Assembly (NCBI GenBank): GCA_965204115.1
Contig: OZ241963.1
Span: forward strand, 306,489-370,488
Length of the DNA stretch: 64,000 nucleotides
Direction: 5' to 3'
Source of the DNA: Minisyncoccota bacterium
Lineage (GTDB): Bacteria; Patescibacteriota; Minisyncoccia; Phycocordibacterales; JABAAK01
Part shown: positions 1 through 64,000 of the stretch, in pieces
Numbering within the stretch: the first letter of the stretch is position 1
How the letters are laid out: the number at the start of each line of letters is the position of its first letter
Translations under genes and position numbers: made by a program
Notes under the pieces: model-generated
Databases searched by the model: none
What the model saw: the letters and a program-made list of their open reading frames with translations, nothing else
Told to the model about the DNA's origin: nothing

Positions 1-1211
1 GGTATGCCGTACTTGAATGCCTGTAAATAGAACCCGAACTCTTTTTCCGGCTCTATGTCCGGCAGCTTTTCTTTTATTTTTCGTATCAATTCATCATACT
101 CGTGTACCCGCTGCCCTCCGCTGGTTATTTCTACCCCGCGAAAGAGGAGATCAAAGCTTTTCGTATACCCCGGATCGTCCGCATCATCGTAGGTGTACCA
201 CGGTCGCTTTTCGGTCGGGTAGTGGGTGACGAATATGCAGTCGGATCCGTGCTCTTTCAGTGCGTACTCGCATAATTGCCGCTCGTGCTCCGGCGACAGG
301 TCCGGCTCGCCGACGCAGTCGTCTCCGAATTCTTTTTTAATTATCTCCTGCGCCTCAACCAACTTCACTATTGGAAACGGCTTTTCGGGGAATGTCGGCA
401 GCGTCGCCCCTAACACCTCAATTTCCCGCTTTGCTTTCTCCGCCACGGTGGCAACCATGTGCCGCACAACTCCCTCCAGCATACTGGTCACATCAGTGTG
501 GTCAGTGATGTATCCCATCTCAAAATCCATACTGGTGTACTCGTTCAAATGCCGTGAGGTGCTGTGCTTCTCCGCGCGAAACACATTCCCGATACAAAAT
601 GCCCGCTCAAATACACCGACCATTATCTGCTTATACAACTGCGGACTCGTCGCCAGTGACGCTTTTATATCAAAATAATCAACCGGGAACACTTCCGCGC
701 CGCCCTCCGCATCACCCCCGACAATCTTCGGTGCCTGGAATTCAACAAACCCCTGTGAAGTCAGGTAGTCACGAAACCCCTGCGCGATTAGTGCCTGCAC
801 CCGAAACACCGCACGGTCATCCGCTCGGCGCAAAGTCAGCGGACGATAATCAAACCGCGTATCCAGATTCAAATCCGCCATCTCTAAATCAAACGGCAAT
901 TCCTGCGCCTGCGCCAACACTTCTAATCCATCAACCACAAATTCAATATCTCCATTCAGCCCCTCGGTACGATTCTTCTCCGGTCGCTCCTGCGCCTTCC
1001 CCGTTATCCGCAGCACACTCTCCGGCGACAACTTCTGCGCTTCTGCGAACATGCTATGTGACCCCGGCATAAAACACTGCACTGACCCTGTCCGATCATA
1101 TAAATCAATAAATAGCAGTTTCCCATGATCCCGCACCGCCGCAATTTTTCCGCTGATGCACACCCCCTGCTCCTTATGATCGCTAAGTTTTTCTATTAAA
1201 TGTCGCTCCAT
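1..1211 (-). CDS. aspS: aspartyl-tRNA synthetase, class IIb archaeal/short type; C-terminal end runs off the window start
   Basis: Minus-strand translation from ATG (rc of 1209-1211) reads MERHLIEKLSDHKEQGVCISGKIAAVRDHGKLLFIDLYDRTG, an OB-fold anticodon-binding N-terminus. The C-terminal part shows class II motif 3 region FGFYLQAFKYGIP and GGQRVH. Not in the ORF track because it is open at the window edge. Confidence 0.8.
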   Translation of the reverse strand, partial: MERHLIEKLSDHKEQGVCISGKIAAVRDHGKLLFIDLYDRTGSVQCFMPGSHSMFAEAQKLSPESVLRITGKAQERPEKNRTEGLNGDIEFVVDGLEVLAQAQELPFDLEMADLNLDTRFDYRPLTLRRADDRAVFRVQALIAQGFRDYLTSQGFVEFQAPKIVGGDAEGGAEVFPVDYFDIKASLATSPQLYKQIMVGVFERAFCIGNVFRAEKHSTSRHLNEYTSMDFEMGYITDHTDVTSMLEGVVRHMVATVAEKAKREIEVLGATLPTFPEKPFPIVKLVEAQEIIKKEFGDDCVGEPDLSPEHERQLCEYALKEHGSDCIFVTHYPTEKRPWYTYDDADDPGYTKSFDLLFRGVEITSGGQRVHEYDELIRKIKEKLPDIEPEKEFGFYLQAFKYGI

Positions 1212-1332
1212 AACACAAATAATATACCTTTATAATGATAGGATTAGTATACCACACCCCTCTGTGCTGACAGCACAGCAATGAGCTGTATACAAACCCC
1301 TTCCTCTTGTAAAAATACAAGTATTTTCTACT

Positions 1333-1352
1333 TGCGGAGAGGGAGGGATTCG
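1333..1352. repeat. 20-bp direct repeat copying the 3' end of tRNA-Ser (tgcggagagggagggattcg)
   Basis: Identical 20-mer at 1333-1352 and 1559-1578; the second copy is the 3' acceptor/T-arm end of the tRNA-Ser gene. Confidence 0.8.
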
Positions 1353-1560
1353 GCGTCGAGTTTCTAAGCTCGCTATCGCTCGCTAAGAACTCCCTGCCCG
1401 GGCTCGGCGACAATTTCGCTCCACTGCGTTCCGCGAAATCGTAGACCGCCTGCGCCTTTCGAATCCCAACGCAATGCGAAATACTATTCGCATTGCTCCC
1501 TACTCGCAGTGCAAATTCAATTGCACTGCTCCTGCCCAGGCTCAGCGACAACTCTAACTG

Positions 1561-1649
1561 CGGAGAGGGAGGGATTCGAACCCTCGGTGCGGGGTGAACC
1601 GCACACTCGTACTCCAAACGAGCGCCTTCGACCACTCAGCCACCTCTCC
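1561..1649 (-). tRNA. tRNA-Ser (anticodon GGA)
   Basis: The reverse complement gives GGAGAGGTGGCTGAGTGGTCGAAGGCGCTCGTTTGGAGTACGAG...GGTTCGAATCCCTCCCTCTCCG. It has a 7-bp acceptor stem, an anticodon stem CTCGT/ACGAG with loop TTGGAGT (anticodon GGA), a long variable arm GTGCGG-TTCACC-CCGCAC, and a T-arm GAGGG-TTCGAAT-CCCTC. No CCA is encoded. Confidence 0.85.
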
Positions 1650-1692
1650 TATACCTACACCATACCACAGGACAAGTGTCGGCTGATAGTAT

Positions 1693-2088
1693 TTAATCAA
1701 AGTCAATGACTTCCTCTTTTTTTCCGCTGTTTTGCCGGTCAAGGTAGCTTTGCAGGATGATTGCTGCCGCCTCGGCATCAGTGCCTTTTCCGAGCCGCTC
1801 TGCTGCCTGTGTGGAGAATTGCTCCGGCTCAAACACCACCTTTACCTGCTCCCGCAGTGCTTTGGCGATTTTTTGCACTTCTTTCATAATCGGGTTATCC
1901 GCACCGTCCAGATCAACCGACTCACCAAATACCGCTGTTTCAATGTTGCGTTCGGCGAGGAGTGCTAATAGGTATTCGGTACACTCTTTTCGTTCTATCA
2001 CTGTGAGCGGGAATGCCATTGATCCGCCATCGTCAGACACTGCCACCCCCACTCGTTCTTGTCCTACATCAATACCGAGGCACTTCAT
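1693..2088 (-). CDS. ruvX: YqgF/RuvX putative Holliday junction resolvase / pre-16S rRNA nuclease
   Basis: N-terminus MKCLGIDVGQERVGVAVSD is typical of the YqgF family; 131 aa. Confidence 0.8.
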   Translation of the reverse strand: MKCLGIDVGQERVGVAVSDDGGSMAFPLTVIERKECTEYLLALLAERNIETAVFGESVDLDGADNPIMKEVQKIAKALREQVKVVFEPEQFSTQAAERLGKGTDAEAAAIILQSYLDRQNSGKKEEVIDFD

Positions 2089-2105
2089 ACACTCTGGTTG
2101 CGTTC

Positions 2106-2714
2106 TTAACCTTTGCTTGAGACCCTTCTGCGGTAGAAATCAGCCAAAAAGATTCCCTGCGTGAACTGGAGCGCAGGAATACCGATTATAACGAGGCACA
2201 TCACAGCAAAAATCAAGGCAAGCGCTATTGACTTCAGTATAGTGATAAGATAGTCACCGATGTGTGTAAATACCGGTTTTAGAACCTTAACATCAAATGA
2301 TGCAGCGACGGTCTCATGCTGCATAAAGTTTATCATAAGTATCGGAAATACAAAAATCATCAGTATCGCAGTGATGACACCTCCGGCAGTTCCCAGATAT
2401 GCTAGTGCAAGGTAGATGATAGAAATCACAATCATCAGCGGAATAATCTTCAGAAACATAAAAAAGCCGAGCTTTAGATTCTTGCCAAAATGAAACTTCG
2501 GTAGCTGCCTATATTCACCTCTAATAAATTTTTGTGTAATCCATACGCCGTACCCATATATTGCAAATGATCCGACAATCGGTACGAATACCCATAAGAT
2601 ATTAAATATGCGGGAAAATTTTCTGAAAGGATAGGTAAATGCCTGCCCAAAATGAATTTTCTCCGCTGCTGTGCTACCGGAGGTGTTTTGATATTGTTGC
2701 GTGTCCATGTTCAT
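2106..2714 (-). CDS. hypothetical polytopic membrane protein
   Basis: 202 aa with about 5 hydrophobic helices. An extended -10 TGGTATACT lies upstream at 2747-2755 (minus). Confidence 0.5.
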   Translation of the reverse strand: MNMDTQQYQNTSGSTAAEKIHFGQAFTYPFRKFSRIFNILWVFVPIVGSFAIYGYGVWITQKFIRGEYRQLPKFHFGKNLKLGFFMFLKIIPLMIVISIIYLALAYLGTAGGVITAILMIFVFPILMINFMQHETVAASFDVKVLKPVFTHIGDYLITILKSIALALIFAVMCLVIIGIPALQFTQGIFLADFYRRRVSSKG

Positions 2715-2885
2715 AAAGGAGTAGTTATAGTATTAATACATTGAGAGTATACCATAACAATTCCCGTTGTAAGACACACTCATACTAATCCACATAATCC
2801 ACTATCATAGCCGGAAAAATAGCGTTATTCTGCTAAAAATCAGCACTATACTACTATAAGAATCTAATGCAAGGAGAGTATTGCG

Positions 2886-3287
2886 ATGAAAGTTGAAAGG
2901 CGCGATGGCGTACTGATGAATTGTGGGAATCAGGTTGAGCTGGTGCTTATATCTATTACCGATATCGATGAAATTGGCGAAGATTCGTTTGCAGGAGATT
3001 TTTTTAAGGAGATTGAAGAAATCTCTTTTAAAGAGTCTGTAAGTATAGTGCTGCTGCACATTAGATCAAGCAATGGTGAGGCTGCTTTCATAACAGCGCT
3101 GGCACTTGATAGGATTCAGGTATATGCAAAGAAGTGCGGGAGGCATGACATTTGCGTGTGTCTTCACAGACCAAGCGCACAAGAATTCAGGAGTGCGAAT
3201 TACTGGACAAAGAGTTTCAGTATTTCCTATGAAAAAATATGCCTGAGAGAAGGAGTGCTTGCGGATGTTGTCGCAGTAAGCGGCTAA
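2886..3287 (+). CDS. hypothetical small protein, possibly STAS-like
   Basis: 133-aa ORF preceded by AAGGAGAG 8-9 nt upstream of ATG, which is rare in this window. Weak resemblance to SpoIIAA/STAS (VLLHI..SNGEAAFITALAL..IQVYAKKCG). Confidence 0.3.
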   Translation: MKVERRDGVLMNCGNQVELVLISITDIDEIGEDSFAGDFFKEIEEISFKESVSIVLLHIRSSNGEAAFITALALDRIQVYAKKCGRHDICVCLHRPSAQEFRSANYWTKSFSISYEKICLREGVLADVVAVSG

Positions 3288-3387
3288 ATTAGCAATGTTC
3301 CATACCTTACAATAAAAACCTTGTCAAACTAACCGTTGGCAGGGTTTTCATTTTGATTAGGTCACTGTGCTCCGCATCAAAACTATG

Positions 3388-4257
3388 CTATTCTCCCCCT
3401 TTGTTTGCAATAGATTGGAATGCTTTCAGGATTTCAACCGGGATAGCGAAGATGACGGTATTTGACTGATCGGAACTGAGGTCGTTGAGGGAATGGAGGG
3501 TGCGGAGGTGCAGCGATCCCTCTGACGCGGCAAGGATGGACGCGGCATCTGCGAGATTTTTTGAGGCAATTTTCTCACCCTCTGCCTTGATAATGACAGC
3601 GCGGCGCTCCCGCTCTGCTTCTGCCTCTCTCGCAAGAGTGCGCTTCATATCAGCCGGTAACTCAATGTGTTTCAAATCAACCGACTGCACTTTCACTCCC
3701 CATTTATCAGATGCGACATCAACAATTTTTTGTATCCGTTGCGACACCTCATCCCGCTTGGTCAGCAGCTCATCCAGCGTCACTTCGCCGACCACATCCC
3801 GCATCGTTGTCTGCGCTAATTGTGAAGTTGCCCGCGCGAAGTTCTCAACCTTCAGCACCGCCTTTTCAGCTGATTCAATATAAAAATACAGCACCGCGTT
3901 CACATTGATACTCACATTATCTTTCGTGATACAATCCTGATCCGGCACATCCACCACCTTGATACGCATATCAATAACGGTCATCTGCTGCACCCCGGGA
4001 AACACCCATCGCAGACCGGGTTGTCGCATGCCGGTATACTTTCCAAAAGTCAGTACCACCCCATTTTCATATTGATTAATGATATGCAATCCATACAGCA
4101 AAAAAGCAGTCAGTATTGCCGCCAGTACGCCGGCAACTTCGTTGGACAGCAGGCTGATTAGCAGGTAGGCAATTCCGGCACCAACTACTACAAATACCTG
4201 CCGTACAATCGCGGACTTTGCCACTTCCATACTTTGCTCTATTTCACTATCATTCAT
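3388..4257 (-). CDS. SPFH/band 7 (stomatin/prohibitin-like) membrane protein
   Basis: An N-terminal TM helix, then an SPFH core (VVLTFGKYTGMRQPGLRWVFPGVQQMTVIDMRIKVVDVP...) and a coiled-coil (REAEAERERRAVIIKAEGEKIASKN). The longest ORF extends to 4278; the likely start is MNDSEI at 4257. Confidence 0.8.
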   Translation of the reverse strand: MNDSEIEQSMEVAKSAIVRQVFVVVGAGIAYLLISLLSNEVAGVLAAILTAFLLYGLHIINQYENGVVLTFGKYTGMRQPGLRWVFPGVQQMTVIDMRIKVVDVPDQDCITKDNVSINVNAVLYFYIESAEKAVLKVENFARATSQLAQTTMRDVVGEVTLDELLTKRDEVSQRIQKIVDVASDKWGVKVQSVDLKHIELPADMKRTLAREAEAERERRAVIIKAEGEKIASKNLADAASILAASEGSLHLRTLHSLNDLSSDQSNTVIFAIPVEILKAFQSIANKGGE

Positions 4258-4295
4258 TGCTCTTAGTGTATCACACAATACATCTCACCGCCCTC

Positions 4296-5288
4296 CTACA
4301 ATACCCCAAGTATTTGTTTTACCTTTGTCAGCCGCTTAGTGAAGAGGGTGTCTAGTTTTTTTCGGTCGTGTGCCAGTATTTTTTCAAGATATTTTGTATC
4401 GTTGCTGATTTTTTCATATGTTTCCCGTGCGTCTTTGAAGTATGTGAGGTATTGCTCCGCCAGCAATTCTTTCAGTTCTTTGTAGGTGATGTCTCCCTTG
4501 CTGCAGCGATTGACCACCGTACCGTATTCCTCGCGGGGCATTATTTTTTCAAGATATGTGCACGGCAGACAGGTTTCCACATTGATCGGTTCGCCCTTTG
4601 GTGTTGAGTCGGTAACAATACTCATTATTCGTTTGCGCAGCTCTGCCTCATCGGCAAAAATCGGCAGCGTGTTCCCTTTTGACTTGCTCATCTTCTCGCC
4701 GTCTAAACCGGGGATGACTGCAACCTCTTTCTGTATCTGTTCCTGAGGTTCCGTAAAGCACACTTCACGCGCGGTGTGGTTAAATTTACGTGCCATCTCT
4801 CGTGCCATCTCCACATGCTGCGCCTGATCCTGCCCTACCGGCACCACCTCAGCGTCGGCAATTAAAATATCCGCCGCCATGAGCGCAGGGTACAGAAATA
4901 CTCCCAATCCGACATTCTGCTTTTCCTGCGCCGCATCCTTATACGCGTGCCCGATGGTCAAAAAATTATGTTTCAGCATACACGCAATGATCCACATCAA
5001 CTCGGTTACCTGCGGAAAATCCGATTGCCGATATACCATTGACTTTTTTGGATCTATCCCCAGTGCGATGCTTGCTGCGAGTAAGTGCCGGCTGTTTTTT
5101 GATCGCTCTGCGGCACTTTGCGGCGCCTGCTCATCACTTAAGTCTGTCAATGCATGCAGATCAGCGATGAAAAAATACAATTCGCCGGCATCCTGTGCCT
5201 CTACCATTTGCCGTACTGCGCCGAAATAGTTCCCTATATGCAAATCTCCCGTCGGCTGCAGCCCTGTCAAAATCCGTTTTTTAGCCAT
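4296..5288 (-). CDS. trpS: tryptophanyl-tRNA synthetase
   Basis: TGLQPTGDLHIGNY (HIGH region) and KMSKS motif; 330 aa. Confidence 0.9.
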   Translation of the reverse strand: MAKKRILTGLQPTGDLHIGNYFGAVRQMVEAQDAGELYFFIADLHALTDLSDEQAPQSAAERSKNSRHLLAASIALGIDPKKSMVYRQSDFPQVTELMWIIACMLKHNFLTIGHAYKDAAQEKQNVGLGVFLYPALMAADILIADAEVVPVGQDQAQHVEMAREMARKFNHTAREVCFTEPQEQIQKEVAVIPGLDGEKMSKSKGNTLPIFADEAELRKRIMSIVTDSTPKGEPINVETCLPCTYLEKIMPREEYGTVVNRCSKGDITYKELKELLAEQYLTYFKDARETYEKISNDTKYLEKILAHDRKKLDTLFTKRLTKVKQILGVL

Positions 5289-5297
5289 AGTGTACTC

Positions 5298-5306
5298 AGT
5301 ATACCA
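5298..5306 (-). promoter_or_regulatory. extended -10 promoter element TGGTATACT, 9 nt upstream of the trpS ATG (leaderless-type)
   Basis: Minus strand reads GGTGGTATACTGAGTACACTATG. The same motif and spacing recur at many starts in the window. Confidence 0.45.
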
Positions 5307-5313
5307 CCTTCAG

Positions 5314-7644
5314 TTACCTAATCCTCAGCACTTCCTCTGCGACATAGGCACCCTCTTCGGTGTTGGCGATTGCGCGGATGGTAACTTCTCGTTCGTTTTT
5401 GTCCAGTAACTTACTCGGGTCAAAGCTGAGCAGCGGGAGGTGTGATGATCCAATGAGGATGCTGTTGACATAGAATTCGTACTGGACATTTCGCACCGGC
5501 AACTTTGACAGGACGATAGTGGTGATCTCATCCAGATAGACGGTTGACCGAGGTGCTTTGATGGAAAAGTTTTTTTCAGTGTTTCCTCCGTTGAAGTCGT
5601 AATCGCCCTCTATCTCATTTTCCTCCAGCCAATTCTGCACGCCGTATTCCCAATACTCGTATTGCGGATCCTCTAAAGGATCATGCGGGCTTTGTGTCGG
5701 TCTGTCTCGCCGGATGTAATGCAGTATTGTGTGTGGGTCATCGGCGTCTATCCTGCCGAGTACTATTTCCGGAGACAGTTCCGGCGGAATAGTATTTCGT
5801 GTAAAGTATGACCCCGGCTCTCCATATTGCCCGGATACTGTTGTAACTATCTGCCTGAGTAGTGGCGCGAGATAAAACCCTGCAGCGTTGTTTTCCAGCG
5901 GTGTGTTATCCGAATTACCCGCCCATATCAGTACGACAATATCGGGAGAATATCCGACTATCCAAATATCACGAGAGTTGTTTGTTGTTCCGGTTTTCAC
6001 CGCGGTCGGCGGGTCGGTTATGTACATCGCTGAACCTCTGCCAAACACCGGCGCTCGCGCATCATCATCAAAGAGCATGTCGGTGATGTCTTGTGCTACA
6101 TTTCGTGCTAATACTCGCTTTTCTGCTTCCTTTTCTCCGTACTTCCATACATACGGCACCAGCACACCTTCGTTTGCAAATACACCATACGCCTGTGCCA
6201 TCTCCAGTGGTGATACTTCCGCACCGCCGAGCACTAAGCTTAGTCCATAGTGATTTTGTCCGTGTATCAGCGAGGTGATACCCATTTTCTTTGCCTGCCG
6301 AATCACCTCCGGCACATCCGCGAGATATAGTACCTTCACGGCCGGCACATTGATAGATTGCGCGAGCGCGTTCCGCAGTGATATCGGCCCGACAAAATTC
6401 CCGGTGTAGTTAATGGGTGAGTAACAGCCGCTTTTGGTGCTTTCAAACTGATCTTTTTCACAGAATGCGGTAAACTGTGTCGGCACATCGTATACAATTG
6501 TCCGCGGTGTGAGCCCTTTCTCAATCGCCTTGGCGTACGCTATCGGCTTGAACGTTGATCCCGGCTGCCGAAGCGAGGTGATGATGTTCACCCGCCCATC
6601 CACGGTATTGTCAAAAAAGTCCCGTGACCCGACCATAGAAAGAATCTCACCTGTTTTTGCTGAAAGCACAACGGACGCTATGTTGCTAACCTCAAACTGC
6701 TCTTCCAGATTTGTTTCTATAAATTCCCGCATCATCTTCTCAACCTCCTCCTGCAGTGCGACATCAATAGTTGTCTTGATCTGCTGCCCTTCAATATTTT
6801 TTAGTCCGGCACCATGCTCTTTCTCTAACTGCTCTTTTACGAAGAACACAAAATGCGGCGCGCGAATAGAAAAAGTGTCTTGGCTCTGAAAGTATACCTC
6901 CTCCGCCCGTGCCGCGCGATACTCATCCCTTGTTATGAGGTTGTGTCTCAGCATTAATTGTAGCACCTGATTTTTCCGCGCTTCAAGTGCTTTTCTGTTC
7001 CGCCCGTACGGCGAGTAGTAGGTCGGCGCTTTTGGAATTGCCGCGAGGTATGCTGACTCCGCAATCGTCAGCTCGCTCGCCTTTTTCCCGTAGAATGATT
7101 TGCTCGCTTCTGCCACTCCATAGGAGACACCGCCGTAGGATATGGTGTTGAGGTACATTTCAAGAATCTCCTCTTTCCCCAGCTGTTGCTCCAGTTTTAT
7201 CGCCAGCAGAAACTCTTTCATCTTTCGCTCTATCTTTTTCTCGGTGGTAAGAAACACATTTTTAACTACCTGCTGCGTGATCGTTGACCCACCCTGACTA
7301 AAGGACAGTGTGCGGATATTGTTGATGAGTGCGCGCAAAAACGCGTCAATACGAATGCCGTTATGCTCAAAAAACAGGTGGTCCTCTATTGCGATGGTCG
7401 CCTCAATCACATGCTCTGATATTTCCCCGTACGGCACAAAAGTCCGCTTCTCGTTAACAGAAAAATCAAACAAGAATTCGTCGTTCCGGTCGGTGAGTAT
7501 GACGGACTGCTTAGACGCGACATTGCGTATATCCACACCGGGCAATGGAGTAAATGTGTAGAATAGTGTTACATACCCCGCAGTAAAAAATGCCGCCGAC
7601 AGCGACAGGAGAGCGACATTTTTAATAGTGAGAAACTTTTTCAC
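5314..7644 (-). CDS. class A penicillin-binding protein (bifunctional transglycosylase/transpeptidase, PBP1A-like)
   Basis: An N-terminal TM anchor, a GT51 motif region (EDHLFFEHNGIRIDAFLRALINN, GGSTITQQVVKN), and a transpeptidase domain with STFKP and KTGT motifs. Confidence 0.9.
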   Translation of the reverse strand: MKKFLTIKNVALLSLSAAFFTAGYVTLFYTFTPLPGVDIRNVASKQSVILTDRNDEFLFDFSVNEKRTFVPYGEISEHVIEATIAIEDHLFFEHNGIRIDAFLRALINNIRTLSFSQGGSTITQQVVKNVFLTTEKKIERKMKEFLLAIKLEQQLGKEEILEMYLNTISYGGVSYGVAEASKSFYGKKASELTIAESAYLAAIPKAPTYYSPYGRNRKALEARKNQVLQLMLRHNLITRDEYRAARAEEVYFQSQDTFSIRAPHFVFFVKEQLEKEHGAGLKNIEGQQIKTTIDVALQEEVEKMMREFIETNLEEQFEVSNIASVVLSAKTGEILSMVGSRDFFDNTVDGRVNIITSLRQPGSTFKPIAYAKAIEKGLTPRTIVYDVPTQFTAFCEKDQFESTKSGCYSPINYTGNFVGPISLRNALAQSINVPAVKVLYLADVPEVIRQAKKMGITSLIHGQNHYGLSLVLGGAEVSPLEMAQAYGVFANEGVLVPYVWKYGEKEAEKRVLARNVAQDITDMLFDDDARAPVFGRGSAMYITDPPTAVKTGTTNNSRDIWIVGYSPDIVVLIWAGNSDNTPLENNAAGFYLAPLLRQIVTTVSGQYGEPGSYFTRNTIPPELSPEIVLGRIDADDPHTILHYIRRDRPTQSPHDPLEDPQYEYWEYGVQNWLEENEIEGDYDFNGGNTEKNFSIKAPRSTVYLDEITTIVLSKLPVRNVQYEFYVNSILIGSSHLPLLSFDPSKLLDKNEREVTIRAIANTEEGAYVAEEVLRIR

Positions 7645-7665
7645 AATACTAACAGGATACTCTAT

Positions 7666-8154
7666 TTATGACTGATGGGAAAGCAGTGGTGCGGATACGA
7701 GATGGGTAATGCCGACGGCGATAGCGTCATACTCATCATCGTGCCGCTTCTTGTGATCGAGAGCAATTAGTCGCGGCACCATGCGGATCATGTCTTGCTT
7801 GCCGGCATTGCCATTGCCGGTAATCGCACTTTTCACCTGATTCGGCGTGTATTCAGCGACTGACAAATTGCACTCTTTAGCCGTGTAGATGCATACTCCG
7901 CGAACCTCTGCTGTTTGCAGGGCGGTTTTCTTATTTTTCGCAAAAAATAGCCGCTCTATTGCCATGCAGTCCGGCTGATAGGTTTGTATGATGTTTTGCT
8001 CCCGGTCACCGACCTGCGTTAACCGCTCCTCAAACAGCAAATCTTTCTCTGTCTCAAAACACTCTGAAAATAACAGATTGGTTTTCCCACCTTCTTTTGT
8101 CAACACGGCAAAGCCAATGCGTCCGTATCCTGGGTCTATGGCGAGTACCTTCAT
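7666..8154 (-). CDS. ruvC: crossover junction endodeoxyribonuclease RuvC
   Basis: MKVLAIDPGYGRIGFAVL N-terminus (RuvC catalytic Asp); 162 aa. Confidence 0.9.
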   Translation of the reverse strand: MKVLAIDPGYGRIGFAVLTKEGGKTNLLFSECFETEKDLLFEERLTQVGDREQNIIQTYQPDCMAIERLFFAKNKKTALQTAEVRGVCIYTAKECNLSVAEYTPNQVKSAITGNGNAGKQDMIRMVPRLIALDHKKRHDDEYDAIAVGITHLVSAPLLSHQS

Positions 8155-8155
8155 A

Positions 8156-8686
8156 CTATGCTCTGTTGGTGAGTATTTCCTGCGTGTCCTCCTGCTCTTC
8201 TAATGCGGCAACTAATGCATTCAGTTTTGCCATATCCTCCTCTGACAGTGGCACCGTAGTATTCGGCACAAGTTGCTCCCCCTGCTTTTCAAACACCCAT
8301 GCCGCTGACCCCGGCGTGCCGACAGTATACCCATTTTTCGTAACAATGTGCCGAATTTCTGCCGCCGTACGGTTCTTACTGTCCGTTAGGGTGTTGATCA
8401 GTATAGCGCACCCACCCGGACCATACATCTCATAGGTTATCGCCTCCAGTGACTCCGCGTCGCTTTCACTTCCCCGTGCGATTGCCCGATCAATATTTTG
8501 TGCCGGCATGTTTGCCGCTTTTGCCTGCTCAATCGCTGACTTTAATGAAGGACTGCTCCGATCCCCGCCACATTTCTTAGACTCAACCGTCAGCAGTTTT
8601 GCCAACTTACTAAACACCTTACTCTTCTGCGCATCAGTCCCCGCTTTCTTATGCTTAATTTTTGACCACTTATTATGCCCGGCCAT
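8156..8686 (-). CDS. yebC: YebC/PmpR family DNA-binding transcriptional regulator (short form)
   Basis: MAGHNKWSKIKHKKAGTDAQKSKVFSKLAK is the family signature. The -10 TATACT sits 9 nt upstream (8696-8704). Confidence 0.85.
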   Translation of the reverse strand: MAGHNKWSKIKHKKAGTDAQKSKVFSKLAKLLTVESKKCGGDRSSPSLKSAIEQAKAANMPAQNIDRAIARGSESDAESLEAITYEMYGPGGCAILINTLTDSKNRTAAEIRHIVTKNGYTVGTPGSAAWVFEKQGEQLVPNTTVPLSEEDMAKLNALVAALEEQEDTQEILTNRA

Positions 8687-8727
8687 AGTAGTATTAGTAT
8701 ACCAATAAAACCATTTTTTGTTAGAGT

Positions 8728-8800
8728 GATTGCAGGTAGGCGATGCCTTTCTCAGTGATGCTCCGTCCTCGCGGTGTTCGCTTTATAAATCCTGCTTGTA
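8728..8800 (-). pseudogene. diverged duplicate of the ruvB 3' end (encodes ...LLLQAGFIKRTPRGRSITEKGIAYLQSL*)
   Basis: The C-terminal 24 aa are 23/24 identical to the genuine RuvB C-terminus at 8971-9053, but about 17 of 24 codons differ at synonymous positions. It lies inside the 63-aa ORF 8721-8912. Confidence 0.6.
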
Positions 8801-8811
8801 GGAGCAAAGCA

Positions 8812-8919
8812 ACTAGTATGTTGCTTTGCGAGTAAGGTGCGACTGTCAAGTCGCACACTAAAATGACTAGTATGTTGCTTTGCGAGTAATGTGCGACTGT
8901 CAAGTCGCACACTAAAATG
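8812..8919. repeat. two tandem 54-bp direct repeats, each carrying the palindrome GTGCGACTGTCAAGTCGCAC
   Basis: Units 8812-8865 and 8866-8919 differ by 1 nt. A further palindrome GGTGTGCAATACAATGCACACC lies at 8942-8962. Confidence 0.85.
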
Positions 8920-8970
8920 AATTACATTTCTCTTCACGAGTAGGTGTGCATTGTATTGCACACCGCAGGT

Positions 8971-9957
8971 TCACAACGACTGCAGATAAGCAATACCCTT
9001 CTCAGTGATACTTCGTCCACGGGGCGTGCGTTTTAGGAATCCTGCTTGTATGAGAAAAGGTTCATGTACCTCCTCTACCGTACGAATGTCTTCAGAAAGC
9101 GTGGTGGCGAGAGCCTGGATGCCGACCGGGCCGCCATTGAATGCTTCATGGATGGTTTTGAGGACAATGCGGTCTTCGGCGGTGAGTCCGTGTTCGTCTA
9201 TATCGCGCTCAGAGAGCGCGTTTTGGACAATTTCGGAGGTGATGGCTGTGTTATATATCTGGGCGTAGTCCCGCACTCGCTTGAGAAGGTAGTTGGCGAT
9301 TCGGGGGGTATTGCGGGCGCGCTGGGCAATGACAGCCGCAGCTTGCTCCGGCATGGTTATGTCAAGTACTGCCGCGGACCGCAGTACAATTTGCGCGATT
9401 TCGTCTTCAGTGTAGGGAATCAGACGCATCACACCACCGGAAAATCGCGTGCGAAGCGGTGTTGAGAGTTTTCCGACTTGTGTTGTTGCCGCGATGATGA
9501 CAATCGGCGGGAGGTTGATCTCAACAGAGCGAGCGGTTGGACCCTTGCCGACAATGATAGAGATATTACCGCTCTCCATAATGGGGTACAGCACTTCTTC
9601 TATGTTTTTACTGAGCCGATGTATCTCATCTATGAACAGCACCCCGCCGTTCTCCATGGCTGATGCAAGCGATACAATGTCGCCTGCCCGCTCTATCATC
9701 GGTCCTGAGGTGGTGTGTACCGGCACCTCCAGTACTGAGCCGATGATGTACGCCAGTGTTGTCTTGCCGAGCCCTGCCGGGCCGTAGAGCAGGACATGTT
9801 CAGGCATCTGCCCCCGCTCTTTTGCTGCCTCTATGAGGATGTTCAGGTTTTTCTTTATCATCTCCTGTCCGATATACTCGTCCCACACTTTTGGACGCAA
9901 TAAGCTGTCCAGTGAGTGGTCTAATGGCTGTTTGCTTTCTACGGCAATGTCGTTCAT
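8971..9957 (-). CDS. ruvB: Holliday junction branch migration helicase RuvB
   Basis: AAA+ Walker A LYGPAGLGKTTLA, an IDEIHRL sensor and a winged-helix C-terminus; 328 aa. Confidence 0.95.
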   Translation of the reverse strand: MNDIAVESKQPLDHSLDSLLRPKVWDEYIGQEMIKKNLNILIEAAKERGQMPEHVLLYGPAGLGKTTLAYIIGSVLEVPVHTTSGPMIERAGDIVSLASAMENGGVLFIDEIHRLSKNIEEVLYPIMESGNISIIVGKGPTARSVEINLPPIVIIAATTQVGKLSTPLRTRFSGGVMRLIPYTEDEIAQIVLRSAAVLDITMPEQAAAVIAQRARNTPRIANYLLKRVRDYAQIYNTAITSEIVQNALSERDIDEHGLTAEDRIVLKTIHEAFNGGPVGIQALATTLSEDIRTVEEVHEPFLIQAGFLKRTPRGRSITEKGIAYLQSL

Positions 9958-9978
9958 ACTTCATTATTTATGCACTCT

Positions 9979-11658
9979 TCATATCACTACACCGATAACC
10001 CGCTCAATTTCTTCCAAAGAGGTGATGCCTTTCAGCACCTTCCAGAGTGCGTCATCCTCCATAAACGGAAGCCCCTGTTTCCGCACTTCTGCGCGCAGTG
10101 TGGCAACCCCGCTCTCTTCCCGAATCACCCGCTCTATCTCATCGTTCACCTCAAACACCTCAAACACACCGATTCGCTTTTTGTATCCGTCGTTGCATTC
10201 CTGGCACTGTGGTGATGCTTCGCTTGGTCTTTTGATAGCATTTAAATCAAACTCCTCTTTATACCGCTCCGGAAATCGTTCTATCATCTGTTGTATTTTT
10301 TCTTTTTGCTCGTTCGTTAGCGGATGCTGTTCTGAGCAGACGGGGCACAGCTGCCGCACCAGTCGCTGTGCGATGACGATATTAATCGCTCGTGAAAATG
10401 CCTGCGGATCCACCTCAAACTGCAATAGTCGCGGCAGCGCGCCGAGCGCGTCGTTTGTGTGCAGGGTTGAAAATACTAAGTGTCCTGTCAATGCCGCCTG
10501 TACCGCCACCTGCGCGACTTCGGCATCACGAACCTCACCGACCAGAATAACATCCGGATCCTGCCTGAGGATGGCCCGTAGCCCTGAAGCGAACGAGTAG
10601 TCCTTATCAATTTCCGTCTGCACAATCCCCTCAAGCCGATACTCAATCGGGTCTTCCAGCGTTACGGTCTTGATATGCTCCCCTTTTACCTCGTTTAAAA
10701 ATGAGTACAGTGTCGTTGTCTTCCCCGACCCGGTCGGCCCTGTGTTCAAAATCATTCCATTCGGTCGTTTAATATGTTTCATAAATACCTCAAGTACCAC
10801 CGGATGAATTCCCAGACGCTCAATGCTATGCAGCACATTTCTCGGATCAAGGAGTCGTATGACGAATGAGCCGCCCTCGTCCTCCGGTATCACAGATGAC
10901 CGCATGCTTAATGTTCTTTTCGGAAGGTGTACCACGAAACCACCGTCCTGTGCCCCCCTTGCGGTTATTTTCATACCGGAGACCAGCTTCATCCGCGTCA
11001 CCATTTGTTTGTACTCCAGTTCATTGAGTTCGGTCATGTCGGTCAGCACTCCGTCTATGCGATACCGTATCACACCGCCCTCCTGTGCCGGCTCAATGTG
11101 TATATCAGACGCGTTTACTGCAACTGCCGTTGCCACGACATACTCTATATTTTTTGACACCCGATGCGCTCGGCTCATTTTTTTGAGCTCACGCAGCACC
11201 TCTCGCACCGCTTCAACTGATTGGATGCTTTGTATTTTTTCTTCCAGTTCTTCATTCGTGATAGACAGTGTTCCCGGCGCAGTCGCGCTTGTGGTGATGA
11301 TGTCCTTGTAGTACATCCATATTTGCTTCAGTGTTTTGGTTGATGCGAGGGTTATGGTGTGCGAGTACCCTTTTTCTTCCAACATGCGGAGTATTTCCGC
11401 CAGTTTTTCATTATTCGGCTCATTCACCGCTACCGTCAGCACCCCCTTCAGCCGCTTATACACCGCCATCTTCCCCTCCCGCGCATCAACTTCTTTCACC
11501 AATTGCAGTGCGTCAGGATTCACCTGCACATCAGTGATGCGAATTGCGGGATATTGATACTTCTTAGAAAGGTAATCCATTAACCGCTCCTCTTCCTCTT
11601 CTCGGTGCTCCCGCAAATCTTTTTGAAATTCCTGCACTGGTGCATTAACGACAGTCAT
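9979..11658 (-). CDS. pilB: type IV pilus assembly ATPase PilB/GspE family
   Basis: A T2SSE N-terminal domain, Walker A NTGPTGSGKTTTLYS, the Asp/His boxes, and a C-terminal tetracysteine CPVC...CQEC. The longest ORF runs to 11745; the likely start is MTVVNA at 11658, with TATACT -10 7 nt upstream. Confidence 0.9.
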   Translation of the reverse strand: MTVVNAPVQEFQKDLREHREEEEERLMDYLSKKYQYPAIRITDVQVNPDALQLVKEVDAREGKMAVYKRLKGVLTVAVNEPNNEKLAEILRMLEEKGYSHTITLASTKTLKQIWMYYKDIITTSATAPGTLSITNEELEEKIQSIQSVEAVREVLRELKKMSRAHRVSKNIEYVVATAVAVNASDIHIEPAQEGGVIRYRIDGVLTDMTELNELEYKQMVTRMKLVSGMKITARGAQDGGFVVHLPKRTLSMRSSVIPEDEGGSFVIRLLDPRNVLHSIERLGIHPVVLEVFMKHIKRPNGMILNTGPTGSGKTTTLYSFLNEVKGEHIKTVTLEDPIEYRLEGIVQTEIDKDYSFASGLRAILRQDPDVILVGEVRDAEVAQVAVQAALTGHLVFSTLHTNDALGALPRLLQFEVDPQAFSRAINIVIAQRLVRQLCPVCSEQHPLTNEQKEKIQQMIERFPERYKEEFDLNAIKRPSEASPQCQECNDGYKKRIGVFEVFEVNDEIERVIREESGVATLRAEVRKQGLPFMEDDALWKVLKGITSLEEIERVIGVVI

Positions 11659-11726
11659 TGCTGTCAGTATAGCATACACGCCCGTGAGGGTAACAAAGTA
11701 CAATACCGTTTGCGGCGATGAGCGGT

Positions 11727-13052
11727 CTACAGCCGAAGCATCCAAAGTGCCATATCATACTTGTTCACAAAAAAGAGGAATTCTCCATCCGGGGTGAGCT
11801 GCGGGTGTATGACATCAAAGTTCGTGTTTCTGGAAAGTATTTGAATTTCTTCCTGATTAGGTGCGAGTAACAGATCCTTTTCTCCGGTTGCGGCGTTCAC
11901 TGACACGATTACATCGTCAAAGGTGATGTCCCCCTGATACCATGAATCGGGAAATACTGTGTCATAGCCGGAAACTGTTTCAATGGGGATGGATATCGGC
12001 GCGGCACAGACAAATATGCCGTTCGCCGCATCGCACTTCTCAGGTAGTGTGATCGGGAGATCAATGGTAATACTCCGATCCCGATTGGTGATAACTGCTT
12101 TTCCGGCAAAATTATCCGCCTTTGTTTCAAACAGCATAAAATATCCCGTTGTTGCGTCCATAAACGCAGACCCGCCGGATGCGAGAGATACAAACTGTTC
12201 ATTCGGCAGCACTCCCTTCGGGTCAACGAGGTAGATGAATCCCTTCATCATGTCGGTAATCGGTGTGTGGAGGGTGATACGCGGACTGTTGCCCCAGCGT
12301 GGCAACCATGAGGCGAAATCTGACCGCCATATTACCTGTGTTTTTGATGGATTTGCCACATCAACAACAACCCCGACGGATTTGCCGTCAATCATCTGCA
12401 GAAAAAAGAGGAGGTTTTTATTATTCGTAGCAACCCGAATATTATCCTCAAACCGCTGCACGCTCGGACCGGTGCCGGTTGTAGAAAATGGTACAAACGC
12501 TGATCGCACCACGGATTCATTATCGGCACTTTCATACAGCACCAGCACTTCACCGTTCTCAAACGGATACCCTTCAATAACCCGAGTAAATTCACCGCGC
12601 GCGGTCAGTGACAGTGAGTATGGGATGGTCTGTACCAGGTATCGATTCCCCCGCCCCTGCTCAATGACCTGTGCCTCCCATGCGTCTCCTTTTTTTTCAA
12701 TGCGATACCCCGCCGTCGGGCCTTTGAACAGCCGCACTAATCGCGGTATGTTTTCTTTGTCTTCAGTACCAGGGTCACTGGTATCAGATAGCGGAGCTGT
12801 GTATACCCGATCATCCCGCCCCTTTCCGTCACTATCATCGGAAACTGAAGGATTAAAAGGTATTTCATCCGGTCTTGACACCCCAAGATTGTCCAGACCA
12901 AGCGATGGCGCTGTCGGTGCCGGTGGCCCATCGGGTGGTGGCGCGGGTGCCGGCGGCTCTGCTGAAAGATATAGGTAGATACCCGCAAACAGCAGCGCAC
13001 AAAATACCAGAAAAATAATAATGGCGATGGTGAACCGTTTTGTAGGGGTCAT
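11727..13052 (-). CDS. hypothetical membrane-anchored secreted protein with Pro-rich linker and a beta-rich C-terminal domain
   Basis: Likely start is MTPTKRF at 13052 (TATACT -10 8 nt upstream). It has a signal-anchor (IAIIIFLVFCALLFAGIYLYL), a PAPAPPPDGPPAPTAP linker and a C-terminal domain. Confidence 0.5.
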   Translation of the reverse strand: MTPTKRFTIAIIIFLVFCALLFAGIYLYLSAEPPAPAPPPDGPPAPTAPSLGLDNLGVSRPDEIPFNPSVSDDSDGKGRDDRVYTAPLSDTSDPGTEDKENIPRLVRLFKGPTAGYRIEKKGDAWEAQVIEQGRGNRYLVQTIPYSLSLTARGEFTRVIEGYPFENGEVLVLYESADNESVVRSAFVPFSTTGTGPSVQRFEDNIRVATNNKNLLFFLQMIDGKSVGVVVDVANPSKTQVIWRSDFASWLPRWGNSPRITLHTPITDMMKGFIYLVDPKGVLPNEQFVSLASGGSAFMDATTGYFMLFETKADNFAGKAVITNRDRSITIDLPITLPEKCDAANGIFVCAAPISIPIETVSGYDTVFPDSWYQGDITFDDVIVSVNAATGEKDLLLAPNQEEIQILSRNTNFDVIHPQLTPDGEFLFFVNKYDMALWMLRL

Positions 13053-13303
13053 ATATAGGTAGTATACTCCACTAGAGAATGTCTTTGCCATTCCTTATTG
13101 GTCTCTTGGATAACACCACTCCTCCAGTTCATCCTCGTTAATTGCTGGTGTGATGCAAAAAGCAGGCAAGGGGCCTTTTTCAAAGTACAGCACCGCTTCA
13201 GTGCCGGTATTAGTGTTCATCCAGTTAGTTCTTGTTGTTGTGCTATCAAGCGTTTTTCTTGTTTCGTGTTTAGAATCCACGCTGCCCCTGGTGATAGTGA
13301 GCC

Positions 13304-15409
13304 TTAATGGCTTCTTGGCTGTAGACTCGACTGGATGGGTACCCCAGCCGGTACAGATGTACCCTGTTTCACTTCATCGCGTGCTGAACCTCTGGTATTT
13401 TCATCGGGGCAGCCTATGACTGGCGGTGCAACGCTAGAAAGTTTTCCGCTATTCTCGTTTCCCTCTCGCAACACCAGGAAACACGCTGTTTCTCCTCTGA
13501 GCGGTTCTTTACATTGGCCAGTCTTTTTACCCTTCTCATTCACCAGCACCAGCATGGGGGTTATTCGAAAAATATCGTTGTGGTTGACTTCCCCAATTTT
13601 GACAACCCAGGGACCCGCTGTGCTGTCCGTTATTTTGAATGTAACCTTTTTGCCATTACCTGTTGAACTATACACTCCTTTACTGGTTGTGCAATCAGAT
13701 GAATCTTTTTTCGTACAATATTGGACCTTTCCACTGTCAATATGGTAGCCGGTTACAATTCCTTCAACACTGCTGAAGATGCGACCGGGGTTTTGAATGG
13801 CTGGAAAATCGATGGTAATAAATTCACCGTTCTGATTGCGAGTAATCCCTTGAGCAACAGTTATATTGCCGCTGAGTTTTACTTTTTCTTTTCCTAAGGT
13901 AATGCAGTCATCAGCATCAAATTTAGGCTTATGCCTCCATGGCTTCCCGCGCCAAAATTTTACCACCTTCCCTGGATCCTTTTCATCTTTCTTCACCACA
14001 ATAGATACGATAGGAAAGACAGCGATAATGTCTGAATTTTTTATTGTCGCCTTTATCTTTGTCTGTGGTTCGCTTGTGCACTTCCTGACGCCGACCAAAC
14101 TATCACCTCCTTCCGACTGGTCTCTGATCTTGTCAAATGCCCTATCCTCTCCTTCCTCGGACACCTTTACCTCTCCGCCAAAATCTGAATATAAAATCTG
14201 ATAATGGTACTGTAGCGGGACAGTGGTGGAATAGGGTCCCTGCTGCAGTGACTGCCTCACACTTTCTACTTGCCCTTTGAAATTATCTTCAATATCAGGG
14301 CATGCACTTATGGTTAGGAGTCCTGTCTCTTTATCGTAGTTGACGGCCTTATCCGGGACGGAAAGATTGGCTGTAACCAGGTTGTTACCTTGCCCGACTT
14401 CCCGCAGCTGGGTGATTGTTTTGAATAGTTGCGGACGGAGGAGTGAAGGGTCAATAAAGTCAAGGATAATCCATGAGAGGAGCAGGATGATGGTGCCGAT
14501 GGCGGCTGCCACCACTCTCTTTTTTGCATCGGAGAAACCCGAGACATTTCCGGTGAACTCGGCGTAGATCATTTGGGTGCCGTGTACGGCAAGCATTACT
14601 ACCATCAAAATTCCGGAAACGGTGAAAATGACACGGAAGAACCGGGTGAAAAATTTTTGAATTAAGCCGCTTACCGCTTCCTGATTGGCATCAGTTGTAT
14701 TAATTCTTTCTGCGCCCCAAATACTGCTGTAGAGATTGAGTATTGTCGGGCTTCCTTTTGTGATGCTCTTACTTGTGGTTGTTGACGCTGTTTCATCATC
14801 GTCGTCGCTGTCATCTCCATTGGCGGATTGAGCGTTTGTAGCAAGGCCATTATGTATGTCTTGTGTAATATCTCTTGTTATGAATTGTATATTTTTACTT
14901 CCCGCCGCTTCTTTGTATCCGACATAGACACAGAGCGTGTGTATTTTTTCCTCAGGATTGTTAATGCTATAAGGAGCAAAAAGGTTGCTTGTTGGTGTTA
15001 TAGATATTGTTGCTGCTGCAGGGTTAAATGCTTCAAAAAGTATGTTGTCAAAAAAATCTGGGTCATTGTTCTCTTCTTCTATTCTTACAAATTCCTCCTT
15101 ATACGCCTCAGCACCCTTTAGGACGAGGCCGTCATCACCGCATTCAACATCAGAACTCCCCGCTACAAATCCATAGCCCCAGTAGTATGTATATGTCAAA
15201 TCATCCTGAGAAACGAGGCTGCGAAGATCAGAAAACCGTGTATTTACTACATATTCATACGTACCTGGATCTTCTCGTTTTTCTCCTGCGGATATAAAAG
15301 TAGGGCGACCCAGATTCGCCTGTGCAAACAACACGCCGCCCATTAATCCGCAGATACTACAGACGAAAAGTAAACTGAATATCAGATTGTTGTAAATCTT
15401 TGTTTTCAT
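13304..15409 (-). CDS. large envelope protein with a signal peptide, Asp-rich segment and a central two-helix membrane hairpin (TrbC/VirB2-like topology)
   Basis: Likely start is MKTKIYNNLIFSLLFVCSICGLMGGVLFAQA at 15409. The hairpin is FFRVIFTVSGILMVVMLAVHGTQMIYA-loop(GFSDAKKRVVAAA)-IGTIILLLSWIILDFI, followed by a ~390-aa C-terminal domain. Confidence 0.5.
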   Translation of the reverse strand: MKTKIYNNLIFSLLFVCSICGLMGGVLFAQANLGRPTFISAGEKREDPGTYEYVVNTRFSDLRSLVSQDDLTYTYYWGYGFVAGSSDVECGDDGLVLKGAEAYKEEFVRIEEENNDPDFFDNILFEAFNPAAATISITPTSNLFAPYSINNPEEKIHTLCVYVGYKEAAGSKNIQFITRDITQDIHNGLATNAQSANGDDSDDDDETASTTTSKSITKGSPTILNLYSSIWGAERINTTDANQEAVSGLIQKFFTRFFRVIFTVSGILMVVMLAVHGTQMIYAEFTGNVSGFSDAKKRVVAAAIGTIILLLSWIILDFIDPSLLRPQLFKTITQLREVGQGNNLVTANLSVPDKAVNYDKETGLLTISACPDIEDNFKGQVESVRQSLQQGPYSTTVPLQYHYQILYSDFGGEVKVSEEGEDRAFDKIRDQSEGGDSLVGVRKCTSEPQTKIKATIKNSDIIAVFPIVSIVVKKDEKDPGKVVKFWRGKPWRHKPKFDADDCITLGKEKVKLSGNITVAQGITRNQNGEFITIDFPAIQNPGRIFSSVEGIVTGYHIDSGKVQYCTKKDSSDCTTSKGVYSSTGNGKKVTFKITDSTAGPWVVKIGEVNHNDIFRITPMLVLVNEKGKKTGQCKEPLRGETACFLVLREGNENSGKLSSVAPPVIGCPDENTRGSARDEVKQGTSVPAGVPIQSSLQPRSH

Positions 15410-16358
15410 TTTGAGCAAATACACGAACAGGTATCTCGGCACCTTCCCCGCGGACAGAAATATCAAGCTTTCTGCCCTCCTTGAGGTGGCTTGCCTCGTT
15501 GTTCACAAACCATTTATATTGTATCGCATTTTTTTCAAAATCGGACTGACTGAAGTAAAACGGGTACACCGAAGCCGTCACTTCCTCGCTGCCGGGCGAA
15601 AGATATTCAGAAAAAACCCGATCCCGCGAGAGTCCGTATAGGAGTGTGTGAGGATACACCAGCAGCCGCGGCTCAACAATAGGCACATTGGTTACTTTTT
15701 CAAAAGAGACCCTGCCACTGCTGATGAGCGTTGCCTCTACCCGCACGATAATATAGCGGTTGAGGTAGCTCCCTCCTTTTTCATACACTACGCTGCTTGC
15801 CGCCGGACCACGCTCGTCGTGGTAGCGCGATTCAATCATCCAGCGGAATGAAAAATCTTTTTCGGTGTAAATAATACCGCTCTGATCAATATACTGCACC
15901 TTTGCTGAAAGCTTTATCGGTGTCTGTGGTCCCGCTAGCCGGTGCCCTCGATACAGCGGCGTGACAACCGAGTCCGCCTCCCAGAGAATATCAAAAACAA
16001 CCGGTCGTATCCATCGGGAAATATTGGCAAATCGCCGCTGCCCCTGTGAATCAAAGTACTGTATCCGCGCAACAACCTGTTTCGGCACGCTACCGGCAAT
16101 TTCAGTAATCTTCGTCTTGTTTGTATATGCCGCCTGTTCAATACCGTCAATCTGCCAGATAATTGAATGGATACTGGAGACAAACGACTGGTTAGAGCGA
16201 ATGGTGAAATCAACATACTCGCCCGGCGACGGGTAGGGTTCACTCACCGATATCTCATACGCGCTGTAGCTCCCCTGCTCTTGCCCGAATACTATGGGAG
16301 TCAGTAAAAAACCCGCTAACAAAACAGCATAGAGCCAAAAAAGAAATGCAATCCGCAT
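15357..16358 (-). CDS. hypothetical secreted protein
   Basis: 333 aa with an N-terminal signal peptide (MRIAFLFWLYAVLLAGFLLTPIVFGQ). TATACT -10 lies 8 nt upstream (16367-16374). Confidence 0.5.
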   Translation of the reverse strand: MRIAFLFWLYAVLLAGFLLTPIVFGQEQGSYSAYEISVSEPYPSPGEYVDFTIRSNQSFVSSIHSIIWQIDGIEQAAYTNKTKITEIAGSVPKQVVARIQYFDSQGQRRFANISRWIRPVVFDILWEADSVVTPLYRGHRLAGPQTPIKLSAKVQYIDQSGIIYTEKDFSFRWMIESRYHDERGPAASSVVYEKGGSYLNRYIIVRVEATLISSGRVSFEKVTNVPIVEPRLLVYPHTLLYGLSRDRVFSEYLSPGSEEVTASVYPFYFSQSDFEKNAIQYKWFVNNEASHLKEGRKLDISVRGEGAEIPVRVFAQNENKDLQQSDIQFTFRL

Positions 16359-16391
16359 ACAGATGTAGTATACCCCGTAAAATTACAGAAA

Positions 16392-17132
16392 CTACAGGAA
16401 TTTTTGCAAAAACTCCGGTGGTCCCACTGCGCTGAAGAATGACAGATCGCCGACGAGGAAAAATATACCGAGCGCGATGAAGAGTAGCCCGCCGATGACG
16501 CGCATGGTCGGTAGGAATTTTGGTATCTCCTGCAGCCGTTCCGCTGCTTTGGTGTAGAGCAGTGCGAGGATGGTGAGCGGCAGCATAATGCCGAGTGCAA
16601 ACGCGAACAGTAGGAGCATTCCGGTGAGCGCTGATCCGGAACTTGCCGCCAAGGTCAACACTCCGCCAAGCACCGGACCGATACATGGCGACCACCCTGC
16701 CGCGAATATCGCGCCGATGAGGAAAATGCCCCACCATGAGTGCACCGGCAGCATTTTCGGTATCGGAAATGATTTATTACCAAGCAATCTTTCCGGCAGC
16801 GGCACTGCGCGCAGTAACACTAATCCGACCATGATAAAGAAAATTGCGCCGATAATCACCAGTATTGGTTTTGCTTGATTAAACAGTGCCACGGTTCTGC
16901 TAAACTGCCCGAACAAGCCGGCAACACCGCCGAATAAGGCGTATGTTGTCGCAAATCCGGAAAAAAACCAGCTCGTTGTTGTGAGGGTGTACGGAATGTT
17001 GTTGCTGTCCTCGTCGCCGATGATGAGTGCGATATATCCCAGCACCATCGGATAAGTACACGGCAGAAAGACGGTGATAATCCCCGCCAATATAGTTACG
17101 GAAAAACTTATAATGGACAGCTGTTCTATCAT
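16392..17132 (-). CDS. ccdA: cytochrome c-type biogenesis / thiol-disulfide transfer membrane protein CcdA (DsbD family)
   Basis: Six TM helices with the two conserved Cys motifs FLPCTYP and WSPCIGPVLG. Confidence 0.85.
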   Translation of the reverse strand: MIEQLSIISFSVTILAGIITVFLPCTYPMVLGYIALIIGDEDSNNIPYTLTTTSWFFSGFATTYALFGGVAGLFGQFSRTVALFNQAKPILVIIGAIFFIMVGLVLLRAVPLPERLLGNKSFPIPKMLPVHSWWGIFLIGAIFAAGWSPCIGPVLGGVLTLAASSGSALTGMLLLFAFALGIMLPLTILALLYTKAAERLQEIPKFLPTMRVIGGLLFIALGIFFLVGDLSFFSAVGPPEFLQKFL

Positions 17133-17842
17133 TGTACTTCTTGCAGGAGGCCCCGCACCTGCTCCAATGGCAATGCGCCCGGTATGGAGCGCACCGCTTT
17201 GGTCTTTTTGTTGACCAGGAATGATCCCGGTGTGCCGTTGACCCCCATTTTCTGTGCATCGTTCATATGCTGCTCCACGAGCTGCTGCTGCTTACTGCCT
17301 GCCGCAACACATGCGTCTATTTGCGCATCAGAGAGGCCGTTTTCTCGTCCCAGTGCTTTATAGGTTTCAAGACTTAGTGCGGTTGCGGTGAATACGCCGT
17401 CTGTGTATGTCCAGAATGCGTCGTTCCCCTTGTGGGTCTTCACACATTCACCAATGGCAGCGCCGTCTTTTGCGGTCACATGAAATGGCAGCGGTAGGTG
17501 CCGGTACACCCACATAACTTCCCCACTGTCCACCAACGCCTGCACCGTCGGGTGGAATCGCTTACAAAATCCACATTCATAATCAGAGTACTCAACCAGT
17601 AGTACATCCCCGCTTCCGCGTGTTGCATCGTTATTTCGTACGGTCAGTATGTTAAGGTCCGGCGTGATCGGTGGCGGTCCCGGCGGCACTTCTCCCGCCG
17701 GCGGGTTGCCCTGTGGCTGTACCGCCACAGTTCCGCTTTTTCCGTGTATCATTCCGGCATAGAAAATTGCCGCTATGGCAATGAGGACCGCAAGTGCGGT
17801 GATCATGTTGTTTGTTTGATTACTGTTTTTTTCTGTACTCAT
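17129..17842 (-). CDS. membrane-anchored DsbA-like thioredoxin-fold thiol:disulfide oxidoreductase (CXXC = CGFC)
   Basis: A TM anchor and a DsbA/COG1651-like core (VLLVEYSDYECGFCKRFHP). It overlaps the ccdA start by 4 nt, which suggests an operon. Confidence 0.8.
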   Translation of the reverse strand: MSTEKNSNQTNNMITALAVLIAIAAIFYAGMIHGKSGTVAVQPQGNPPAGEVPPGPPPITPDLNILTVRNNDATRGSGDVLLVEYSDYECGFCKRFHPTVQALVDSGEVMWVYRHLPLPFHVTAKDGAAIGECVKTHKGNDAFWTYTDGVFTATALSLETYKALGRENGLSDAQIDACVAAGSKQQQLVEQHMNDAQKMGVNGTPGSFLVNKKTKAVRSIPGALPLEQVRGLLQEVQ

Positions 17843-17907
17843 AGTGTTTTATTGTTTTTTGTAATTATTAAACTGATTATGGTTATAGCATACCATACTT
17901 TACTTCA

Positions 17908-18615
17908 TTATGGTTTTGCTTTTTCTACCAACACCTTTACCCGCTGCAAAAACTTGCTGTATTCATTCGCGTACGAGATGCCAATCGGTCGGTCTTTATA
18001 TACTACCACAATATACGGTGTTCCGCGGGAACCCAGCCGCCATCCCTCGTTACTGTCCCGCTCTACCCGACTCCGCACCCGCTTATCCGTTGAGATACAT
18101 TCCTGAAATTGCCGCGCGTCTGTCCCCAATGCCGCTGCCTTATTCGCCAGTGCTTTTGCATCGTTGATATCTCGCTGATTTTCATACACATACTGAATAA
18201 ACGAGAAGAATGCTTCCTCGCCGGTATGTTTCGCCACACACTCGGCGGCAACCGCCGCTTCAAATGCGGCGCCTTTTTTCTGCGGATATAGGTGCCGCGA
18301 CACCACCAGCACCCCCTCTTCGTCGACGATCTTTTTAAAGCTCTCCCGCATTGCCGCGCACATAATACAGCTTAAATCTGAATACTCAATCAGCACCACT
18401 TCCGCGTCAATATCACCCTGGGTGTGGTCAATAGACCGCACATCGGTCATGCCGATTACGGTGTGCTGTGAGTCAACCACCCCGATACCTGCTGCAATAT
18501 GTTTCAGGACCCGCACCATCGGATGTTCCACATACAACAGTACCCCCGCTACCATCACCACCGCCACACACACCACCACTATCCGCCGTACATTCATTTG
18601 TCGCACATTCTGCAT
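17908..18615 (-). CDS. second membrane-anchored DsbA-like thiol:disulfide oxidoreductase (CXXC = CIMC)
   Basis: VVLIEYSDLSCIMCAAM motif. Likely start is MQNVRQ at 18615, with TATACT -10 8 nt upstream at 18624-18629. Confidence 0.7.
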   Translation of the reverse strand: MQNVRQMNVRRIVVVCVAVVMVAGVLLYVEHPMVRVLKHIAAGIGVVDSQHTVIGMTDVRSIDHTQGDIDAEVVLIEYSDLSCIMCAAMRESFKKIVDEEGVLVVSRHLYPQKKGAAFEAAVAAECVAKHTGEEAFFSFIQYVYENQRDINDAKALANKAAALGTDARQFQECISTDKRVRSRVERDSNEGWRLGSRGTPYIVVVYKDRPIGISYANEYSKFLQRVKVLVEKAKP

Positions 18616-18798
18616 ATGCTTACAGTATATCGCTATCTGGGAGCTCTGTACTTGGTATCTGCCACAGCCACCGCACGACAAGGGATGATGATTGAGGAGA
18701 TATGAGGCAGATACTACGGCTTTTTAATAGAGGGCAATTTGAGCTGCTGAATACCCTGTAAAATGGTAAAAACCTTGATTTTACTGCCTTTCTTGGGG

Positions 18799-18827
18799 TT
18801 GACATATTGCTCCATAAATGATATAAT
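18799..18827 (+). promoter_or_regulatory. consensus sigma70-type promoter TTGACA-17nt-TATAAT
   Basis: TTGACA at 18799-18804, a 17-nt spacer, TATAAT at 18822-18827. Predicted TSS is about 18834, upstream of the protease gene. Confidence 0.6.
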
Positions 18828-18897
18828 ACATATAAGTTACGGTGCCGGGGAGGGGCATGATGCATCTAACTACATTACACCATACATACACCATATT

Positions 18898-19965
18898 ATG
18901 ATTACCACATATTCTGATTACCACACAAAGAGAAAAATTACTACGGGGCGACTGATATACCTACTTACCACTCTGGGCGTTGTTTTGCTTGTATTCCTGT
19001 TCTCAGTTGGCTACCGAGCAGTAACCGCTTACACCCAGTCCCTGCACGAACAAATTGAGGGTATTAAAACACAGCACCAAGATGAGATTGACACCCTGAT
19101 GGAGCAGCAAAAAGCGGCTGTTGAGGCAGCAGAGGAAGCGAAATGGGTTGCTACGAAAGAGGCACAAGTAGTGAAGGCGGCTATGGAGCGCGCACAAAGA
19201 GAGGTGAAAGCAGCTGCTATCACCCCTATTTCGACCGACACCAGTGTTGGCAGCAGCACAGACCTCACGGCAGCAGAGATCGAGCGATTGTCTCGTTCAA
19301 TTGTAGAAATTAAGTGTAGTCGTATGGCCGGTTCCGGCTTCCTGTTCAGAATACCGAATAAGTCTGGTGGTGTACGAAATGCCGTATTTACCAACAACCA
19401 CACTATTGAGAAGGATATGCGTGCCGGAACGCCGTCGTGTTATGTGGATAATGACTTTTTCCCGACCGCAGCACCTACTGGAGTTATTGACATCAGACCG
19501 GATAAGGATAAGATGACAGTGTTTAACCATTATGCTGACTTTGTGGCAGCAGACCTGCACTTGTTGCACGGCGATGACCGAAAGAAGCTTGACGAAAGGT
19601 ACCGCGCGGGAGAAAGGTACCTTAGCCAGCTCGATTTCTTTTCTTTGGACACGATGCCATTGTGTCCGGCCGACCACCCTACAGGGAGTGTTGTATATGC
19701 GATGGGATACCCAACATACTCACGAGGAAACATTGTCGTAGTGAAGAACAGCATTATCGGAAAAGACAACATGATCAAAAACCTTCCTCATGATGACTAT
19801 CTCACATCAGCAAGTATCGATTCTGGGATGTCCGGTGGAGCAGCTTTTTCTAAAACAAAGAACGGAGAAATCTGCCTGCTCGGCATAAACACCTGGGTAC
19901 TCAAAGGCACCTACGAAAATGTCGGTGTTATCCAGAACATCCACAACATCATGTACTCGAAATAA
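18898..19965 (+). CDS. membrane-anchored trypsin-like (S1/chymotrypsin fold) serine protease
   Basis: A TM anchor and a coiled-coil region, then a protease domain with GDSGGP-like SIDSGMSGGAAF and His region FTNNHTI. The longest ORF starts at 18763; the likely start is MITTYSDYH at 18898. Confidence 0.7.
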   Translation: MITTYSDYHTKRKITTGRLIYLLTTLGVVLLVFLFSVGYRAVTAYTQSLHEQIEGIKTQHQDEIDTLMEQQKAAVEAAEEAKWVATKEAQVVKAAMERAQREVKAAAITPISTDTSVGSSTDLTAAEIERLSRSIVEIKCSRMAGSGFLFRIPNKSGGVRNAVFTNNHTIEKDMRAGTPSCYVDNDFFPTAAPTGVIDIRPDKDKMTVFNHYADFVAADLHLLHGDDRKKLDERYRAGERYLSQLDFFSLDTMPLCPADHPTGSVVYAMGYPTYSRGNIVVVKNSIIGKDNMIKNLPHDDYLTSASIDSGMSGGAAFSKTKNGEICLLGINTWVLKGTYENVGVIQNIHNIMYSK

Positions 19966-19986
19966 GCATTTAGCTTTTCGGCAGAA

Positions 19987-20030
19987 AACAACACCACGCC
20001 CACTATAGGGCGCGGTGTTGTTTTTATTCG
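19987..20030. terminator. bidirectional rho-independent terminator between the protease gene and pilM
   Basis: A 15-bp stem AACAACACCACGCCC/GGGCGCGGTGTTGTT (1 mismatch) with loop ACTATA, followed by TTTTT on the + strand and a U-rich run on the minus strand. Confidence 0.6.
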
Positions 20031-20068
20031 TACTCTAATACTTTTTTCATCTCTTTCCTCAACCGTTA

Positions 20069-21184
20069 CTACCCCTCCAATGCCCGTAGAGCAGCGCCGA
20101 CGGCGACGGAGAATTCTGATCCGCTTTCTTTGAGGGTTTCGCTGAGGAGGGCAGGATGCCGCAGCCGTGAAAAAGGGTTTGCTATCTCAACACTGTTTTT
20201 TGTTTTTGCCTTCACCTCTTCCAGAAGTCCTTTCATAGATGCGCCGCCGCCGGTGAGTACAATCTTAGAGATGGATTGACGGTATCGCTGCTCAAAATCA
20301 ACAATCGCGTTGTTTGCTTCCGTGAAAATCTCATCAATAACTAATGACATCGCATGGCGGACTTCCTTGTCCTCTATGGTAAAGCCGAATTCCCGCTTTT
20401 TGTGTTCTGCCTCTTTGAATGATATGTCTTCCGCGCGCGCTATTGCCTGCGATATATTCTGCCCTCCTTGGTTTACGAAAAATGATCGAAGAATAATGCC
20501 GTGTTCAACGACATATAGTTTTGTGGATCGCGCCCCTATGTCGATGATGATGACCGGAAGCCCGCCATCATACACCGAGGAACGAAGTGTGCTGAATATC
20601 TCAATTTCAAAGTATTGGGTGTTTAGGGCAGTTTTCCCCAGAATGTTTTTATGTTTGATAAGTTCGTGGTTGTGAATGGCGATGAGGAGCACTTTTCGTT
20701 TTTCACTCTGTGCGATAGGTGCAATGTCATCCTCAAAAATAGGCGCGTCATCCCGTCTCAAGAGTGCCTGTGGCACTACAAACCAGTCCAGCGATACATC
20801 TTCCAATGGTACCGGGATGTATCGCTTTGCCTCAAAAGGAATGGTTTGCGCTATTTTCTCATCGGAGAGTGCCGGCACTTCAATGAGTGATATCAAGCTG
20901 GAGTGAAATGGTATGGAAACACACGCCAGCGATGCGGTTATCTTTGCTTCTTGCAGCAGCGCCGCTAATACCGTGTGCAGCACTTCTTCACCGGCGTTTG
21001 CGTGCTGTCCAATCTCAGTATCCTCCACATAGGGTCCGATTGCCAATGATCCGTAGGTCTCTAAGACGGCAACCCCTTTTTCCTGCCGCACTTGTACCAC
21101 TTTCACTGCGGATGACCCGATGTCTATCCCGACAACACTGTGCTTGCCCCTCTTTAAAAACGAAAAAACTCGTGGTATTGGCAT
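20069..21184 (-). CDS. pilM: type IV pilus assembly protein PilM (actin-like ATPase)
   Basis: VGIDIGSSAVKVVQV phosphate-1 motif, IIDIGARSTKLYVV and LTGGGA motifs; 371 aa. Confidence 0.85.
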   Translation of the reverse strand: MPIPRVFSFLKRGKHSVVGIDIGSSAVKVVQVRQEKGVAVLETYGSLAIGPYVEDTEIGQHANAGEEVLHTVLAALLQEAKITASLACVSIPFHSSLISLIEVPALSDEKIAQTIPFEAKRYIPVPLEDVSLDWFVVPQALLRRDDAPIFEDDIAPIAQSEKRKVLLIAIHNHELIKHKNILGKTALNTQYFEIEIFSTLRSSVYDGGLPVIIIDIGARSTKLYVVEHGIILRSFFVNQGGQNISQAIARAEDISFKEAEHKKREFGFTIEDKEVRHAMSLVIDEIFTEANNAIVDFEQRYRQSISKIVLTGGGASMKGLLEEVKAKTKNSVEIANPFSRLRHPALLSETLKESGSEFSVAVGAALRALEG

Positions 21185-21219
21185 TGTATTAAAAGTATTT
21201 AGGTATAGTATACAGTATA

Positions 21220-21879
21220 ATGACGGTAAAAAATTGGTTTATTGATTTTTTGGCAGCGCTATTGGAGGCGGCATTTCCGAAAAAGAAGCACAGTGTCGCT
21301 GCACAAAAACAGGGCGCTGAGGTCATTACCCGCCGGATACGGCCGACCCATCGGCGGGGACATCTTACCTTCCTGCCATATCGCGATAGTGCGGTGAAAC
21401 ACTTTTTATACGCCATAAAGTATGAACGGCACCGTGAGAGCATTACTTTGGCAGCGGATATTTTTCGGGATGCTCTGTATGAGGCAGTGCAGGAGGAGGA
21501 GACGATACATGCCATGCGTTATGCTCTCTGCACCGTGCCGGCAACATCAGAGCGGAGCGCGCACGACGGCTATAATCACCTGCACACCATCCTTGATGTG
21601 CTGTATACCCATACGCCAAATACTGAGCCCTCTCCGGAAGATAAAAGAAATCTGCTCACCTGGAATCGATCGGTCAGCAGACAAAGCTCCCTGAAAAACC
21701 GGCCGGAACGGTACCGCAATGTCAACGGCGCAATGGCTGTTACTGAGCAAATCCATCCCAATACTATCTACTTTGTTATAGATGACATTACCACTACCGG
21801 TGCCACCCTCACCGAAGCTCGCCGAACGCTCACTGCAAACGGCGCACATACGGTTATTACCCTTGCCCTCGCACATTAG
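21220..21879 (+). CDS. comFC: ComF family protein (phosphoribosyltransferase domain, ComFC-like)
   Basis: C-terminal PRTase motif FVIDDITTTGATLTEA; 219 aa. Promoter is divergent from pilM. Confidence 0.75.
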   Translation: MTVKNWFIDFLAALLEAAFPKKKHSVAAQKQGAEVITRRIRPTHRRGHLTFLPYRDSAVKHFLYAIKYERHRESITLAADIFRDALYEAVQEEETIHAMRYALCTVPATSERSAHDGYNHLHTILDVLYTHTPNTEPSPEDKRNLLTWNRSVSRQSSLKNRPERYRNVNGAMAVTEQIHPNTIYFVIDDITTTGATLTEARRTLTANGAHTVITLALAH

Positions 21880-21897
21880 GTACCGACAACATGCACC

Positions 21898-23790
21898 TTA
21901 CCGTACTTCATACCCACCCTGCCCTAATGTCTCATATACACCGTCCATCTGCTTGTTCACTGTTGCATCATCAAGGGTTTCAGTGTTTGATTGGAACACC
22001 AGGCGGAATGCGTATGACTGCCGACCATCTTTCTCGAATGCATCAAATACATTGACCTGCTGCAAATATTCTCCGCCGCTCTTTCGCAAAAGTGCTTCCG
22101 TTTTCTTTGCGTCAGCGCCTTCCGGCACAAACACTGCCACATCCCGCAAGATGAACGGATACTTAGATGGCGGCACATACTGTACCCTGTGTATTGATGC
22201 TGTTTCTCCGGCAGCGTGACGCACCTGCGTCGCCTCCAGCGGCACTTCCCATACCCCGTCCTCAAAACCGCCTGCGATGTCCAGCACTTGCTTCACCTCC
22301 TTTTCAATAGCCGCCATATCCGCCTTTCCTCGCCCTAATGTTTCCCGAGCGCCGAGCGCAAGATGGGTCTTCTCCCCTTTTTTGGTAAATACATTCCCGA
22401 TTTCTGCAACTCGTACCGCATCCAGCCCTAATAATTCTCCGTTGTAGGCGTTCTGTTCTAGCGCCTTCTCTACCCCCGGTCGTAACGATGACCGCAGGCA
22501 CCCTTTATCTTTAGCCACCGGACGCGCAACACATACAGTGTCCTTTGCACGAAACGAGGAGGTCATCACTTCAGAAAACCCGATACCCTGTAATGCCCGC
22601 AATACCGAAATCCGTTTCATCAGCATGTCAGTATTCGCCGACACAAGCCGGTTGCGCGTCCGCATGAACAAGGAACGCAGCTTGCCGCCCGTGGGTGGAA
22701 TACTTGGGACTGAATCATATCCGAGTATCCGCCCTATCTCCTCAATCATGTCATATTCATCCCGCACATCCGGTCGCTCGATCGGTATTGACACAGTGAA
22801 TTGTTCCTGAGAATCGTTTTTGCGCGTAAATTCCAGTCGTTGTAATGCATCGGCAATTTCTTTCTGAGTGTAAGCGGTGCCGAGCAATGTGTTCACCCCG
22901 ACAACTGAGACCTTCACTTCTTCCTGCTTTTTCAATGAAACTCTTTGATCGTCAAATGAATCAACAGTAGAGCCGTGCTGCCCGAACAACTCTGCGACAC
23001 GGTGTGCAGTATAATCAATGAGCTCCGGCGGGAACCCTTGTGAAAAACGCAATGCGGCATCAGATATAAGTCCTACTCGCCGCATTGTTCGCCGTACACT
23101 TACATTGTTAAACGAAGCGATCTCTATGTACACTTCCTTCGTGTCCTCATCCACCCTTGTTTCCTCACCTCCTTTCACACCCGCAAGTGCGATAGAGCGA
23201 TCATTCTTCGCATCTGTTATCACCACATCATCCTCCCGCAGCGCCACCTCTTCTCCGCCAAGTATTACCAATTGTTCATCAGCTTTTGCCTGCCGCACGC
23301 CGAACTGCCCCGACACTTTCCGCGCGTCAAATGCGTGTATCGGTTGCCCGATATCAAATAAAATATAGTTTGACAAATCAACAATCGGATGAATACACCG
23401 CTGCCCGACTGCCTCAAGATGTTTCTGTATTTTTGCAGGTGTCTCAGCGAGTGCTATATTCGTGACTTTCAGTATGGTGTACCGATCGCATTTCTCTGTT
23501 TGTATATATTCCGCCGCGTTGTTGAATGAAAACTGCTCCTGAAAATATCGCCGCTTGAGCGGTAATGAAAATATTGCTGCGATTTCTTTTGCGATGCCGT
23601 AGTGCGCGAGACAGTCAGCAGACCGATTCGGCAGGATGTCCAGTTCATACACCGTATCACCACCCTCCATAGAGCACACTTCTTCAATTTCAAATGAGTG
23701 CTTCAGTAGCCCCTCACTCACCGCCTCGGGTGCAGGCAGCGGTTTATCAAAAAAACTTTGTAGCCATTGATGGCTGTATACACCTTTCAT
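21898..23790 (-). CDS. pheT: phenylalanyl-tRNA synthetase beta subunit (short form lacking the N-terminal tRNA-binding domain)
   Basis: B3/4 domain, B5 domain and C-terminal FDX-ACB-like region; 630 aa; immediately downstream of pheS. Confidence 0.9.
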   Translation of the reverse strand: MKGVYSHQWLQSFFDKPLPAPEAVSEGLLKHSFEIEEVCSMEGGDTVYELDILPNRSADCLAHYGIAKEIAAIFSLPLKRRYFQEQFSFNNAAEYIQTEKCDRYTILKVTNIALAETPAKIQKHLEAVGQRCIHPIVDLSNYILFDIGQPIHAFDARKVSGQFGVRQAKADEQLVILGGEEVALREDDVVITDAKNDRSIALAGVKGGEETRVDEDTKEVYIEIASFNNVSVRRTMRRVGLISDAALRFSQGFPPELIDYTAHRVAELFGQHGSTVDSFDDQRVSLKKQEEVKVSVVGVNTLLGTAYTQKEIADALQRLEFTRKNDSQEQFTVSIPIERPDVRDEYDMIEEIGRILGYDSVPSIPPTGGKLRSLFMRTRNRLVSANTDMLMKRISVLRALQGIGFSEVMTSSFRAKDTVCVARPVAKDKGCLRSSLRPGVEKALEQNAYNGELLGLDAVRVAEIGNVFTKKGEKTHLALGARETLGRGKADMAAIEKEVKQVLDIAGGFEDGVWEVPLEATQVRHAAGETASIHRVQYVPPSKYPFILRDVAVFVPEGADAKKTEALLRKSGGEYLQQVNVFDAFEKDGRQSYAFRLVFQSNTETLDDATVNKQMDGVYETLGQGGYEVR

Positions 23791-23792
23791 AA

Positions 23793-24500
23793 TTAAAACT
23801 GAGTAACTAGTCGCAGATCACCGTTGTAGAGCAGGCGAATGTCGCTGATGCGATGCCGCAACATTGCGATGCGATCCACCCCCATTCCGAACGCAAAACC
23901 ACGATACTTGCCGGAATCAATACCCACCCGCGCAAGCACTTGCCGATGTACCATACCGCACCCTAACACCTCAAGCCATTTCTCATCGCTCTCCCGCTTC
24001 ATATCCACCTCTAAGCTCGGCTCCGTAAACGGAAAGAAGCTCGGCCGATACCGCACCTGCACGACATCACCGAACAGTCGCCGCAGCAGTGTGTCAAGTA
24101 TCCCTTTCATATCCGCCAAGGTTGCGTCTTCAGTAACACACAACCCCTCTATCTGATGAAACTGCACCTCATGGGTTGCGTCAGTCGCCTCGTTCCGAAA
24201 TACTTTCCCCGGCACCACCACCCGCACCGGTGGTTTATGTTTCTCCATATACCGCACCTGCACCGGTGAGGTGTGTGTCCTCATTAATTTCTCTTTTTCA
24301 CCTTTGATCCAGAAGGTGTCGTGCATTTCCCGCGCAGGATGTTCCTCAGGGATATTCAGCGCCTCAAAATTATAGTACGCCGTCTCTAATTCCGGTCCGG
24401 AAGCAACTTGATATCCAAATTCCCGAAAAATACCCACAATCTCCCCCATTATTGCTGAAATTGGGTGCATGCTCCCCTGCTTCTCCTGCCCGCTCTTCAT
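23793..24500 (-). CDS. pheS: phenylalanyl-tRNA synthetase alpha subunit (short form)
   Basis: Class II motifs: FRNEATDATHEVQFHQIEGL and GFAFGMGVDRIAML. The longest ORF runs to 24542; the likely start is MKSGQEK at 24500, with TATACT -10 8 nt upstream. Confidence 0.9.
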   Translation of the reverse strand: MKSGQEKQGSMHPISAIMGEIVGIFREFGYQVASGPELETAYYNFEALNIPEEHPAREMHDTFWIKGEKEKLMRTHTSPVQVRYMEKHKPPVRVVVPGKVFRNEATDATHEVQFHQIEGLCVTEDATLADMKGILDTLLRRLFGDVVQVRYRPSFFPFTEPSLEVDMKRESDEKWLEVLGCGMVHRQVLARVGIDSGKYRGFAFGMGVDRIAMLRHRISDIRLLYNGDLRLVTQF

Positions 24501-24553
24501 TGGTACACAGTATATCACACTCGCTTTGGACAACTGTGGCACTATACTCTCTA

Positions 24554-25021
24554 ATGGTGCTTATTCTCTTAGAAAACATCCGTAGCATGCTTAATGTCGG
24601 CGGTGTATTTAGAATTGCCGATGCGGTTGGATCTGAAAAGATATTGCTTGTCGGGTATACACCGGCACCGATAGACAGGATGGGCCGGGAAAATATGAAA
24701 CTTGCTAAAACTGCGCTTGGCGCGGAGCGATCTGTCTTGTGGCAGCGGTACGAAACCACCCCTGATGCGCTTGCCGCACATCCGGAGCATAGTCCGATAG
24801 TTGTGGAACAAACACCAACGGCGATACCATACACTGAGCACAGGGTGTCGCGCAATTCTTTGTACATTTTTGGCAGTGAGACAGACGGTGTGCAGTCGGA
24901 GACACTGGGCACTATTGCCACCCACATTCACCTCCCGATGCACGGAATGAAAGAATCACTTAATGTGACTACCGCAGCTGCGGTCATTCTGTACCACCAC
25001 CTTTTCGCTGCGCAGGTATAG
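24554..25021 (+). CDS. SpoU/TrmH family RNA 2'-O-methyltransferase
   Basis: SPOUT motifs ENIRSMLNVGGVFRIADAVG and LNVTTAAAVILY. The ORF starts at 24452 overlapping pheS; the likely start is MVLILLENIRS at 24554, with TATACT 5 nt upstream. Confidence 0.75.
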   Translation: MVLILLENIRSMLNVGGVFRIADAVGSEKILLVGYTPAPIDRMGRENMKLAKTALGAERSVLWQRYETTPDALAAHPEHSPIVVEQTPTAIPYTEHRVSRNSLYIFGSETDGVQSETLGTIATHIHLPMHGMKESLNVTTAAAVILYHHLFAAQV

Positions 25022-25024
25022 TGC

Positions 25025-26410
25025 TTATTCACCGTATCGCACGGTAACGGTTATCTTTTTCTCGTTTGCTGGCAATGTGTTGCGCCATGCAGGGAATATG
25101 GTTGGTGTTTTGTGCTGTATCACTTGCGGGTATTCATTCGTAAGGATGTCGGCAACCTCTTTGCGGTTTTTTCTGACGATGTCGCTCGTGAGCAGTTCCG
25201 TGTCAATATCCCAGGATAGCTTTGCCGTTCCGCTCAGGCGGAAACTGAACTCTGTTGAAGAGATAATTTCAAACTCATCACTTTTTTCAAGACTCATAGA
25301 TAAATCTTTTGCTTCAATGCGCGCCGGTGGCACCGTTTGTACCGGTGATGATGTGTATTTTGCCAGTAGTGCCGCAAGCTCCGTTTCTCGGAATGATATT
25401 GCATAGAGTTCCCCTTTTTCACAAATCATTTGATCTTCACACCCTTCATCTTTCTTCGTTAGCGACTCAAACTCAATAAATATTCCCTCTTCAAACACTA
25501 CCCGCTCAGACAGTGAATTGTTTGCCACTGACTGTGCTAACATATCCCGCACCTCTTTTTCTATGTTTCGGCGCAGGTGTTCCCGTATTTTTGCCGCCTC
25601 AGTCGGATCAGGGATGAAGTTCTCGCCACTGGATCCTCCGATAATTTTTTCGGTAGTGATTGCGTGGGAATCAGCAAATCCTTTATATTTTGCAAGACCG
25701 GGAATGGAGAGTCGAGTGCCTTTATTCGGCAAATTAAAGTCGTCGCCGAAATTGTCTGCCTCTATTTTTACCTCTTTACTGCCCGGTACAAATTTGCCGT
25801 TTACCGTTTTACCGCCCGGGATAACATGTGTTCCGATAAGCCGATACATCTTGCCGTTTTCGGACTGCAGCCTCGTGCGGTTGATGAGTGGATCTAAGCT
25901 TTCGCCGGAAGGGTTAGTGTTATACAGTATAACGGTCCCGGTTGCTCGTGTGTTTTGCAGCTCCCAGGTCCCTTTTTCTATTGGTGCCGTTTGTGTGGCT
26001 TCAAACACGCCGAGTCGGGAGTATGAGATATCTTTTGACTGTGCCGGCTCACGCACTGCATTGAATACGCCGTCCACAGAAACCTCAGCGGTTGAGAGCG
26101 TCAAGTCCAGTGTCGCTGTCGCAAATACTGTCGTTAAGAGAAATAGCACAGTTATCGCAACGAGGGTGAAGAAGACCGCCGCCTTTTTTCCGATGCCGGA
26201 TTTTTGCTTTCGCCTCATTTGCCTCTGCGTACCCTGCCTGCCGATACTCCGCCTTCTTACTGTTTTTACTGACTGCCGCTTCTTTGCGCCGGTTCGTTTT
26301 TGTGCTCCACGCAGATTTGACCGCTCAATGGAGCGGAGATTTTTACCTCCTTCTGCTTCATCACTCTCTTCGGATGGTTGTATTTCTTCATTCATCTCCT
26401 CTTCTTCCAT
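25025..26410 (-). CDS. hypothetical membrane-anchored protein with a basic cytoplasmic N-terminus
   Basis: 461 aa: an acidic then Arg/Lys-rich N-terminus, one TM (AAVFFTLVAITVLFLLTTVFA) and a large extracytoplasmic domain. Extended -10 TGGTATAAT lies 11 nt upstream. Confidence 0.5.
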   Translation of the reverse strand: MEEEEMNEEIQPSEESDEAEGGKNLRSIERSNLRGAQKRTGAKKRQSVKTVRRRSIGRQGTQRQMRRKQKSGIGKKAAVFFTLVAITVLFLLTTVFATATLDLTLSTAEVSVDGVFNAVREPAQSKDISYSRLGVFEATQTAPIEKGTWELQNTRATGTVILYNTNPSGESLDPLINRTRLQSENGKMYRLIGTHVIPGGKTVNGKFVPGSKEVKIEADNFGDDFNLPNKGTRLSIPGLAKYKGFADSHAITTEKIIGGSSGENFIPDPTEAAKIREHLRRNIEKEVRDMLAQSVANNSLSERVVFEEGIFIEFESLTKKDEGCEDQMICEKGELYAISFRETELAALLAKYTSSPVQTVPPARIEAKDLSMSLEKSDEFEIISSTEFSFRLSGTAKLSWDIDTELLTSDIVRKNRKEVADILTNEYPQVIQHKTPTIFPAWRNTLPANEKKITVTVRYGE

Positions 26411-26515
26411 AGATGTCTTTTATTATACCACTATACTAGTCCCCAAAAATCTGCCTGTGGAATACAGCAAAGAATGAGTCGTCGCTGCAAAAAACCCAAC
26501 AAAACGGGCTGTTTA

Positions 26516-28633
26516 CTATATATCTAGGGTGGCGTAGGTTGCGTTTTCCTGTATAAATGCCTTTCGTGGGGCGACTTCGCTACCCATCAGCATATCAAAG
26601 GTTCTGTCAGCGTTTTCAGCATCCTCTATAGACACCCGCTTCAGTACTCGGTTTTCAACATTCATCGTGGTGTCGCGCAGCTCTTCAAAATTCATTTCGC
26701 CCAATCCTTTGTACCGCTGTACCGTCACACCTGCTATCTTTGCTTCGTCTTCGCTGATGTCGGCTTTTTTCTTGCTCGCCGCTTTTGTGGTCTTTTTCTT
26801 CGTGAACTCTTCCAGCACTGCATCCCGTTCTTGATCTGAATATACATACCGCATGTCCTTCCCTTTCGCCACCTTGTATAACGGTGGTTGTGCAAAATAG
26901 ACATTACCGCTCTCAATAAGCCGCTTGAAGTGGCGGAAAAAGAGGGTTAAGAGGAGTGTGCGGATGTGTGCTCCGTCAACATCGGCATCGGTCGCGATGA
27001 TGATCTTATCGTAGCGCAATTTTTCTATATCAAATGAATCGCCGATGGAGGTTCCCAGGGCGATGGCAAGTGCTTTTATCTCCTCTGATGCCATCATCCG
27101 GTCTATACGCACCCGCTCTACATTCAGTATTTTTCCGCGCAACGGCAACACCGCTTGTGTCTTCCTGTCTCTCCCCTGTTTTGCGGTGCCGCCTGCCGAT
27201 TCTCCCTCCACAATGAAAAGCTCGGAATCCGCGCGGTTTCGTGATTGGCAGTCCGCCAGTTTGCCGGGCAGGGTCATGCCGTCAAACGCGCCTTTTCGCA
27301 GAATACTGTCCTTTACTGCGCGCGCCGCTTTTCGCGCTTGTAATGCTAATGACACCTTGGTGACGATGTTTCGCGCGTCAGCAGGGTGTTCTTCTAAAAA
27401 TGTTTTAAATGCTTTATTGAAAGCACTTTGTACTGCCGATCGCGCCTCTACGCTTCCGAGTTTTGCTTTCGTTTGTCCCTCAAATTGAATTTCCGGCAGT
27501 TTGACTGAAACAATAGCCGTGATGCCTTCCAGTGCATCATCAGCGGTAAAGTTATCAGCATCTTTGGTGAGATTCTTATCCTTCGCATAGGTGTTGACAA
27601 CTCTGGTCAGCGCGGTTTTGAAGCCGGTCACATGAGTCCCGCCTTCGGTGTTCGGGATGGTGTTTCCGAAGGCAAACAGGCGCGGGGATATGTCGTCTAC
27701 ATACTGTAAAGCAATCTCTACTCCCACATCACCGACCTGCTCCTCGGTGTAAAAAATGTTCTGATGGATGGGCTTTTGTCGGTTGTTGTGGTACCGCACG
27801 AACGAGGTGAGACCGCTGTCATAGAAAAATGAATAGGTCGGCGCTTCCGGCAGTTCCGCATGCACAAAGAGGGAATCCTCCAGGATGTTTTTTGTTTCTG
27901 CCTGCCTTGCGTCAACGATTCGGATGTGCAATGATTTTACCAAAAACGCTTGGTTGCGCATATGGTCTTTGATGCGCTTTATGTCAAACACTTCGCCGTT
28001 AAATTCAGTGGTGGTGAAAACGGACGGGTCTGCGCGAAACTGCACCACGGTTCCCTTTCTGTCTGTGGAGCCGATTTTTTTTACCTTTGCAGTCGGCTTG
28101 CCGAGGTGGTACTCCTGTTGAAATAATGTTTTTTCCCGGTGTACCCGCACCAACACCTCGGTTGATAGGGCGTTGACAACTGATACTCCGACACCGTGCA
28201 GTCCGCCTGATACCTTGTATCCGCCATCTCCGAATTTTCCTCCTGCGTGTAGGGTAGTCATGATGGTTTCAAGCGCGGATACTTTTGTCTTTGGATGGAT
28301 GTCGGTCGGGATACCCCGTCCATTGTCCGCCACCCGCACCACATCGTCAGGTAGGAGGGTGATTTCAATCTCATTCGCATGCCCCGCCATCGCCTCATCC
28401 CGCGAGTTATCAAATACTTCCCAGATGAGGTGATAGAGTCCGTCAATCCCGGTTGTTCCGATGTACATTCCGGGTCGACGGCGCACTGCCTCAAGCCCTT
28501 CGAGGACCGTGATGTCGCTGGCACTGTAGCTGCTGTCCTGCACGGTCGCCTTACTCGCTGCTTTTGCTGTCGATTTTTTAGCGGCTTTTTTAACAGATTT
28601 TTTCTTGACTGTTTTCTTCTTCGGCTTCGGCAT
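26516..28633 (-). CDS. gyrB: DNA gyrase subunit B with Lys-rich N-terminal extension
   Basis: GHKL ATPase region (LYHLIWEVFDNSRDEAMAG), the TOPRIM EGESAGG motif and PLRGKILNVE. Likely start is MPKPKKK at 28633, with TGGTATACT 9 nt upstream. Confidence 0.9.
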   Translation of the reverse strand: MPKPKKKTVKKKSVKKAAKKSTAKAASKATVQDSSYSASDITVLEGLEAVRRRPGMYIGTTGIDGLYHLIWEVFDNSRDEAMAGHANEIEITLLPDDVVRVADNGRGIPTDIHPKTKVSALETIMTTLHAGGKFGDGGYKVSGGLHGVGVSVVNALSTEVLVRVHREKTLFQQEYHLGKPTAKVKKIGSTDRKGTVVQFRADPSVFTTTEFNGEVFDIKRIKDHMRNQAFLVKSLHIRIVDARQAETKNILEDSLFVHAELPEAPTYSFFYDSGLTSFVRYHNNRQKPIHQNIFYTEEQVGDVGVEIALQYVDDISPRLFAFGNTIPNTEGGTHVTGFKTALTRVVNTYAKDKNLTKDADNFTADDALEGITAIVSVKLPEIQFEGQTKAKLGSVEARSAVQSAFNKAFKTFLEEHPADARNIVTKVSLALQARKAARAVKDSILRKGAFDGMTLPGKLADCQSRNRADSELFIVEGESAGGTAKQGRDRKTQAVLPLRGKILNVERVRIDRMMASEEIKALAIALGTSIGDSFDIEKLRYDKIIIATDADVDGAHIRTLLLTLFFRHFKRLIESGNVYFAQPPLYKVAKGKDMRYVYSDQERDAVLEEFTKKKTTKAASKKKADISEDEAKIAGVTVQRYKGLGEMNFEELRDTTMNVENRVLKRVSIEDAENADRTFDMLMGSEVAPRKAFIQENATYATLDI

Positions 28634-28663
28634 ATATAGGGGAGTATACCACACCTTTATGGC

Positions 28664-29398
28664 CTATGCGTCCAGATAAACCTCTACAATTTCGCTGGAT
28701 ACCGCGTCGTCCTCATAGAACTGCGGATGATGGCGCACCGGCTCAGCGGTTGCGGTGCCCTGGTCCCTGTTCGCATCTCCGTACACCGGATCTGGCTGTC
28801 CACCCGCAAATCCTGAACCAATCGGCTCGTTTTTCTCGGTACCCGCATCTATAATTTCTGTTACGACACTCCCCCGCTGCAGATCGCCGCTTTCTGCGTT
28901 GAAGAGCGGATGACCGTTCAGCCACACAACGCCGTCGTTCGTCTCAAGAATCATTGCCATATAGCTGATAACGATGGCATTAGCGCCGCTTCGGTATTCT
29001 TTTTTGTCGATAATTGAGCGAGGAATAGTTATGTACTGCGTTACTCCCGACGGAATTTCTTCAACGACAAGCACCTCAGCTACATCAGAGTTGTCCCGCA
29101 ATAAAGAGATGACTTCAGACGGATCACCGGTCTCAGCGAGCGGCTCATACCCCTCGGGCAGCTCTACACCCAAGAAATTCATAGAAAAATCATTGTTATG
29201 CAATACCAATACACCCGGGGCGATGGTATATTCGGAAGTGTTCGTAAACTGAATAGTTGGGTTCGTTGCTGTCTCTTCACTGACAGGGGCATCAATCCGG
29301 GATGATGGCGTGAGGTCCGCCACAACTTTTACCAGCACACCGATCACAGTGATAGCCCCGACAATGATGATAAAGATAATCCATTTATTCATATACAC
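28664..29398 (-). CDS. hypothetical signal-anchored extracytoplasmic protein
   Basis: 244 aa with an N-terminal TM (WIIFIIIVGAITVIGVLV). Confidence 0.45.
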   Translation of the reverse strand: MYMNKWIIFIIIVGAITVIGVLVKVVADLTPSSRIDAPVSEETATNPTIQFTNTSEYTIAPGVLVLHNNDFSMNFLGVELPEGYEPLAETGDPSEVISLLRDNSDVAEVLVVEEIPSGVTQYITIPRSIIDKKEYRSGANAIVISYMAMILETNDGVVWLNGHPLFNAESGDLQRGSVVTEIIDAGTEKNEPIGSGFAGGQPDPVYGDANRDQGTATAEPVRHHPQFYEDDAVSSEIVEVYLDA

Positions 29399-29487
29399 GA
29401 TTAAAGAACATTATTAATTGATTAGTGTCAGTATACCATACCAACAAACGCAGCATCTTATCCACAGGCATCAACCTCCTATAAGTG

Positions 29488-30747
29488 TCAGCTAATTCGC
29501 TCCTTTGTTTTTCGGCAAACATCCAGGATGACATGGACAATGATGAGGGCACCGGTGCCGCTGATTGCGAAGATAAAAGTTCCCGCAGTTGAGCCGGTTA
29601 TAACATAGGGCAGCGCAGCTACGGCAACCAAAAACACCGCGGCGTAAAAGAGGATGTGTTTCAGCACCTTGTTGAAGTATGCTTCGGTCTCCTCGCCCGG
29701 ACGCACGCCGGGTATGAATGCCCCTTGATTTTGAAGATTCTCAGCAATTTTTTTGGTATTGAAGACAATCGGTGCGTGAAAGTAAGTGAAGAAGAGGGTG
29801 AGGAGTGCCACCGGTATTGCGTAGTGGAAGCCGTTTGCCAGTAGTCCGTCTATGTGTGCGCCGACTGACTGTATCGCGCCCCACCCGTCAAGTCCGCCAA
29901 GAAACTTAAAACCGTACTGGAGGAACGCCATCACCGTCAGTGCGAAAATAATTGACAACACGCCGACCGGGTTCACCTTGATTGGGATGTAAGTTTTTGC
30001 CCGTCGTTCGCCGGATCCATACCCAATACCGTATCGAGCATAGGTGATCGGTATCGGTCGGTCAGCCTCATTCATCCAAACAGCAACCATGCAGCCGATG
30101 AGGATACCAATCGCACCAAGCACATAGTTAGTAATTAGTGATGGCGAGTAGGTTGTTACCATTTGTGTTATGAGTGTCGGAATATTCACCACAATACCGG
30201 CAAATATGATGAAGGAGATTCCGTTCCCGACACCGAATTCGGTGATTAGTTCTCCGATCCACATTGTCAGCACTGTACCGGCAACGATAAACAACACGCT
30301 CAGGGCAAGGTCAGGGATGGGTAGATTGGTAATCGCGCCCTGCGCCTGGAGGTAGTACAGGATACCGACCGCATTAATCGTTGCCACCGGTACGGTGACG
30401 ATTCGGGTCCATTGTCCGATTTTCTTCCGACCGATTTCTCCCTCTTCGTTGTAGAGTGAATGTATCTTAGGAGAGATGACGGTCAATAACTGCACGACGA
30501 TTGAAACGGTAATGTATGGAAACACGCCGAGCATGGCAATGGAAAAATTTGATAATCCGCCGCCGGAGAAGATATTAAACGCGCCGAGGATTTGATTTTG
30601 GTAGAGAAGCGCGCTGATAGTTGATTGGTCTATTTGCGGTATCGGGACTGACGCTATCATGCGAAACACTGCCAGCCCGATAATCACTGCGGCATACCGC
30701 TTCAGCAGTACCGGATCAGAGAAAAAAGCTTTGAGTCCTTTAAACAT
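29488..30747 (-). CDS. secY: preprotein translocase subunit SecY
   Basis: Ten TM helices and SecY signature regions. Likely start is MFKGLKAFF at 30747, which avoids overlap with rplO. Confidence 0.9.
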   Translation of the reverse strand: MFKGLKAFFSDPVLLKRYAAVIIGLAVFRMIASVPIPQIDQSTISALLYQNQILGAFNIFSGGGLSNFSIAMLGVFPYITVSIVVQLLTVISPKIHSLYNEEGEIGRKKIGQWTRIVTVPVATINAVGILYYLQAQGAITNLPIPDLALSVLFIVAGTVLTMWIGELITEFGVGNGISFIIFAGIVVNIPTLITQMVTTYSPSLITNYVLGAIGILIGCMVAVWMNEADRPIPITYARYGIGYGSGERRAKTYIPIKVNPVGVLSIIFALTVMAFLQYGFKFLGGLDGWGAIQSVGAHIDGLLANGFHYAIPVALLTLFFTYFHAPIVFNTKKIAENLQNQGAFIPGVRPGEETEAYFNKVLKHILFYAAVFLVAVAALPYVITGSTAGTFIFAISGTGALIIVHVILDVCRKTKERIS

Positions 30748-30754
30748 ATAGTGC

Positions 30755-31192
30755 CTACTGTATTGTACCACCCGCAGCCTCTATCTTTTGCTTCGCCCCT
30801 GCTGATGTGCTGCATTTTTTAATGGAGAGCGGCATGGTGATATCTCCGCGAGCAATTATTTTTACTGACGGCACACGCCCTTTTACCTTTGTCGTGATAC
30901 CCCTGTCGGCCAGCACTTTCGGGGTGATAATGCTTTTTTCCTGAAAATGTTTTTCCAGCATTTCTAAGGTGACGCTCCGCACAGCATCCCTGTTCCGCAC
31001 ACCACGAGCGCGGTTTTTATTGTGTCCTCGCCGCTTCGGTATGCGCGCCAACTCATCCCGCAGTGCCGGACGAATGCGCCTCCCTGCTCGTGATCGCTGT
31101 CCCTTGTTCCCGCGACCGGATTTCGCGCCGCGGGCACCGCCGCGTCCTATTTTTTTCTTTTTCTTGTTTTTTGTTGAGAGTTCGTGAAGCAT
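30755..31192 (-). CDS. rplO: 50S ribosomal protein L15
   Basis: MLHELSTKNKKKKKIGRGGARGAKSGRGNKGQRSRAG matches the L15 N-terminus (MKLHEL...GRGHKGQ). Confidence 0.85.
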   Translation of the reverse strand: MLHELSTKNKKKKKIGRGGARGAKSGRGNKGQRSRAGRRIRPALRDELARIPKRRGHNKNRARGVRNRDAVRSVTLEMLEKHFQEKSIITPKVLADRGITTKVKGRVPSVKIIARGDITMPLSIKKCSTSAGAKQKIEAAGGTIQ

Positions 31193-31209
31193 ATATCTTT
31201 TTGTAGGTT

Positions 31210-31878
31210 TTATTCGCTCATCATCGCGAACGCTTTCAGCGTTGCGCGGGCGTTGTTGAGATGGCATTTGCTGCGGGACTGTATCTTCGCGTTTATGCGC
31301 TCTACCCCCGCGAGGTCAGCGATGATTCGCACCGCGCCACCGGCAACGAATCCCTGGCTCGGACGGATGTGCACCACTGACGCGCAATATTTACCAATCG
31401 CTTCGCTCGGGATACTTTTTTCATCGGTCACCTGCACCGTCACCATATTTTTCTGCGCTTGATTTCTCGCCTTTTCCATAGCGGCAGCCATATCAATCCC
31501 CTTGCCGGTACCGACACCGACCTTCCCCTTTCGATTACCGACCGCTACTGCCACACTCAAGCTGAACCGCCGCCCTCCGGCAACCACTCGAGACACACGC
31601 CGCGCGGACAGCACTCGTGTATCAAATTCTGATTTTGGTTTGTCGGTGCCGCGTCTTTTGTTAAATCGCCCGAATGCCGATTGGCGTTTTTTTCCTCTGC
31701 CGCCTCTGTCGTTGCTGCCACCCCTTCTTTGTCCCCTTCGGTCGCCGCCTCTGCCGCCCTGCTGCTGTCCGTTGCCGTTCTGCGGTCTTTGTGCCTCTTT
31801 TTGTCCGTTCGCATCGCCCCCATTTTTCGCTGCGAGTTTTGCATTCTGTTGTGGTGCTTTTTCTGTGTGTTCTTCCAT
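31210..31878 (-). CDS. rpsE: 30S ribosomal protein S5 with a Gly/Arg/Gln-rich N-terminal extension
   Basis: An S5 dsRBD and C-terminal domain (RVSRVVAGGRRFSLSVAVAVGNRKGKVGVGTGKG). Confidence 0.9.
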   Translation of the reverse strand: MEEHTEKAPQQNAKLAAKNGGDANGQKEAQRPQNGNGQQQGGRGGDRRGQRRGGSNDRGGRGKKRQSAFGRFNKRRGTDKPKSEFDTRVLSARRVSRVVAGGRRFSLSVAVAVGNRKGKVGVGTGKGIDMAAAMEKARNQAQKNMVTVQVTDEKSIPSEAIGKYCASVVHIRPSQGFVAGGAVRIIADLAGVERINAKIQSRSKCHLNNARATLKAFAMMSE

Positions 31879-31888
31879 AGGTACTATA

Positions 31889-32239
31889 TTAAAATTCTAA
31901 CCCCCCTTCCCGCGCTGCGTCAGCAAAAGTTTTTACTGAGCCGGCGTACATAAAGCCGCCCCGATCAAACACCACCTTGCTGATTTTTTTATCTTTCGCC
32001 TGTTTTGCAATGGTGGTGCCCAGCTGCTTAGCGCCTTCTTGCGTGCTGCCACCGCCTCCTTTGAGGGAGGAGACCCCGACGAGCGTGTTCCCCGCGGTGT
32101 CATCAATGAGCTGCGCGTATATATGCTTGTTTGATCGGAAGAATGCGAGCCGCGGCTTTTCCGGAGTGCCAAAAACCCGCGAACGGATTCTTCGGTGCCG
32201 TTGCATCCTCTTGAGTGCTTTTTTTGCTGTCTTTTTCAT
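31889..32239 (-). CDS. rplR: 50S ribosomal protein L18
   Basis: [34 protein letters not shown] signature. Confidence 0.9.
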
Positions 32240-32257
32240 ATTATTATTGTTTGTATA

Positions 32258-32803
32258 CTATGCCGCTGCCGCTTCTGCTTTCTTCCCCTGCTTTCTGCGG
32301 ACCACCTCGCCGACATACCGCACGCCCTTATCCTTATATGGATCCGGCTTTTTAACCCGTCGCACCTTTGCGGCGAATTGTCCGACCTTTTCCTTATCGA
32401 AACCTTCAATAGTTATAGTAACATCCTGTACGCTTACCTGCAAACCCTCCGGCACATCAAATACCACCGGATGGGAAAAGCCGACATGCAGCATCAACTG
32501 TGTCCCTTGCATCTCAACCCGGTATCCGATACCCCGCACCTCCAGCTCTTTTTTGTACCCTTCGGTCACACCAATAATCATATTTTTCGCGTGTGATGCG
32601 TAGGTACCCCAGAGACCGCTTGCCAGCCGGGTTTTTGCCTTTTTCTCCGCCGTCAGCTCTTTGTTTGCGACCGTAAAGGTAACCTCGTCCCGAATTTGTC
32701 TCGTTAATTCACCTTTCGGTCCTTTTACCGTCAGCATGCTGTCTTGAAATGACACTTCCACGCCGTCCGGTATTGCTATTTTTTGTGATCCTATTCTTGA
32801 CAT
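32258..32803 (-). CDS. rplF: 50S ribosomal protein L6
   Basis: MSRIGSQKIAIPDGVEV...LTVKGPKGEL. The start is taken at the internal Met so that it abuts rpsH. Confidence 0.9.
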   Translation of the reverse strand: MSRIGSQKIAIPDGVEVSFQDSMLTVKGPKGELTRQIRDEVTFTVANKELTAEKKAKTRLASGLWGTYASHAKNMIIGVTEGYKKELEVRGIGYRVEMQGTQLMLHVGFSHPVVFDVPEGLQVSVQDVTITIEGFDKEKVGQFAAKVRRVKKPDPYKDKGVRYVGEVVRRKQGKKAEAAAA

Positions 32804-32804
32804 A

Positions 32805-33206
32805 TTACCAAATTGAAAAAAGTGCCTCGCCACCGGTATGCCCCTTGCGTGCTTCATCGCCGGTGAGTATCCCCTTCGGCGTTGAGAGGAATAGTGTGCC
32901 GTGGCCGCTTCGGATCGGATGAATATCCTGCACGCCGAAGTAGACCCGCCGTCCCGGCTTTGAAATTCGTTTCACATCACGCACCTTGTGCTTGCCGTCT
33001 TCATGGTAGGCGAGGGTGATTATCAGCTCTTTTTTCGTGCCGTGTCCCTGCGTTTCCACATTTTCAATGTAGCTTGCGGTACGCAATTTTTGCGCTATAC
33101 TGTTCCTTTTTTTGGAATACGGTACCTCAATCTTTTCTTTGCGCACCATGCCGGCGTTTTTAATCCGAATGATGAGATCCGCGATGCTGTCTGTTACCAT
33201 TACCAT
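32805..33206 (-). CDS. rpsH: 30S ribosomal protein S8
   Basis: [25 protein letters not shown] signature. Confidence 0.9.
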
Positions 33207-33469
33207 GATGATTTCTTTAGTCCGGGTATATACCCTTTTTGTGCCTGCTCCCGCACGCATATCCGTGACAGACCGAACGCGCGAATGTACCCGCGTGGCC
33301 GTCCGGTGATAAAGCAGCGATTACGAATGCGTACCGGCGAGGCGTTTCTCGGCAGTTTTTGCAGTCCTTCCCAGTCGCCCGCCGCTTTTAGTGCTGCCCG
33401 CTTTTTCGCGTATTTTTCTGCTAATCGCACCCTTTTTTGGTTGCGTGCTATCAGTGATTTTCTTGCCAT
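33200..33469 (-). CDS. rpsN: 30S ribosomal protein S14 (long form)
   Basis: [28 protein letters not shown]...[26 protein letters not shown]. Confidence 0.9.
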
Positions 33470-33651
33470 ATGTATTTCTTACACGAAGCAATATCACACA
33501 CCATTATCTTTGTCCAGCCCTTTTGCGGAACAAAGAAAACCCTGCGGATTAACTCCGTTGGGAGCAGTATAGCATACTTTTTATACAGGATATGTGCTTT
33601 TATGTGTTTTGCTCCTGAGTAAGCATTTCTTGAAAGATGTGGTCAGGACTC

Positions 33652-36600
33652 TTAATTATTGCTGTAAACAGAAAAATGATCATCGTAATTGCCAAGGAGC
33701 GCATTACTCTCCATTCCTGGTATGCCTTTGATGTGGTCTACAACATCGCTATTTCTTGTTTCGAACACGGCTCGTAACCCGGCATTGCCGGCTTCTTCAA
33801 TGAATGTTTTTACCTTCCTTTTGAATGCTTCTTTTTCGGTGTCTGTAAGATTCTTATAGATGACGGGGCTTCCATTTTTTCTAAAAGCAATGTCAACGCA
33901 GGTGCCGGTATAGTGACAGTTGTTGCTATGTGGTCGTGTCGGCGGCCATGCTTCAGTTACTATCCATGTAAAATCTTCAATATTTTTTTTGAGACTGCTT
34001 TGTAATTTTCCTGCGAAACCGCTAACTACTTTATTGCTCTCAGCCTCTTTGAGCAAACCTGATGGGAGGTCGTTGCAGTTATTACAACTACAGTTCAGGC
34101 CTGATTTTCTTCTACTTCTCCGTCTTAGATGCCCTTCACATACTGCAATCTCTGCATCTTGTTCGCCCTCTTGTGGTCCTGCGTTGCCGCCCCTGTTATC
34201 ATCAGCCGGTGATTGACCGGAGGTTCTTCCTGGTGCCGGCTCCATATCATCCACAGGAGGCAGTTCTGCTTCGTTCCACTGGAACGGATTGCCCAAGTTG
34301 TAGCCGATGATATTAAATCCTGCGTTGACGATGAGGTAGGCACTGAGGATGAATATCAGCCCGAAGAGTATCGCTCTGAGTGCGTCCTTCACTTTCTTTC
34401 GCGCTTCCTGATCGCCTCCTTTTACGAACACATTAATTGCTAATACTGCCCCTCGGTAGAAAATGAGTATTCCCGCGCCGGTGATTGCAAGCCATAGCAG
34501 GAGTTTCATTATATTATTCGCTAATTCAAATAGGTGCTCTATACCACAATCATTTCCTTCCCCAAAACTGCAATTTACGATGAGGTTTGACTCTTCTACC
34601 TGATCATTACTGGTAATACTCACGGAATAACTACTGCTGGCAGTGGGGCTTCTACCGCTAACTGAACAGGTAATTGAGCCGGACGACTCAGGTGTGTCGT
34701 CATCAGTGGTTTTCATGGTAAAAGAGCCGGTGGTGTCCCTTTGGGTGGAGAATGAGAGCGGCGTAGCACCCCACGCGCCTCTTTCTTTGCAAGAGACCGT
34801 GAAACCCTCTTCTGTCGCATCTTGCCGCCGAGTAATAGTCCACTTAATACTTTCTCCCTCGGAAATACGAGCGTTATCTGCCTCTATGGTAAAAGGAGGC
34901 GGATTGGCGGGAGATGATAAGCGTGGATCGGGTGGTGCGTTGCCGCCATCATCACCGTTCCCGTTGTCGCCATTACCATTGCCGCCATTGCCACTGTCTG
35001 TCGTTGTTGTCGTAGAATCTACAGTACCGTCTTCATTAACGGTGGTACGATGTGTTTGTTCAATCTCATTTGAGAAATCGTCAGTTGTTCTCACAACAAC
35101 TTCCAGATTGGTTTCTCGGTCCGGGTCTACGGCATTAGGGATGGTTATACTCCAAGCGCCAGTTTCCGAATCAGCAGTAACAATGCTGAGATCTTCACTC
35201 AACGGTATGGTGGCTTCATTGCTTGTTACGGAAACAGCGGCAACCGTTGAGCCGGGTTCCGCCGTGCCGGATATGGTGGCCGACGGGGCGGCAGGGGCTC
35301 CTCCGACAGAAAATCTGATACCTCTGTTATAGGTGGTGTCTATGGTCACATAGTACTCCGCCTTCTCATAGTCAGTATTAGTATCATCTTTTCTGGAGGC
35401 GAAACAGAAAGTGTATCCGTTATCAGTCGCCGCACCAAGAGTGACCGGAGAGCCTTCTGTGTAGGTATTTTCCAATCTATCCCATACATAAATATCGGAA
35501 CCGCAAGGTTGATTTTTATATATTTTCTGCATCCGCCACGAAGTCTCTCCACGAGGATAATTATCAGTTGCGCGGAAAGTTATTGATTGTACACGACTCC
35601 CACGATTATTTTCCATCCCTGCAGGATTTGTCTCTTTATCAAAAGTTATGACAACCGGTCTATCGTCTAAAGCCCCTCCTTCTTGACGGTCACCCCAAAA
35701 GCAAATTGCCGTACTCCCTCCATACCCGCGGCATTGATATGAATTACTTGTGCCACGGGGAGGTGACTGCGCACAACGACAGCCACCAGGCGCACACTTA
35801 CCATTGAATACACTTCCTGCGCTACAGCCCTCACAAGTTCCGGAATTATTTCCACCGTTCTTTCCCTCACAATACCACGCGGCAAAAGTTCCTAAGTTTT
35901 GCCGGCAAAAACAAGCCCATGTAGCGGATGCGGTTGATGCGCTTATTTCAGTGCCGGCGACACACCTTGTTTGAAATGTGCCGCATTTGCCATCCACTAC
36001 ATTTTTTACTGTAACTGTTATTGTTCCACTTTTTCCTTGTGGGTCCTCATTGCATTGATCGTGAATGGGATTTCCACCCTCTCTCGGAGTGTCAGTGATC
36101 TCCCCGGTACAGAAATACGCTGAAAAATTTATAGTATATATATCTTCATCTTTTGTGTCTTCCGCAACCTCAGGAGCATTTGTTATTCTGATCATCTTAT
36201 CATTGGCTCCCTCCCGGGATTCATAGGTAATCCCTTCTGGGGCTTCTATCTCTATCCGCTTCATATATGCCCCTTCCTTGTTTGCGCCGGTAAAACAACT
36301 TTCATAAATATCCAACCAGGCACTTTCTTCCTGAAGTTCTTTCACTTCAAGCTCACAATCACCTGATCTATATTCCACGCTTCCCTCATACTCATTCTTA
36401 AAGATCATCCCTAACAATGTTTCACCATCGTTGCTGCTTTTGTTGTTAGGGTCACACGATAAATCATTGTCAATTTGTTCCGGTGTCTTTTCCCACCAAT
36501 CAATTTTCACAAAATCAGGCAAATCCCGCTTAAGTGTTTTGTTGATCTTGTCATTTTTAGGGTTTTGATAAAATATCCTGTATATTGCAAATTTTCCAAC

Positions 36601-36936
36601 ACCTGCAGGGTCATCCAAACCGCCGCCGTCTCTGTCTTTGACATGCTCCACCGTAAACCAATTGTTCTCAAGATTTTGATTTGGCTGTACCTCAGAGCAG
36701 TCAATACTATTAAATGGGATTTCAATTATTTTATTATTAATTTGAGATTCGCCGTTGACCGACTCAAAGTTCTTTTCAAAGGACCACTCACTTGTTGTGG
36801 TAAATACCTCGGGCCATGTCTCAGGACGAATTATTACCCCTTGTTTACCTTGCCCATACAGATTTACGGAAAAAAGGAATAAGAGGGATGGGACGATGAT
36901 AAAAACACCCAAAAGTGTCAATATATATATGCGCAT
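33652..36936 (-). CDS. giant (~1094 aa) secreted cysteine-rich surface protein with a C-terminal two-helix membrane hairpin and a putative LAS/M15-like peptidase domain
   Basis: Likely start is MRIYILTLLGVFIIVPSLLF (ATG 36934-36936, TATACT -10 9 nt upstream). It has a Cys-rich module, a GNGGNGNGDNGNG low-complexity stretch, the hairpin LLLWLAITGAGILIFYRGAVLAINVF-KGGDQEARKKVKDALRA-ILFGLIFILSAYLIVNAGF, and a C-terminal domain with HYTGTCVD (HxxGxxxD) and later DH motifs. Confidence 0.6.
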   Translation of the reverse strand: MRIYILTLLGVFIIVPSLLFLFSVNLYGQGKQGVIIRPETWPEVFTTTSEWSFEKNFESVNGESQINNKIIEIPFNSIDCSEVQPNQNLENNWFTVEHVKDRDGGGLDDPAGVGKFAIYRIFYQNPKNDKINKTLKRDLPDFVKIDWWEKTPEQIDNDLSCDPNNKSSNDGETLLGMIFKNEYEGSVEYRSGDCELEVKELQEESAWLDIYESCFTGANKEGAYMKRIEIEAPEGITYESREGANDKMIRITNAPEVAEDTKDEDIYTINFSAYFCTGEITDTPREGGNPIHDQCNEDPQGKSGTITVTVKNVVDGKCGTFQTRCVAGTEISASTASATWACFCRQNLGTFAAWYCEGKNGGNNSGTCEGCSAGSVFNGKCAPGGCRCAQSPPRGTSNSYQCRGYGGSTAICFWGDRQEGGALDDRPVVITFDKETNPAGMENNRGSRVQSITFRATDNYPRGETSWRMQKIYKNQPCGSDIYVWDRLENTYTEGSPVTLGAATDNGYTFCFASRKDDTNTDYEKAEYYVTIDTTYNRGIRFSVGGAPAAPSATISGTAEPGSTVAAVSVTSNEATIPLSEDLSIVTADSETGAWSITIPNAVDPDRETNLEVVVRTTDDFSNEIEQTHRTTVNEDGTVDSTTTTTDSGNGGNGNGDNGNGDDGGNAPPDPRLSSPANPPPFTIEADNARISEGESIKWTITRRQDATEEGFTVSCKERGAWGATPLSFSTQRDTTGSFTMKTTDDDTPESSGSITCSVSGRSPTASSSYSVSITSNDQVEESNLIVNCSFGEGNDCGIEHLFELANNIMKLLLWLAITGAGILIFYRGAVLAINVFVKGGDQEARKKVKDALRAILFGLIFILSAYLIVNAGFNIIGYNLGNPFQWNEAELPPVDDMEPAPGRTSGQSPADDNRGGNAGPQEGEQDAEIAVCEGHLRRRSRRKSGLNCSCNNCNDLPSGLLKEAESNKVVSGFAGKLQSSLKKNIEDFTWIVTEAWPPTRPHSNNCHYTGTCVDIAFRKNGSPVIYKNLTDTEKEAFKRKVKTFIEEAGNAGLRAVFETRNSDVVDHIKGIPGMESNALLGNYDDHFSVYSNN

Positions 36937-37002
36937 ACTATTGTCAGTATACTGCACGAAACATACTTGTAGTGCCTATGCGGCTGTGCTATCATATATC
37001 CT

Positions 37003-37575
37003 ATGATACTCACCGATCAACAAATAGCCCCGATAGAGGTTTCTGCGCGTCGTGCGGCTGGTTTTAGTGTGGGCGATACCGTGCGTGTGCATCAAAAAAT
37101 CACTGAAAAGGATAAGACGCGTATACAGGTTTTTGAAGGCACCGTTATCGCTCGCAAGCACGGCACCGAGCCGGGAGCGACATTCACCGTCCGCCGTGTC
37201 GGTACCGACGGCATTGCCGTGGAAAAGATATTCCCGCTCTACACTCCCGTCATAGATCGCATAGAGGTTGTCCAAAAGGTCAAAACCCGCCGAGCAAAAT
37301 TGTATTTCCTTCGTGGCAAAACGCCAAAACAAATTCGTGAAAAATTGCGCAATACTATGGCGGCTATAAAAGAAACGGTAGCCCCTGAGGCGCAACAGCA
37401 GGAGCAGAAGAAAGAAGAAATGGAACAACAGCCTGAAGCACAGCAGGATGAGCAAACAAAACAGGAGGAACAGCCGGAAACGGCGGCACCGGAGACACAG
37501 TCCGACCCGGCACCACAATCAGACGACACACCGCAGCCGGAAGCATCTTCAAAACCTGACAATGCTGCTGAATAA
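37003..37575 (+). CDS. rplS: 50S ribosomal protein L19 with an acidic Gln/Glu-rich C-terminal extension
   Basis: GDTVRVHQKITEKDKTRIQVFEGTVIARKHG...FTVRRV signature. Confidence 0.9.
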   Translation: MILTDQQIAPIEVSARRAAGFSVGDTVRVHQKITEKDKTRIQVFEGTVIARKHGTEPGATFTVRRVGTDGIAVEKIFPLYTPVIDRIEVVQKVKTRRAKLYFLRGKTPKQIREKLRNTMAAIKETVAPEAQQQEQKKEEMEQQPEAQQDEQTKQEEQPETAAPETQSDPAPQSDDTPQPEASSKPDNAAE

Positions 37576-37578
37576 GTG

Positions 37579-38544
37579 TTATGTATTACGAATGAACGCC
37601 TCTACGGTCCGTTCGACATCAGCAGCGGTTTTAGCTTCTTCCATAAGTTTCATACGAAGTTCTTTAGCGCCGGCGAAACCTTCTATGTACGCCTTATAGT
37701 GCTTCTTCATCAAGTTAAATGATTTCATCGGGAGTTTTTGTTCAAAGAGTTTGGTGTGTTCAACCGCCACGCGCAGCCGCTCTGCAATTGGCAAAGTATC
37801 CCGGGAGACCGTTTTACTGAAAAGCCACGGGTTGCCGAAGATACCACGCCCGATCATAATACCGTCACAGCCACTCTCCTGTGCTTTCTGTTCGCCGTCT
37901 GCCCTGTCCAGCACATCACCATTACCGATCACCAGCGTCTTTGGTGCGAGCGTGTCACGCAGTGCGACAATGCGATTCATTGCTTCCCAGCGTGCCGGCA
38001 CTTTTGACATCTCTTTCCTGGTGCGCAGGTGCATAGACAGGGCGACAATGCCGGTCTGCAGGAGCGTCGGCACCCAAGTGTCAATCTCATCCTTGTTGTA
38101 GCCCATTCTGGTTTTTACCGACACCGGCAGTCCGGTTTCCATTGCCGCCTCTATAACTGCAACTGCTGTTTCGGGGTTTCTGATCATATCACACCCGCAC
38201 CCTTGCTTTTCAATCTTTCGATCAGGACAACCCATATTGATATCCAGTCCGTCAAAGCCGAGTTCTTTGGCCAGCATGCCTGCTGTATACATATTTTTCG
38301 GATTACTGGTAAATAGTTGCGCGACAATCGGCCGTTGATCTTCTTCAAACAGCAGGTCAATCTGCAGTGACTCCCTTCCGGGTGAGCATAGTCCGTCAGC
38401 GGAGACAAACTCCGTCCAAAATACATCCGGCTTACCATACTTTGCGAACATAGCCCGAAATGAGACATCCGTCACATCCGCCATCGGCGCAAGCGCAAAA
38501 AAGGGTCGTGGCAATGCCTGCCAAAAAGAATCACTTTTTTTCAT
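37579..38544 (-). CDS. dus: tRNA-dihydrouridine synthase
   Basis: FFALAPMADVTDVSFR N-terminus and a TIM-barrel Dus family. Likely start is MKKSDSF at 38544. Confidence 0.8.
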   Translation of the reverse strand: MKKSDSFWQALPRPFFALAPMADVTDVSFRAMFAKYGKPDVFWTEFVSADGLCSPGRESLQIDLLFEEDQRPIVAQLFTSNPKNMYTAGMLAKELGFDGLDINMGCPDRKIEKQGCGCDMIRNPETAVAVIEAAMETGLPVSVKTRMGYNKDEIDTWVPTLLQTGIVALSMHLRTRKEMSKVPARWEAMNRIVALRDTLAPKTLVIGNGDVLDRADGEQKAQESGCDGIMIGRGIFGNPWLFSKTVSRDTLPIAERLRVAVEHTKLFEQKLPMKSFNLMKKHYKAYIEGFAGAKELRMKLMEEAKTAADVERTVEAFIRNT

Positions 38545-39349
38545 ATAGCATACTGAGAGGGTTTCGCACATCAACAGATACAATCTTTGCCTGCTTTTTC
38601 GGGTCGGAAAACACCTCCTCAAAGATGATGTGGAGCGCGCGTGTTGTGTCGTACAGCGCTTCACTGCTGTCAAGCCAGACACCGATACCATTTTCAAGCT
38701 TTATGTGTGCCACCCGCGTGTCCCGTCGCAGTGAAACGGTTTTAACTAAGAAACCGCCGCTTTCAAGGTAGCGTACGATTTCCGGTATTTTTTGAAAATC
38801 GGTCACCGCTGATTCATCGCCGCCAAATACCTGCTCGCCGAGGCGCAATGAATCAGCGACAACGATTGCAGTGCCGACCAGTATATCCGTTTCCATAAAT
38901 GCCACACCCTTGGTGTCGATGACGAGACACCGGGTATTGGCACAGTGCGTGCCGAACGACTCTCTCTTTTTTGCAATAATGCGCCACTTGTTTAAAAAAT
39001 CTGATTCTACCGTGATGGCATCTGCCTGTAGAAATGTTGCCCGCAAGAGATTTTCAAATTTCTGCTTATTAAAAAAATACCGTGTTTTTCCCGGCACGCC
39101 GTACTCCCGATCACTGAGTATGTTTTTTGCGTATGCGAGCATGCCGGCTTGTACTGTCTGATCCACATCAGATTCCGGCGCTATATAAATTGATCGTACT
39201 GAAGAGAACGGCAGGTGCAGCGCGATTACTGTGACAACAGTAACAATACTCCCCGTTAAGACAATACGAATAACGAGCCGAAACAGTCGCCTTGTTGACC
39301 GTCGCAAAAACCAAACCCGCACCCGACTTTTCAAACCCCTTTTCCTCAT
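38531..39349 (-). CDS. hypothetical membrane-anchored protein, possibly FtsQ/DivIB-like
   Basis: A basic N-terminus, one TM (IRIVLTGSIVTVVTVIAL) and a periplasmic-type domain. The POTRA-like assignment is only inferred. Confidence 0.35.
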   Translation of the reverse strand: MRKRGLKSRVRVWFLRRSTRRLFRLVIRIVLTGSIVTVVTVIALHLPFSSVRSIYIAPESDVDQTVQAGMLAYAKNILSDREYGVPGKTRYFFNKQKFENLLRATFLQADAITVESDFLNKWRIIAKKRESFGTHCANTRCLVIDTKGVAFMETDILVGTAIVVADSLRLGEQVFGGDESAVTDFQKIPEIVRYLESGGFLVKTVSLRRDTRVAHIKLENGIGVWLDSSEALYDTTRALHIIFEEVFSDPKKQAKIVSVDVRNPLSMLYEKK

Positions 39350-39435
39350 TACTTACAGGGTACAGCAAATCCCCGAACACTCCAATAGTGTCGGATGAAT
39401 TTTGAGATGTTGTGATCTCGGCATCTGTATGTGTG

Positions 39436-41514
39436 CTATGGTGTGGACGGCTTGCTTTCCCAGAATTCTACCCCGTGCAGACGCACTAAATCTAAGCCCG
39501 CCGCCGGTCCGGTTGTTGCCGGAAGGTGGTATCGTTCTACATAATCTTCGTCGCCGCATATGGTAGTTAGTTCGTTACCGCTGTACTGTTTCTTTGCAGA
39601 GGTTGTCGGCTCCAATAGATATATTTCATCAATATAACCATTGATGAGTGAGGTTCCGATTGCAGCCACGATTTCTTTGGTCGGGTGTTTTTCAGAAAGG
39701 TGTTTAAAGGTAACCTGCCTGCCATCCTCTATGACTGCGTCGCAAAGTATTCGCCGCTCGCTCGTTTCTCCGGTATTCTTGTGTACCGATATCGCCGTTG
39801 CAGTGTCGCCCTGTTGGACGCCGCTGAAGTACACCAACTGCCCTTCTTTGTTGATGGCAATAGGGAAATTTCTGAAATGCAGGTGGTCAGTGAGTGGTGA
39901 GGTGCCGGCTGTTGGGATGGTGGTTGGCGTGGTGTCAGTTATGCTGTCAATGACACAGAGGTCGGTACCGTCATCACATATTGAGGTGTACTTGTTCAGT
40001 CCGTTACCGTATGCGAAGATGCCGCCGCGGGCAACTGTGTCACTTCGTTTCAGCTTTGATGCTCCTTGACCGATTGACACTAAGTGTCTGCCGGTAGCAT
40101 CTTGATACCAGAGTGAGACCGTGTTATTGATAACCTGCAGCGCATCAAGAAATCTGAACAGTACCGGGCGGGTAATATCGCTCGGCGTTATGCTTATGCC
40201 ATTTTCCTTATCCGGATCAGGGTGCAGCTGTCGGCAACGATTACTTTGTGTATTGCTTGGCATATACCTAAATTCACTACATCCGCCAATAATATCAACT
40301 AAAGAGATGGAGGAACCCGCGCTGAATAGGCGAGCGGTTCTGGTTCCGGCTTTATCTCTATAGAACAGCAGTATCTGATCGTCGTCTGTCGCTATATTTC
40401 GTATTGTCTCCTTATTGGTACCGCCCGTTACGATACGATCAGCGCGAGCATCGTCAACCCTGTGCAGCGCACCGTTGTACGATCGTGTGTACAGATACCC
40501 GCCGGCAGGATGGATGGACACCACGCCTTGCGGATCATTTGCGCAAAAGCGGCAAGTTGAATATCCATCCTCACCTAACACTCGGACAACGGCATTTTGT
40601 ATATCAAGTGATTTTTTTTCTACCGGATTCCTGCTGCCAACCATGCCGGTTGCGGCCAGTGCGTCATCTATTACTGCTTCCGGAATGTGGAAGACCAGTC
40701 CGTTGTCTCCCAGTATGTACAGTCCGTCGCTGGTGAATTCAGCTGCGACTATTCCGGCACTTTCTTCACAAAAACTGTCTAAGAAAACGTTCCCCACTCT
40801 ATCCCGACACACGATGTCGGCTTCTTTTGGATTATTGGTTGGTGTCTCCCCATCCTTCTTGAGGTATTCTGCTCTTCCTGATTCATCTACTCTCGGGCCA
40901 TAGGCGAAATTGTATATGACGGCAGCGTTTTCATTTTCGGAAGTTGCGACAAAGGTGTTTAACACATTCTGGCTCGGGTCAAGTATGCGGCTGGTAATTT
41001 GTGTTTTGAATGAAACATTTTCCGTATTGTCGGCAACAGTGTACTCCGCATCAATCCGTGCCTGCACCCTAGGTTGCTTTGCCGCGTCATTTTCCAGTTC
41101 AAATGAAAGATTTGTTACTGAAACAGCGTTGTCGGTAAACGGCACCCATTTATCAGAGGTGCCGCACACCTTCGGATTCGGATCAAACAGTTTCGTTGCC
41201 CGTTTCACCTGCTTGTTCGCACTGTCGTACCATATTTTTACCTGCTTACCCAGCTGGTCTCTAAAGGTCAAACACTGACATACATTATTCACTGTTTGTC
41301 CGCACGCATAATCATGGCCGAAATAGGTTTCTCGTGACAATTCAGCAAACAAAAACCGAACAGTTTCTAACGCCACCCGCTCATCCTGTGCCCGTACCTG
41401 ATTCCCAATAAATACGGTAAAAAAACTCAGGAGGGCTGTTATTACAATACTCGCCAACCCGATAGCAACAATCAACTCAATAAGTGTAAAACCCTTTGTG
41501 GAAGAAGACCTCAT
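39436..41514 (-). CDS. large type IV pilin-like protein (prepilin N-terminus plus ~650-aa extracellular domain)
   Basis: MRSSSTKGFTLIELIVAIGLASIVITALLSF is a class III signal with a G|FTLIE prepilin peptidase site and a conserved Glu5. Confidence 0.7.
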   Translation of the reverse strand: MRSSSTKGFTLIELIVAIGLASIVITALLSFFTVFIGNQVRAQDERVALETVRFLFAELSRETYFGHDYACGQTVNNVCQCLTFRDQLGKQVKIWYDSANKQVKRATKLFDPNPKVCGTSDKWVPFTDNAVSVTNLSFELENDAAKQPRVQARIDAEYTVADNTENVSFKTQITSRILDPSQNVLNTFVATSENENAAVIYNFAYGPRVDESGRAEYLKKDGETPTNNPKEADIVCRDRVGNVFLDSFCEESAGIVAAEFTSDGLYILGDNGLVFHIPEAVIDDALAATGMVGSRNPVEKKSLDIQNAVVRVLGEDGYSTCRFCANDPQGVVSIHPAGGYLYTRSYNGALHRVDDARADRIVTGGTNKETIRNIATDDDQILLFYRDKAGTRTARLFSAGSSISLVDIIGGCSEFRYMPSNTQSNRCRQLHPDPDKENGISITPSDITRPVLFRFLDALQVINNTVSLWYQDATGRHLVSIGQGASKLKRSDTVARGGIFAYGNGLNKYTSICDDGTDLCVIDSITDTTPTTIPTAGTSPLTDHLHFRNFPIAINKEGQLVYFSGVQQGDTATAISVHKNTGETSERRILCDAVIEDGRQVTFKHLSEKHPTKEIVAAIGTSLINGYIDEIYLLEPTTSAKKQYSGNELTTICGDEDYVERYHLPATTGPAAGLDLVRLHGVEFWESKPSTP

Positions 41515-41598
41515 GCTTTTATAGTATCATCCCGCTGTGCGTTCATATGGCAGTGTATAGGTGCTGCGCATAGCGCGTGTGATGAAGGCATTTCGCGC

Positions 41599-43146
41599 TT
41601 ATTCCATTGGAGGTGTGCGGTAGGTGACCGCTTCCAGTATGTGGTCGGGGAGTATGTCCGTGCTTTCCGCTAGGTCAGCGATTGTTCTTGCGCATTTGAC
41701 GGTGCGGTGGTAGCCGCGGGGTGAGAGTAAGAGCTTTGTTGCGGCTGCCTGGAGCGTGGATACCGACTCAGGCGGCATGGTGAGGTGACTTTCAATAATA
41801 CGCGCATTGGCTTCACTGTTCAGGTGTATGTCGGTGTCAGTATATCGATGTGTTTGTGCTTCTCGCGCTTTGCGTATTGCTGTTTTAATAGCATCAGTTT
41901 GCTTGGTGTCCTGCGGCACCTGTTTTTGCTCCAACTCGTCAAACCCGCTTGCCTCTACAGAGACCCACACATCAATGCGATCAGTGATTGGTCCGGTGAG
42001 TTTCCTGCGGTATGCTGCCTTTGCGGGTGGTGAGCAGGAGCATAGCTTGTCAGTGCCGGTGTTGCCGCATGGGCAGAGGTTGAAAGCGACCGCCAGAATG
42101 CACGATGCTGGGAATCTGACTGAGCCACTTGTCCTGGTGACGGTTATGGCGTGCTCTTCAAGCGGCTCCCGCAGTGACTCAATAACGCGCCGGTCAAATT
42201 CGGGAAATTCATCTAAAAACAGCACGCCGCGATGCGCGAGCGATATTTCTCCCGGACGCAGTGTTGCGCTCCCGCCGGTAATTGACGCGTATGAGGAGGT
42301 GTGATGTGGGTTACGGAATGGAGGCGTGCTAATCGGCGCGGTAGTGCCGATGTGCGCTATGGAGTGCAGAGCGGTCACCTCAACACACTCTTCCTTGGTG
42401 AGTGGCGGCAGGACACTGATGAGTGCTTTTGCCATAAGGGTTTTGCCGGTGCCGGGCGGTCCATAGAGAGCAATATTATGTCCGCCCGCACCCGCAACGG
42501 CGAGTGCCCGCTTCACGCTCTCCTGCCCTTTTATGTGTTCAAAGCCAACTGGGCTATCTGTAGAGCTGCTGGGGGTGTATGCCGGGAGTATCGGCGCTAT
42601 AGTTGCTTCAGATTGCAGGTGTGCAATGAGTGCCTGCAATGATTCACACGGGATGATCGTTACGCCGTCAATGAGCGCTGCCTCATTAGTGTTGCTGGCA
42701 GGAATGTATACCTCTCTAAATCCGTCTTTCTTCGCATGCTGTAGGATTGGTAAAATACCCTGTGCCGGCTGTATGCTGCCGTCCAGTGCAAGCTCGCCGA
42801 CAAAGAGTTTTTTCTCCGGATTAAAATTGACCTCTTTAAGAGCCAACAGATAGGTGAGCGCTATCGGCACATCGAATAAGGTGCCGGTTTTTTTGAGGTC
42901 GCCCGGTGCCAATGATATGACAATTTTGTGATTCTGCCGCTTCGGTGCTGTAAGTCCTGAATTTTTTATAGCTGCGGATACCCGCTCTCTTGCCTCGTCA
43001 ATCGCCTTGTCCGGCAGCCCAATGATGGAAAATGTGTGCAGACCGGGGGAGATGTCCGCCTCAACCCGTACGGTCTGTGCCAACAATGATTTTCGTTGGG
43101 CACTATAGGTGTATGCATGGAGGGTGCTGTGGGTGTTCGTCTTCAC
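41599..43146 (-). CDS. comM: YifB/ComM family Mg-chelatase-like AAA+ ATPase
   Basis: A Lon-like N-terminal domain and Walker A GHNIALYGPPGTGKTLMAKAL, with a C-terminal ChlI domain. It starts with GTG. Confidence 0.85.
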   Translation of the reverse strand: MKTNTHSTLHAYTYSAQRKSLLAQTVRVEADISPGLHTFSIIGLPDKAIDEARERVSAAIKNSGLTAPKRQNHKIVISLAPGDLKKTGTLFDVPIALTYLLALKEVNFNPEKKLFVGELALDGSIQPAQGILPILQHAKKDGFREVYIPASNTNEAALIDGVTIIPCESLQALIAHLQSEATIAPILPAYTPSSSTDSPVGFEHIKGQESVKRALAVAGAGGHNIALYGPPGTGKTLMAKALISVLPPLTKEECVEVTALHSIAHIGTTAPISTPPFRNPHHTSSYASITGGSATLRPGEISLAHRGVLFLDEFPEFDRRVIESLREPLEEHAITVTRTSGSVRFPASCILAVAFNLCPCGNTGTDKLCSCSPPAKAAYRRKLTGPITDRIDVWVSVEASGFDELEQKQVPQDTKQTDAIKTAIRKAREAQTHRYTDTDIHLNSEANARIIESHLTMPPESVSTLQAAATKLLLSPRGYHRTVKCARTIADLAESTDILPDHILEAVTYRTPPME

Positions 43147-43210
43147 ACACTTATATAGTACAAGGATATTTTAAAACTGATGGTGCGGTGTGCACCATTG
43201 CACTTCTTGC

Positions 43211-45040
43211 TCACAAGGTATTTGCAGCGCGAATTCGCGCGTTTATGGACGGAATGGCCGAGGCGTCTCCGACAACGAACACTAAAATAGATCGACCGAA
43301 GAAGTAGTAGAGGATTTCTTTCTGGCTTGATGGATGTCGTACTACACGAACATCCTGATTATCAATAACACGGGATTCTGTTGTGACATTATTAACATTG
43401 ACCTGACTGAACACACCCGGAAAGACTGTGGAAAAGGCATTGATTGCATTTTTCTCCCAGTTGCGCATCCAGACAAAAGCGTCACCATACCTCCTTACCG
43501 AAGCGATGAGTATGCCGCTTGCATTGCTCTGTGTTTCATATTTTCCGACAAAGTAGTAGCTGTCAAAAGCATTTTGCAGACCGGACGGGAAGCTCAGGCG
43601 GAATGAGCGGGAGAAGTCCCGAAAGCTAATTTGTGATTCCTTTTCATTGATTACCTCGTAAGGCACATACTTCGTTACTGCATCCTGCTCACCATCTTGT
43701 TCGATGATAGATTGCCAAGTGTCCGATGGTATTATTGCCTCTGCCGTGTTCACAAACACCTGTTTTTCACTGCTTAGGATATCGGGCACCGGCAGTACAT
43801 CAGTTATTGTGTTGTCAGTAGCCGACTCTTCGGCGGGAGTCAGCGCGAGAAATAGGATAAAAAAGATAAGTCCGGCAAGGAGGAAAAAAATAATAGCGAA
43901 CAGCAGTATGTTTTGCCGCTGCAGAGGTTTGTTCGATATTTGCCCGTCGGGTGTGACAGCATATGACCGCACATCTCGAGCCCGCAATCCCATCTCTTGT
44001 AATTTTTCCTTTTTCCTTTTAAAATTCTTCCACGCATCTTTGATGGTTTCTTTTTCAACTGACTCCTGCTGTTTTTGCTGCATTACCTCCCGCTCTTTTT
44101 GTGTAAAGACATTTTCCGGGAGATTCTTACCGCGCAGACGCGCGAAGATTCCTCCCTTTTCTTTTTTCTGTTCTTCCGGCTCTTGTGCGGGCTGTTCTAT
44201 TTTCTTGTTCAGTTCGGATTGCTTTGACGATTGTTCTTGTGGTACTTCTTTTTTTGCCGCTTGGTCATGCACTGACTGCATATATGCAGCCGCGCCTGAG
44301 AGTGTGCGTGTTATATTTTTCTGATCAACGGACTGCTCATCAGTAGTGATGTCATTATCCGAAGTGGTGATATTATTATCCAATTTTACGGACTGCTCAT
44401 CAGTAGTACTATTACTATTCGCTTCTGCTGCATCACTCTGCTGCTGCTTCTGCTTTTTCTGTGTGAAGTTTTTATACTTATCCCGCAGCACCGCCGACTC
44501 TTTCATAATATCTTTAGCGTTTTGACGATACTCTTCCTGTGCCATTCTCTTCTCCTCTGTCTCTTTCGCCAGTATGGTACGCAATTCAGCACCACCCTTT
44601 GTTTGCGCGATTTGCTTTGTGTCGTGGTGGTAGGTTCGCAGCACCGGTATTATGTATTTCCCTTTCTTCTCTTTGTTCGGCGCTGTTTCTGCCGAGGTCT
44701 TTTTTGCAGATGATTTTTTGTTACTCACCTTTTTTTCCGCACCTTTTTTTCCGGAAGTATTATTCCCGCCGTCCCGCACAAACTCTCCTGCTGTATCAAC
44801 ACCAAAAGCATCAAGGGACGCAAGGTCAACATCGCCCTGACCAACACTGCCCTCGTCGGAAGCTTTTTTTTCATTCTTAGGCGCTCTGCCTTTTTGTGCC
44901 AAAGGTACCGTACCCGCGTCGCCTCTCAAAGCACCTTCTGTACTCTCTTGCGCGGTATCTTCCCCCTTGCCCCGCAAAACGGGTGCATCATTCCCTGTCT
45001 CCTTTATGTCATCAGGTCTCTTTTTTTCATCTTGTGCCAT
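43211..45040 (-). CDS. hypothetical bitopic membrane protein with a Lys/Glu-rich N-terminal region
   Basis: 609 aa: a cytoplasmic low-complexity region with TDEQSV repeats, a TM (ILLFAIIFFLLAGLIFFILFLAL) and a ~215-aa external domain. Confidence 0.45.
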   Translation of the reverse strand: MAQDEKKRPDDIKETGNDAPVLRGKGEDTAQESTEGALRGDAGTVPLAQKGRAPKNEKKASDEGSVGQGDVDLASLDAFGVDTAGEFVRDGGNNTSGKKGAEKKVSNKKSSAKKTSAETAPNKEKKGKYIIPVLRTYHHDTKQIAQTKGGAELRTILAKETEEKRMAQEEYRQNAKDIMKESAVLRDKYKNFTQKKQKQQQSDAAEANSNSTTDEQSVKLDNNITTSDNDITTDEQSVDQKNITRTLSGAAAYMQSVHDQAAKKEVPQEQSSKQSELNKKIEQPAQEPEEQKKEKGGIFARLRGKNLPENVFTQKEREVMQQKQQESVEKETIKDAWKNFKRKKEKLQEMGLRARDVRSYAVTPDGQISNKPLQRQNILLFAIIFFLLAGLIFFILFLALTPAEESATDNTITDVLPVPDILSSEKQVFVNTAEAIIPSDTWQSIIEQDGEQDAVTKYVPYEVINEKESQISFRDFSRSFRLSFPSGLQNAFDSYYFVGKYETQSNASGILIASVRRYGDAFVWMRNWEKNAINAFSTVFPGVFSQVNVNNVTTESRVIDNQDVRVVRHPSSQKEILYYFFGRSILVFVVGDASAIPSINARIRAANTL

Positions 45041-45094
45041 ACACTATATGTATGATACCGTGCGTTTGCAGAATGTGCCGGTATAAGGATGTTA

Positions 45095-47314
45095 CTATCT
45101 CCTTTCTTTTTTTCCTCTGTTTCCAAAAAATCCTCTCCCTTTTCCTCTGTTTCTGCCTCTATCGCCGTCTCTGCGTTGCCGTCTGTCGCGAGAGTGTGCA
45201 TTCGCTGGCGGAGCATCTTTGATCTTGTCATCAAAAAATGCAGGGTCTCGGTCTTTAACGCTGAGAGCAATGCGTCCGTCGGGGCGGACTTCTTTAACGA
45301 CAACCGGCACTACATCACCGGGGGAGACAACGCTGTCAACCGTGTCTATGCGTTGCGGAGAAAATTCAGAGACATGGATCATGCCATCCTTGCTGGGAGA
45401 AAGTTCTGCGAATGCGCCGAAGTCGGTGATGTTTTTGATGACTGCGTTGTCAACAGTGTCACCGACTTCAAATGTGCGGGTCATGTCGTGTATTGTCTGT
45501 ATGGCGGAGGCAACTGCCTCTTTGCTGCCACTCACTGAGACCATGCCGTCATCCTCGATATCAATGCTTTCAACGCCGGTGTCAACGCGAAGCTGCTTGA
45601 TGGTTTTGCCGCCGGTGCCGATGATCATGCCGATGTACTCAGGGTCGATGGTGATGGTTTCTATGTGTGGCGCATAGGAGGACAGCGACGCTCGTGGTTC
45701 GGGCAACTCCTGGGTTATAGTTTCTAAAATGTGGAGCCGTGCCGCCTTCCCTTTTTCTAATGCCTCGGCAAGAATGGCAGGTGAGATTCCCTCAATCTTG
45801 ACATCCATCTGTATCGCGGTGATGCCATTTTTTGTGCCGGCGACTTTGAAGTCCATAGCACCGTGATGATCTTCCGGACCCTGTATGTCGGTGAGCAGGA
45901 CATACTTGTCGCCCTGCTGCATCAAGCCGATGGCGATGCCGGCAACCGGTGCAACAATCGGTACGCCGCCGTCCATGAGCGCGAGAGTGGATGCACAGAC
46001 CGATCCCATAGAGGTTGAGCCGTTGGATGCGAAACACTCAGATACCAGCCGCATTGTGTAGGGAAAGTCGTCCGGTGACGGCAGTACATTGCGCAACGCC
46101 TTTTCGGCAAGTGCGCCGTGTCCGATTTCCCGTCGTTTCGGACTGCCGATTCGTCCGACCTCGCCGGTTGAGTACGGTGGAAAGTTATAATGATGCATAA
46201 ACCGCTCATCGGTCTCAGGGTCTTCAATAGTGTTCAGGGAGAGGGCGTCGCCCGGGCTTCCGAGTGTTAGGGCGGTGAATACATGCGTGCCGCCGCGGTA
46301 GAAGATGCCGGTGCCGTGCAGGCGGGCAGACATACGACCTGCCTGCGCATAGAGCGGTCGCACCTCATCCATCCCCCGCCCGTCAGCGCGCCGATTGTTT
46401 TCAACCGCCTCACGATGCACCAAATCATCAACCATATCTTCAAAGTAGCCGTCAACGATCTTTTTATCGTCTGTAACCCCCTTTTCCTCAAGCAACTGCC
46501 GCCACTCTTCCTGTACCGCCCCCATACTTCCTCCAGAAGAAAACATTGCCTGTTCTATTTTTGGACGAATGACGGTGTCAAAGATGCCCTTCGCCTCATC
46601 GGATAGCGCGGCGGCAGCTATTTCCTTCTTCTCCCGCCCAATTTCAGAGATCACTTCCTGCTGAAACTTTTGGAGGTCGGCGAGGATACCCATTGCCTGT
46701 TCGCTGACCTGCGTAACCTGTTCTTCCGCGACCTCTTTCCCTTCCATCTCTATCATCGTGATTTTATCCGACTTACCGCAGAGCAGAATGTGGTCGGTAA
46801 GATCCTTTGCTTCCTCAAAATTAGTGAATGGTTGCCAGCCATCTGCACCTTGTGAAAATCGCACCGCGGATACCGGTCCGTCCCACGGGATGGACGAAGT
46901 GCCGAGTGCGAGTGATGCACCGATAACGCCGAGTACATCAGGGTTGTATGAACCGAGTGATAGTACCATCGTTACAACCTGCACCTCGTTGTGCAGCGCT
47001 TTCGGGAAGAGCGGCCGTATCGTTCGATCTATGATCCGCGCGTTCAATACCGCCTCTTGCGATGGCCGCCCTTCTCGCCGCACAAATCGGCTTCCCAATA
47101 TCGCGCCGACTGAATAAAATCGCTCCTCAAACTCAACAGAGAGCGGGAAGTAGTCCTGTGATGCTTCCTGCTCTGACATTGTTGCCGACACAAACACGAC
47201 CGTATCTCCCGCCTCAACGAACACAGATCCTCCCGCATTCTCGGCGAGGTCGGTGAATGTCGCCGTTATCGTCACATCGTTAATAGTGGTAGTAAATGAA
47301 TTTTTTTGTTGCAT
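45095..47314 (-). CDS. pnp: polynucleotide phosphorylase with an Arg/Gly-rich C-terminal tail
   Basis: Two RNase PH domains, KH and S1 domains. TATACT -10 lies 9 nt upstream. Confidence 0.95.
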   Translation of the reverse strand: MQQKNSFTTTINDVTITATFTDLAENAGGSVFVEAGDTVVFVSATMSEQEASQDYFPLSVEFEERFYSVGAILGSRFVRREGRPSQEAVLNARIIDRTIRPLFPKALHNEVQVVTMVLSLGSYNPDVLGVIGASLALGTSSIPWDGPVSAVRFSQGADGWQPFTNFEEAKDLTDHILLCGKSDKITMIEMEGKEVAEEQVTQVSEQAMGILADLQKFQQEVISEIGREKKEIAAAALSDEAKGIFDTVIRPKIEQAMFSSGGSMGAVQEEWRQLLEEKGVTDDKKIVDGYFEDMVDDLVHREAVENNRRADGRGMDEVRPLYAQAGRMSARLHGTGIFYRGGTHVFTALTLGSPGDALSLNTIEDPETDERFMHHYNFPPYSTGEVGRIGSPKRREIGHGALAEKALRNVLPSPDDFPYTMRLVSECFASNGSTSMGSVCASTLALMDGGVPIVAPVAGIAIGLMQQGDKYVLLTDIQGPEDHHGAMDFKVAGTKNGITAIQMDVKIEGISPAILAEALEKGKAARLHILETITQELPEPRASLSSYAPHIETITIDPEYIGMIIGTGGKTIKQLRVDTGVESIDIEDDGMVSVSGSKEAVASAIQTIHDMTRTFEVGDTVDNAVIKNITDFGAFAELSPSKDGMIHVSEFSPQRIDTVDSVVSPGDVVPVVVKEVRPDGRIALSVKDRDPAFFDDKIKDAPPANAHSRDRRQRRDGDRGRNRGKGRGFFGNRGKKERR

Positions 47315-47332
47315 ATGTGTAATAGTATACCG

Positions 47333-47839
47333 TTAACGAGTGCGGATGAGATATTTTTTGGAGGCGCATAAATCCACAAAGTCGTCAGCTGCTTCCTGTA
47401 ACTTTTGCGAGCAGGTTTTGCTGAATGCGACCACCTCAACCTGACAGCCGAATTTTTTCACATATTCCAATGCCGGCACAAAGTCTCCGTCGCCGGAAAC
47501 CAATGCGATAACATCCAGCTTCGGGGCTAAGCTGATCATATCAACCGCAAGTCCGACATCCCAATCCGCCTTTTTTGCATTATCTTTAAAAACCTGCAGC
47601 TCCTTGCTTTTGGTTTCTATTCCCATGTTCACCAATGCTTCCAGAAAGGCCGTTTCATCGCCGGACTCGGTGTGTATGACATATGCGATCGCGCGGATAA
47701 GGGTACGGTCAACGACGATGTTTTTGACGACCGCTTCAAAGTTCACGCGGGCATTGTATAGATTTTTCGCGCTGTGGTATAGATTTTGCACATCCAAAAA
47801 AATACCAACCCGCTGATTTTTGTGTTTAATGATTACCAT
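47333..47839 (-). CDS. NYN domain (LabA/YacP-like) protein
   Basis: VGIFLDVQNLY, DVGLAVDM and LVSGDGDF motifs. Confidence 0.8.
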   Translation of the reverse strand: MVIIKHKNQRVGIFLDVQNLYHSAKNLYNARVNFEAVVKNIVVDRTLIRAIAYVIHTESGDETAFLEALVNMGIETKSKELQVFKDNAKKADWDVGLAVDMISLAPKLDVIALVSGDGDFVPALEYVKKFGCQVEVVAFSKTCSQKLQEAADDFVDLCASKKYLIRTR

Positions 47840-47987
47840 AATAAATAAAAGTAATTAAATAATAAGTACAGAGAACGCAGTTGTTACAAAAGAATACAAA
47901 TAGTTTGAAAAATAAAAACAACTCGATGCTCTCATATCGGTGATAGTATAAAACTTTTTATGATTGCTGACTGATAAAACTTTCCGC

Positions 47988-48254
47988 TTACTTTCGTAAA
48001 CCGAGCTTCTCAACAACGGTCTCGTACAGCTCAGAATTCTTCTCTCTTAGATAAGAGAGATGCTTACGCCGCCGCTCTACAAGCCGAACAAGCCCACGAC
48101 GAGAATGTTTGTCCTTGTGGTTGTTTTTCAGATGCTCGTTCAACTGCTGTATACGGTTTGATACTATAGCGACCTGCACGGCTGATGATCCGGTGTCTGA
48201 TGCGTGCATCCGCCCTGCTTCAATTTGTTTCTGCTTTTCTTCTTTTGTAAGCAT
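47988..48254 (-). CDS. rpsO: 30S ribosomal protein S15
   Basis: MLTKEEKQKQIEAGRMHASDTGSSAVQVAI...HSRRGLVRLVERRRKHLSYL. Confidence 0.9.
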   Translation of the reverse strand: MLTKEEKQKQIEAGRMHASDTGSSAVQVAIVSNRIQQLNEHLKNNHKDKHSRRGLVRLVERRRKHLSYLREKNSELYETVVEKLGLRK

Positions 48255-48291
48255 ATATATAGTATACACACTGAATGAGCGCCCTGCAATA

Positions 48292-48325
48292 GGGTAAAAG
48301 AAAAGCCGCGGCTGGAAGCCGCGGC
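48292..48325 (-). terminator. rho-independent terminator downstream of the 48336-49007 gene
   Basis: An 8-bp GC stem GCCGCGGC-TGGAA-GCCGCGGC followed on the minus strand by UUUUCUUUU. Confidence 0.65.
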
Positions 48326-48335
48326 ATACCTATCG

Positions 48336-49007
48336 TTAGTATCGGGGTGTGTCCGAAAGATCGTCAATGGACATTTTGACCTCAAACCACACTTTAGAGT
48401 CCTGTGTGGTTGTATTAGCCAGTGCCCCCAGAGTGAACCTGTAGATATTGATCTCCTTGGAGATCTTCCCCACTAAGGTGGGGTTTTCACTTGCCCAAAG
48501 ATCAACATCTATAGTGCAAGATATTGCCTCCGTTGAGAGGCCCAGCCCCATTAGGAAGTGAGATCTATCAAGGTGGTTAAAGTTATAGCCACCGATAACG
48601 CTCCCTTCTACTGTTGGGATCAATATCCTTGAGAGCCGTAACTTTGTTGACAGATCTTCCAGCCCTGCGTCTTCCTCCCCTGCGATCTGGAGATAATTTT
48701 CCATCTCCACACCCACTTCAGGAAAGTTTCTTTGGAGTAGGTTGGAAATCAGGAGGCTTTGACTTGACCCCTCACCGTCGTAGTCAATGTTGCCCACTAG
48801 ATCAACCCCTCCAGAGAATAGGGTTAAGAACGCCTCTTCCCTCACCTGAAACCCAAAACTTGTCTGCATTGACTCATCCCGTTTTTTGGTCGGGAATTGC
48901 GGATGCACAGGACTTGAGCTCGCCCTAACCCCTACACCCACTTCAGCTGCCCATACTTGGGTTCCTAAAAGGCATAACCCCACTAGTGTCGCTATTATTC
49001 GTCTCAT
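48336..49007 (-). CDS. hypothetical secreted protein
   Basis: 223 aa with a signal peptide MRRIIATLVGLCLLGTQVWA. Confidence 0.5.
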   Translation of the reverse strand: MRRIIATLVGLCLLGTQVWAAEVGVGVRASSSPVHPQFPTKKRDESMQTSFGFQVREEAFLTLFSGGVDLVGNIDYDGEGSSQSLLISNLLQRNFPEVGVEMENYLQIAGEEDAGLEDLSTKLRLSRILIPTVEGSVIGGYNFNHLDRSHFLMGLGLSTEAISCTIDVDLWASENPTLVGKISKEINIYRFTLGALANTTTQDSKVWFEVKMSIDDLSDTPRY

Positions 49008-49129
49008 CTCTCTTTCCCCCTTATGAGATCATGAGTCCATAAAAATATAACTTGTATGAATAGTACCATACAGCGTGTTTTTGGTCAAATTGACGGTCTT
49101 TTGGTGTAGTAGCGGTATATACTGATACT

Positions 49130-49999
49130 GTGAAGTTTAATCAGGCAAAGCACTTATTTTTAGAGCATATTGAGTTGGGGCTCGGGCGGTCATTGAAAAC
49201 TGTTGAAAATTATGACCGTTATTTAAATCAATTTGCCAACCTGACCGGCGTAAAAACGATCGGCCAGATAACCGAGCCGGTGGTGCACACCTTTCGTCTC
49301 AAGCTTAATCGAAAAGGCAGCCTCAAAAAAACAACCCAAAATTACTACCTCATTGCCTTGCGGATGTTTCTGAAATATCTGGAAACTACCGGCAAACAAT
49401 CTCTCTCGCCGAACACTGTGGTGCTGGCAAAAACCGGCAGTCGAGAGATAGATGTGATTACTACCGATGAGTTGAGGCGGCTGTTTGACGCTACGGACGG
49501 CGGGAAAATACAAGATTTCCGTGACCGTGCGATTATTGAGACCCTCTTCTCAACCGGATTGCGTGTCTCAGAGCTGATAATGCTTCCGCGGGACATTGAC
49601 CTGACAGCGAAAGAAGTAGCCGTCCGTGGCAAAGGCGAAAAAGTGCGTGTGGTCTTTTTTTCTGACCCGGCAATAGAAGCGATCCATATCTACCAAAAGA
49701 AACGAAAAGATATGTCCCCCGCTCTCTTTGCTGGGGAGCGGAGTAAAGGACATCTCACCGCCCGCACCATAGAGCGTATTATTGCAAACCGCGCTCGGCA
49801 GGCCGGCATCTCAAAAAAAGTAACGCCGCACATCCTCCGTCACATGTTTGCCACTACCCTTCTTTCAAACGGTGCGGACATTCGTGCTGTTCAGGAGATG
49901 CTCGGGCACAGTAATATTGCCACCACCCAGGTTTACACGCACATCACTAACAAGCAGCTGAAAGAGGTGCATAAACATTTTCTCCAGAAGCCAAAATAA
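49130..49999 (+). CDS. tyrosine site-specific recombinase (XerC/XerD family)
   Basis: An N-terminal SAM-like domain, then the catalytic R...HxxR...Y region (HILRHMFATTLLSNGADIRAVQEMLGHSNIATTQVYTHI). Confidence 0.85.
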   Translation: MKFNQAKHLFLEHIELGLGRSLKTVENYDRYLNQFANLTGVKTIGQITEPVVHTFRLKLNRKGSLKKTTQNYYLIALRMFLKYLETTGKQSLSPNTVVLAKTGSREIDVITTDELRRLFDATDGGKIQDFRDRAIIETLFSTGLRVSELIMLPRDIDLTAKEVAVRGKGEKVRVVFFSDPAIEAIHIYQKKRKDMSPALFAGERSKGHLTARTIERIIANRARQAGISKKVTPHILRHMFATTLLSNGADIRAVQEMLGHSNIATTQVYTHITNKQLKEVHKHFLQKPK

Positions 50000-50002
50000 A
50001 AG

Positions 50003-50030
50003 GGCAAAAATCAAAAGTGATTTTTGCCCC
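50003..50030 (+). terminator. stem-loop immediately after the recombinase stop codon
   Basis: GGGCAAAAATCA-AAAG-TGATTTTTGCCC is a perfect 12-bp stem with a weak U tract (CUU). Confidence 0.4.
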
Positions 50031-50241
50031 TTGCGCTGTGCAGTTTGATAATACTGCTGAAATCCCCGCTGCATATGCGAGCGCAGGGAGAACATACCGA
50101 GTCCAGAAACTCTCTATACTCCTCATCTGTCGCGGAGTATAAAAAGTTAGACAGGAGATTGCCGATGGTGGACTTGGTGGCAATTTCCTTGTGTAAAAAA
50201 TCTTCCACAAAATCTCGGAATTCGCCGTAACTTCGGTCCAT
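50011..50241 (-). CDS. hypothetical small protein (76 aa)
   Basis: ORF only, with no recognizable motif; the C-terminus overlaps the hairpin. Confidence 0.2.
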   Translation of the reverse strand: MDRSYGEFRDFVEDFLHKEIATKSTIGNLLSNFLYSATDEEYREFLDSVCSPCARICSGDFSSIIKLHSARGKNHF

Positions 50242-50254
50242 TATGAAAACCTCC

Positions 50255-50458
50255 TTATAAGTTCAGAAGTTCAGAAATTTTCTCGTCTTCCTCCCTTGCG
50301 GGGAGGCTGTAAAGTATATCAAGTGCAATAAAGGCCCCATAATCTTCTTGATCCATACTGTAGAGGCGCTGAAAGAAATCTTCATCAGATATAGGGTCTT
50401 TTATCCCACAGAAGAGCTCTTCCGCTATGTGTGTCCGAAACAATGCAAAGTGGTTCAT
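50255..50458 (-). CDS. hypothetical small acidic protein (67 aa)
   Basis: ORF only; directly upstream of and co-oriented with the 76-aa ORF. Confidence 0.2.
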   Translation of the reverse strand: MNHFALFRTHIAEELFCGIKDPISDEDFFQRLYSMDQEDYGAFIALDILYSLPAREEDEKISELLNL

Positions 50459-50511
50459 GTATAACCCTCCTTACACCTGAGTATACCACGGACGGGGTGT
50501 ATACTGCAACT

Positions 50512-51306
50512 ATGAGGATATATTCTTGGAATGTGAACGGGTTGCGGGCAGTGCACAACAAAGGCGCGCTCGCGCAGTTTATTACAAAAGAAGATCCTGA
50601 TGTTATTCTTTTTCAGGAGATCAAGGCGAGAGAAGAGCAGTTGCCGGAAGGGTTACAGGATCCGAATTACATTCATTTCTACAATTCAGCGGAAAAAGCC
50701 GGCTATTCCGGCACGGCGGCTTGGGTACACACCCGTAACAAAAAAAAATTCAAAGATTTTTCAAAAGGGATGCCCAAATGGAAGGATACTGAAGGGCGTA
50801 TTGTGCAGTGTGAATTTGCCGACAAAAAAATCCTTATCACGGTCTATGTCCCGAACGGCGGCAAATCAGATGAGGCGTATCAGGAGAAACTACAATTCCT
50901 TGCCACCCTTGCTGCATACGCTAAAAAATTGCAGAAAGACGGCTATCAAGTCATCATCGGCGGTGATTTCAATGTCGCCCGCAGTGAGCTTGACCTCGCG
51001 AAGCCGGAAAAACACCGCGACCACACCCACTTTAACCCCGAAGTCCGCGCTGCTATGGAAAAATTCATCACTGTAGAGCTTGTAGACACCTACCGCTCCC
51101 GCAATCCGGATGAAGCAGGTGCCTACACCTACTGGGATAACTTCAGCTTCTCCCTCCCTCGCGGTACGAAGCCCCGCGATGTCAACGAAGGGTGGCGGCT
51201 TGATTACCTCCTTGCAGACCCGACCACTGACAAGAATATCAAACAGGCGGTCATTCATCAAAATATCTTCGGCTCTGACCATTGCCCGATTTCTGTGACA
51301 CTTTAA
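50512..51306 (+). CDS. xth: exodeoxyribonuclease III (ExoIII/APE1 family AP endonuclease)
   Basis: MRIYSWNVNGLRA, DVILFQEIK and FGSDHCPISV motifs. The longest ORF starts at 50431. Confidence 0.85.
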   Translation: MRIYSWNVNGLRAVHNKGALAQFITKEDPDVILFQEIKAREEQLPEGLQDPNYIHFYNSAEKAGYSGTAAWVHTRNKKKFKDFSKGMPKWKDTEGRIVQCEFADKKILITVYVPNGGKSDEAYQEKLQFLATLAAYAKKLQKDGYQVIIGGDFNVARSELDLAKPEKHRDHTHFNPEVRAAMEKFITVELVDTYRSRNPDEAGAYTYWDNFSFSLPRGTKPRDVNEGWRLDYLLADPTTDKNIKQAVIHQNIFGSDHCPISVTL

Positions 51307-51323
51307 TAGTTGTCAGAATTATT

Positions 51324-52064
51324 TTACTTGAGATATACCGTGATTGTATCAACATAGCGCTCCCTATCCTCAATATCAGATTGATTTACCCAATACTCTT
51401 GTGTAACAACTGCCTCTTCGGTTTCTCCTATAATTCTTTTTCTCCAGCCACGCAGCCCCGCAATGCTGCCTTCGCCATACAACCGAGCATCATCAAACTC
51501 CAGATCACCTTCTTTTTCTGACAAGGATTTGATCTCTAAATAATCATCAGTCCAACCCTCTGATGCCGTTGGGTATCCTGTGAACTGAAGTGCTCTGAGT
51601 ACCCTTTCATCCTCATGTATCAACTCTTTTTTAATTGTTATTTGTTCGGGCGTTACGCCGTCCACCACAATAAATTCATCTTGAGGGGGGTATCTGTCAT
51701 AGTCATCATAATTGTGTCGGAAATCACTTTCATTGTAGAATTCCTCATGCTTATTAATAAGTGTACACGGCTCCCCTTTATGTATTACAAGTATTTTTGA
51801 TATGGCAACATCCTTGCCGACATACCCTCCTGAATCTTTACTGCCATACCAATCTTTCTCAGGATTATTTGTAATAATCTCCGATTTTTCACTCTTTAAT
51901 TCTTCTAAAGATATTACCGGAATATTCATTCCTTCAAATTGAAAATACTCTTTTTCTTTTTCCTGCTTATTCCCTCCGCTTTCCATAGCACTGCCGTGCC
52001 TACTTGGTCGTCTTTCTCTTCTCCTTTGCCGTGGTGGTCGTGAAATTTTACCTTCAATATTCAT
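51324..52064 (-). CDS. hypothetical protein with an Arg-rich N-terminus; AT-rich gene
   Basis: 246 aa with no TM, an N-terminal RPPRQRRRERRPSR, and visibly lower GC than its neighbours. Confidence 0.45.
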   Translation of the reverse strand: MNIEGKISRPPRQRRRERRPSRHGSAMESGGNKQEKEKEYFQFEGMNIPVISLEELKSEKSEIITNNPEKDWYGSKDSGGYVGKDVAISKILVIHKGEPCTLINKHEEFYNESDFRHNYDDYDRYPPQDEFIVVDGVTPEQITIKKELIHEDERVLRALQFTGYPTASEGWTDDYLEIKSLSEKEGDLEFDDARLYGEGSIAGLRGWRKRIIGETEEAVVTQEYWVNQSDIEDRERYVDTITVYLK

Positions 52065-52110
52065 GTGATAGATAGTGTGTGTTTATATTTCTCTACTGCC
52101 TATATATATT

Positions 52111-52142
52111 ATTTTACCCCCCCCCCCTCGATTTTTTGTCAA
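52111..52142 (-). promoter_or_regulatory. putative phase-variable promoter: TTGACA, a spacer containing poly-G(11), then TAAAAT
   Basis: Minus strand reads TTGACAaaaaatcgaGGGGGGGGGGGTAAAAT, with the C11 run at 52117-52127 on the plus strand. The spacer is 20 nt now and would be 17 nt with G8. Confidence 0.5.
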
Positions 52143-52162
52143 TCTTTTCCACAAAACTTCTT

Positions 52163-53947
52163 TTATCGTTTCTGTATCACCTTGAGGAAAGTGTCGTGCG
52201 ATACGGTCACCCGTCCGGCTGCGCCCATTTTTTGTTTTCCTTTCTTTTGCTTTTCGCGGAGTTTCATTTTTCGGGTGATGTCACCGCCGTAGAGTTTTGC
52301 CGTTACATCTTTGCGGAGAGCGGAGAGGGTTTTTGAGGCGACAATGCGTCCGTCCATTTTTGCCTGTATTTTTATCGCAAACAGTGCTCGAGGTATAGTT
52401 TCGTATAAGATGTTCACTAATTCCCGCGCTTCCCGCTCGCCACGGGTTCGGGACACAATACTCGCGAACGCCGGAAACTCTTCTTCGGCGAGGAGGATGT
52501 CCAGTCGGGTCACCTGTGCATCTCGCTGCCCGATTCTTTTGTATGATAATGACGCGTACCCCGAACTTACACTTTTTAGCTTGTCAAAAAATTGCCGCAT
52601 CATTTCCCGCAGTGGCATCTCACCCTGTACAATACATCGATGGTTTTTAAAATCGTTGACCCGCAACACAAACCCCTCATACTCTCCAACCAGTTGCGAT
52701 ACCGCTGATACCTGTTCCGCCGGCGCGATGATGTCCACTGCTACCCACGGTTCAGTAACTGACTCTATCTCGTGCTTATCAGGAAACTTAGACGGTGTTG
52801 CGATCACTGCTGTCTCACCGTTCTTTTTAGTGACCGTGAAATCGGTGCTCGGCGCGGTAACCACCAGCTCTATCCCCGCCTGCCGGCGTGCTCGTTCAGT
52901 AATAATCTCAAAATGCAGCATTCCCAAAAAACCACACCGAAACCCCTTCCCGAGTGCTGTTGATCGCTCCTCTTCGTAGGTGAATGCCGCGTCTACCAGC
53001 CGCATTTCCTGCAAGGTGTGGTGGAGGGTGTTGTAGTCGTTCGCGTCCTGCGGATAGAGCGACACCCAGATGACCGGCGCTACCTCTTGGTATCCCGGGA
53101 ACGGTGCTGCGCTTGACCGCGCGCGAGTAATGGTATCACCAACAACTGCGATGCCGGGCTCTTTAATGCCCGTTGTGAAGTAGCCGATCATCCCTTCATC
53201 TATCGTTTCGGCAGACACCATATCCGGCTTGCATACGCCGACGTCCTTCAGTGTAAATGCGGTGTCTATTCCCTGCAGCATCAATCGCTCACCTTTTTTA
53301 AAGGAACCGCCGAACACTCGCGCGAATGCGTTGATGCCGGTGTGGTTGGTGTAGGAAAAGTCAAATACCAAAGCACGGGCATCTTTTTCGGTGTCTTTTC
53401 GCGGTGCGGGGAATTTTTTTATAATCTCCTGCAGTAACGCCTCCACCCCTTCGCCTGTTTTTCCTGAGACCAACAGCACTTCTTCCGGATCGCAGTCCAG
53501 CAAATCCGCAACCTCAAGTGATACCTCGTCTGTACGCGCATGGTTCATATCTATCTTTGTCAGCACCGGAAGGATGACCAAATCCAACTCCTGCGCCATC
53601 TCCAGCACTGACAAAGTTTGTGCCTGCACCCCCTGACTCGCGTCAACCAGCAGTAGCACCCCTTCCACCGCCCGCAGTGATCGCGAAACTTCGTATGAAA
53701 AATCTATGTGTCCCGGCGTGTCGATGATGTTCAGCGTATACGATACGCTATCCTGCTGATACTGAATGGACACCGGCTGCATCTTGATGGTGATTCCCCG
53801 CTCCCGCTCAATATCCATCCTGTCCAGCACCTGCTCCTGCATTTTTCTCTTTTCTATTGTTTCGGTGTATTCAAGCAGCCGGTCGGCAAGGGTTGACTTC
53901 CCGTGATCCACGTGCGCAATGATTGAAAAATTTCTTATGGTTTCCAT
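52163..53947 (-). CDS. lepA: translation elongation factor 4 (LepA)
   Basis: IRNFSIIAHVDHGKSTLADRL G1 motif and a LepA C-terminal domain; 594 aa. Confidence 0.95.
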   Translation of the reverse strand: METIRNFSIIAHVDHGKSTLADRLLEYTETIEKRKMQEQVLDRMDIERERGITIKMQPVSIQYQQDSVSYTLNIIDTPGHIDFSYEVSRSLRAVEGVLLLVDASQGVQAQTLSVLEMAQELDLVILPVLTKIDMNHARTDEVSLEVADLLDCDPEEVLLVSGKTGEGVEALLQEIIKKFPAPRKDTEKDARALVFDFSYTNHTGINAFARVFGGSFKKGERLMLQGIDTAFTLKDVGVCKPDMVSAETIDEGMIGYFTTGIKEPGIAVVGDTITRARSSAAPFPGYQEVAPVIWVSLYPQDANDYNTLHHTLQEMRLVDAAFTYEEERSTALGKGFRCGFLGMLHFEIITERARRQAGIELVVTAPSTDFTVTKKNGETAVIATPSKFPDKHEIESVTEPWVAVDIIAPAEQVSAVSQLVGEYEGFVLRVNDFKNHRCIVQGEMPLREMMRQFFDKLKSVSSGYASLSYKRIGQRDAQVTRLDILLAEEEFPAFASIVSRTRGEREARELVNILYETIPRALFAIKIQAKMDGRIVASKTLSALRKDVTAKLYGGDITRKMKLREKQKKGKQKMGAAGRVTVSHDTFLKVIQKR

Positions 53948-55578
53948 ACGCGATTGATAATCTGCACTGCCCTCTTTTTCAGTATCTCACTCTCAGGGTT
54001 TTTGAGAATACGCAGCGTTATATACCACACTATTGCTCCGACAATGCTCATACCTCCGATAGCAATAATACCGTTAACGGAGTTGAATTGCACATCTTTG
54101 AATAGGAGCGCGTTTGCTGTTATTGTTGCTATTGCTAATGCCGTAATAGCAATGATGTTCTGTGTAAACGCCTGAAGTAGCGGCCTGAGGTTCTGCTGTA
54201 TGCGGCGCAGCAGTATGGTTGCTATTGTTATTGCCGCGAATATTTCCGGTATGACAATGAGTAGTGCCGTGATGAAAAGGATGCCGTATGCGGCAGATTC
54301 CAGTCCGGTTATTTGCTGCACCATTGCAGCAGCATTTGGGTTTTGCTGTATAAACGGCACAACCGTGTAAATTAATATAATTTCAAACGCAGAAAGCGTG
54401 AAGAAAATAAGACACACTGCGAGCGCGCGACCGCAGGCATAGAGTGCCTGCGCGCAGATGGTTAAGATACTCATGGTTAATGCGCTGATAATAAGCACCC
54501 CGACAATAACGGCGGTTATTGCTGTTGTCTCTGCGGTGAAAGATCCGGTCTCAAAGAGTAAACTGATGAGTGGCTCCCGTAAAATGAATACAAACGCGAT
54601 GATGGGGAGGATGAAGAAGAATAGCCGCCGCAATGCGGTTTCAACCACTGAACGAAATGCAGGCATATCATTCTTGGTGAAGTATGTTACTAATATCGGA
54701 AATGTTGCGACTGAATATGCTATACCGACGAGACCGGTTGGTACTGCTTTTAAACTCTCAGCAAAGTGGTAGATACTGAGCGCGCCCTCGGAGATACCCG
54801 CCACCACACTGAAAATGAGGATGTGTGTGATGGTGTATGACAGAAGCGCTGATGCGCGGGGTATTGACATCTTCACCGCTCGCCAGCATTCCCGCACAGT
54901 GTCTCTTGTCGGAGCAAGGTGCGGCAGGAGGTTGTTGTGTAGCAGTGTGGGTATTTGTATACCGACATTCAGTATTATCCCAAGCAGCACCCCGAACGCG
55001 AGTCCTACAGTTCCGAACACCGGATACAGCACAATAACACCGACGATAATACCGACATTATAGAGCAGTGCCAGTAATGAGTAGAGGAAGAATTTTCGCT
55101 TAAGTTGCAGTATCGCGGTGAAAAAGCTTGATATCGCAAAGAGTGATGCCTGAATGAGATACATCCTGCTGAACAGCACAAAAGTTTGAAACCCTTCCGG
55201 TGAAAAGTCGTCAAACAGCCACTCCCCAAGAGACGGTATGGCGAAAAAGAGTATGGTACTGCCTAATACCAAAAAGAGCACTAAAAAATAGAACGAGGTG
55301 TTCACAAACTTTTTCAATACTGCATCCCCCTGTCTCATCTTCTCTTCAAACATCGGCAGCAAGGCATAGACCGAAATAAATGCTGTCGCTATCATAAATA
55401 GCACATCCGGTATCCGAAAACTCGCCACATAAATGTCCAGCAGCTCACTCGCCCCGAAATAGTGCGCGAATGTTCTTTGTCGCAAAAACGATAGCACATA
55501 TCCGATTACGCTCACGCCGCCCAGTATTAGGGCGATTGTATGCACATTGGTGTGCGACTTATTCAACAACTTCCGCAT
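53935..55578 (-). CDS. murJ: lipid II flippase MurJ/MviN
   Basis: 14 TM helices and an N-terminal LSFLRQRTFAHYFGASELLDIYVASFRIPD MurJ signature. Confidence 0.85.
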   Translation of the reverse strand: MRKLLNKSHTNVHTIALILGGVSVIGYVLSFLRQRTFAHYFGASELLDIYVASFRIPDVLFMIATAFISVYALLPMFEEKMRQGDAVLKKFVNTSFYFLVLFLVLGSTILFFAIPSLGEWLFDDFSPEGFQTFVLFSRMYLIQASLFAISSFFTAILQLKRKFFLYSLLALLYNVGIIVGVIVLYPVFGTVGLAFGVLLGIILNVGIQIPTLLHNNLLPHLAPTRDTVRECWRAVKMSIPRASALLSYTITHILIFSVVAGISEGALSIYHFAESLKAVPTGLVGIAYSVATFPILVTYFTKNDMPAFRSVVETALRRLFFFILPIIAFVFILREPLISLLFETGSFTAETTAITAVIVGVLIISALTMSILTICAQALYACGRALAVCLIFFTLSAFEIILIYTVVPFIQQNPNAAAMVQQITGLESAAYGILFITALLIVIPEIFAAITIATILLRRIQQNLRPLLQAFTQNIIAITALAIATITANALLFKDVQFNSVNGIIAIGGMSIVGAIVWYITLRILKNPESEILKKRAVQIINRVWKP

Positions 55579-55626
55579 AGGTAAACAAGTGTTAGTATAC
55601 CACCCTTTCTGCTACCTCCGTCTTTT

Positions 55627-55673
55627 GGGTCAATGAAAACAGGTGCCTATTCGGCACCTGTTTTCATTGACCC
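55627..55673. other. perfect 21-bp stem-loop (GGGTCAATGAAAACAGGTGCC / GGCACCTGTTTTCATTGACCC)
   Basis: It lies between the rnpB 3' end and the murJ promoter, with no U tract on either strand. Confidence 0.7.
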
Positions 55674-56013
55674 AAACGATAAGCCGGATTCTGTGTCCGC
55701 GCTTTGCGCGGATGGCAATCATTTATCTTGGCACACCGTTACCGGTGCGCTCTGTGCGGCACTCCGTGACATCGCTGCCTCGGCACGGCCTTGCACCCGG
55801 GTAGGAATTTAGCCGTTTCACCGCCGTGTCGCCACGGCGCTCACCTCAAAGAGGTGCCTTCACTTCTCAGATCAGGCGTCACTGCTCGCATCCCTCGGTT
55901 TTCACCGGACGGGCGTTACCCGCTACCTTGCTCCGCCTCAAGAGAGACGGGAGTGTCCGGACTTTCCTCTCGCACCACGCATAGCGCGCAGTACGAGCGA
56001 TTACCTATCTGGG
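55671..56013 (-). ncRNA. rnpB: RNase P RNA (bacterial type A)
   Basis: The minus strand has GAGGAAAGTCCGGACACTCC (P4 5' strand), GGTAACGCC, and the 3' ACAGAATCCGGCTTATCG (P4 3' strand). The 340-nt region has no ORF. An extended -10 TGGTATACT sits at 56021-56029. Confidence 0.8.
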
Positions 56014-56052
56014 TACAGATAGTATACCAAAAATAGCATGTTCTCGCCACTG

Positions 56053-56529
56053 TTACTTGAGTGTAACAGTATCTCCGATATGTATCCGCCCTTTCGTATA
56101 TCCCGCAGGAACCTCAAGGACATATCGTGCCGGAGTTGGCGAGGTGAACACTTCTGGGTAGGTGTTCGGTGCCACGGATTTCTCAATGTGCACTACCTTC
56201 ATCGCCGCATCAATCCAAATGATGTCTATCGGAAACCGCATATCCTTCATCCAAATCCCGTGTGTGTCGTCGGTGTCAAATATAAAGAGCATACCCCGAC
56301 CCTCTGCGAGTGATGGTCGGTGTGAAAGTCCGGTGATTTTCTGCTCTGCTGTTTGCGCTATTTCAACCTGCAGCACAGCGGCACCCACAGTCAGTGCATT
56401 CTCTTCAAGCCCGCTATTCGCCACCCCTGTGTTGTTTTCTTTATGCTGCTGTGTAGCCATATTTATCCCTATGCTTACTATGATAGCCCCAAGGATACAG
56501 CCAAAAATTATCTTATTCTTTTGCTCCAT
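56053..56529 (-). CDS. DUF192 domain protein
   Basis: LAEGRGMLFIFDTDDTHGIWMKDMRFPIDIIWID is typical of DUF192/COG1430; it has an N-terminal TM. Confidence 0.7.
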   Translation of the reverse strand: MEQKNKIIFGCILGAIIVSIGINMATQQHKENNTGVANSGLEENALTVGAAVLQVEIAQTAEQKITGLSHRPSLAEGRGMLFIFDTDDTHGIWMKDMRFPIDIIWIDAAMKVVHIEKSVAPNTYPEVFTSPTPARYVLEVPAGYTKGRIHIGDTVTLK

Positions 56530-56920
56530 CTTTTTCTCGCTTGTTCAGTGATAATGCGCAGGAGTTAATGCAGTATCGCTGTCCGGTCGGTGTATCCGGT
56601 GCATCTTCAAACACATGCCCTAAATGTGCGCCGCACTTTCTGCACGATACCTCCGTTCGCACCATACCCTGCGACTCGTCTTTTGACAGCCGCAATGTGT
56701 CCGTGCCTGTCGTATCATAAAAACTCGGCCACCCCGTTTTTGAATCAAACTTTGTCTCTGAATCAAACAATGCTGTTCCGCATACTGCGCAATGGTACAT
56801 GCCGTCATCTTTCGTCTTGTAGTACTCCCCGCTAAATGGCGGCTCCGTTGCCCCTTCTTGCGTTACCGCATATGCCTCTTCTGATAATTGCTCTCGCAAT
56901 GCCTCTTTGTCTGTGTCCAT
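56513..56920 (-). CDS. msrB: peptide-methionine (R)-S-oxide reductase MsrB
   Basis: CAVCGTALF...CRKCGAHLGHVF zinc-binding CxxC pairs and the catalytic RYCINS. Confidence 0.9.
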   Translation of the reverse strand: MDTDKEALREQLSEEAYAVTQEGATEPPFSGEYYKTKDDGMYHCAVCGTALFDSETKFDSKTGWPSFYDTTGTDTLRLSKDESQGMVRTEVSCRKCGAHLGHVFEDAPDTPTGQRYCINSCALSLNKREKDGAKE

Positions 56921-56943
56921 ATACCGTTTACTATACCATCACT

Positions 56944-58524
56944 TTACCGCAGCACCCGCTTCAGTCGTCCGATCATTTTTTCCGCTCGCTTCTGTGCTTC
57001 CTGTATGTATTTCTCAACGCTTGCTATCTTTTGCACGGTGCCGTTGGCGACTTCATAGCAGGAGCCGATTTCTAATTCCTCAAGGAACCAGCGGTTGTGG
57101 GAGACGAGGAGGACGATGCCCGTGTATTTTTTCAGCATCTCTTTAAGGGCGGTTACTGCTTCCATATCCAGGTGGTTAGTCGGCTCGTCCAGCAGCAGTA
57201 CATTGACCCCGAGCGTGATAAAAACAGCGAAGAGCAGCCGCGCGCGCATCCCCGACGACAGCCCGCCGACTTTTTGCTGCATCGCCTGTTCACCGAGCCC
57301 CGCTTTTTTTAACATATATATTGCCTCTTCATTACCTTTGTTGGTTTGTGCGATAAAAAAATCTATTGCCTTTTCATTCCTGTCCGCCCGCTCGTGCTGT
57401 TGCAGCATATCACCCAATACAACTCCCTCTGTTTTGGTGACCGCTCCGCTCAGTGGCGGCAGTATCCCGGTTATTGTTTTTAAGACCGTACTCTTTCCTT
57501 CACCGTTCATCCCCATCAGGCACAGCCGATCCCCCATCTTTATCGTCAAGGAAGTCGGCCCTATACTAACGCCGTCCTGATAGCCGGCGACCGCCTCATC
57601 TAACACAATCTCAATATCTCCCTCCGTCTGTCGCGCCTCCAGCTCAAGGGTAAATGGCTCTTCTTCAAACGGCTTTTCAACGGTCTCCATCCTCTTAATG
57701 CGCCGCTTCATTACTTTCGCCCGCCGTTGACTCGCTGATGCCTTGTCCATACCTGCTCGCGCAATATACTTATCACTGTCAGACAGCTCAAGGGTATCCC
57801 CTTTTTCAACCTGCTTCGCTGCTGCCTGACTGGATGCCTCAAGCCGCTTCACCTCTTCTTGGTGCCGTGTATACTCTTTCATCTGTCGGTCAAACTCTTT
57901 CTTTTTGCGTTCTAAATAATCGCCATAGGTGCCCCGCTCCATACTGAGTGAGCCATCTTTCAGCTCAAACACCCGATTTGTCACCGTGTTTAAAAATACC
58001 AGGTCGTGTGAGATCACGAGCATCGCCTTTTTTGCTGTCGCAAGAAATGACTCCAGCCAGAGCAGTGCCGGAATATCCAGATTATTGGTCGGCTCATCCA
58101 GCAGCAATATGTCAGACGGTTTTAACAGGAATTTGGCGAGTAGTATCTTCGTCTGCTGCCCGCCGCTCATCTCAGACAACTTCTGCGCGGCAACTTGCTG
58201 CGACACCCCCAGCCCTTCTAGTACCGGGAAAAAATGATGCGGCTGCAGATCAGTGCCGTCCTGTATATACTCTATGCCCGTCTGATCAGTGTTTTCTGCG
58301 GCAACCTCCTGCGGCAAATATGACACTGTTCGGCCGCTTGTCATCTTTACCTCCCCACTGTCTGCCTCCTCAAGCCCTGCGATTATTTTCATCAGCGTGC
58401 TTTTTCCCGCTCCATTTCTTCCTACCAATGCAACTTTATGCCCTTCATCAAGGGTAAACGATATATCACTAAAAACCTGCTCCCCGCCGAACCGTTTCTC
58501 AATTTCCCGTACCGATAGTAACAT
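56944..58524 (-). CDS. ABC-F family ATPase (tandem ABC domains, no TM domain)
   Basis: Walker A GRNGAGKST and GMNGEGKST, and signature LSGGQQ / LSSGMRARL; 526 aa. Confidence 0.85.
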   Translation of the reverse strand: MLLSVREIEKRFGGEQVFSDISFTLDEGHKVALVGRNGAGKSTLMKIIAGLEEADSGEVKMTSGRTVSYLPQEVAAENTDQTGIEYIQDGTDLQPHHFFPVLEGLGVSQQVAAQKLSEMSGGQQTKILLAKFLLKPSDILLLDEPTNNLDIPALLWLESFLATAKKAMLVISHDLVFLNTVTNRVFELKDGSLSMERGTYGDYLERKKKEFDRQMKEYTRHQEEVKRLEASSQAAAKQVEKGDTLELSDSDKYIARAGMDKASASQRRAKVMKRRIKRMETVEKPFEEEPFTLELEARQTEGDIEIVLDEAVAGYQDGVSIGPTSLTIKMGDRLCLMGMNGEGKSTVLKTITGILPPLSGAVTKTEGVVLGDMLQQHERADRNEKAIDFFIAQTNKGNEEAIYMLKKAGLGEQAMQQKVGGLSSGMRARLLFAVFITLGVNVLLLDEPTNHLDMEAVTALKEMLKKYTGIVLLVSHNRWFLEELEIGSCYEVANGTVQKIASVEKYIQEAQKRAEKMIGRLKRVLR

Positions 58525-58583
58525 AGTATGTACTATACCATTTTGAAATGACCATTCTTCATTACCAAATTACCGACTAAAAC

Positions 58584-61500
58584 CTAAATAACCGGCTCAA
58601 TGACAATAGGGTGCATGATGTCTCCCCCTATGGTATAGGTGGGGAGTTCGGTGAGCTTGAAGGAAATGCCCGCTTGTTTACCGAGGTTGTCCAGCTGTTT
58701 TTTGATGATGGGGTAGGAGGTGGTGTCTCTGGCTTTGGCGTAAATGGGAATAGGATTGCCGGTGTCAAGGTAATGCTGCTTGTAGAGGTCAGCGAATGTT
58801 TTGAGAAGTCGTCCCCCTGCCATTCTGTTAGAAGGGTTAGCAACAAAGTCGGCGATGTAAATACAAGGGGTGTTTTTGTAAGTGTCATCGTCAAGGTACT
58901 GATCGGTAATCTTCCCTTCGTAGGCAAGGAGGTATCCTTGCATTGTTTCAATATTGCTATCGTTAACAGCAGTGTATTTGACAGAGAGATTCGGTCGCTC
59001 TTTGGCTGCGTTGTTGATGTCTTTGGCGATGAGGGAATTTTCCATAGCGAAGAGTGATCCAACGAGTGATTCGTTATCGTGGTAGGCCTTACCTTCTAAG
59101 TAACCGACCTTGATGCTGTCTTGGTAGGTGAGAGGAGAAAGCCCTTTGGCGAAAGATACTGGTTGCTGTCGTTCAGCTGGATGCTCGGTAATATCTTTTT
59201 TAGCAAAAATGTCTTCTTGTTCAGCAAGGTTGAGAACATAGACCCCGTTTCTGTCGTTGTCTGTGTAACTAACGGGGGCTTGGGGAATATAGGTGTTCTG
59301 CTCTTTGGGAAGTCCGGTAAGGGCATCAGCATAGCCCATGCCAATAGGCACTTTCTCGGTGTTGAGTCCCTGCTCCTCGCTATACCGCTTCATATACTCG
59401 GTGAAGAAGTCACGGTATATGGCTTCTATGGTCTCTTCGTCTTTTTTGTAATTCGGTGCGACTTCTACATTGTCGCAGGTCAGGTAGGTGTCTGCGGTGG
59501 TGAGGACATCTTCGGGCAGGATGTCTTCCAAATGGGATCTGCTGTTGAGCTTGTCAATGATGTTCGGCACAGAGGTGTGGACATCCATATTTTTAGTGAC
59601 AACACTCTGAGCGATGGTGCGCGCGCTGCCATCTTCCTTAACTTGTCTGATGGCAAACTGTGTGGTGTTGGGGTTGAAGGTGTAGACGGTGTTCTTGCCG
59701 TCACCGAAGGGCATGCAGTTGGAGGTGTCATTGCCGGTGATAGCGCCGTTCGGATCATCTTTTCGGAATATCTGCGCGATGTACTCCTGTGTTTTTACCG
59801 GCGCTCGTGGTATACCGAAATCTTCATTGTAGAGGAACTCCTCCGCCTTCTTTTCAAGCTCGGCTATTTCTTCCGGGAAATCATTCCCTGCCAGGTAGTC
59901 ATTGACGGTGAAACCTTTTGCATCTAGGTCGCCCTTTTTGCGTTTTTGCTTCTGTTTTCCATTGTACGGTTTTAAGAGGGTGTTTATCTGGCTGAAGAGA
60001 AGTCCGGGGTTTTTCGCTTTACCGGGGATATTGTTTCTTCGTGAACCGAGTGCAGTATGGAGGGACTCTCTGAGAGATGCGGGCGGTGCTTCTCCTGCTA
60101 CTGGCACCGAGTATCTAATCTCTAAGGGGGTGAAAGTGGAGACCTCGTCCAACACCCCTTCCACGAGGGCATCTCTGAGATCTTCGTCAGCGAGGTCAAG
60201 GTTGAGGATGTGCATGTAGTTTGAGGACTTCTTGCGATTGTGGTCTTCCTGTTTGGTGTATGATGCATTTGCTGCAAAAAAGATTTCTGGGTTATTTATA
60301 AACTGCTCTACCCACTGCACATTAATCTTACTGTCTTTGTGGAAGAGTAGGGGTACTGCATAATTGTAGAGATCGTCCTTTCCTTCTTCTTTTATCTCTT
60401 TGAGTTTTGAAAGCGTCTTCGTTTTATCAATCATCTGCTGGAGTGCGCTGTATCGCTTAAGGTTGTTCCATGAGGCAAACACCGCTTCCGGTGAGCTCAA
60501 TGTCTTTGCGAGATCTTGAAGCAGACCAATCTCCGCGTACTCCTTAGCTTTGCTCATCACCTCTGTAACATTATGATTCATTGTTTGTGCTATTTCATTA
60601 AGCAGGTGGTGTGCGGTGCCCTCGTTGTAGGTGGCATTGTCCGCTTGTACTTGTTGGAGGATGTTGTTGTAGAATACATTTTCGCTGAGTCCTGATGACT
60701 CATACAGGGTGAGTATTTTATTTCCGGCATGCACGGCATCATGAAAGGAGAGCCCCTCTCGCTCCTGAAAGGATATCATACGCTGATATCCGAACATTTC
60801 TGCCATTTGCACAAACCGGTCGGTCACAAAAGTGTGTTCGGTATTTCTCACCCCTTCTGTTTCCGTAAACATTTCTTTCCACTCATCCTCGCCCATGTCA
60901 TTAAATAGATGGTCAATGCCAGTGAAGGCGTCACGATACCACCATACAGTCAGCTTTTGTCCTCGCTCAATAAGTTTGGTGGCGATCTTGTCGTTAACCT
61001 CTTTAGAGTTGGAAAGGAATTCTGTAATTACCCGACCCTCCCCCGTCTCAATGAGATTGAGTATGACCCCTGTGCTAAACCCTGTGTCAGAGGTAGAAAA
61101 TATCTCCTCTACAACGTGAAGATTGCGCAACTGTCTTTTAGTATCATATGTATTAACGCCCCTAAATAGCAGATCCACGCATGTTTCTACCAGCACTTGC
61201 TGATAATCAGTGCTCATAGTGGCGTATTTAGGGAAACGAAAGTCCTGTATATACTTTTTCAAATGGTCACGGTTAAAATTTTTCTGATTGTTAAGGTATT
61301 GACACACACCCTCTGCCAGAGATTGAAGTGATTGTGTATCAGCGGCATAATCAACCTCCGGAAGAAAAGATTTCCAAGCATCATCCGGAAAAGCAAAGTT
61401 GTATTTGATATCAAATAGGTGCTCGAGGTGTATTGGGCGCATACTTGCTGCTATCTCTTCTTGCACTCTTTCCTGCAGTTTTTCAAAACCGGAATCACCA

Positions 61501-62780
61501 TATTTCGGAATTCTGTAGCATTCAAAAAAAACATCTACATATTCATCATTTTGTATTTTTTTAAAAATAACATCATCCACTTTCTTTCGTGTGCCTTCAG
61601 GCATGGCGGCATACTCATTGATGGCAGGAATATCATCTTCTGTAATAATGTTTTCAAGACGGACATCAAAGATTTTTGTTATGGCAACAATGCCCACAAA
61701 ATTAGTTCCGTTGAGCATGTCAATTAATTTCTCTCGTATTATTTGCCGGGAGAATGCATCAATTTCGCTATAGTCAGGGAGCGAAAGAATAGAAAAAATA
61801 TAGTGGGCATCTTCCCCTGCCTGCAGCGCGGTCAATATGGTGTTCAAGATATCTTTTTTATCTTCTGGATCAAGAGATTCGTATGCAAACTCTTTAAAAA
61901 CATCCTTAACGCTTAACGCTACGTTCCGCTCATTGGCACTCATTGGCTTCTGTATCCAATCCATCACCGATGCCTGCACTTCTTTGTCATTATTATAGTG
62001 ATCCGGGATATCAAAAAAATCCCTACTAAGCGGATGAATGAATGTTCGCGCAATCATCTCAATAGTTCTCACATTAACAGGGCATAGCGACGCCTTCATT
62101 TCCTCCACTATCATTGCCTGTAATTCTTCATCAGCATTCGGATACTCAGGAATAGAGAAATCACGGATCACTGAGTCAAGCCCGCTGACATTAGTATTGT
62201 CATACACGCCATTGCGCCATTTTGCACACCAGTGCCGAAAATATTGCAATAAAACATTTTTTTGTTCCGGCGAGGCATCAGCATACTTATAGGTGATGTC
62301 TGTGAAAGGGGTATCATGAACATAGCCAAGTTCATATCCCGCAGATTGTGCAGTGTCAAACTCTCCCGCTCGAAACATGTCGCGGAGGCGTTCCTGCACT
62401 TCTGCTCCACTCTTCTCTTCGTCGTGTAAAAAAATCCTTTCATACTCTGCCGATCTGTTAAGCGGCGTACCTCTTCTGACATAAAGACCGTCCTTTATGT
62501 CACCTGAATAATGATCAATGCGTGCGCGACCAATCGCTCTTAAAATTTCCCTTTGTAGTGGAGGAGAAGCAGCTGCAAATATACTTCCTTCTCCCTGTCG
62601 TACTTCTTGAAGGATTGGTGAAATTGTGCTTTCAATAGATTCCAGATCGTCATTCCGCAACGCCTGCATTAACGCACCTTCCCACTGTCGCACTTCCTGA
62701 ATAGCCCGTCGCCGTCGATCCATCTCGTTTCTTTCTTGCTTTGATGCTCTGTGTAAATTTTTAATTTTTTCTGGAGGCAT
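58584..62780 (-). CDS. giant (1398 aa) hypothetical soluble protein with internal ~150-aa repeats and a possible C-terminal GNAT-like domain
   Basis: No signal peptide or TM. A repeated [FY]x[IF]P[EK]Y...Q..V.EE signature occurs three times (DFSIPEYPNADEELQ, CYRIPKYGDSGFEKLQ, DFRFPKYATMSTDYQ). The C-terminal IADFVANPSNRMAGGRLLKTFADLY resembles acetyltransferase motif A. The region is AT-richer. Confidence 0.5.
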   Translation of the reverse strand: MPPEKIKNLHRASKQERNEMDRRRRAIQEVRQWEGALMQALRNDDLESIESTISPILQEVRQGEGSIFAAASPPLQREILRAIGRARIDHYSGDIKDGLYVRRGTPLNRSAEYERIFLHDEEKSGAEVQERLRDMFRAGEFDTAQSAGYELGYVHDTPFTDITYKYADASPEQKNVLLQYFRHWCAKWRNGVYDNTNVSGLDSVIRDFSIPEYPNADEELQAMIVEEMKASLCPVNVRTIEMIARTFIHPLSRDFFDIPDHYNNDKEVQASVMDWIQKPMSANERNVALSVKDVFKEFAYESLDPEDKKDILNTILTALQAGEDAHYIFSILSLPDYSEIDAFSRQIIREKLIDMLNGTNFVGIVAITKIFDVRLENIITEDDIPAINEYAAMPEGTRKKVDDVIFKKIQNDEYVDVFFECYRIPKYGDSGFEKLQERVQEEIAASMRPIHLEHLFDIKYNFAFPDDAWKSFLPEVDYAADTQSLQSLAEGVCQYLNNQKNFNRDHLKKYIQDFRFPKYATMSTDYQQVLVETCVDLLFRGVNTYDTKRQLRNLHVVEEIFSTSDTGFSTGVILNLIETGEGRVITEFLSNSKEVNDKIATKLIERGQKLTVWWYRDAFTGIDHLFNDMGEDEWKEMFTETEGVRNTEHTFVTDRFVQMAEMFGYQRMISFQEREGLSFHDAVHAGNKILTLYESSGLSENVFYNNILQQVQADNATYNEGTAHHLLNEIAQTMNHNVTEVMSKAKEYAEIGLLQDLAKTLSSPEAVFASWNNLKRYSALQQMIDKTKTLSKLKEIKEEGKDDLYNYAVPLLFHKDSKINVQWVEQFINNPEIFFAANASYTKQEDHNRKKSSNYMHILNLDLADEDLRDALVEGVLDEVSTFTPLEIRYSVPVAGEAPPASLRESLHTALGSRRNNIPGKAKNPGLLFSQINTLLKPYNGKQKQKRKKGDLDAKGFTVNDYLAGNDFPEEIAELEKKAEEFLYNEDFGIPRAPVKTQEYIAQIFRKDDPNGAITGNDTSNCMPFGDGKNTVYTFNPNTTQFAIRQVKEDGSARTIAQSVVTKNMDVHTSVPNIIDKLNSRSHLEDILPEDVLTTADTYLTCDNVEVAPNYKKDEETIEAIYRDFFTEYMKRYSEEQGLNTEKVPIGMGYADALTGLPKEQNTYIPQAPVSYTDNDRNGVYVLNLAEQEDIFAKKDITEHPAERQQPVSFAKGLSPLTYQDSIKVGYLEGKAYHDNESLVGSLFAMENSLIAKDINNAAKERPNLSVKYTAVNDSNIETMQGYLLAYEGKITDQYLDDDTYKNTPCIYIADFVANPSNRMAGGRLLKTFADLYKQHYLDTGNPIPIYAKARDTTSYPIIKKQLDNLGKQAGISFKLTELPTYTIGGDIMHPIVIEPVI

Positions 62781-62930
62781 ATCCTATGTGAACATAGTAC
62801 CCCGCTTTCCTGAAGTGTCTCGTATGCTGGTGGATTTATGTGCAGATACCCGCTCGAAAAAATGCTGATAAAAATTATACCGCCAACCCTTTGTTTTGGC
62901 GGTATAAAGCGTGTGGTGTAGATTGAAAAA

Positions 62931-63323
62931 TCAAGATACTGGTGCGCCGGCTTCGCGAAGTTTTTTGATTCCCCTCTTCCTTTCGTCCTCAGCGTCTTTA
63001 AGAGACCTGAAAGTGATCTCCTCCTTGAGTTTTATCATACCGAACACTCTGATCTTCCACATATCTCCGCGGTATCCCGCATACAGGAAATAGTGTGGCG
63101 TGATGACATCAAGATACACCCAAATGACCGGTGTATTGAATCTTTCTACAAATTCTTGCGCCTCTTCAAGTGACTCACACTCTTCTTCTATTTTGAAGCC
63201 GTTGAGGCACTCCAGATCGCTTTCTAAAAATACCTTTCCGCCATCTTTGTGGCGAAAAACCTTTATACCGTCCATACCTTCCTCCTTATTTTGGCTGTTT
63301 GGACTCTGGGCTATAGTATACAC
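62931..63323 (-). CDS. hypothetical small protein
   Basis: 130-aa ORF with no recognizable motif. Confidence 0.3.
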   Translation of the reverse strand: MYTIAQSPNSQNKEEGMDGIKVFRHKDGGKVFLESDLECLNGFKIEEECESLEEAQEFVERFNTPVIWVYLDVITPHYFLYAGYRGDMWKIRVFGMIKLKEEITFRSLKDAEDERKRGIKKLREAGAPVS

Positions 63324-63386
63324 TTTTGGGAAGTGGGTTTCTCAAAAGCACCCCGTCGGCAGTTTTTACGGTATTATGGCTAGTGT

Positions 63387-64000
63387 ATGAAACATCTTGT
63401 GATTGTGGAGTCACCGACAAAGGTGAAGACCATCAAGAAGTACCTCGGGAAGGATTATTCCGTTGTCGCGTCGGTCGGGCATATTCGTGATTTACCGAAA
63501 AGCGAGAAGGATGCGGTGGATATTGAGGATGGCTTTACACCGAAGTATGTTGTGAGCGCTGATAAAAAGAAGGTGGTGAACGATATCGTGAAGAAGGCAC
63601 AAGCCGCTGACCACATCATCCTTGCTACCGACCCCGACCGCGAAGGGGAGGCGATTGCGTGGCATATCCAGCAGGCGGCAAAGCTGAAGAGTCCTGATCG
63701 TATTGTTTTTAACGAGATCACCCAAGAGGCGGTACAGGAGGCGCTGGAGCATCCGCGCAAGATAGACCAGTCGTTGCGGAAGTCGCAGGAAGCCCGTCGG
63801 GTTTTGGATCGTCTGTTCGGCTACACCCTCAGTAAGCTCATCTGGACGAAGGTGCGCTATGGTCTCTCAGCCGGGCGCGTGCAATCGCCGGCTTTGCGCA
63901 TCTTGATGGAGCGGGAGCGGGAGATCAGAAAATTTAAGCCGGTCACCTATTGGGAGTTACAGAGTGTCTTTAAGCGCGATGACGGCACTGAACACATCGC
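63387..64000 (+). CDS. topA: DNA topoisomerase I (N-terminal part; continues beyond window)
   Basis: MKHLVIVESPTKVKTIKKYLGKDYSVVASVGHIRDLP is a TOPRIM N-terminus, and ILATDPDREGEAIAWH follows. It is open at the window end, so it is absent from the ORF track. Confidence 0.9.
   Translation, partial: MKHLVIVESPTKVKTIKKYLGKDYSVVASVGHIRDLPKSEKDAVDIEDGFTPKYVVSADKKKVVNDIVKKAQAADHIILATDPDREGEAIAWHIQQAAKLKSPDRIVFNEITQEAVQEALEHPRKIDQSLRKSQEARRVLDRLFGYTLSKLIWTKVRYGLSAGRVQSPALRILMEREREIRKFKPVTYWELQSVFKRDDGTEHI

Follow-up and report, generated by a model that had tools for sequence, protein, structure and literature searches.

Results

Two large genes with an internal membrane hairpin

The window, i.e., the whole 64-kb stretch of DNA that was analyzed, encodes two large proteins on the minus strand, P1 and P2. 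ORF calls, hydropathy, and AlphaFold2 (AF2) models agree with the original prediction that each protein contains an internal hairpin, in which a short basic loop connects two hydrophobic helices. The features of the two genes and of the neighbors of P1 are the following:

11727-13091, minus strand: downstream partner gene, 454 aa, N-terminal membrane anchor, no known family (no Pfam match)
13304-15409, minus strand: P1, 701 aa from ATG MKTKIY (ORF; 18 homologues, alignment A1, AF2)
13307-14389, minus strand: P1 C-terminal ectodomain, aa 341-701 (alignment A1, AF2)
14405-14746, minus strand: P1 T4SS_pilin domain, aa 222-335 (PF18895 match, ~80% family identity)
14450-14515 (TM2), 14516-14560 (basic loop), and 14561-14653 (TM1), minus strand: P1 hairpin, followed by the FIDPSLL motif
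14795-15322, minus strand: P1 N-terminal ectodomain, aa 30-205, variable and dispensable (alignment, AF2 beta strands)
15323-15409, minus strand: P1 signal peptide, aa 1-29, MKTKIYNNLIFSLLFVCS...FA/Q (hydropathy, homologue alignment)
15357-16358, minus strand: upstream partner gene, 333 aa, secreted, no known family (no Pfam match)
33652-36936, minus strand: P2, 1094 aa (ORF, alignment A2, PF18895 match)
33655-34056, minus strand: P2 C-terminal domain, aa 961-1094, W.VTE...CH-x6-CVD...HF motifs (homology to the P0071 C-terminus)
34279-34572, minus strand: P2 T4SS_pilin domain, aa 789-886 (PF18895, independent HMM, shuffle control)
34297-34380 (TM2), 34381-34422 (basic loop), and 34423-34521 (TM1), minus strand: P2 hairpin, with the Cys-loop NCSFGEGNDC before TM1
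34573-36852, minus strand: P2 N-terminal ectodomain, aa 29-788 (composition, weak Reeler and Big_6 matches)

P1 consists of a signal peptide, a variable beta-rich N-domain, the T4SS_pilin hairpin, and a Cys-containing beta-rich C-domain. Hydropathy reveals a signal or transmembrane segment at its N-terminus, and in alignment A1 the leader is near-identical across all homologues, with Q30 invariant. The database copy of P1, P0001 (679 aa), begins at an internal Met and therefore lacks the signal peptide; its stored Pfam annotation was already PF18895, an annotation carried by 14 of the 18 P1 homologues. The hydrophobic helices lie at ~aa 253-283 and 299-320, with EFTGNVSGFSDAKKR between them (hydropathy), and the AF2 model shows a helical hairpin (H240-286 and H289-318). 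Two motifs bracket the pilin domain in alignment A1, PTT..KG.P..LHLYS before it and FIDPSLLRP after it. The N-terminal ectodomain is missing from 9 of the 18 homologues and has a mean identity of 22% where present. Alignment A1 further shows C370, C444, C643, and C667 and an FWRGxPW motif conserved in the C-terminal ectodomain, the first part of which is conserved, with invariant Cys. The mean pLDDT of the P1 model is 59.6, reaching 70-86 for aa 340-490; a Foldseek search of this model against the PDB retrieved nothing at E up to 0.001, generic beta-sandwiches only, and P1 contains no hydrolase-like domain.

P2, for which only two homologues were found (P0020 and P0021), consists of a signal peptide, a ~760-aa Cys-rich, beta-rich ectodomain, the T4SS_pilin hairpin, a Pro/Gly-rich linker, and a small C-terminal domain. 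The N-terminal ectodomain is acidic, contains 22 Cys, and is probably a tandem array of beta-sandwich modules; the AF2 model of P2 is poor (mean pLDDT 34.8, unusable for fold), and its Foldseek matches to protocadherin and Ig-like repeats are suggestive only. The helices span ~806-838 and 853-880, with KGGDQEARKKVKD between them (hydropathy, AF2). The P2 hairpin had been placed near the C-terminus, which is inaccurate, as 215 residues still follow it. In the four-sequence alignment of the C-terminal domain (A4), CH-x6-CVD and the C-terminal HF are invariant, and we tentatively assign the domain to LAS-type (Hedgehog/DD-peptidase-like) zinc hydrolases. The PDB entry that the A4 profile matches best is the N-domain of Sonic hedgehog, with alignment at the zinc motif, and this match is marginal (E = 0.035); the domain has no Pfam match, its single sequence retrieved nothing significant from the PDB, and an hhalign comparison with the VanY domains of other hairpin fusions was negative (3.7% probability). 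With a mediocre AF2 model for P1 and an unusable one for P2, both the folds of the ectodomains and the assignment as a hydrolase stand on weak ground.

The hairpin is a VirB2-like T4SS pilin domain

The original prediction held that the same module recurs in both proteins, and profile searches bear this out by assigning the hairpin segments to PF18895 (T4SS_pilin, VirB2/TrbC-like; gathering threshold 26.6 bits). Scanned alone, the P1 hairpin scores 28.7 bits (E = 1.4e-6, profile positions 7-71 of 71) and the P2 hairpin 32.0 bits (E = 1.3e-7, positions 5-69 of 71); at full length P2 scores 27.4 bits and P1 23.5 bits, the latter under the threshold. An independent HMM built from 118 hairpins of unrelated metagenomic proteins matches only P1 (104 bits) and P2 (E = 8.5e-7) among the 598 six-frame ORFs of the window, the next ORF having an E-value of 1.4, and it aligns the two loops in register. 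The window encodes many other membrane proteins, and this HMM matches none of them. Both proteins have the architecture of PF18895, i.e., a signal peptide, two hydrophobic helices, and a short positive loop (hydropathy, AF2, loop charge); at 701 and 1094 aa they lack the small size of VirB2/TrbC in the strict sense (about 70-120 aa mature). Neither matches PF04956 (TrbC) at E up to 1.

Of 122 distant hairpin proteins, 106 match PF18895 and 11 match PF04956, so that the comparison with TrbC/VirB2 pilins was apt: the module belongs to that superfamily. The consensus of these 122 proteins reads AGIL..., G-N...AK.R..., GL.LLL.S..ILNTINP.LL; the loop signature noticed originally is thus real and corresponds to the family-wide G-N...AK.R...GL. 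P1 fits this consensus throughout, including I.P.LL, and P2 fits it in TM1, the loop, and TM2, without INP.LL; a Cys-loop followed by GI..[YL][FL]N is common to P2, P0116, and P0124. In both proteins conservation peaks in the hairpin: identity is ~80% in the P1 family, compared to 22-46% for the ectodomains, and 86-100% among P2 homologues, compared to 37% for the C-domain. Such conservation is not what is usual for a plain membrane anchor.

The relationship between P1 and P2 goes no further than this domain. BLASTP of P1 versus P2 gave no significant alignment, hhalign of the two family hairpin profiles gave 11% probability and an out-of-register alignment, and the HMM of each family misses the other protein; the link is found only by the broad family profile. 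These negative direct comparisons reject the paralogy that had been proposed, leaving only the hairpin domain in common.

Fusion architectures among distant relatives

The distant relatives have a median length of 273 aa, and only 30 of the 122 are 180 aa or shorter. Cell-wall hydrolase domains follow the hairpin in several of them (VanY in three, SLT in two, and NlpC/P60 in one), and one hairpin-hydrolase fusion, P0143, is encoded two genes after virB4. Among the GTDB species genomes scanned, only one relative was detected, OY764332.1 (Candidatus Paceibacterota).

These data qualify two further statements of the original prediction. A novel membrane-anchoring or polymerizing module is not supported, since PF18895 is a curated family and VirB2-like pilins have been reported from 1,948 Patescibacteria assemblies (PMC12102498). 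The placement of the hairpin between two large domains, regarded as undescribed, is indeed rare (3 of 122), and the fusions are absent from the papers that we found; conversely, a C-terminal extension is frequent, with 62 of 122 relatives continuing for more than 100 aa past the hairpin, and half of the P1 family does without the N-terminal domain.

Gene neighborhood

The end of the 333-aa gene overlaps the start of P1 by 53 nt. The overlap DNA is identical in L001, and the 53-nt overlap recurs in L001, L010, and L011; this retention suggests translational coupling of the 333-aa gene and P1. The 333-aa protein is homologous to the gene located between virB4 and a pilin fusion in L010 (E = 1.8e-152), L008 (8.7e-13), and L003 (8e-6). 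The 454-aa protein, which probably starts at M14, is homologous to L010_444 (E = 1.9e-195) and to L008_557 (E = 8.2e-23), a PG_binding_1 protein downstream of a pilin-NlpC/P60 fusion. Pfam families were found neither in the 333-aa and 454-aa proteins nor in their homologues in T4SS loci. By homology and gene order, the 333-aa gene, P1, and the 454-aa gene form a conserved three-gene module, which in relatives lies directly downstream of virB4. The gene order in L010 is TraC-like, VirB4, a 178-aa gene, a 340-aa gene, the P1 homologue (819 aa), a 444-aa gene, and yidC-rnpA-dnaN-dnaA; the 819-aa homologue is the only PF18895 protein recorded in this T4SS stretch.

Membership in a virB4 locus was thus seen in relatives, for the P1 family in L010, for a P2-type unit in L006, and for other fusions in L003 and L008. 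The P2-type unit is P0071 (281 aa, hairpin and P2-type C-domain), encoded directly after virB4. Within the 64-kb window there are no virB4, TraC-like, or PrgI genes, and the P1 and P2 genes are single and dispersed. In this lineage the P1 trio is located between dsbD and the type IV pilus ATPase gene pilB, outside any T4SS locus, with DsbA and DsbD genes upstream, and the P2 gene sits between ribosomal protein genes. The window also contains, at 39436-41514, the gene of a 692-aa protein whose N-terminus is that of a type IV prepilin.

Discussion

Topology and the favored interpretation

In this ultra-small member of the Patescibacteria, two large predicted surface proteins carry a VirB2-like T4SS pilin domain between putatively outward-facing flanks. 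The PF18895 module itself is already known; its fusion with large domains is not discussed in the papers that we found. Published accounts describe VirB2-like pilins as small proteins, often encoded in tandem arrays (PMC12102498, PMC10633639, PMC12857230), and a literature search of incomplete coverage found no paper on VirB2-like hairpins fused to large ectodomains or hydrolases.

The location of both flanks outside the cell, as originally proposed, is upheld by the loop charge of P2 (six K+R in the loop, none in either flank), the Cys-rich ectodomains, the DsbA/DsbD genes upstream of the trio, and the cell-wall hydrolases that follow the hairpin in relatives. In canonical pilins the loop lies on the cytoplasmic side as long as the protein is membrane-embedded and points into the lumen once it is part of the pilus, where the two ends of the chain are on the outside (PMC5018250); with this hairpin topology, flanking domains are topologically compatible with the pilus surface.

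We consider it likely that P1 and P2 are modular pilin-domain fusion proteins, associated with a T4SS, that expose adhesin-like and possibly wall-cleaving domains. The data show the domain identity, the topology logic, the conservation pattern, and the synteny in relatives; an interaction with a T4SS in this genome, any polymerization, an adhesin function, and hydrolase activity are inferred. Following Sec export and removal of the signal peptide, the pilin domain would be inserted as a helical hairpin into the cytoplasmic membrane. Its short basic loop would point to the cytoplasm, and the regions on either side of the hairpin would both lie outside the cell. P1 represents the pilin-domain component of the three-gene module, which belongs to the virB4 locus in related Patescibacteria, and P2 is the unit of hairpin and small C-domain with an extra ~760-aa N-terminal ectodomain. 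The conserved hairpin may dock to, or be co-assembled by, VirB4-dependent machinery, the fusion acting as a minor, basal, or tip subunit and not as a homopolymer. The fast-evolving ectodomains may touch the host cell, and the P2 C-domain possibly cleaves peptidoglycan. Several points weigh against this interpretation: the window lacks virB4, TraC-like, and PrgI genes, the P1 trio and the P2 gene are located outside T4SS loci, full-length P1 scores under the PF18895 threshold, neither protein matches PF04956, and the AF2 models give weak folds. In addition, by a purely geometric argument, a VirB2-type filament could hardly accommodate 200-800 aa of additional domain on each of its subunits.

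Alternative explanations

We assign a small but appreciable probability to the possibility that an ancestral pilin domain was co-opted only to hold adhesin-like and enzyme-like ectodomains on the surface, with no remaining T4SS link and no polymerization. Neither gene adjoins T4SS genes in the window or in the closest relatives, and a filament subunit flanked on either side by large domains seems difficult on steric grounds; moreover, hydrolases of Gram-positive T4SS, e.g., PrgK and TraG of pIP501, are simply membrane-anchored (references in PMC4027160). However, simple anchors usually keep hydrophobicity only, whereas this hairpin is far more conserved than the ectodomains; the flanking genes travel with P1, and their homologues flank a pilin fusion downstream of virB4 (L010, L008), while the P2-type unit adjoins virB4 in L006.

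Another explanation, which we regard as improbable, is that P1 and P2 are precursors from which proteolysis removes the ectodomains, leaving a small mature VirB2-like pilin that polymerizes normally; if true, it would be a further form of the processing known from TraA and TrbC, which affects their leader and C-terminus. Canonical pilins such as these two are processed at both ends, the L010 T4SS stretch has no recorded PF18895 protein other than the 819-aa one, conserved motifs bracket the P1 pilin domain, and the N-domain is dispensable in half of the P1 family. Nevertheless, the conserved first part of the P1 C-domain with its invariant Cys points to a separate role for this region, there would be no point in fusing hydrolase domains behind the hairpin, as relatives do, only to throw them away, and no protease gene is evident in the trio.

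Finally, a chance or compositional resemblance, in which any two hydrophobic helices with a basic loop look alike, agrees with the negative pairwise and family-versus-family comparisons but is extremely improbable. Three results refute it: both hairpins exceed the Pfam threshold when scanned alone, the independent HMM picks out just these two ORFs, and none of 2000 segment-preserving shuffles of the P2 hairpin reached the real score against that HMM (maximum 21.6 versus 30.5 bits). The pre-hairpin motifs also fit the family (e.g., the Cys-loop and GI..[YL][FL]N of P2, P0116, and P0124).

Implications

VirB4 is present in 2,417 of 3,035 Patescibacteria assemblies, and Ca. Southlakia epibionticum requires its VirB2-like pilins (PMC12102498, PMC10633639). 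The T4SS with its VirB2-like pilins is essential in the one genetically tractable species of Patescibacteria, and in some lineages the pilin domain is covalently fused to large fast-evolving surface domains and cell-wall hydrolase domains. Host cells are a requirement for Patescibacteria. The fusions hold a fixed position after virB4, which makes them concrete candidates for the T4SS parts responsible for host contact and wall breaching. Counting every PF18895 match as a small "VirB2 pilin" hides real architectural diversity, and for annotation purposes the three-gene module is recognizable as T4SS-derived even away from virB4.

A more speculative and rather unlikely possibility is that in this Paceibacteria lineage virB4 is accompanied by no VirB2 homologue other than a 500-800-aa fusion, and that the T4SS filament or its tip is built from or capped by it. 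If true, hairpins would form the core, and the N- and C-terminal globular domains, adhesin-like or, in the P2/P0071/P0143 type, cell-wall hydrolases, would face outward. Such a "decorated" pilus of the conjugative type would both bind the host envelope and breach it, an architecture not known from any T4SS.

Comparison with known systems

Flagellins with large outer domains and large type IV pilins likewise combine a conserved helical core with variable surface domains. This is an analogy of mechanism only, with no homology: in flagellin the variable domain lies between the core helices, whereas in P1 and P2 the core helices lie between variable domains.

TraA (F), VirB2 (Ti), and TrbC (RP4), represented by PF04956, have the hairpin in common with P1 and P2. 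PF04956 matches 11 of the 122 hairpin relatives, but not P1 and P2 themselves; the canonical mature pilins are ~70 aa long, compared to 670-1060 aa here, and P1 and P2 differ further in their monoderm host and in that there is no evidence of cyclization or acetylation.

PrgK (pCF10), TraG (pIP501), and TcpG (pCW3) are outward membrane-anchored hydrolases of monoderm T4SS, resembling the fusions of the hairpin with VanY, SLT, or NlpC/P60. The LAS-like H-x6-D...H motif of the P2 C-domain tentatively suggests a likeness to VirB1-like hydrolases, although the latter are anchored by a single N-terminal helix instead of a VirB2-like hairpin, and P1, unlike PrgK, TraG, and TcpG, is not hydrolase-like.

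Other counterparts are the PF18895 pilins of Patescibacteria, e.g., those of Ca. Nanosynbacter lyticus TM7x and the pilin array that is essential in Ca. Southlakia epibionticum ML1. These proteins are described as small and often in tandem, whereas in P1 and P2 the domain is embedded among large ectodomains, in single, dispersed genes with no virB4 nearby in the window. The domain, the signal peptide, the hairpin, the basic loop, and the motifs are the same, the phylum is the same, and relatives of both P1 and P2 are also encoded beside virB4.

Two proteins with an internal helical hairpin

Both predicted open reading frames were found on the minus strand:

13304-15409, minus strand: P1, 701 aa from an ATG (MKTKIY...) common to all homologues
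33652-36936, minus strand: P2, 1094 aa

The alignment of homologues gives no support for a longer TTG start of P1. The database copy of P1 (P0001, 679 aa) begins at an internal Met (MGGVLFAQ...), leaving out the greater part of the conserved signal peptide, so that its start was probably mis-called. By hydropathy, each protein contains three hydrophobic elements, one N-terminal segment of the signal type plus two helices in the interior (approximately aa 253-283 and 299-320 in P1; aa 806-838 and 853-880 in P2). The connecting loops are basic in both proteins; in P2, there are six K+R residues in the loop and none in either flank. The P1 segment is modeled by AF2 as a long helical hairpin (H240-286 and H289-318), and a helical hairpin is also found in the low-confidence model of P2 (H800-840 and H843-876). 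The P2 hairpin had been placed near the C-terminus; it is followed by 215 residues and is thus internal, as in P1.

Homology of the hairpins

The original prediction described the two proteins as paralogs sharing a two-helix module. PF18895 (T4SS_pilin) was the only relevant Pfam match for both full-length proteins, and the hairpins scanned alone surpassed its gathering score of 26.6 bits (P1, 28.7 bits, E 1.4e-6; P2, 32.0 bits, E 1.3e-7), each covering nearly all of the 71 profile positions. A search of 1.84 billion representative proteins with the P1-family profile (E up to 0.001) yielded 219 matches, approximately 30 of which are full-length relatives, while most others match in the hairpin only. 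An independent HMM, built from the hairpins of 118 distant proteins from this search, matched only P1 and P2 among 598 six-frame ORFs of the window (P2, E 8.5e-7, versus 1.4 for the next ORF), with the two loops in register. Chance is a very unlikely source of the likeness, and composition is ruled out: the real P2 segment scored 30.5 bits with this HMM, compared to a mean of 0.9 and a maximum of 21.6 bits for 2000 shuffles in which helix and loop compositions were preserved segment by segment. The PF18895 scores, the independent HMM and the shuffles together indicate that the hairpins are homologous and belong to a single domain family. The shared module is thus confirmed, whereas paralogy does not extend to the rest of the proteins, which have nothing else in common: BLASTP of P1 against P2 gave no match, hhalign of the two family hairpin profiles gave a probability of 11% and was out of register, and neither family HMM detected the other protein.

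Domain architecture and conservation

Architecture was counted for the 122 distant hairpin proteins, some of which may be fragments.

Architecture of the distant hairpin proteins
Median length: 273 aa
Length 180 aa or shorter: 30/122
More than 100 aa after the hairpin: 62/122
More than 200 aa after the hairpin: 32/122
More than 100 aa before the hairpin: 11/122
More than 100 aa on both sides: 3/122 (P0078, P0143, P0148)

A C-terminal extension is thus ordinary in this family (62/122); few members have a long insertion separating the hairpin from the signal peptide, and large domains flanking the hairpin on both sides are rare. P1 and P2 look like ordinary family architectures (hairpin plus C-domain for P1; hairpin plus a C-domain of the P0071 type for P2) that gained an N-terminal ectodomain.

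The 18 members of the P1 family (alignment A1) have the order signal peptide, optional N-domain, pilin domain, C-domain. Of the 18, 9 lack the N-domain (aa 30-205 in P1); where present, it shows 22% mean identity, compared to ~80% for the hairpin and the following helix (FIDPSLLRPxLFxTITQL). The C-domain has 46% identity and invariant Cys in its first part, and 25% in its distal part. Between the window and L001, a related locus, P1 is 46% identical, versus 77-79% for its two neighbors, indicating that the P1 ectodomains evolve fast. These ectodomains are beta-rich in the AF2 model, and Foldseek found no significant neighbor in the PDB. The start of P1 overlaps the end of the 333-aa gene upstream out of frame by 53 nt (15357-15409), and the same overlap is present in the loci L001 (10001-10053), L010 (8001-8053) and L011 (8001-8053). 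The dual-coding stretch coincides exactly with the nearly invariant P1 leader MKTKIYNNLIFSLLFVCS, and L001 has the same DNA there, despite only 46% overall identity of P1; the leader probably owes its invariance to the constraint of coding for two proteins and to translational coupling, and not to any special property of the signal peptide.

Only two homologues were found for P2; in this family, the hairpin is 86-100% identical, versus 37% for the C-domain. Weak Ig-like, Reeler and cadherin-like signals were obtained for the N-region, which is acidic and contains 22 Cys, and the stretch before the hairpin (NCSFGEGNDCGIEHLFELANNI) matches the pre-hairpin Cys-loop motif of two hairpin proteins, P0116 and P0124. 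The C-domain is homologous to the C-terminus of P0071 (281 aa), in which it follows a signal peptide and a pilin hairpin. The invariant residues of the domain (W..TE, CH-x6-CVD, HF) have the same spacing as the H-x6-D...H zinc ligands of LAS enzymes. The best PDB matches of a four-sequence profile were Sonic hedgehog N-domains at E of only 0.035, the alignment falling exactly on the zinc motif (LHYEGRAVDI vs CHYTGTCVDI); the domain has no Pfam match, and hhalign against the VanY domains of hairpin fusions was negative. We tentatively regard it as a putative peptidoglycan hydrolase, a reading made more plausible by the clear cell-wall hydrolase domains found after the hairpin in other PF18895 proteins (VanY 3, SLT 2, SLT_2 1, NlpC/P60 1). 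The metagenomic PF18895 proteins P0093, P0116, P0124 and P0143 (loci L008 and L009), with VanY or NlpC/P60 after the hairpin, appear to combine a VirB1-type function with a VirB2-type hairpin as its anchor.

Genomic context

P1 is the middle gene of a trio, in the following surroundings (minus strand, order of transcription):

Upstream: pilM ... dsbA, dsbA, dsbD-TM
Trio: 333-aa gene, P1, 454-aa gene
Downstream: pilB-type ATPase, ruvB, yebC, ruvC, PBP1

This order is kept in L001/L002 and L011. The trio is followed directly by the PilB-type ATPase (9979-11745, minus; T2SSE, E 2.4e-101) and has PilM (20069-21184, minus) upstream, placing a T4SS-derived module inside a type IV pilus neighborhood in this lineage, which may be functional or a product of accidental rearrangement. 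Directly upstream are a DsbD-type membrane protein and two DsbA-like thioredoxins (16392-18681, minus), an arrangement kept in L001 and L011, which may help to form disulfides in the Cys-containing ectodomains. No virB4, TraC-like or PrgI gene is present within the 64-kb window. In relatives, hairpin proteins are found at virB4 loci:

L010: TraC-like, VirB4, 178-aa gene, 340-aa gene, P0018, 444-aa gene, yidC, rnpA, dnaN, dnaA
L008: VirB4, 345-aa gene, P0143, 557-aa gene (PG_binding_1), yidC
L003: TraC-like, PrgI, VirB4, 307-aa gene, P0078 (640 aa, hairpin 326-442)
L006: TraC-like, VirB4, P0071, jag, yidC, rnpA, rpmH, dnaA

P0018 (819 aa) is the most distant P1-family member, and its locus lies near the origin, as has been described for the T4SS of Patescibacteria (PMC12102498); P0143 (T4SS_pilin plus NlpC/P60, 514 aa) is encoded by the second gene after virB4. 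The 333-aa protein matches L010_340 (E 1.8e-152) and genes between virB4 and the pilin fusion in L008 (E 8.7e-13) and L003 (E 8e-6), and the 454-aa protein matches L010_444 (E 1.9e-195) and L008_557 (E 8.2e-23). This homology of flanking genes, together with the locus orders, indicates that the trio is a conserved T4SS-locus module that became separated from virB4 in the lineage of the window. Several conserved genes of patescibacterial virB4 loci without a Pfam family (L010 522-3176 and 6476-7012; L006 3667-6968) encode proteins of 884, 178, 783 and 313 aa.

P2 lies between divergent rplS (L19) and rpsN/rpsH (S14, S8) at 32805-37575, a placement kept in L005; the remainder of a partial spc ribosomal cluster follows, up to secY, so that P2 effectively heads a ribosomal operon. 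A 692-aa protein (39436-41514, minus; 726 aa in L005) has the N-terminal methylation motif of type IV prepilins (PF07963, E 7.3e-6) and looks like a giant pilin or pseudopilin; it is a second case, within the window, in which a large ectodomain is joined to a filament-subunit module. Two other large minus-strand ORFs, 58584-62780 (1398 aa) and 43211-45040 (609 aa, with one strongly hydrophobic segment at aa 373-406), had no Pfam match at E up to 0.01.

Relation to known pilins and proposed role

The hairpin had been proposed as a novel module; it belongs to a known, curated family, and the stored Pfam annotation of P0001 is already PF18895. This profile matches 106 of the 122 distant proteins (best E 1.8e-25), and PF04956 (TrbC/VirB2) matches 11. 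Among GTDB species genomes, the sole relative was found on a 696,550-bp chromosome of Candidatus Paceibacterota. The gene content of the window (a type IV pilus ATPase, PilM, ribosomal proteins and SecY) is in keeping with a genome of this kind, as is the 661,662-bp size of its source contig. With the same two profiles, "VirB2-like pilins" were catalogued in 1,948 Patescibacteria assemblies, often close to virB4 and in some cases as arrays of 2-11 genes (PMC12102498); this census would count P1-like proteins simply as "VirB2". Such pilins are essential in Ca. Southlakia epibionticum (PMC10633639), and they have been singled out as the sole exception among monoderm T4SSs, which otherwise lack VirB2 (PMC12857230). 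The literature searched contains no discussion of this domain embedded in 500-1100-aa proteins, of its fusion to wall hydrolases, or of a trio of genes with a fixed place behind virB4.

We infer an out-in-out topology for P1 and P2 from their signal peptides, basic loops and Cys-rich flanks, and from enzyme domains of relatives that are extracytoplasmic. Conservation of the hairpin is unusually strong in both families. It is less likely that the hairpin is a pure membrane anchor, and less likely still that P1 and P2 are processed precursors. We favor a hairpin that would be recognized by VirB4-type machinery or other pilin subunits, with P1 and P2 acting as accessory, minor, basal or tip subunits, or as T4SS-docked surface proteins; their ectodomains may mediate host contact, and the P2 C-domain could possibly cut peptidoglycan. 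By our own reasoning on packing, a homopolymer of such large subunits is unlikely. In the F pilus, the inter-helix loop of the pilin is cytoplasmic at the membrane stage and lines the lumen in the filament; with the loop so placed, the domains flanking the P1 and P2 hairpins would be topologically compatible with the filament surface.

Follow-up and report, generated by a model that had tools for sequence, protein, structure and literature searches.

The locus raises the question of what the C-terminal tail of a giant, Cys-containing surface protein does for the ultrasmall bacterium (CPR/Patescibacteria) that makes it. An earlier note on the 64,000-nucleotide stretch analysed here (hereafter the window) had read an HxxGxxxD signature in this tail as that of a LAS-like zinc peptidase related to VanY and the M15 family. 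The protein consists, in order, of a signal anchor, a ~790-aa variable Cys-containing ectodomain, a pilin hairpin, a linker and the domain in question (Table 1), and most of its 30 Cys lie within the ectodomain. Residues are numbered throughout from the GTG start, which makes them 7 higher than in the earlier note. Comparison with the syntenic Kaiserbacteria orthologue (P0100/L028), whose residue 1 aligns at window position 36936, suggests that translation really begins with the ATG there, which would give a protein of 1094 aa. The stop codon was confirmed as tta at 33652–33654. The related protein P0003 is 49% identical to the window protein across aa 220–1101. An exact-sequence look-up of the window protein returned no record, and a scan for promoters and terminators around the gene gave nothing exceeding shuffled expectation.

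Table 1. Features of the gene and its product, in window coordinates.
Feature	Position	Strand	Basis
Whole gene, 1101 aa counted from GTG at 36957	33652..36957	minus	ORF list
N-terminal signal anchor (MRIYILTLLGVFIIVPSLLFLF...) and large variable region, predicted extracytoplasmic	34573..36936	minus	translation
VirB2/TrbC-like T4SS pilin hairpin, aa 809–878	34324..34533	minus	PF18895 match
Low-complexity Pro/Gly/Asp/Glu/Arg-rich linker with C940, aa 879–952	34102..34323	minus	translation
C-terminal predicted LAS-fold (Hedgehog/DD-peptidase-like) domain, aa 953–1101	33655..34101	minus	family HMM, AF2, Foldseek, PDB profile matches
C956-x-C958-x-x-C961 cluster at domain start	34075..34092	minus	C958 and C961 invariant
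Core motif VTE1002-AWPPTRP-H1010-SNN-C1014-H1015-YTG-T-C1020-V-D1022	33892..33954	minus	94–100% conserved; aligns to Shh
E1066 (AVFE-T), proposed general base, proposed equivalent of Shh E177	33760..33762	minus	99% conserved
H1094 (D-H-F-S-V-Y), proposed third Zn ligand, last beta-strand	33676..33678	minus	99% conserved

The three strings on which the zinc-peptidase reading had been built, RPHSNNCHYTGTCVDIAF, VVDHIKG and YDDHFSVY, are all found in the last 170 aa. Direct checks on this minus-strand gene placed the codon of H1015 at 33913–33915 (gtg) and that of D1022 at 33892–33894 (gtc), and showed atg for H1094. The chance expectation of HxxGxxxD in the window protein is 0.055, and the pattern was seen four times in the 25.5 k residues of the window's long ORFs, one of them in GyrB. 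Alone, therefore, the motif is weak evidence; it is raised above chance by its conservation in 108 full-length homologous domains.

When the 182-aa tail was searched as a single sequence against Pfam, NCBIfam and the PDB, no family emerged, and the only PDB match was to a 2-haloacid dehalogenase (E 0.02). A word-index search with the single sequence yielded one homologue; an exhaustive profile search was required, and it returned 702 cluster representatives at E ≤ 1e-3 with clustering at 50% identity. To look for related loci, TEAWPPTxxHxxxCHxxGTC was turned into a degenerate DNA pattern. The match of the family HMM to the window protein covers aa 953–1101 at 115.5 bits (959–1106 on the stop-to-stop ORF, which begins six residues upstream of the GTG), and this HMM detected one copy and no second LAS domain in the 64-kb window. 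When the family profile was run against the PDB, it retrieved 23 Hedgehog N-domain sequences (Sonic, Indian and Desert; best E 1.6e-4). The dehalogenase match was dismissed, since it does not recur with the family profile, which finds Hedgehog domains only. That match, together with the commonness of HxxGxxxD by itself, was what favoured a coincidental motif in a non-LAS domain, such as a Cys-rich structural module or a HAD-like fragment. Given that the match vanishes with the family profile, that the putative ligand residues are conserved and that a LAS fold emerges from each of two independent structure models, a coincidence is hardly credible.

Alignment of the family with ShhN by hhalign gave a probability of 77% and E 2e-5, with H1015-YTGTCV-D1022, an H-x(6)-D, aligned to Shh H141...D148. 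The significant alignment ends before E1066 and H1094, and it could not reach H1094 because a ~25-residue insertion intervenes. A relaxed alignment (MAC threshold -mact 0.05) pairs E1066 with the Glu of Shh VYYES, and from this pairing and the strand order we propose that E1066 corresponds to Shh E177. H1094 was matched by eye to Shh H183 (H-C-S-V-K), outside the significant alignment, on strand order and an H-[FC]-S-V resemblance. The Pfam model HH_signal (PF01085) was touched by 3 of 61 members, in each case below threshold (best E 8e-4), and the window domain matched neither HH_signal nor VanY/Peptidase_M15_x at E ≤ 10. Nor was M15/VanY among the 25 most frequent of the 34 Pfam families met by the 61 members at E ≤ 1. 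The domain is not itself an M15/VanY member: no Pfam M15 model matches, and Hedgehog/MepA-type LAS proteins are closer than VanY or Ply500. All databases consulted label family members 'hypothetical' or merely 'T4SS_pilin'. Judged by these sequence comparisons, the domain is a previously unrecognised branch that lies outside both VanY/M15 and Pfam HH_signal and appears to be restricted to Patescibacteria (CPR).

Across the 108 full-length domains, E1002, H1010, C1014, H1015, C1020, D1022, E1066 and H1094 are 94–100% conserved (H1015 94%, D1022 100%, H1094 99%), as are, to a similar degree, G1018 (92%), F1095 (96%), S1096 (99%) and Y1098 (97%). The eight residues occur together with S1096 and Y1098 in 100 of the 108. 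The suggested match to the SxHxxGxAxD motif of M15 peptidases holds for the His, Gly and Asp and for their spacing, but not for the Ser (N1013, variable) or the Ala (C1020, 97% Cys). Likewise, of the downstream His put forward as further ligands, that of YDDHFSVY (H1094) is a good candidate, whereas that of VVDHIKG (H1075) is not conserved, Ala being commonest there (21%). An H-x-H or E/D-x-x-H dyad around H1094 is not present, positions -2 and -3 being variable (D/G/A/P; Y/T/I); instead, the conserved E1066 stands on the strand before that of H1094, as in Hedgehog. Degenerate members number 8 of 108. H1015 is replaced by Gln in five, and P0063 has lost H1010, H1015, E1066 and H1094 jointly, which is expected for residues forming one site.

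Two AF2 models, the second made from a different query sequence, were obtained with pLDDT 87.6 (pTM 0.84) and 91.8. Their Foldseek top lists consisted almost entirely of LAS-fold proteins, namely Hedgehog N-domains, MepA, Ply500, ChiX, VanY/VanXY, LysB4, RB49 peptidase and LysECD7. The Hedgehog N-domains reached a probability of up to 1.00 with TM about 0.43–0.46, E values were 2e-3 to 4e-3 with none ≤ 1e-3, and MepA had the highest TM normalised to the query in both searches (0.53–0.58). A BFVD search gave weak, scattered peptidase/endolysin matches only. The predicted order of secondary structure, strand-strand-helix-strand-strand, is that described for the DD-peptidase fold (PMC6027127), and the last strand (E146-151 and E140-145 in the two models) carries H1094. 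A LAS fold, with an antiparallel sheet and helices, is supported by these predictions; the support comes from several measures together (PDB profile, hhalign, Foldseek and TM), no single statistic being strong. The LAS fold had been set beforehand as a test by profile and structure methods, and both point to it. With the H-x6-D pair and the YDDHFSVY His conserved across the family as putative ligands, the zinc-peptidase reading of the C-terminal domain gained support.

The same data have to be weighed for a catalytically silent Hedgehog-like binding module, in which the zinc site would be structural or ligand-binding, an argument already made for Hedgehog, and the protein would serve adhesion or assembly. 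Profile and fold alike place the domain nearest to Hedgehog N-domains, whose peptidase activity is disputed (PMC6027127); the HxH/ExxH dyad is absent, and some members have H1015Q or lack all catalytic residues. However, the putative base E1066, H1010 and the three ligands are near-invariant in 108 diverse sequences, as in active enzymes, and the few degenerate members are conspicuous against the intact rest. We consider a silent module improbable.

C1014 and C1020, which flank the H-x6-D pair's first residue, were lost jointly in three of three cases, and the window encodes DsbD and two DsbA-like genes; for these reasons a disulfide between them is probable and likelier than a role as extra metal ligands, which we disfavour. 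C940 and C956/C958/C961 make up a four-Cys set that is a candidate for disulfides or a Cys4 site, C958 and C961 being 100% conserved in the 108 domains. Additional Cys come paired, with none or two downstream and never one.

The hairpin noticed ahead of the domain proved to be real. It matches Pfam T4SS_pilin (PF18895) above the cut-off (E 3.5e-6; 27.4 bits vs 26.6) and consists of two TM helices with a Lys/Arg-rich connecting loop (KGGDQEARKKVKDALR). No other part of the protein is as well conserved: identity to orthologues is 59–94% here, as compared with 31–39% for the linker, whose median length across the family is 39 aa, and 23–41% for the ectodomain. No recognisable domain was found in the ectodomain, for which Pfam gave a sub-threshold Reeler match alone, and the N-terminal 789 aa have no sequence relative in the PDB. 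Seeding jackhmmer with the hairpin of the window protein revealed a hairpin upstream of the domain in 190 of 207 domain-bearing proteins; most of the remaining 17 are truncated fragments. The fusion of domain and hairpin is obligate, being present in every complete family member. The hairpin's identity as a VirB2-like T4SS pilin module, together with this fusion, moves the likely role of the protein towards type IV secretion or pilus biology.

Genomic context bears on the same point. In at least nine loci, short family members occupy the bracketed place in the cluster PrgI-TraC-VirB4-x146-x338-[pilin-peptidase]-x433. The 64-kb window has no VirB4, and it holds a second pilin gene (13304..15466) between homologues of x338 and x433. 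The window gene itself lies outside any T4SS cluster and adjoins a ribosomal-protein operon, an arrangement also found in a Kaiserbacteria MAG, and at loci L002–L004 the gene's neighbours have housekeeping functions (ribosomal proteins, miaA, parB and relA). The window also carries genes for PBP1 and MurJ, indicating that the organism makes peptidoglycan. It could be argued from the placement of the window and L002–L004 genes, which, where the ribosomal operon is concerned, points to expression at a constitutively high level, and from the single copy detectable in the window, that the protein is a housekeeping carboxypeptidase or endopeptidase for maturation of the cell's own peptidoglycan or for division, with the hairpin as a mere anchor and no link to T4SS. 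A plain anchor, however, needs neither 59–94% identity nor a specific T4SS_pilin match, and would leave the location of the gene between conserved VirB4-cluster genes unexplained, so that we regard this as very unlikely.

Taken together, we favour, with a probability of about 0.62, the explanation that the protein is a hairpin-tethered extracytoplasmic Zn peptidase, a divergent member of the LAS superfamily, that cuts peptidoglycan peptides. In the proposed mechanism, Zn2+ would be held by the putative ligands H1015, D1022 and H1094, with E1066 as general base and H1010 assisting (counterparts of Shh E177 and H135), and the C1014–C1020 disulfide would brace the metal-binding loop. The VirB2-like two-helix hairpin would tether the domain to the outer face of the cytoplasmic membrane with its basic loop towards the cytoplasm, an orientation that would make both the ~790-aa ectodomain and the C-terminal peptidase extracytoplasmic. 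The T4SS_pilin match, the Lys/Arg-rich loop, the N-terminal signal anchor and the DsbD/DsbA-like genes are in line with this topology. The domain would cleave peptidoglycan at a peptide bond, either in the stems or in the cross-links; it counts against this that, to our knowledge, no peptidase substrate has been established for Hedgehog. Cleavage would open the wall locally for the type IV secretion/pilus apparatus of Patescibacteria, so that the protein would substitute functionally for the usually missing VirB1. Its target would most likely be the bacterium's own wall, possibly the host wall at a contact site.

A host target deserves separate consideration. The same enzyme might, with the hairpin polymerised or seated at a T4SS pilus or contact site, digest host peptidoglycan during episymbiotic attachment or feeding. 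Both termini of VirB2-type pilins lie on the filament exterior, and a C-terminal fusion would thus be surface-displayed. The ectodomain and LAS domain evolve fast (23–46% identity vs 52–92% for neighbouring genes), as is typical of host-facing proteins, and many family members stand alone, outside T4SS clusters. Members of the family seem to be confined to Patescibacteria, and those Patescibacteria that have been cultivated live as epibionts (PMC12102498). On the other hand, there is no sign that the hairpins polymerise, 150 aa and a further 790 aa per subunit would be sterically unusual in a VirB2 filament, and the short form inside the VirB4 cluster suits machine assembly equally well. We therefore hold a host target to be possible but rather unlikely. 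Were the giant form to act there, it would also display its large variable adhesin-like ectodomain.

The peptidase reading matters because of what is known of these bacteria. In the one genetically tested Patescibacterium, Southlakia epibionticum, both the genes for type IV secretion and the arrays of VirB2-like pilins are essential, yet a VirB1-type wall hydrolase is missing, according to a phylum-wide survey, from most genomes that have VirB2-like pilins (PMC12102498). The hairpin-fused domain may explain how the wall is opened without a recognisable VirB1, and the family offers a candidate that can be tested, be it for this missing activity or for attack on the host wall. It would also add a large bacterial branch to the Hedgehog/DD-peptidase superfamily, with catalytic residues kept and Ca2+ sites lost. 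A profile model of its own is merited, with which thousands of CPR 'pilins' could be annotated correctly. A bolder and unlikely extension is a pilus or contact organelle with enzymatic activity: a VirB2-type filament or membrane platform would have a pilin subunit carrying a Hedgehog-like zinc peptidase that cuts own or host peptidoglycan, replaces VirB1 and belongs to an essential epibiotic lifestyle dependent on T4SS. The family would then be a deep, abundant bacterial branch of Hedgehog/DD-peptidases; if true, this would bear on the origin of the animal Hedgehog ligand domain.

Among known systems, the Hedgehog N-domain (PF01085) and its bacterial M15A relative bacHh give the best profile and fold match. 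The common core is V-T-E-x-W ... H ... H-x-x-G-x-x-x-D, a helix, V-[YF]-E, and H-x-S-V on the last strand, and counterparts of Shh H135, H141, D148, E177 and H183 are present and conserved, those of E177 and H183 lying outside the significant alignment. In bacHh, too, the domain is C-terminal and extracytoplasmic on a membrane-anchored protein (Roelink 2018, PMC6027127). The differences are considerable. Identity is only ~17–20%, scores lie below the Pfam gathering score, and of the Hedgehog/bacHh Ca2+ residues (Shh E90, E91, D96, E127, D130 and D132) only the equivalent of E127, E1002, is kept in the alignment with Shh, with D130 and D132 replaced by P1005 and T1007, both conserved in the family. 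The H135–H141 spacing is one residue shorter than in Shh, an insertion of ~25 residues separates the strand with the Glu from that with the last His, H-x-H lacks its first His, and the new family has an extra N-terminal four-Cys knob, the C1014–C1020 pair and the T4SS pilin hairpin, besides its apparent restriction to Patescibacteria.

MepA (MEROPS M74; PDB 1U10/1TZP) bears its Zn site, of the LAS type, on an antiparallel sheet, as is predicted for the new domain. It is a soluble periplasmic peptidoglycan peptidase of ~250 aa, larger than the new domain, to which it shows 13–15% identity and no detectable sequence-profile relationship. The M15 D,D-peptidases and L-Ala-D-Glu endolysins (VanY/VanX/VanXY; Ply500, T5/RB49, LysB4 and ChiX) cleave cell-wall peptides; they have the identical H-x-x-G-x-x-x-D spacing, a third His near the C-terminus and the same fold class, and occur in both Foldseek lists. 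The new domain, however, has no counterpart of their conserved Glu/Asp three positions before the last His, and their Foldseek probabilities and E-values are weaker than those of Hedgehog. The proposed role is, by analogy, that of the VirB1-type hydrolases (VirB1, TraG-pIP501, PrgK, TcpG and CD419/TrsG). These are separate or single-TM-anchored proteins without a pilin fusion and have lytic transglycosylase, CHAP or NlpC/P60 folds, unrelated to a LAS metallopeptidase; the window protein has no Pfam match to any of these three. Canonical VirB2/TrbC pilins are ~70–120 aa long and carry no enzymatic domain. The window protein resembles them (PF18895, PF04956; PMC12102498) in its hairpin and differs in the added ~150-aa C-terminal peptidase-type domain and ~790 aa at the N-terminus; members of its family have presumably already been counted as 'VirB2-like pilins' in published surveys.

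The HxxGxxxD signature from which the earlier note read a zinc peptidase is, by itself, no more than chance can give: its expectation in the giant protein is 0.055, and it occurs four times in the 25.5 k residues of the window's long ORFs, one of them GyrB. A 1398-aa ORF that matches nothing in Pfam at E ≤ 1e-4 carries a chance HxxGxxxD (HYSGDIKD) at aa 91. Searched as a single sequence against Pfam, NCBIfam and PDB, the C-terminal tail (182 aa, holding the domain at aa 953-1101) matched no family, the sole match, to 2-haloacid dehalogenase (E 0.02), being spurious. The one homologue retrieved by a word-index search, P0001 (284 aa), has this tail too, behind a signal peptide and a pilin hairpin; an exhaustive search with the resulting two-sequence profile retrieved 702 cluster representatives at E ≤ 1e-3 (326 at E ≤ 1e-10). 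Most members measure ~300 aa and have the domain at their very C-terminal end; lengths of 1000-1300 aa, like that of the window protein, are reached by a few.

The profile of a 61-sequence family alignment (A2) gave 25 matches among all PDB sequences, of which 23 were Hedgehog N-terminal domains (including Sonic, Indian and Desert hedgehog and Drosophila Hh; best E 1.6e-4) and two were weak (E 0.83 and 1.4). The family stretch W-x-V-T-E-A-W-P-P-T-x-x-H-x-N-x-C-H-x-x-G-T-C-V-D-A-N-F pairs there with the Sonic hedgehog (Shh) core. Using hhalign against the human Shh N-terminal domain gave a probability of 77% and E 2e-5, and at a relaxed threshold placed V-[YF]-E1066 opposite Shh V-Y-Y-E177. Because a ~25-residue insertion intervenes, the alignment does not reach H1094-F-S-V-Y, which by eye appears to correspond to Shh H183-C-S-V-K. 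Two template-free AlphaFold2 models, one of the window domain (pLDDT 87.6, pTM 0.84) and a second, built from a re-ordered alignment, of its P0001 counterpart (pLDDT 91.8), share a strand-strand-helix-strand-(helix)-strand order. In Foldseek searches of PDB, LAS-fold proteins alone filled the first 24 and first 46 places, respectively, with Hedgehog N-domains (probability up to 1.00, E 2e-3 to 4e-3, TM ~0.43-0.46), MepA (TMq 0.53-0.58), VanY, VanXYc/g, Ply500, ChiX, LysB4, the RB49 L-Ala-D-Glu peptidase and LysECD7 listed. The individual sequence and structure scores are all modest; it is because the sequence profile, the two models and residue conservation agree that we conclude on a LAS fold, as the earlier note had proposed and as profile and structure prediction both bear out. 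Coincidence, to which the frequency of the bare motif would lend itself, is hardly credible beside this agreement.

Among 108 full-length domains, C958, C961, E1002 and D1022 are 100% conserved, H1010, E1066, H1094 and S1096 99%, C1014, C1020 and Y1098 97%, F1095 96%, H1015 94%, and P1005, P1006 and G1018 92-94%. The proposed ligands H1015, D1022 and H1094 (the YDDHFSVY His) are therefore kept in homologues, and the VVDHIKG His (H1075), suggested as a further ligand, is not conserved. C1014 and C1020 disappear together in 3/3 cases, suggesting a disulfide, and the cysteines of an N-terminal four-Cys knob occur strictly in pairs across the family. Directly upstream of the cluster with the second, 720-aa pilin, the window encodes a membrane protein of DsbD/CcdA type and two DsbA-like proteins of thioredoxin fold, making extracytoplasmic disulfides plausible; such machinery fits the many paired cysteines of the surface proteins. 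H1015 is Gln in five of the 108 members, a caveat for its ligand role; P0072, P0111 and P0120 combine H1015Q with loss of both C1014 and C1020. In P0063, H1010, H1015, E1066 and H1094 are all replaced, which has the look of a decayed active site. These four members may be pseudo-enzymes, apparently catalytically dead or altered. They, and the Hedgehog likeness, are what a non-catalytic Hedgehog-like binding module would predict; with the complete key-residue set in 100 of the 108 domains, we consider such a module improbable for the family.

Positions of the features discussed, in window coordinates
Feature	Position	Strand	Remarks
PilB-like T2SSE ATPase	9979..11745		next after x433 homologue
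x433 homologue	11727..13091	-	flanks 720-aa pilin gene
Second T4SS_pilin protein, 720 aa	13304..15466	-	hairpin aa 272-338; ~380-aa C-terminal region without assigned fold
x338 homologue	15357..16358	-	flanks 720-aa pilin gene
DsbD/CcdA-type and two DsbA-like proteins	16392-18681	-	
PilM	20069-21184	-	
Giant gene at ribosomal-protein (spc) operon	32258-37575		L19 37003..37575 (+) on one side, S14/S8/L6/L18/S5/L15/SecY on the other
3' end of giant-protein ORF	33652-34200	-	ORF 33652..36957, 1101 aa from GTG
Key codons (raw sequence)	D1022 33892-33894; H1015 33913-33915; H1094 33676-33678; stop 33652-33654	-	
Pilin hairpin	34324-34533	-	PF18895, 27.4 bits, narrowly above gathering score 26.6
692-aa protein	39436-41514	-	
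1398-aa ORF	58584-62780	-	

The strings quoted earlier (RPHSNNCHYTGTCVDIAF, VVDHIKG and YDDHFSVY) are each found in the giant protein, and the hairpin ahead of the tail is real, matching Pfam T4SS_pilin (PF18895) at aa 809-878; its two helices are joined by a strongly basic loop, KGGDQEARKKVKDALR. Given an N-terminal signal anchor and the hairpin, the positive-inside rule and VirB2 topology would place the tail, like the ~790-aa N-terminal region, outside the membrane. Since the first residue of the syntenic Kaiserbacteria orthologue aligns to window position 36936, where an ATG lies, this codon (MRIYILTLL...) is probably the true start, giving a 1094-aa protein and a 66-bp divergent intergenic region toward L19, and the GTG at 36957 is probably wrong. 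Our numbering follows the 1101-aa version and is 7 above that of the earlier note.

A Candidatus Kaiserbacteria MAG (GCA_001753035.1) shows synteny with the window: in both, ComM is followed by a pilin-like protein of type IV, Dus, the divergent L19 and the giant gene, then by S8, L6, L18, S5, L15, SecY and GyrB. Type IV pilus components nearby are PilM and the 692-aa protein, which has a prepilin-type methylation motif at its N-terminus and is conserved in position in that MAG. In both genomes the giant gene sits in or abuts the spc operon, and in another genome (L027) its neighbours are L5 and S8. A promoter/terminator scan found no terminator-like site between it and S14, suggesting co-transcription with the ribosomal genes. 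Neighbouring genes are 52-92% identical to their orthologues, but the giant protein just ~40%; within it, conservation is much the highest in the hairpin (59-94%), with the LAS domain at 32-46%, the ectodomain at 23-41%, and ectodomain, linker and peptidase domain together at 23-46%. This difference implies strong constraint on the hairpin, for example from packing or docking interactions.

The hairpin precedes the domain in 190 of the 207 domain-bearing proteins (linker median ~39 aa), the other 17 being mostly truncated fragments, and the protein always ends with the domain. Every source that carries a name belongs to the Patescibacteria/CPR (Zambryskibacteria, Paceibacterota, Kaiserbacteria, Wolfebacteria, Moranbacteria and Saccharibacteria-labelled MAGs; two TPA MAG labels look doubtful), where the annotation is "hypothetical" in every case. 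Short members occupy a conserved order, PrgI - TraC-like - VirB4 - x146 - x338 - [pilin-peptidase] - x433 (x338 and x433 being conserved genes of unassigned function), in at least nine loci; others are lone genes amid housekeeping genes. A housekeeping wall peptidase with the hairpin as mere anchor would suit the latter, and is very unlikely given the former and the conservation of the hairpin. Four loci (L013, L015, L021 and L022) each gave two distinct tblastn hits to the pilin-peptidase, separated by a few hundred bases, suggesting tandem paralogues that recall Patescibacteria VirB2 arrays. In the window, homologues of x338 and x433, the genes on either side of the pilin-peptidase in T4SS clusters of other CPR, flank the 720-aa pilin, in which the LAS domain is absent; the 64 kb contain no VirB4.

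Taken together, we predict an extracytoplasmic Zn2+ peptidase (probability about 0.6) that the VirB2-like hairpin would keep at the membrane, outside the cytoplasm, and that would cleave peptidoglycan peptides. The organism itself makes peptidoglycan, PBP1 and MurJ being encoded in the window. The outward placement of the tail would also suit the same enzyme directed at the host wall, a less likely reading; a role in assembling the machine would account as well for the short members' place in the VirB4 clusters. A survey of patescibacterial T4SS found VirB1 absent from most genomes with VirB2-like pilins and left open what opens the wall (PMC12102498). A pilin-like protein with a built-in putative peptidase, in a VirB4 cluster, is a natural candidate, and the family offers a testable answer to this stated gap. 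The predicted enzymology itself is expected.

LAS metallopeptidases and T4SS-associated wall hydrolases are already known in kind; our literature search, of limited coverage, found no description of a peptidase-fused VirB2-like pilin or of a Hedgehog-like domain in Patescibacteria. The M15-like reading of the earlier note holds for the H-x6-D spacing and the LAS fold, but not for the rest of SxHxxGxAxD, the M15 motif: the family lacks its Ser and its Ala, and position -3 relative to the last His holds no conserved acidic residue. No M15/VanY model was matched by the window domain in a Pfam scan (E ≤ 10), and none stood among the 25 most frequent of 34 Pfam families for 61 members (E ≤ 1). Following the Hedgehog/DD-peptidase features listed by Roelink (PMC6027127), Shh H135, H141, D148, E177 and H183 correspond to H1010, H1015, D1022, E1066 and H1094, whereas the Ca2+-binding Asp residues that define Hedgehog and bacHh are missing (D130 is Pro and D132 Thr, both conserved in the family), and the Pfam HH_signal threshold is not reached, with sub-threshold hits to that model in 3 of 61 members scanned one by one. 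Because all these marks are missing, we place the domain outside both M15 and HH_signal, as a new and divergent LAS-superfamily branch, with the four-Cys knob and the C1014-C1020 pair as features of its own. What is new is thus an unmodelled CPR-wide family with an obligate pilin-hairpin fusion, nearest to Hedgehog but without its Ca2+ sites, through which the Hedgehog/DD-peptidase superfamily gains a large bacterial branch.

Follow-up and report, generated by a model that had tools for sequence, protein, structure and literature searches.

The locus described here raises the question of whether a run of 11 G residues, lodged between the two recognition hexamers of a putative promoter, can act as a switch for the gene downstream in a bacterium of the CPR. 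The CPR/Patescibacteria make do with tiny genomes and few regulators and live attached to hosts on which they depend, and a full-text literature search returned nothing on repeat-mediated phase variation in these organisms, the terms 'phase variation' and 'Patescibacteria' co-occurring in work on archaeal DNA methylation. The run lies in a stretch of 64,000 nt (64 kb; the window), for which an initial annotation had proposed a phase-variation switch. Here, we set the tract against its genomic neighbourhood, its orthologues and the promoter usage of related genomes, and consider that it is a credible contingency-type promoter tract, with the chances that it works as a spacer-length switch about evenly balanced. 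In broader terms the run, which occurs at other lengths in relatives, probably serves to tune expression by mutation, as similar tracts do in pathogens.

Genomic setting of the locus

Judged by its LepA protein, the organism is a Paceibacteria/Kaiserbacteria-like CPR bacterium, in agreement with the 'CPR-like' label that it had been given from its letters. The nearest LepA relatives come from Candidatus Kaiserbacteria/Paceibacterota MAGs, including closed chromosomes of 641-724 kb, with L003 (90%), L004 (87%), L005 (73%) and L006 (69%) at the head of the list. On the minus strand, the gene order is RNase P RNA, murJ, lepA (EF4; 52163..53947), the tract and then a gene for a 246-aa protein (51324..52064) that is co-oriented with lepA upstream. 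Beyond it lie a convergent xth gene of the exonuclease III family (50431..51306, plus strand) and a gene for an XerC/D-like tyrosine recombinase (49130-49999), about 2 kb from the tract, which is conserved and of housekeeping type (96% amino-acid identity, dN/dS 0.03).

LepA-based scans yielded 160 loci. In the closest species (L003, with the metagenome copies L088/L089) the 246-aa gene and the tract are both absent and the slot between lepA and xth is empty, the two stop codons lying 17 nt apart. In L004, the slot is filled by two unrelated genes on the opposite strand, the tract again being absent, while in L001 an extra cassette is flanked by a direct repeat, 30 nt long, of the 3' end of xth. 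The slot, which is bounded by the 3' end of xth, is a hotspot with varying cargo, in which cassette turnover is evident. A separate idea, that the lepA-proximal intergenic DNA is itself a remnant of the xth 3' end (an att scar), was rejected because the similarity is no better than that of shuffled sequence.

The 246-aa gene and its product

The gene downstream of the tract is accessory and, as the initial annotation had described it, AT-rich and Arg-rich. Its GC content is 0.40, compared with 0.49-0.52 for lepA and xth, and the Arg-rich N-terminus of its product, RPPRQRRRERRPSRH, has a pI of 12 over residues 1-26; the 246-aa protein as a whole is acidic. The source genome's own public gene call (P0001, 220 aa, on the 661,662-bp contig) begins at Met27, but the motif MNI[ED]xKISRPPRQRRR at the longer N-terminus is kept in the homologues P0002 and P0003, and this conservation speaks for 52064 as the authentic start codon. 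The protein contains an internal duplication of a WYGGxNSGGxVG...FNxSSFRHxxD module that is found family-wide. Sequence searches of Pfam, PHROG, PADLOC and the PDB with the 246-aa protein gave no matches, a fold search with its AF2 model (pLDDT 78.9) found no relatives, and neither a signal peptide nor a membrane or hydrophobic segment was detected in it. The usual targets of phase variation are surface proteins and restriction systems, unlike this cytoplasmic-looking protein.

The family is very small, with four matches among 1.84 billion cluster representatives, one of which is the source genome's own call. A search of 5.8 billion proteins gave two matches, one of which brought in a third sequence through its 90%-identity cluster. 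P0003, 94% identical to the 246-aa protein, is encoded on a syntenic contig (L002, ENA ERZ25068633), and P0002, 58% identical, on L001 (ENA ERZ23495130). Protein-alignment scans of genome, metagenome and viral contigs revealed no further copies of the gene, so the set for comparison of the tract consists of three loci. Among the distant homologues, the upstream region of P0004 (L083) is without a G tract, and the loci of P0005/P0006 (L084-L087) have no G/C run of at least 8 anywhere.

Between the window and L002, the 246-aa gene is 96% identical in DNA sequence, compared with 76-90% for the flanking genes, and the block of high identity extends from about 52084 to 51217. The synonymous divergence follows the same pattern (dS of 0.10 in the gene and 0.47-1.23 in its flanking genes), and this contrast in identity and dS points to a recent exchange of the gene between lineages. 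The dN/dS is 0.26 in the 246-aa gene, as opposed to 0.03-0.10 in the flanking genes. An accessory, AT-rich target with such values of dS and dN/dS would fit the profile typical of contingency-locus cargo.

Anatomy of the putative promoter

The gap between lepA and the 246-aa open reading frame is 98 nt long. Read on the minus strand, the lepA stop codon TAA (52165-52163) is followed by aagaagttttgtggaaaaga. The putative promoter begins with a -35 hexamer, TTGACA (52142-52137), that matches the consensus at all six positions, and continues with the non-repeat part of the spacer, aaaaatcga (52136-52128), the G11 homopolymer (52127-52117; C11 on the plus strand), presumed to be the slippage-prone element, and a -10 hexamer, TAAAAT (52116-52111), that abuts the tract. 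The spacer is thus 9 + 11 = 20 nt, exactly as had been read from the minus strand in the initial annotation, whose sum that the loss of three G would leave 17 nt is likewise correct. On the 3' side of TAAAAT lie aatatatata with its (TA)4-5 (52110-52101), within which the previously reported (TA)4 at 52101-52108 is present, then ggcagtagagaaatataaacacacactatctatcac and the ATG at 52064. This AT-rich region of 46 nt between the -10 and the ATG (52110-52065), which holds an (AC)3 as well as the TA repeat at 52101-52110, would form the 5' leader of the transcript were the distal promoter active. It contains no Shine-Dalgarno sequence, and 46 nt without one between a -10 and a start codon is atypical for the source genome.

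A promoter scan restricted to spacers of 16-18 nt leaves the TTGACA/TAAAAT site unlisted; one over spacers of 13-23 nt recovers it as an 11/12 match at spacer 20. By our estimate, fewer than 1% of such tracts would have a perfect TTGACA no more than 30 nt away by chance. A terminator, a riboswitch or a structured leader in the gap could be rejected on three grounds: a scan of 52065-52162 gave no intrinsic terminator for lepA (no G+C-rich hairpin followed by a U run), RNA structure between lepA and the 246-aa gene is not significant (fold z = +0.59), and Rfam covariance models gave no match to 51900-52300 at E up to 1. Since no terminator follows lepA, read-through might supply the 246-aa gene with basal transcripts whatever the length of the tract.

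Rarity and authenticity of the tract

Apart from the C11/G11 tract, no run of G or C residues exceeds 6 in the window, where the counts of run lengths end at 6 (two C runs and two G runs) and then jump to 11; under an i.i.d. model about 0.02 runs of at least 11 would be expected. Across 1.31 Mb of related Paceibacteria DNA, G/C runs of at least 9 number six, half of which are the orthologous tract, the others being a G18 in L066, which is unrelated, a G10 in L119 and a G9 in L120. TAnnnT follows directly 3' of four of these six runs and at +1 in a fifth, against a background frequency of 0.015, and when independent loci are counted, two of three have the long run directly before TAnnnT (p ~7e-4 by our own calculation). 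In every promoter-associated case the G residues are on the sense strand and abut TAnnnT.

Poly-G runs are a recognized class of artefact, and exact homopolymer lengths are error-prone on all sequencing platforms. The G18 of L066, in a MAG of ~1.9x coverage, may be such a product of two-colour chemistry or of homopolymer miscalling, but that the tract studied here arose through sequencing or assembly in this way is barely conceivable. The orthologous position carries a tract in three independent assemblies from different samples, namely a 661,662-bp NCBI/ENA contig, ENA ERZ25068633 and ENA ERZ23495130, with unique sequence on both sides of it in two of the three, and the artefact reading of its existence is effectively refuted by this agreement. 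The tract is, on the evidence of these assemblies, real and evolutionarily maintained. Its exact counts can be uncertain by plus or minus 1, since the homopolymer lengths in assemblies may err by about one base.

Length variation between orthologous tracts

The arrangement in L002 is TTGACA-aaaaatc-G14-TAGAAT, followed by 41 nt and the ATG, with a spacer of 21 nt and the G14 at L002:6732-6745. L001 starts with atcggac-G14-a-TACAGT, followed by 28 nt and the ATG (G14 at L001:8-21), its contig ending 7 nt 5' of the tract and before any -35; such a break in a short-read contig is weak evidence for instability of the tract. The orthologous loci, with conserved flanks, are therefore polymorphic in tract length, with G11 in the window and G14 in both L002 and L001, and the window tract is interrupted (G-A-G11), the A at 52128 breaking up a run that is uninterrupted as G14 in L002. 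The -10 hexamer abuts the tract in the window and L002 and lies one base after it in L001, and the distance from tract to ATG is 52, 47 and 35 nt, respectively, in the window, L002 and L001.

Compared with the window, the DNA around the tract is 76-90% identical in L002 and 67% identical in L001. A 14-nt block that includes TTGACA, TTGACAAAAAATCG, is unchanged between the window and L002 despite a 4-nt indel directly 5' of it, and an unselected 11-nt run would, we infer, rarely survive such divergence. Between the window and L002, conservation across the locus is lowest in the stretch from tract to ATG (73-75% identity), where the differences take the form of indels of slippage type within (TA)n and (AC)n.

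Neither of the two alleles with a measurable spacer (20 and 21 nt; n=2) falls in the 16-18-nt range in which the promoter would be ON, and both need two to five slippage steps to reach it; a sample of two leaves room for ON alleles in populations. Spacers of these lengths could also be explained if the promoter of an acquired cassette had been inactivated by expansion of the tract and were now silent or decaying, with variation in length as noise devoid of regulatory effect and most transcripts of the gene coming from lepA read-through or from a weak start close to the gene. The gap between lepA and the gene, with neither a terminator nor a structured RNA, would permit this, as would the rapid evolution, with indels, of the tract-to-ATG stretch, the varying cargo of the hotspot in which the gene resides, and, in L002, a TACTAT placed, as is typical of leaderless starts, 7 nt from the ATG. 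We nevertheless judge a dead promoter distinctly unlikely. The proximal -10 candidates are inconsistent from locus to locus (the window has CACTAT, L002 has TACTAT and L001 has TATAAG) and none is prefixed by GG, whereas the distal G run with its TAnnnT is common to all three. A homopolymer without function should, moreover, have been interrupted or lost over such divergence and not kept at 11-14 nt.

Promoter usage in the genome and its relatives

Spacer preference was surveyed in the window and 167 loci, almost all of them Paceibacteria lepA neighbourhoods, amounting to 1.31 Mb in total; the histogram of the window alone is too sparse to reveal a preference. Pairs of TTGAC[AT]-N-TAnnnT number 54 at N=16 and 62 at N=17, compared with 7-33 (mostly 15-25) at other spacings, and when strong -10 hexamers are taken there are 17, 27 and 9 pairs at 16, 17 and 18 nt, with 2-10 (mostly 3-5) elsewhere. 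The perfect arrangement TTGACA-17-TATAAT occurs at 18799 of the window and at 986 of L001, before a neighbouring cassette gene. The Paceibacteria group thus uses canonical -35/-10 promoters with an optimum of 16-17 nt, and the sharpness of the peak implies that spacer length should matter there.

The usual promoter of the source genome is of a different kind, being a GGTATA[ACG]T (GGTATAMT) element located 7-11 nt before the ATG and without a conserved -35. With a Shine-Dalgarno-like motif in 6 of 45 long ORFs, the usual architecture of this genome is evidently leaderless. The distance of 7-11 nt is not seen at the tract locus, where the -10 and the ATG are separated by 46 nt in the window, 41 nt in L002 and 28 nt in L001. 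A GG directly 5' of TAnnnT is, though, a feature of the genome-typical promoter that the tract site shares, with G11 abutting TAAAAT.

This resemblance opens another explanation, in which the GG of a -35-independent promoter ran away by slippage into G9-G14, leaving TTGACA as an incidental or vestigial element and the tract as hypermutable DNA whose length has little or a graded effect, and so not a switch. GGTATAMT without a conserved -35 does stand before many gene starts and also before the RNase P RNA gene (ttTGGTATACT), and all the promoter-associated tracts consist of sense-strand G abutting TAnnnT. Spacers of 20-21 nt, furthermore, would be non-functional if the -35 were required, and yet the gene is under purifying selection (dN/dS 0.26). 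On balance we take this explanation to be rather unlikely, with the observation that the ~15 GG-TATA[ACG]T promoters of the window stay at no more than four G residues each, which makes expansion exceptional and not a matter of drift. A perfect TTGACA beside the tract is improbable by chance and is unchanged in L002, and the -10 hexamers TAAAAT, TAGAAT and TACAGT are weaker than the TATACT of the genome, weak -10s being those that usually need a -35. Uninterrupted runs of 9-14 have also persisted over 16-33% nucleotide divergence at two loci, which argues for selection on the run.

The second of these loci lies in other Paceibacteria and is unrelated to the lepA-xth tract. There, L119 and L120, which are orthologous to each other and 76-84% identical, carry G10-TATACT and G9-TATAAT, respectively, each 9 nt before the ATG of a gene for a membrane-anchored Peripla_BP_6 solute-binding protein. 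TTG-type -35-like hexamers are found at 19 nt in L119 and 18 nt in L120, a gap that equals exactly the difference in tract length. The second locus also lends something to the view of an expanded GG, since its -10-to-ATG distance of 9 nt and its -10 fit the geometry typical of the genome (7-11 nt) and its -35-like hexamers are weak. Orthologues of the solute-binding-protein gene with a short G run were not found among the loci compared.

Another conceivable role for the tract, independent of spacer length, lies in DNA structure or in binding or recombination; the tract might form a G-quadruplex or i-motif, serve as a blocking or insulating poly(dG)-poly(dC) element, or mark a cassette junction. 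Its position near the left edge of the inserted segment, the tyrosine recombinase gene ~2 kb away and the turnover of cassettes at the lepA-xth slot are all compatible with such a role. A three-tetrad intramolecular quadruplex built from a single run would, however, need at least 15 G (four G runs of at least 3), and the locus offers G11 or G14 with no further G runs nearby. In L001, the insertion scar consists of a repeated 3' end of xth and not of poly-G, the similarity between intergenic DNA and xth does not exceed that of shuffled sequence, the tract of L119/L120 sits in an ordinary promoter without a sign of insertion, and the nearby recombinase is the conserved XerC/D-like housekeeping gene already described (96% identity, dN/dS 0.03). 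A structural or recombinational role is, in our view, very improbable.

A proposed model for switching by spacer length

In the reading that we favour, G11 would be a slippage-prone homopolymer that fills the greater part of the spacer in a promoter of sigma-70 type (TTGACA, 20 nt, TAAAAT). The promoter would serve the 246-aa gene, an accessory gene exchanged horizontally that sits as an insert between lepA and xth. Gain or loss of G at replication would alter the distance between the -35 and the -10. The sampled alleles, at 20 nt in the window and 21 nt in L002, would hold the two boxes out of register, with low or no activity, and contraction of the window tract to G9, G8 or G7 would give the spacings of 18, 17 or 16 nt favoured by the group and turn the gene up. 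The outcome would be a heritable, reversible on/off or volume switch, in other words a contingency locus.

The phase-variation switch of the initial annotation stands in part: the position of the tract within a putative promoter, the change in its length between orthologues and the 16-17-nt optimum of the group all speak for it, but an allele in the ON range is absent from the two that could be measured. We infer that RNA polymerase uses TTGACA/TAAAAT, that slippage of the tract is frequent enough to be useful and that tract length governs expression. Several features argue against the switch. A -10 preceded by G residues may fire without a -35, which would make tract length irrelevant, and both measurable spacers (20 and 21 nt) lie outside 16-18 nt; in addition, lepA may be read through, the leader is without a Shine-Dalgarno sequence, and the target is without a signal peptide or membrane segment.

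Implications

A working switch would mean that CPR bacteria share with mucosal pathogens a cheap, regulator-free device for bet-hedging, and would make the 246-aa family and the solute-binding protein candidates for roles under fluctuating selection, for example in the interaction with hosts or phages. We would venture, more tentatively, that Paceibacteria might use poly-G tracts immediately 5' of the -10 as contingency switches of a recurring type, grown from the GG-extended -10 motif; this wider idea is possible but doubtful, and on such a reading the targets would be accessory cassette genes together with surface solute-binding proteins (L119/L120), and these ultra-small, host-dependent bacteria would provide their first described case of repeat-mediated phase variation. 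If expression proves neutral to tract length, the locus still documents the promoter grammar of the lineage, in which leaderless GGTATAMT promoters are accompanied by a minority of canonical -35/17/-10 promoters.

Comparison with known systems

The poly-G promoter tract of Neisseria meningitidis porA was reportedly described by van der Ende (1995). Like porA and opc, the locus described here has, between its putative -35 and -10, a G/C homopolymer of ~9-14 nt that adjoins the -10 and varies in length from strain to strain. In porA and opc, transcription depends on the spacing set by the tract, and both switching and expression have been measured there. Neisseria strains, moreover, are commonly within a step or two of the 16-18-nt range, whereas the alleles here are 2-5 nt beyond it, and porA and opc encode outer-membrane proteins of a host-adapted pathogen, in contrast to the cytoplasmic-looking protein of a CPR bacterium. 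For the opc poly-C tract of 11C, recovered clones are reported to have carried 12C or 14C (PMC6389960, citing Sarkari 1994).

Some other promoter homopolymers behave like rheostats or as fixed alleles. In N. meningitidis, the poly-A promoter tract of nspA, of 5-6 A, showed no detectable switching (PMC6389960), and a poly-T promoter tract is listed for sabA of H. pylori (PMC2715451). As in nspA and sabA, where a homopolymer upstream of the -10 tunes transcription, the alleles here may be stable and not fast switches; those cases, however, involve short A/T runs or DNA bending, and the long G run described here should slip much more readily.

Within the genome itself, the closest likeness is to the GGTATAMT promoters, which also have G residues immediately 5' of TAnnnT. 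These have two to four G residues, a stronger TATACT, no -35 and almost no leader, whereas the tract promoter combines a perfect -35 and 11 G residues with a weaker -10, and its leader would measure 46 nt.

In Bordetella, the fim tract sets the distance between the binding site of the activator BvgA and the -10; the upstream partner here is instead a consensus -35 hexamer, and no activator is known. Length polymorphism between lineages is the standard computational criterion for candidate phase-variable tracts, and in Bordetella the tracts of fim2 (10-15 nt) and fim3 (13-18 nt) are polymorphic between strains and sister species, with interrupted alleles such as C6TC3 and C9TC8 also being found (PMC1891110). 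Intergenic tracts located 21-80 nt before a start codon were flagged in the same genus as overlapping promoters (PMC1891110), and the tracts described here, at 52, 47 and 35 nt before the ATG, fall inside this class. As in the C-stretch of fim2, fim3 and fimX, the homopolymer is long, polymorphic and placed within a putative promoter, and the G-A-G11 of the window compared with the G14 of its relative recalls the interruptions seen among the fim alleles.

Accessory cassettes between lepA and xth

Judged by comparison of window positions 51217-52162 with the corresponding loci of relatives, small accessory cassettes have a hotspot in the gap between lepA and the convergent xth. In three close relatives (L003, with the gap at L003:5783-5803, L088 and L089), the slot is empty and the stop codons of lepA and xth lie 17 nt apart, while in a fourth (L004:5783-6700) it is occupied by two unrelated genes, whose products are 187 aa long, with a DTGA motif, and 87 aa long. 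L001, a locus carrying a homologue of the 246-aa gene found downstream of the G11 tract in the window, has an additional 703-bp cassette in the same slot (L001:812-1576), which brings its own perfect TTGACA-17-TATAAT promoter and encodes a 133-aa protein with a hydrophobic, signal-peptide-like N-terminal start. At the flanks of this cassette lies a direct repeat of 30 nt (87% identical) that corresponds to the 3' end of xth, a pattern that site-specific insertion at the xth terminus would be expected to leave.

For the 246-aa gene itself (window 51324-52064), synonymous divergence (dS) from its closest homologue, at L002:6793-7533, is 0.10 vs 0.47-1.23 for its neighbours, and the high-identity block takes in the last ~90 nt of xth. 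Outside it, the two lineages share about 86% identity, which suggests that the gene was recently exchanged between them. Its product is one of a very small protein family that shows an internal duplication and has no recognisable fold. The public gene call (P0001) is a protein of 220 aa that starts at Met27, but the 58%-identical homologue retains the 26 Arg-rich N-terminal residues (pI 12) that this call omits, and the longer 246-aa ORF (51324-52064) is therefore probably the real one.

Promoter types and RNA genes

Genome-wide, the promoter motif is GGTATA[ACG]T, which ends 7-11 nt 5' of the start codon, with examples in the window at the gene starts 5305, 8703, 16374, 26429, 47331, 55601, 56937 and 58539 (minus strand). 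No conserved -35 was found at these promoters of window gene starts, and Shine-Dalgarno motifs are rare (6/45 long ORFs in the window), so that, given also the short distance to the start codon, most transcripts appear to be leaderless. In the literature searched, leaderless, promoter and Patescibacteria did not occur together in any paper. On the plus strand, 18799-18862 holds a perfect TTGACA-17-TATAAT promoter, then a leader with the Shine-Dalgarno-like GGGGAGGGG and ATGATG at about 18858; because this promoter sits inside the mechanically called ORF 18763-19965, the true start of that gene is probably at about 18858.

Known RNA genes in the window are limited to tRNA-Ser(GGA) (1560-1649, minus strand) and a class A RNase P RNA (55664-56016, minus strand; 114 bits), whose ttTGGTATACT promoter lies upstream at a distance of about 5 nt.

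Repeats and other homopolymeric tracts

The gap between two minus-strand genes at window 8812-8946 holds a tandem repeat of 2-2.4 copies of a 54-nt unit, of which the first two are 98% identical and every one contains the inverted repeat GTGCGACT...AGTCGCAC. Separately, L119 and L120, loci of two distant Paceibacteria, both carry several copies of a conserved element of ~33-42 nt, GAGTGAGATAGCGAAGYGTCTCAGTACCCGCAC, with a TGAGA/TCTCA inverted repeat (L119:3490-3522, 5026-5061 and 5228-5269; L120:5910-5950, 5996-6018 and 7519-7553); possible readings are a small dispersed repeat and an element resembling a terminator.

A G18 run at L066:3047-3064 lies between two convergent genes, adjoining a terminator-like hairpin, in a context that is not that of a promoter; MAG coverage is about 1.9x and the run may be an artefact. 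At L049:5962-5986, an intergenic hairpin has a C8 run as one arm and a G8 run as the other, separated by 9 nt, and is probably a terminator. A second poly-G promoter tract is found directly 5' of the -10 at L119:3563-3587 (G10) and L120:6045-6068 (G9), where the gene behind it encodes a membrane-anchored Peripla_BP_6 solute-binding protein.
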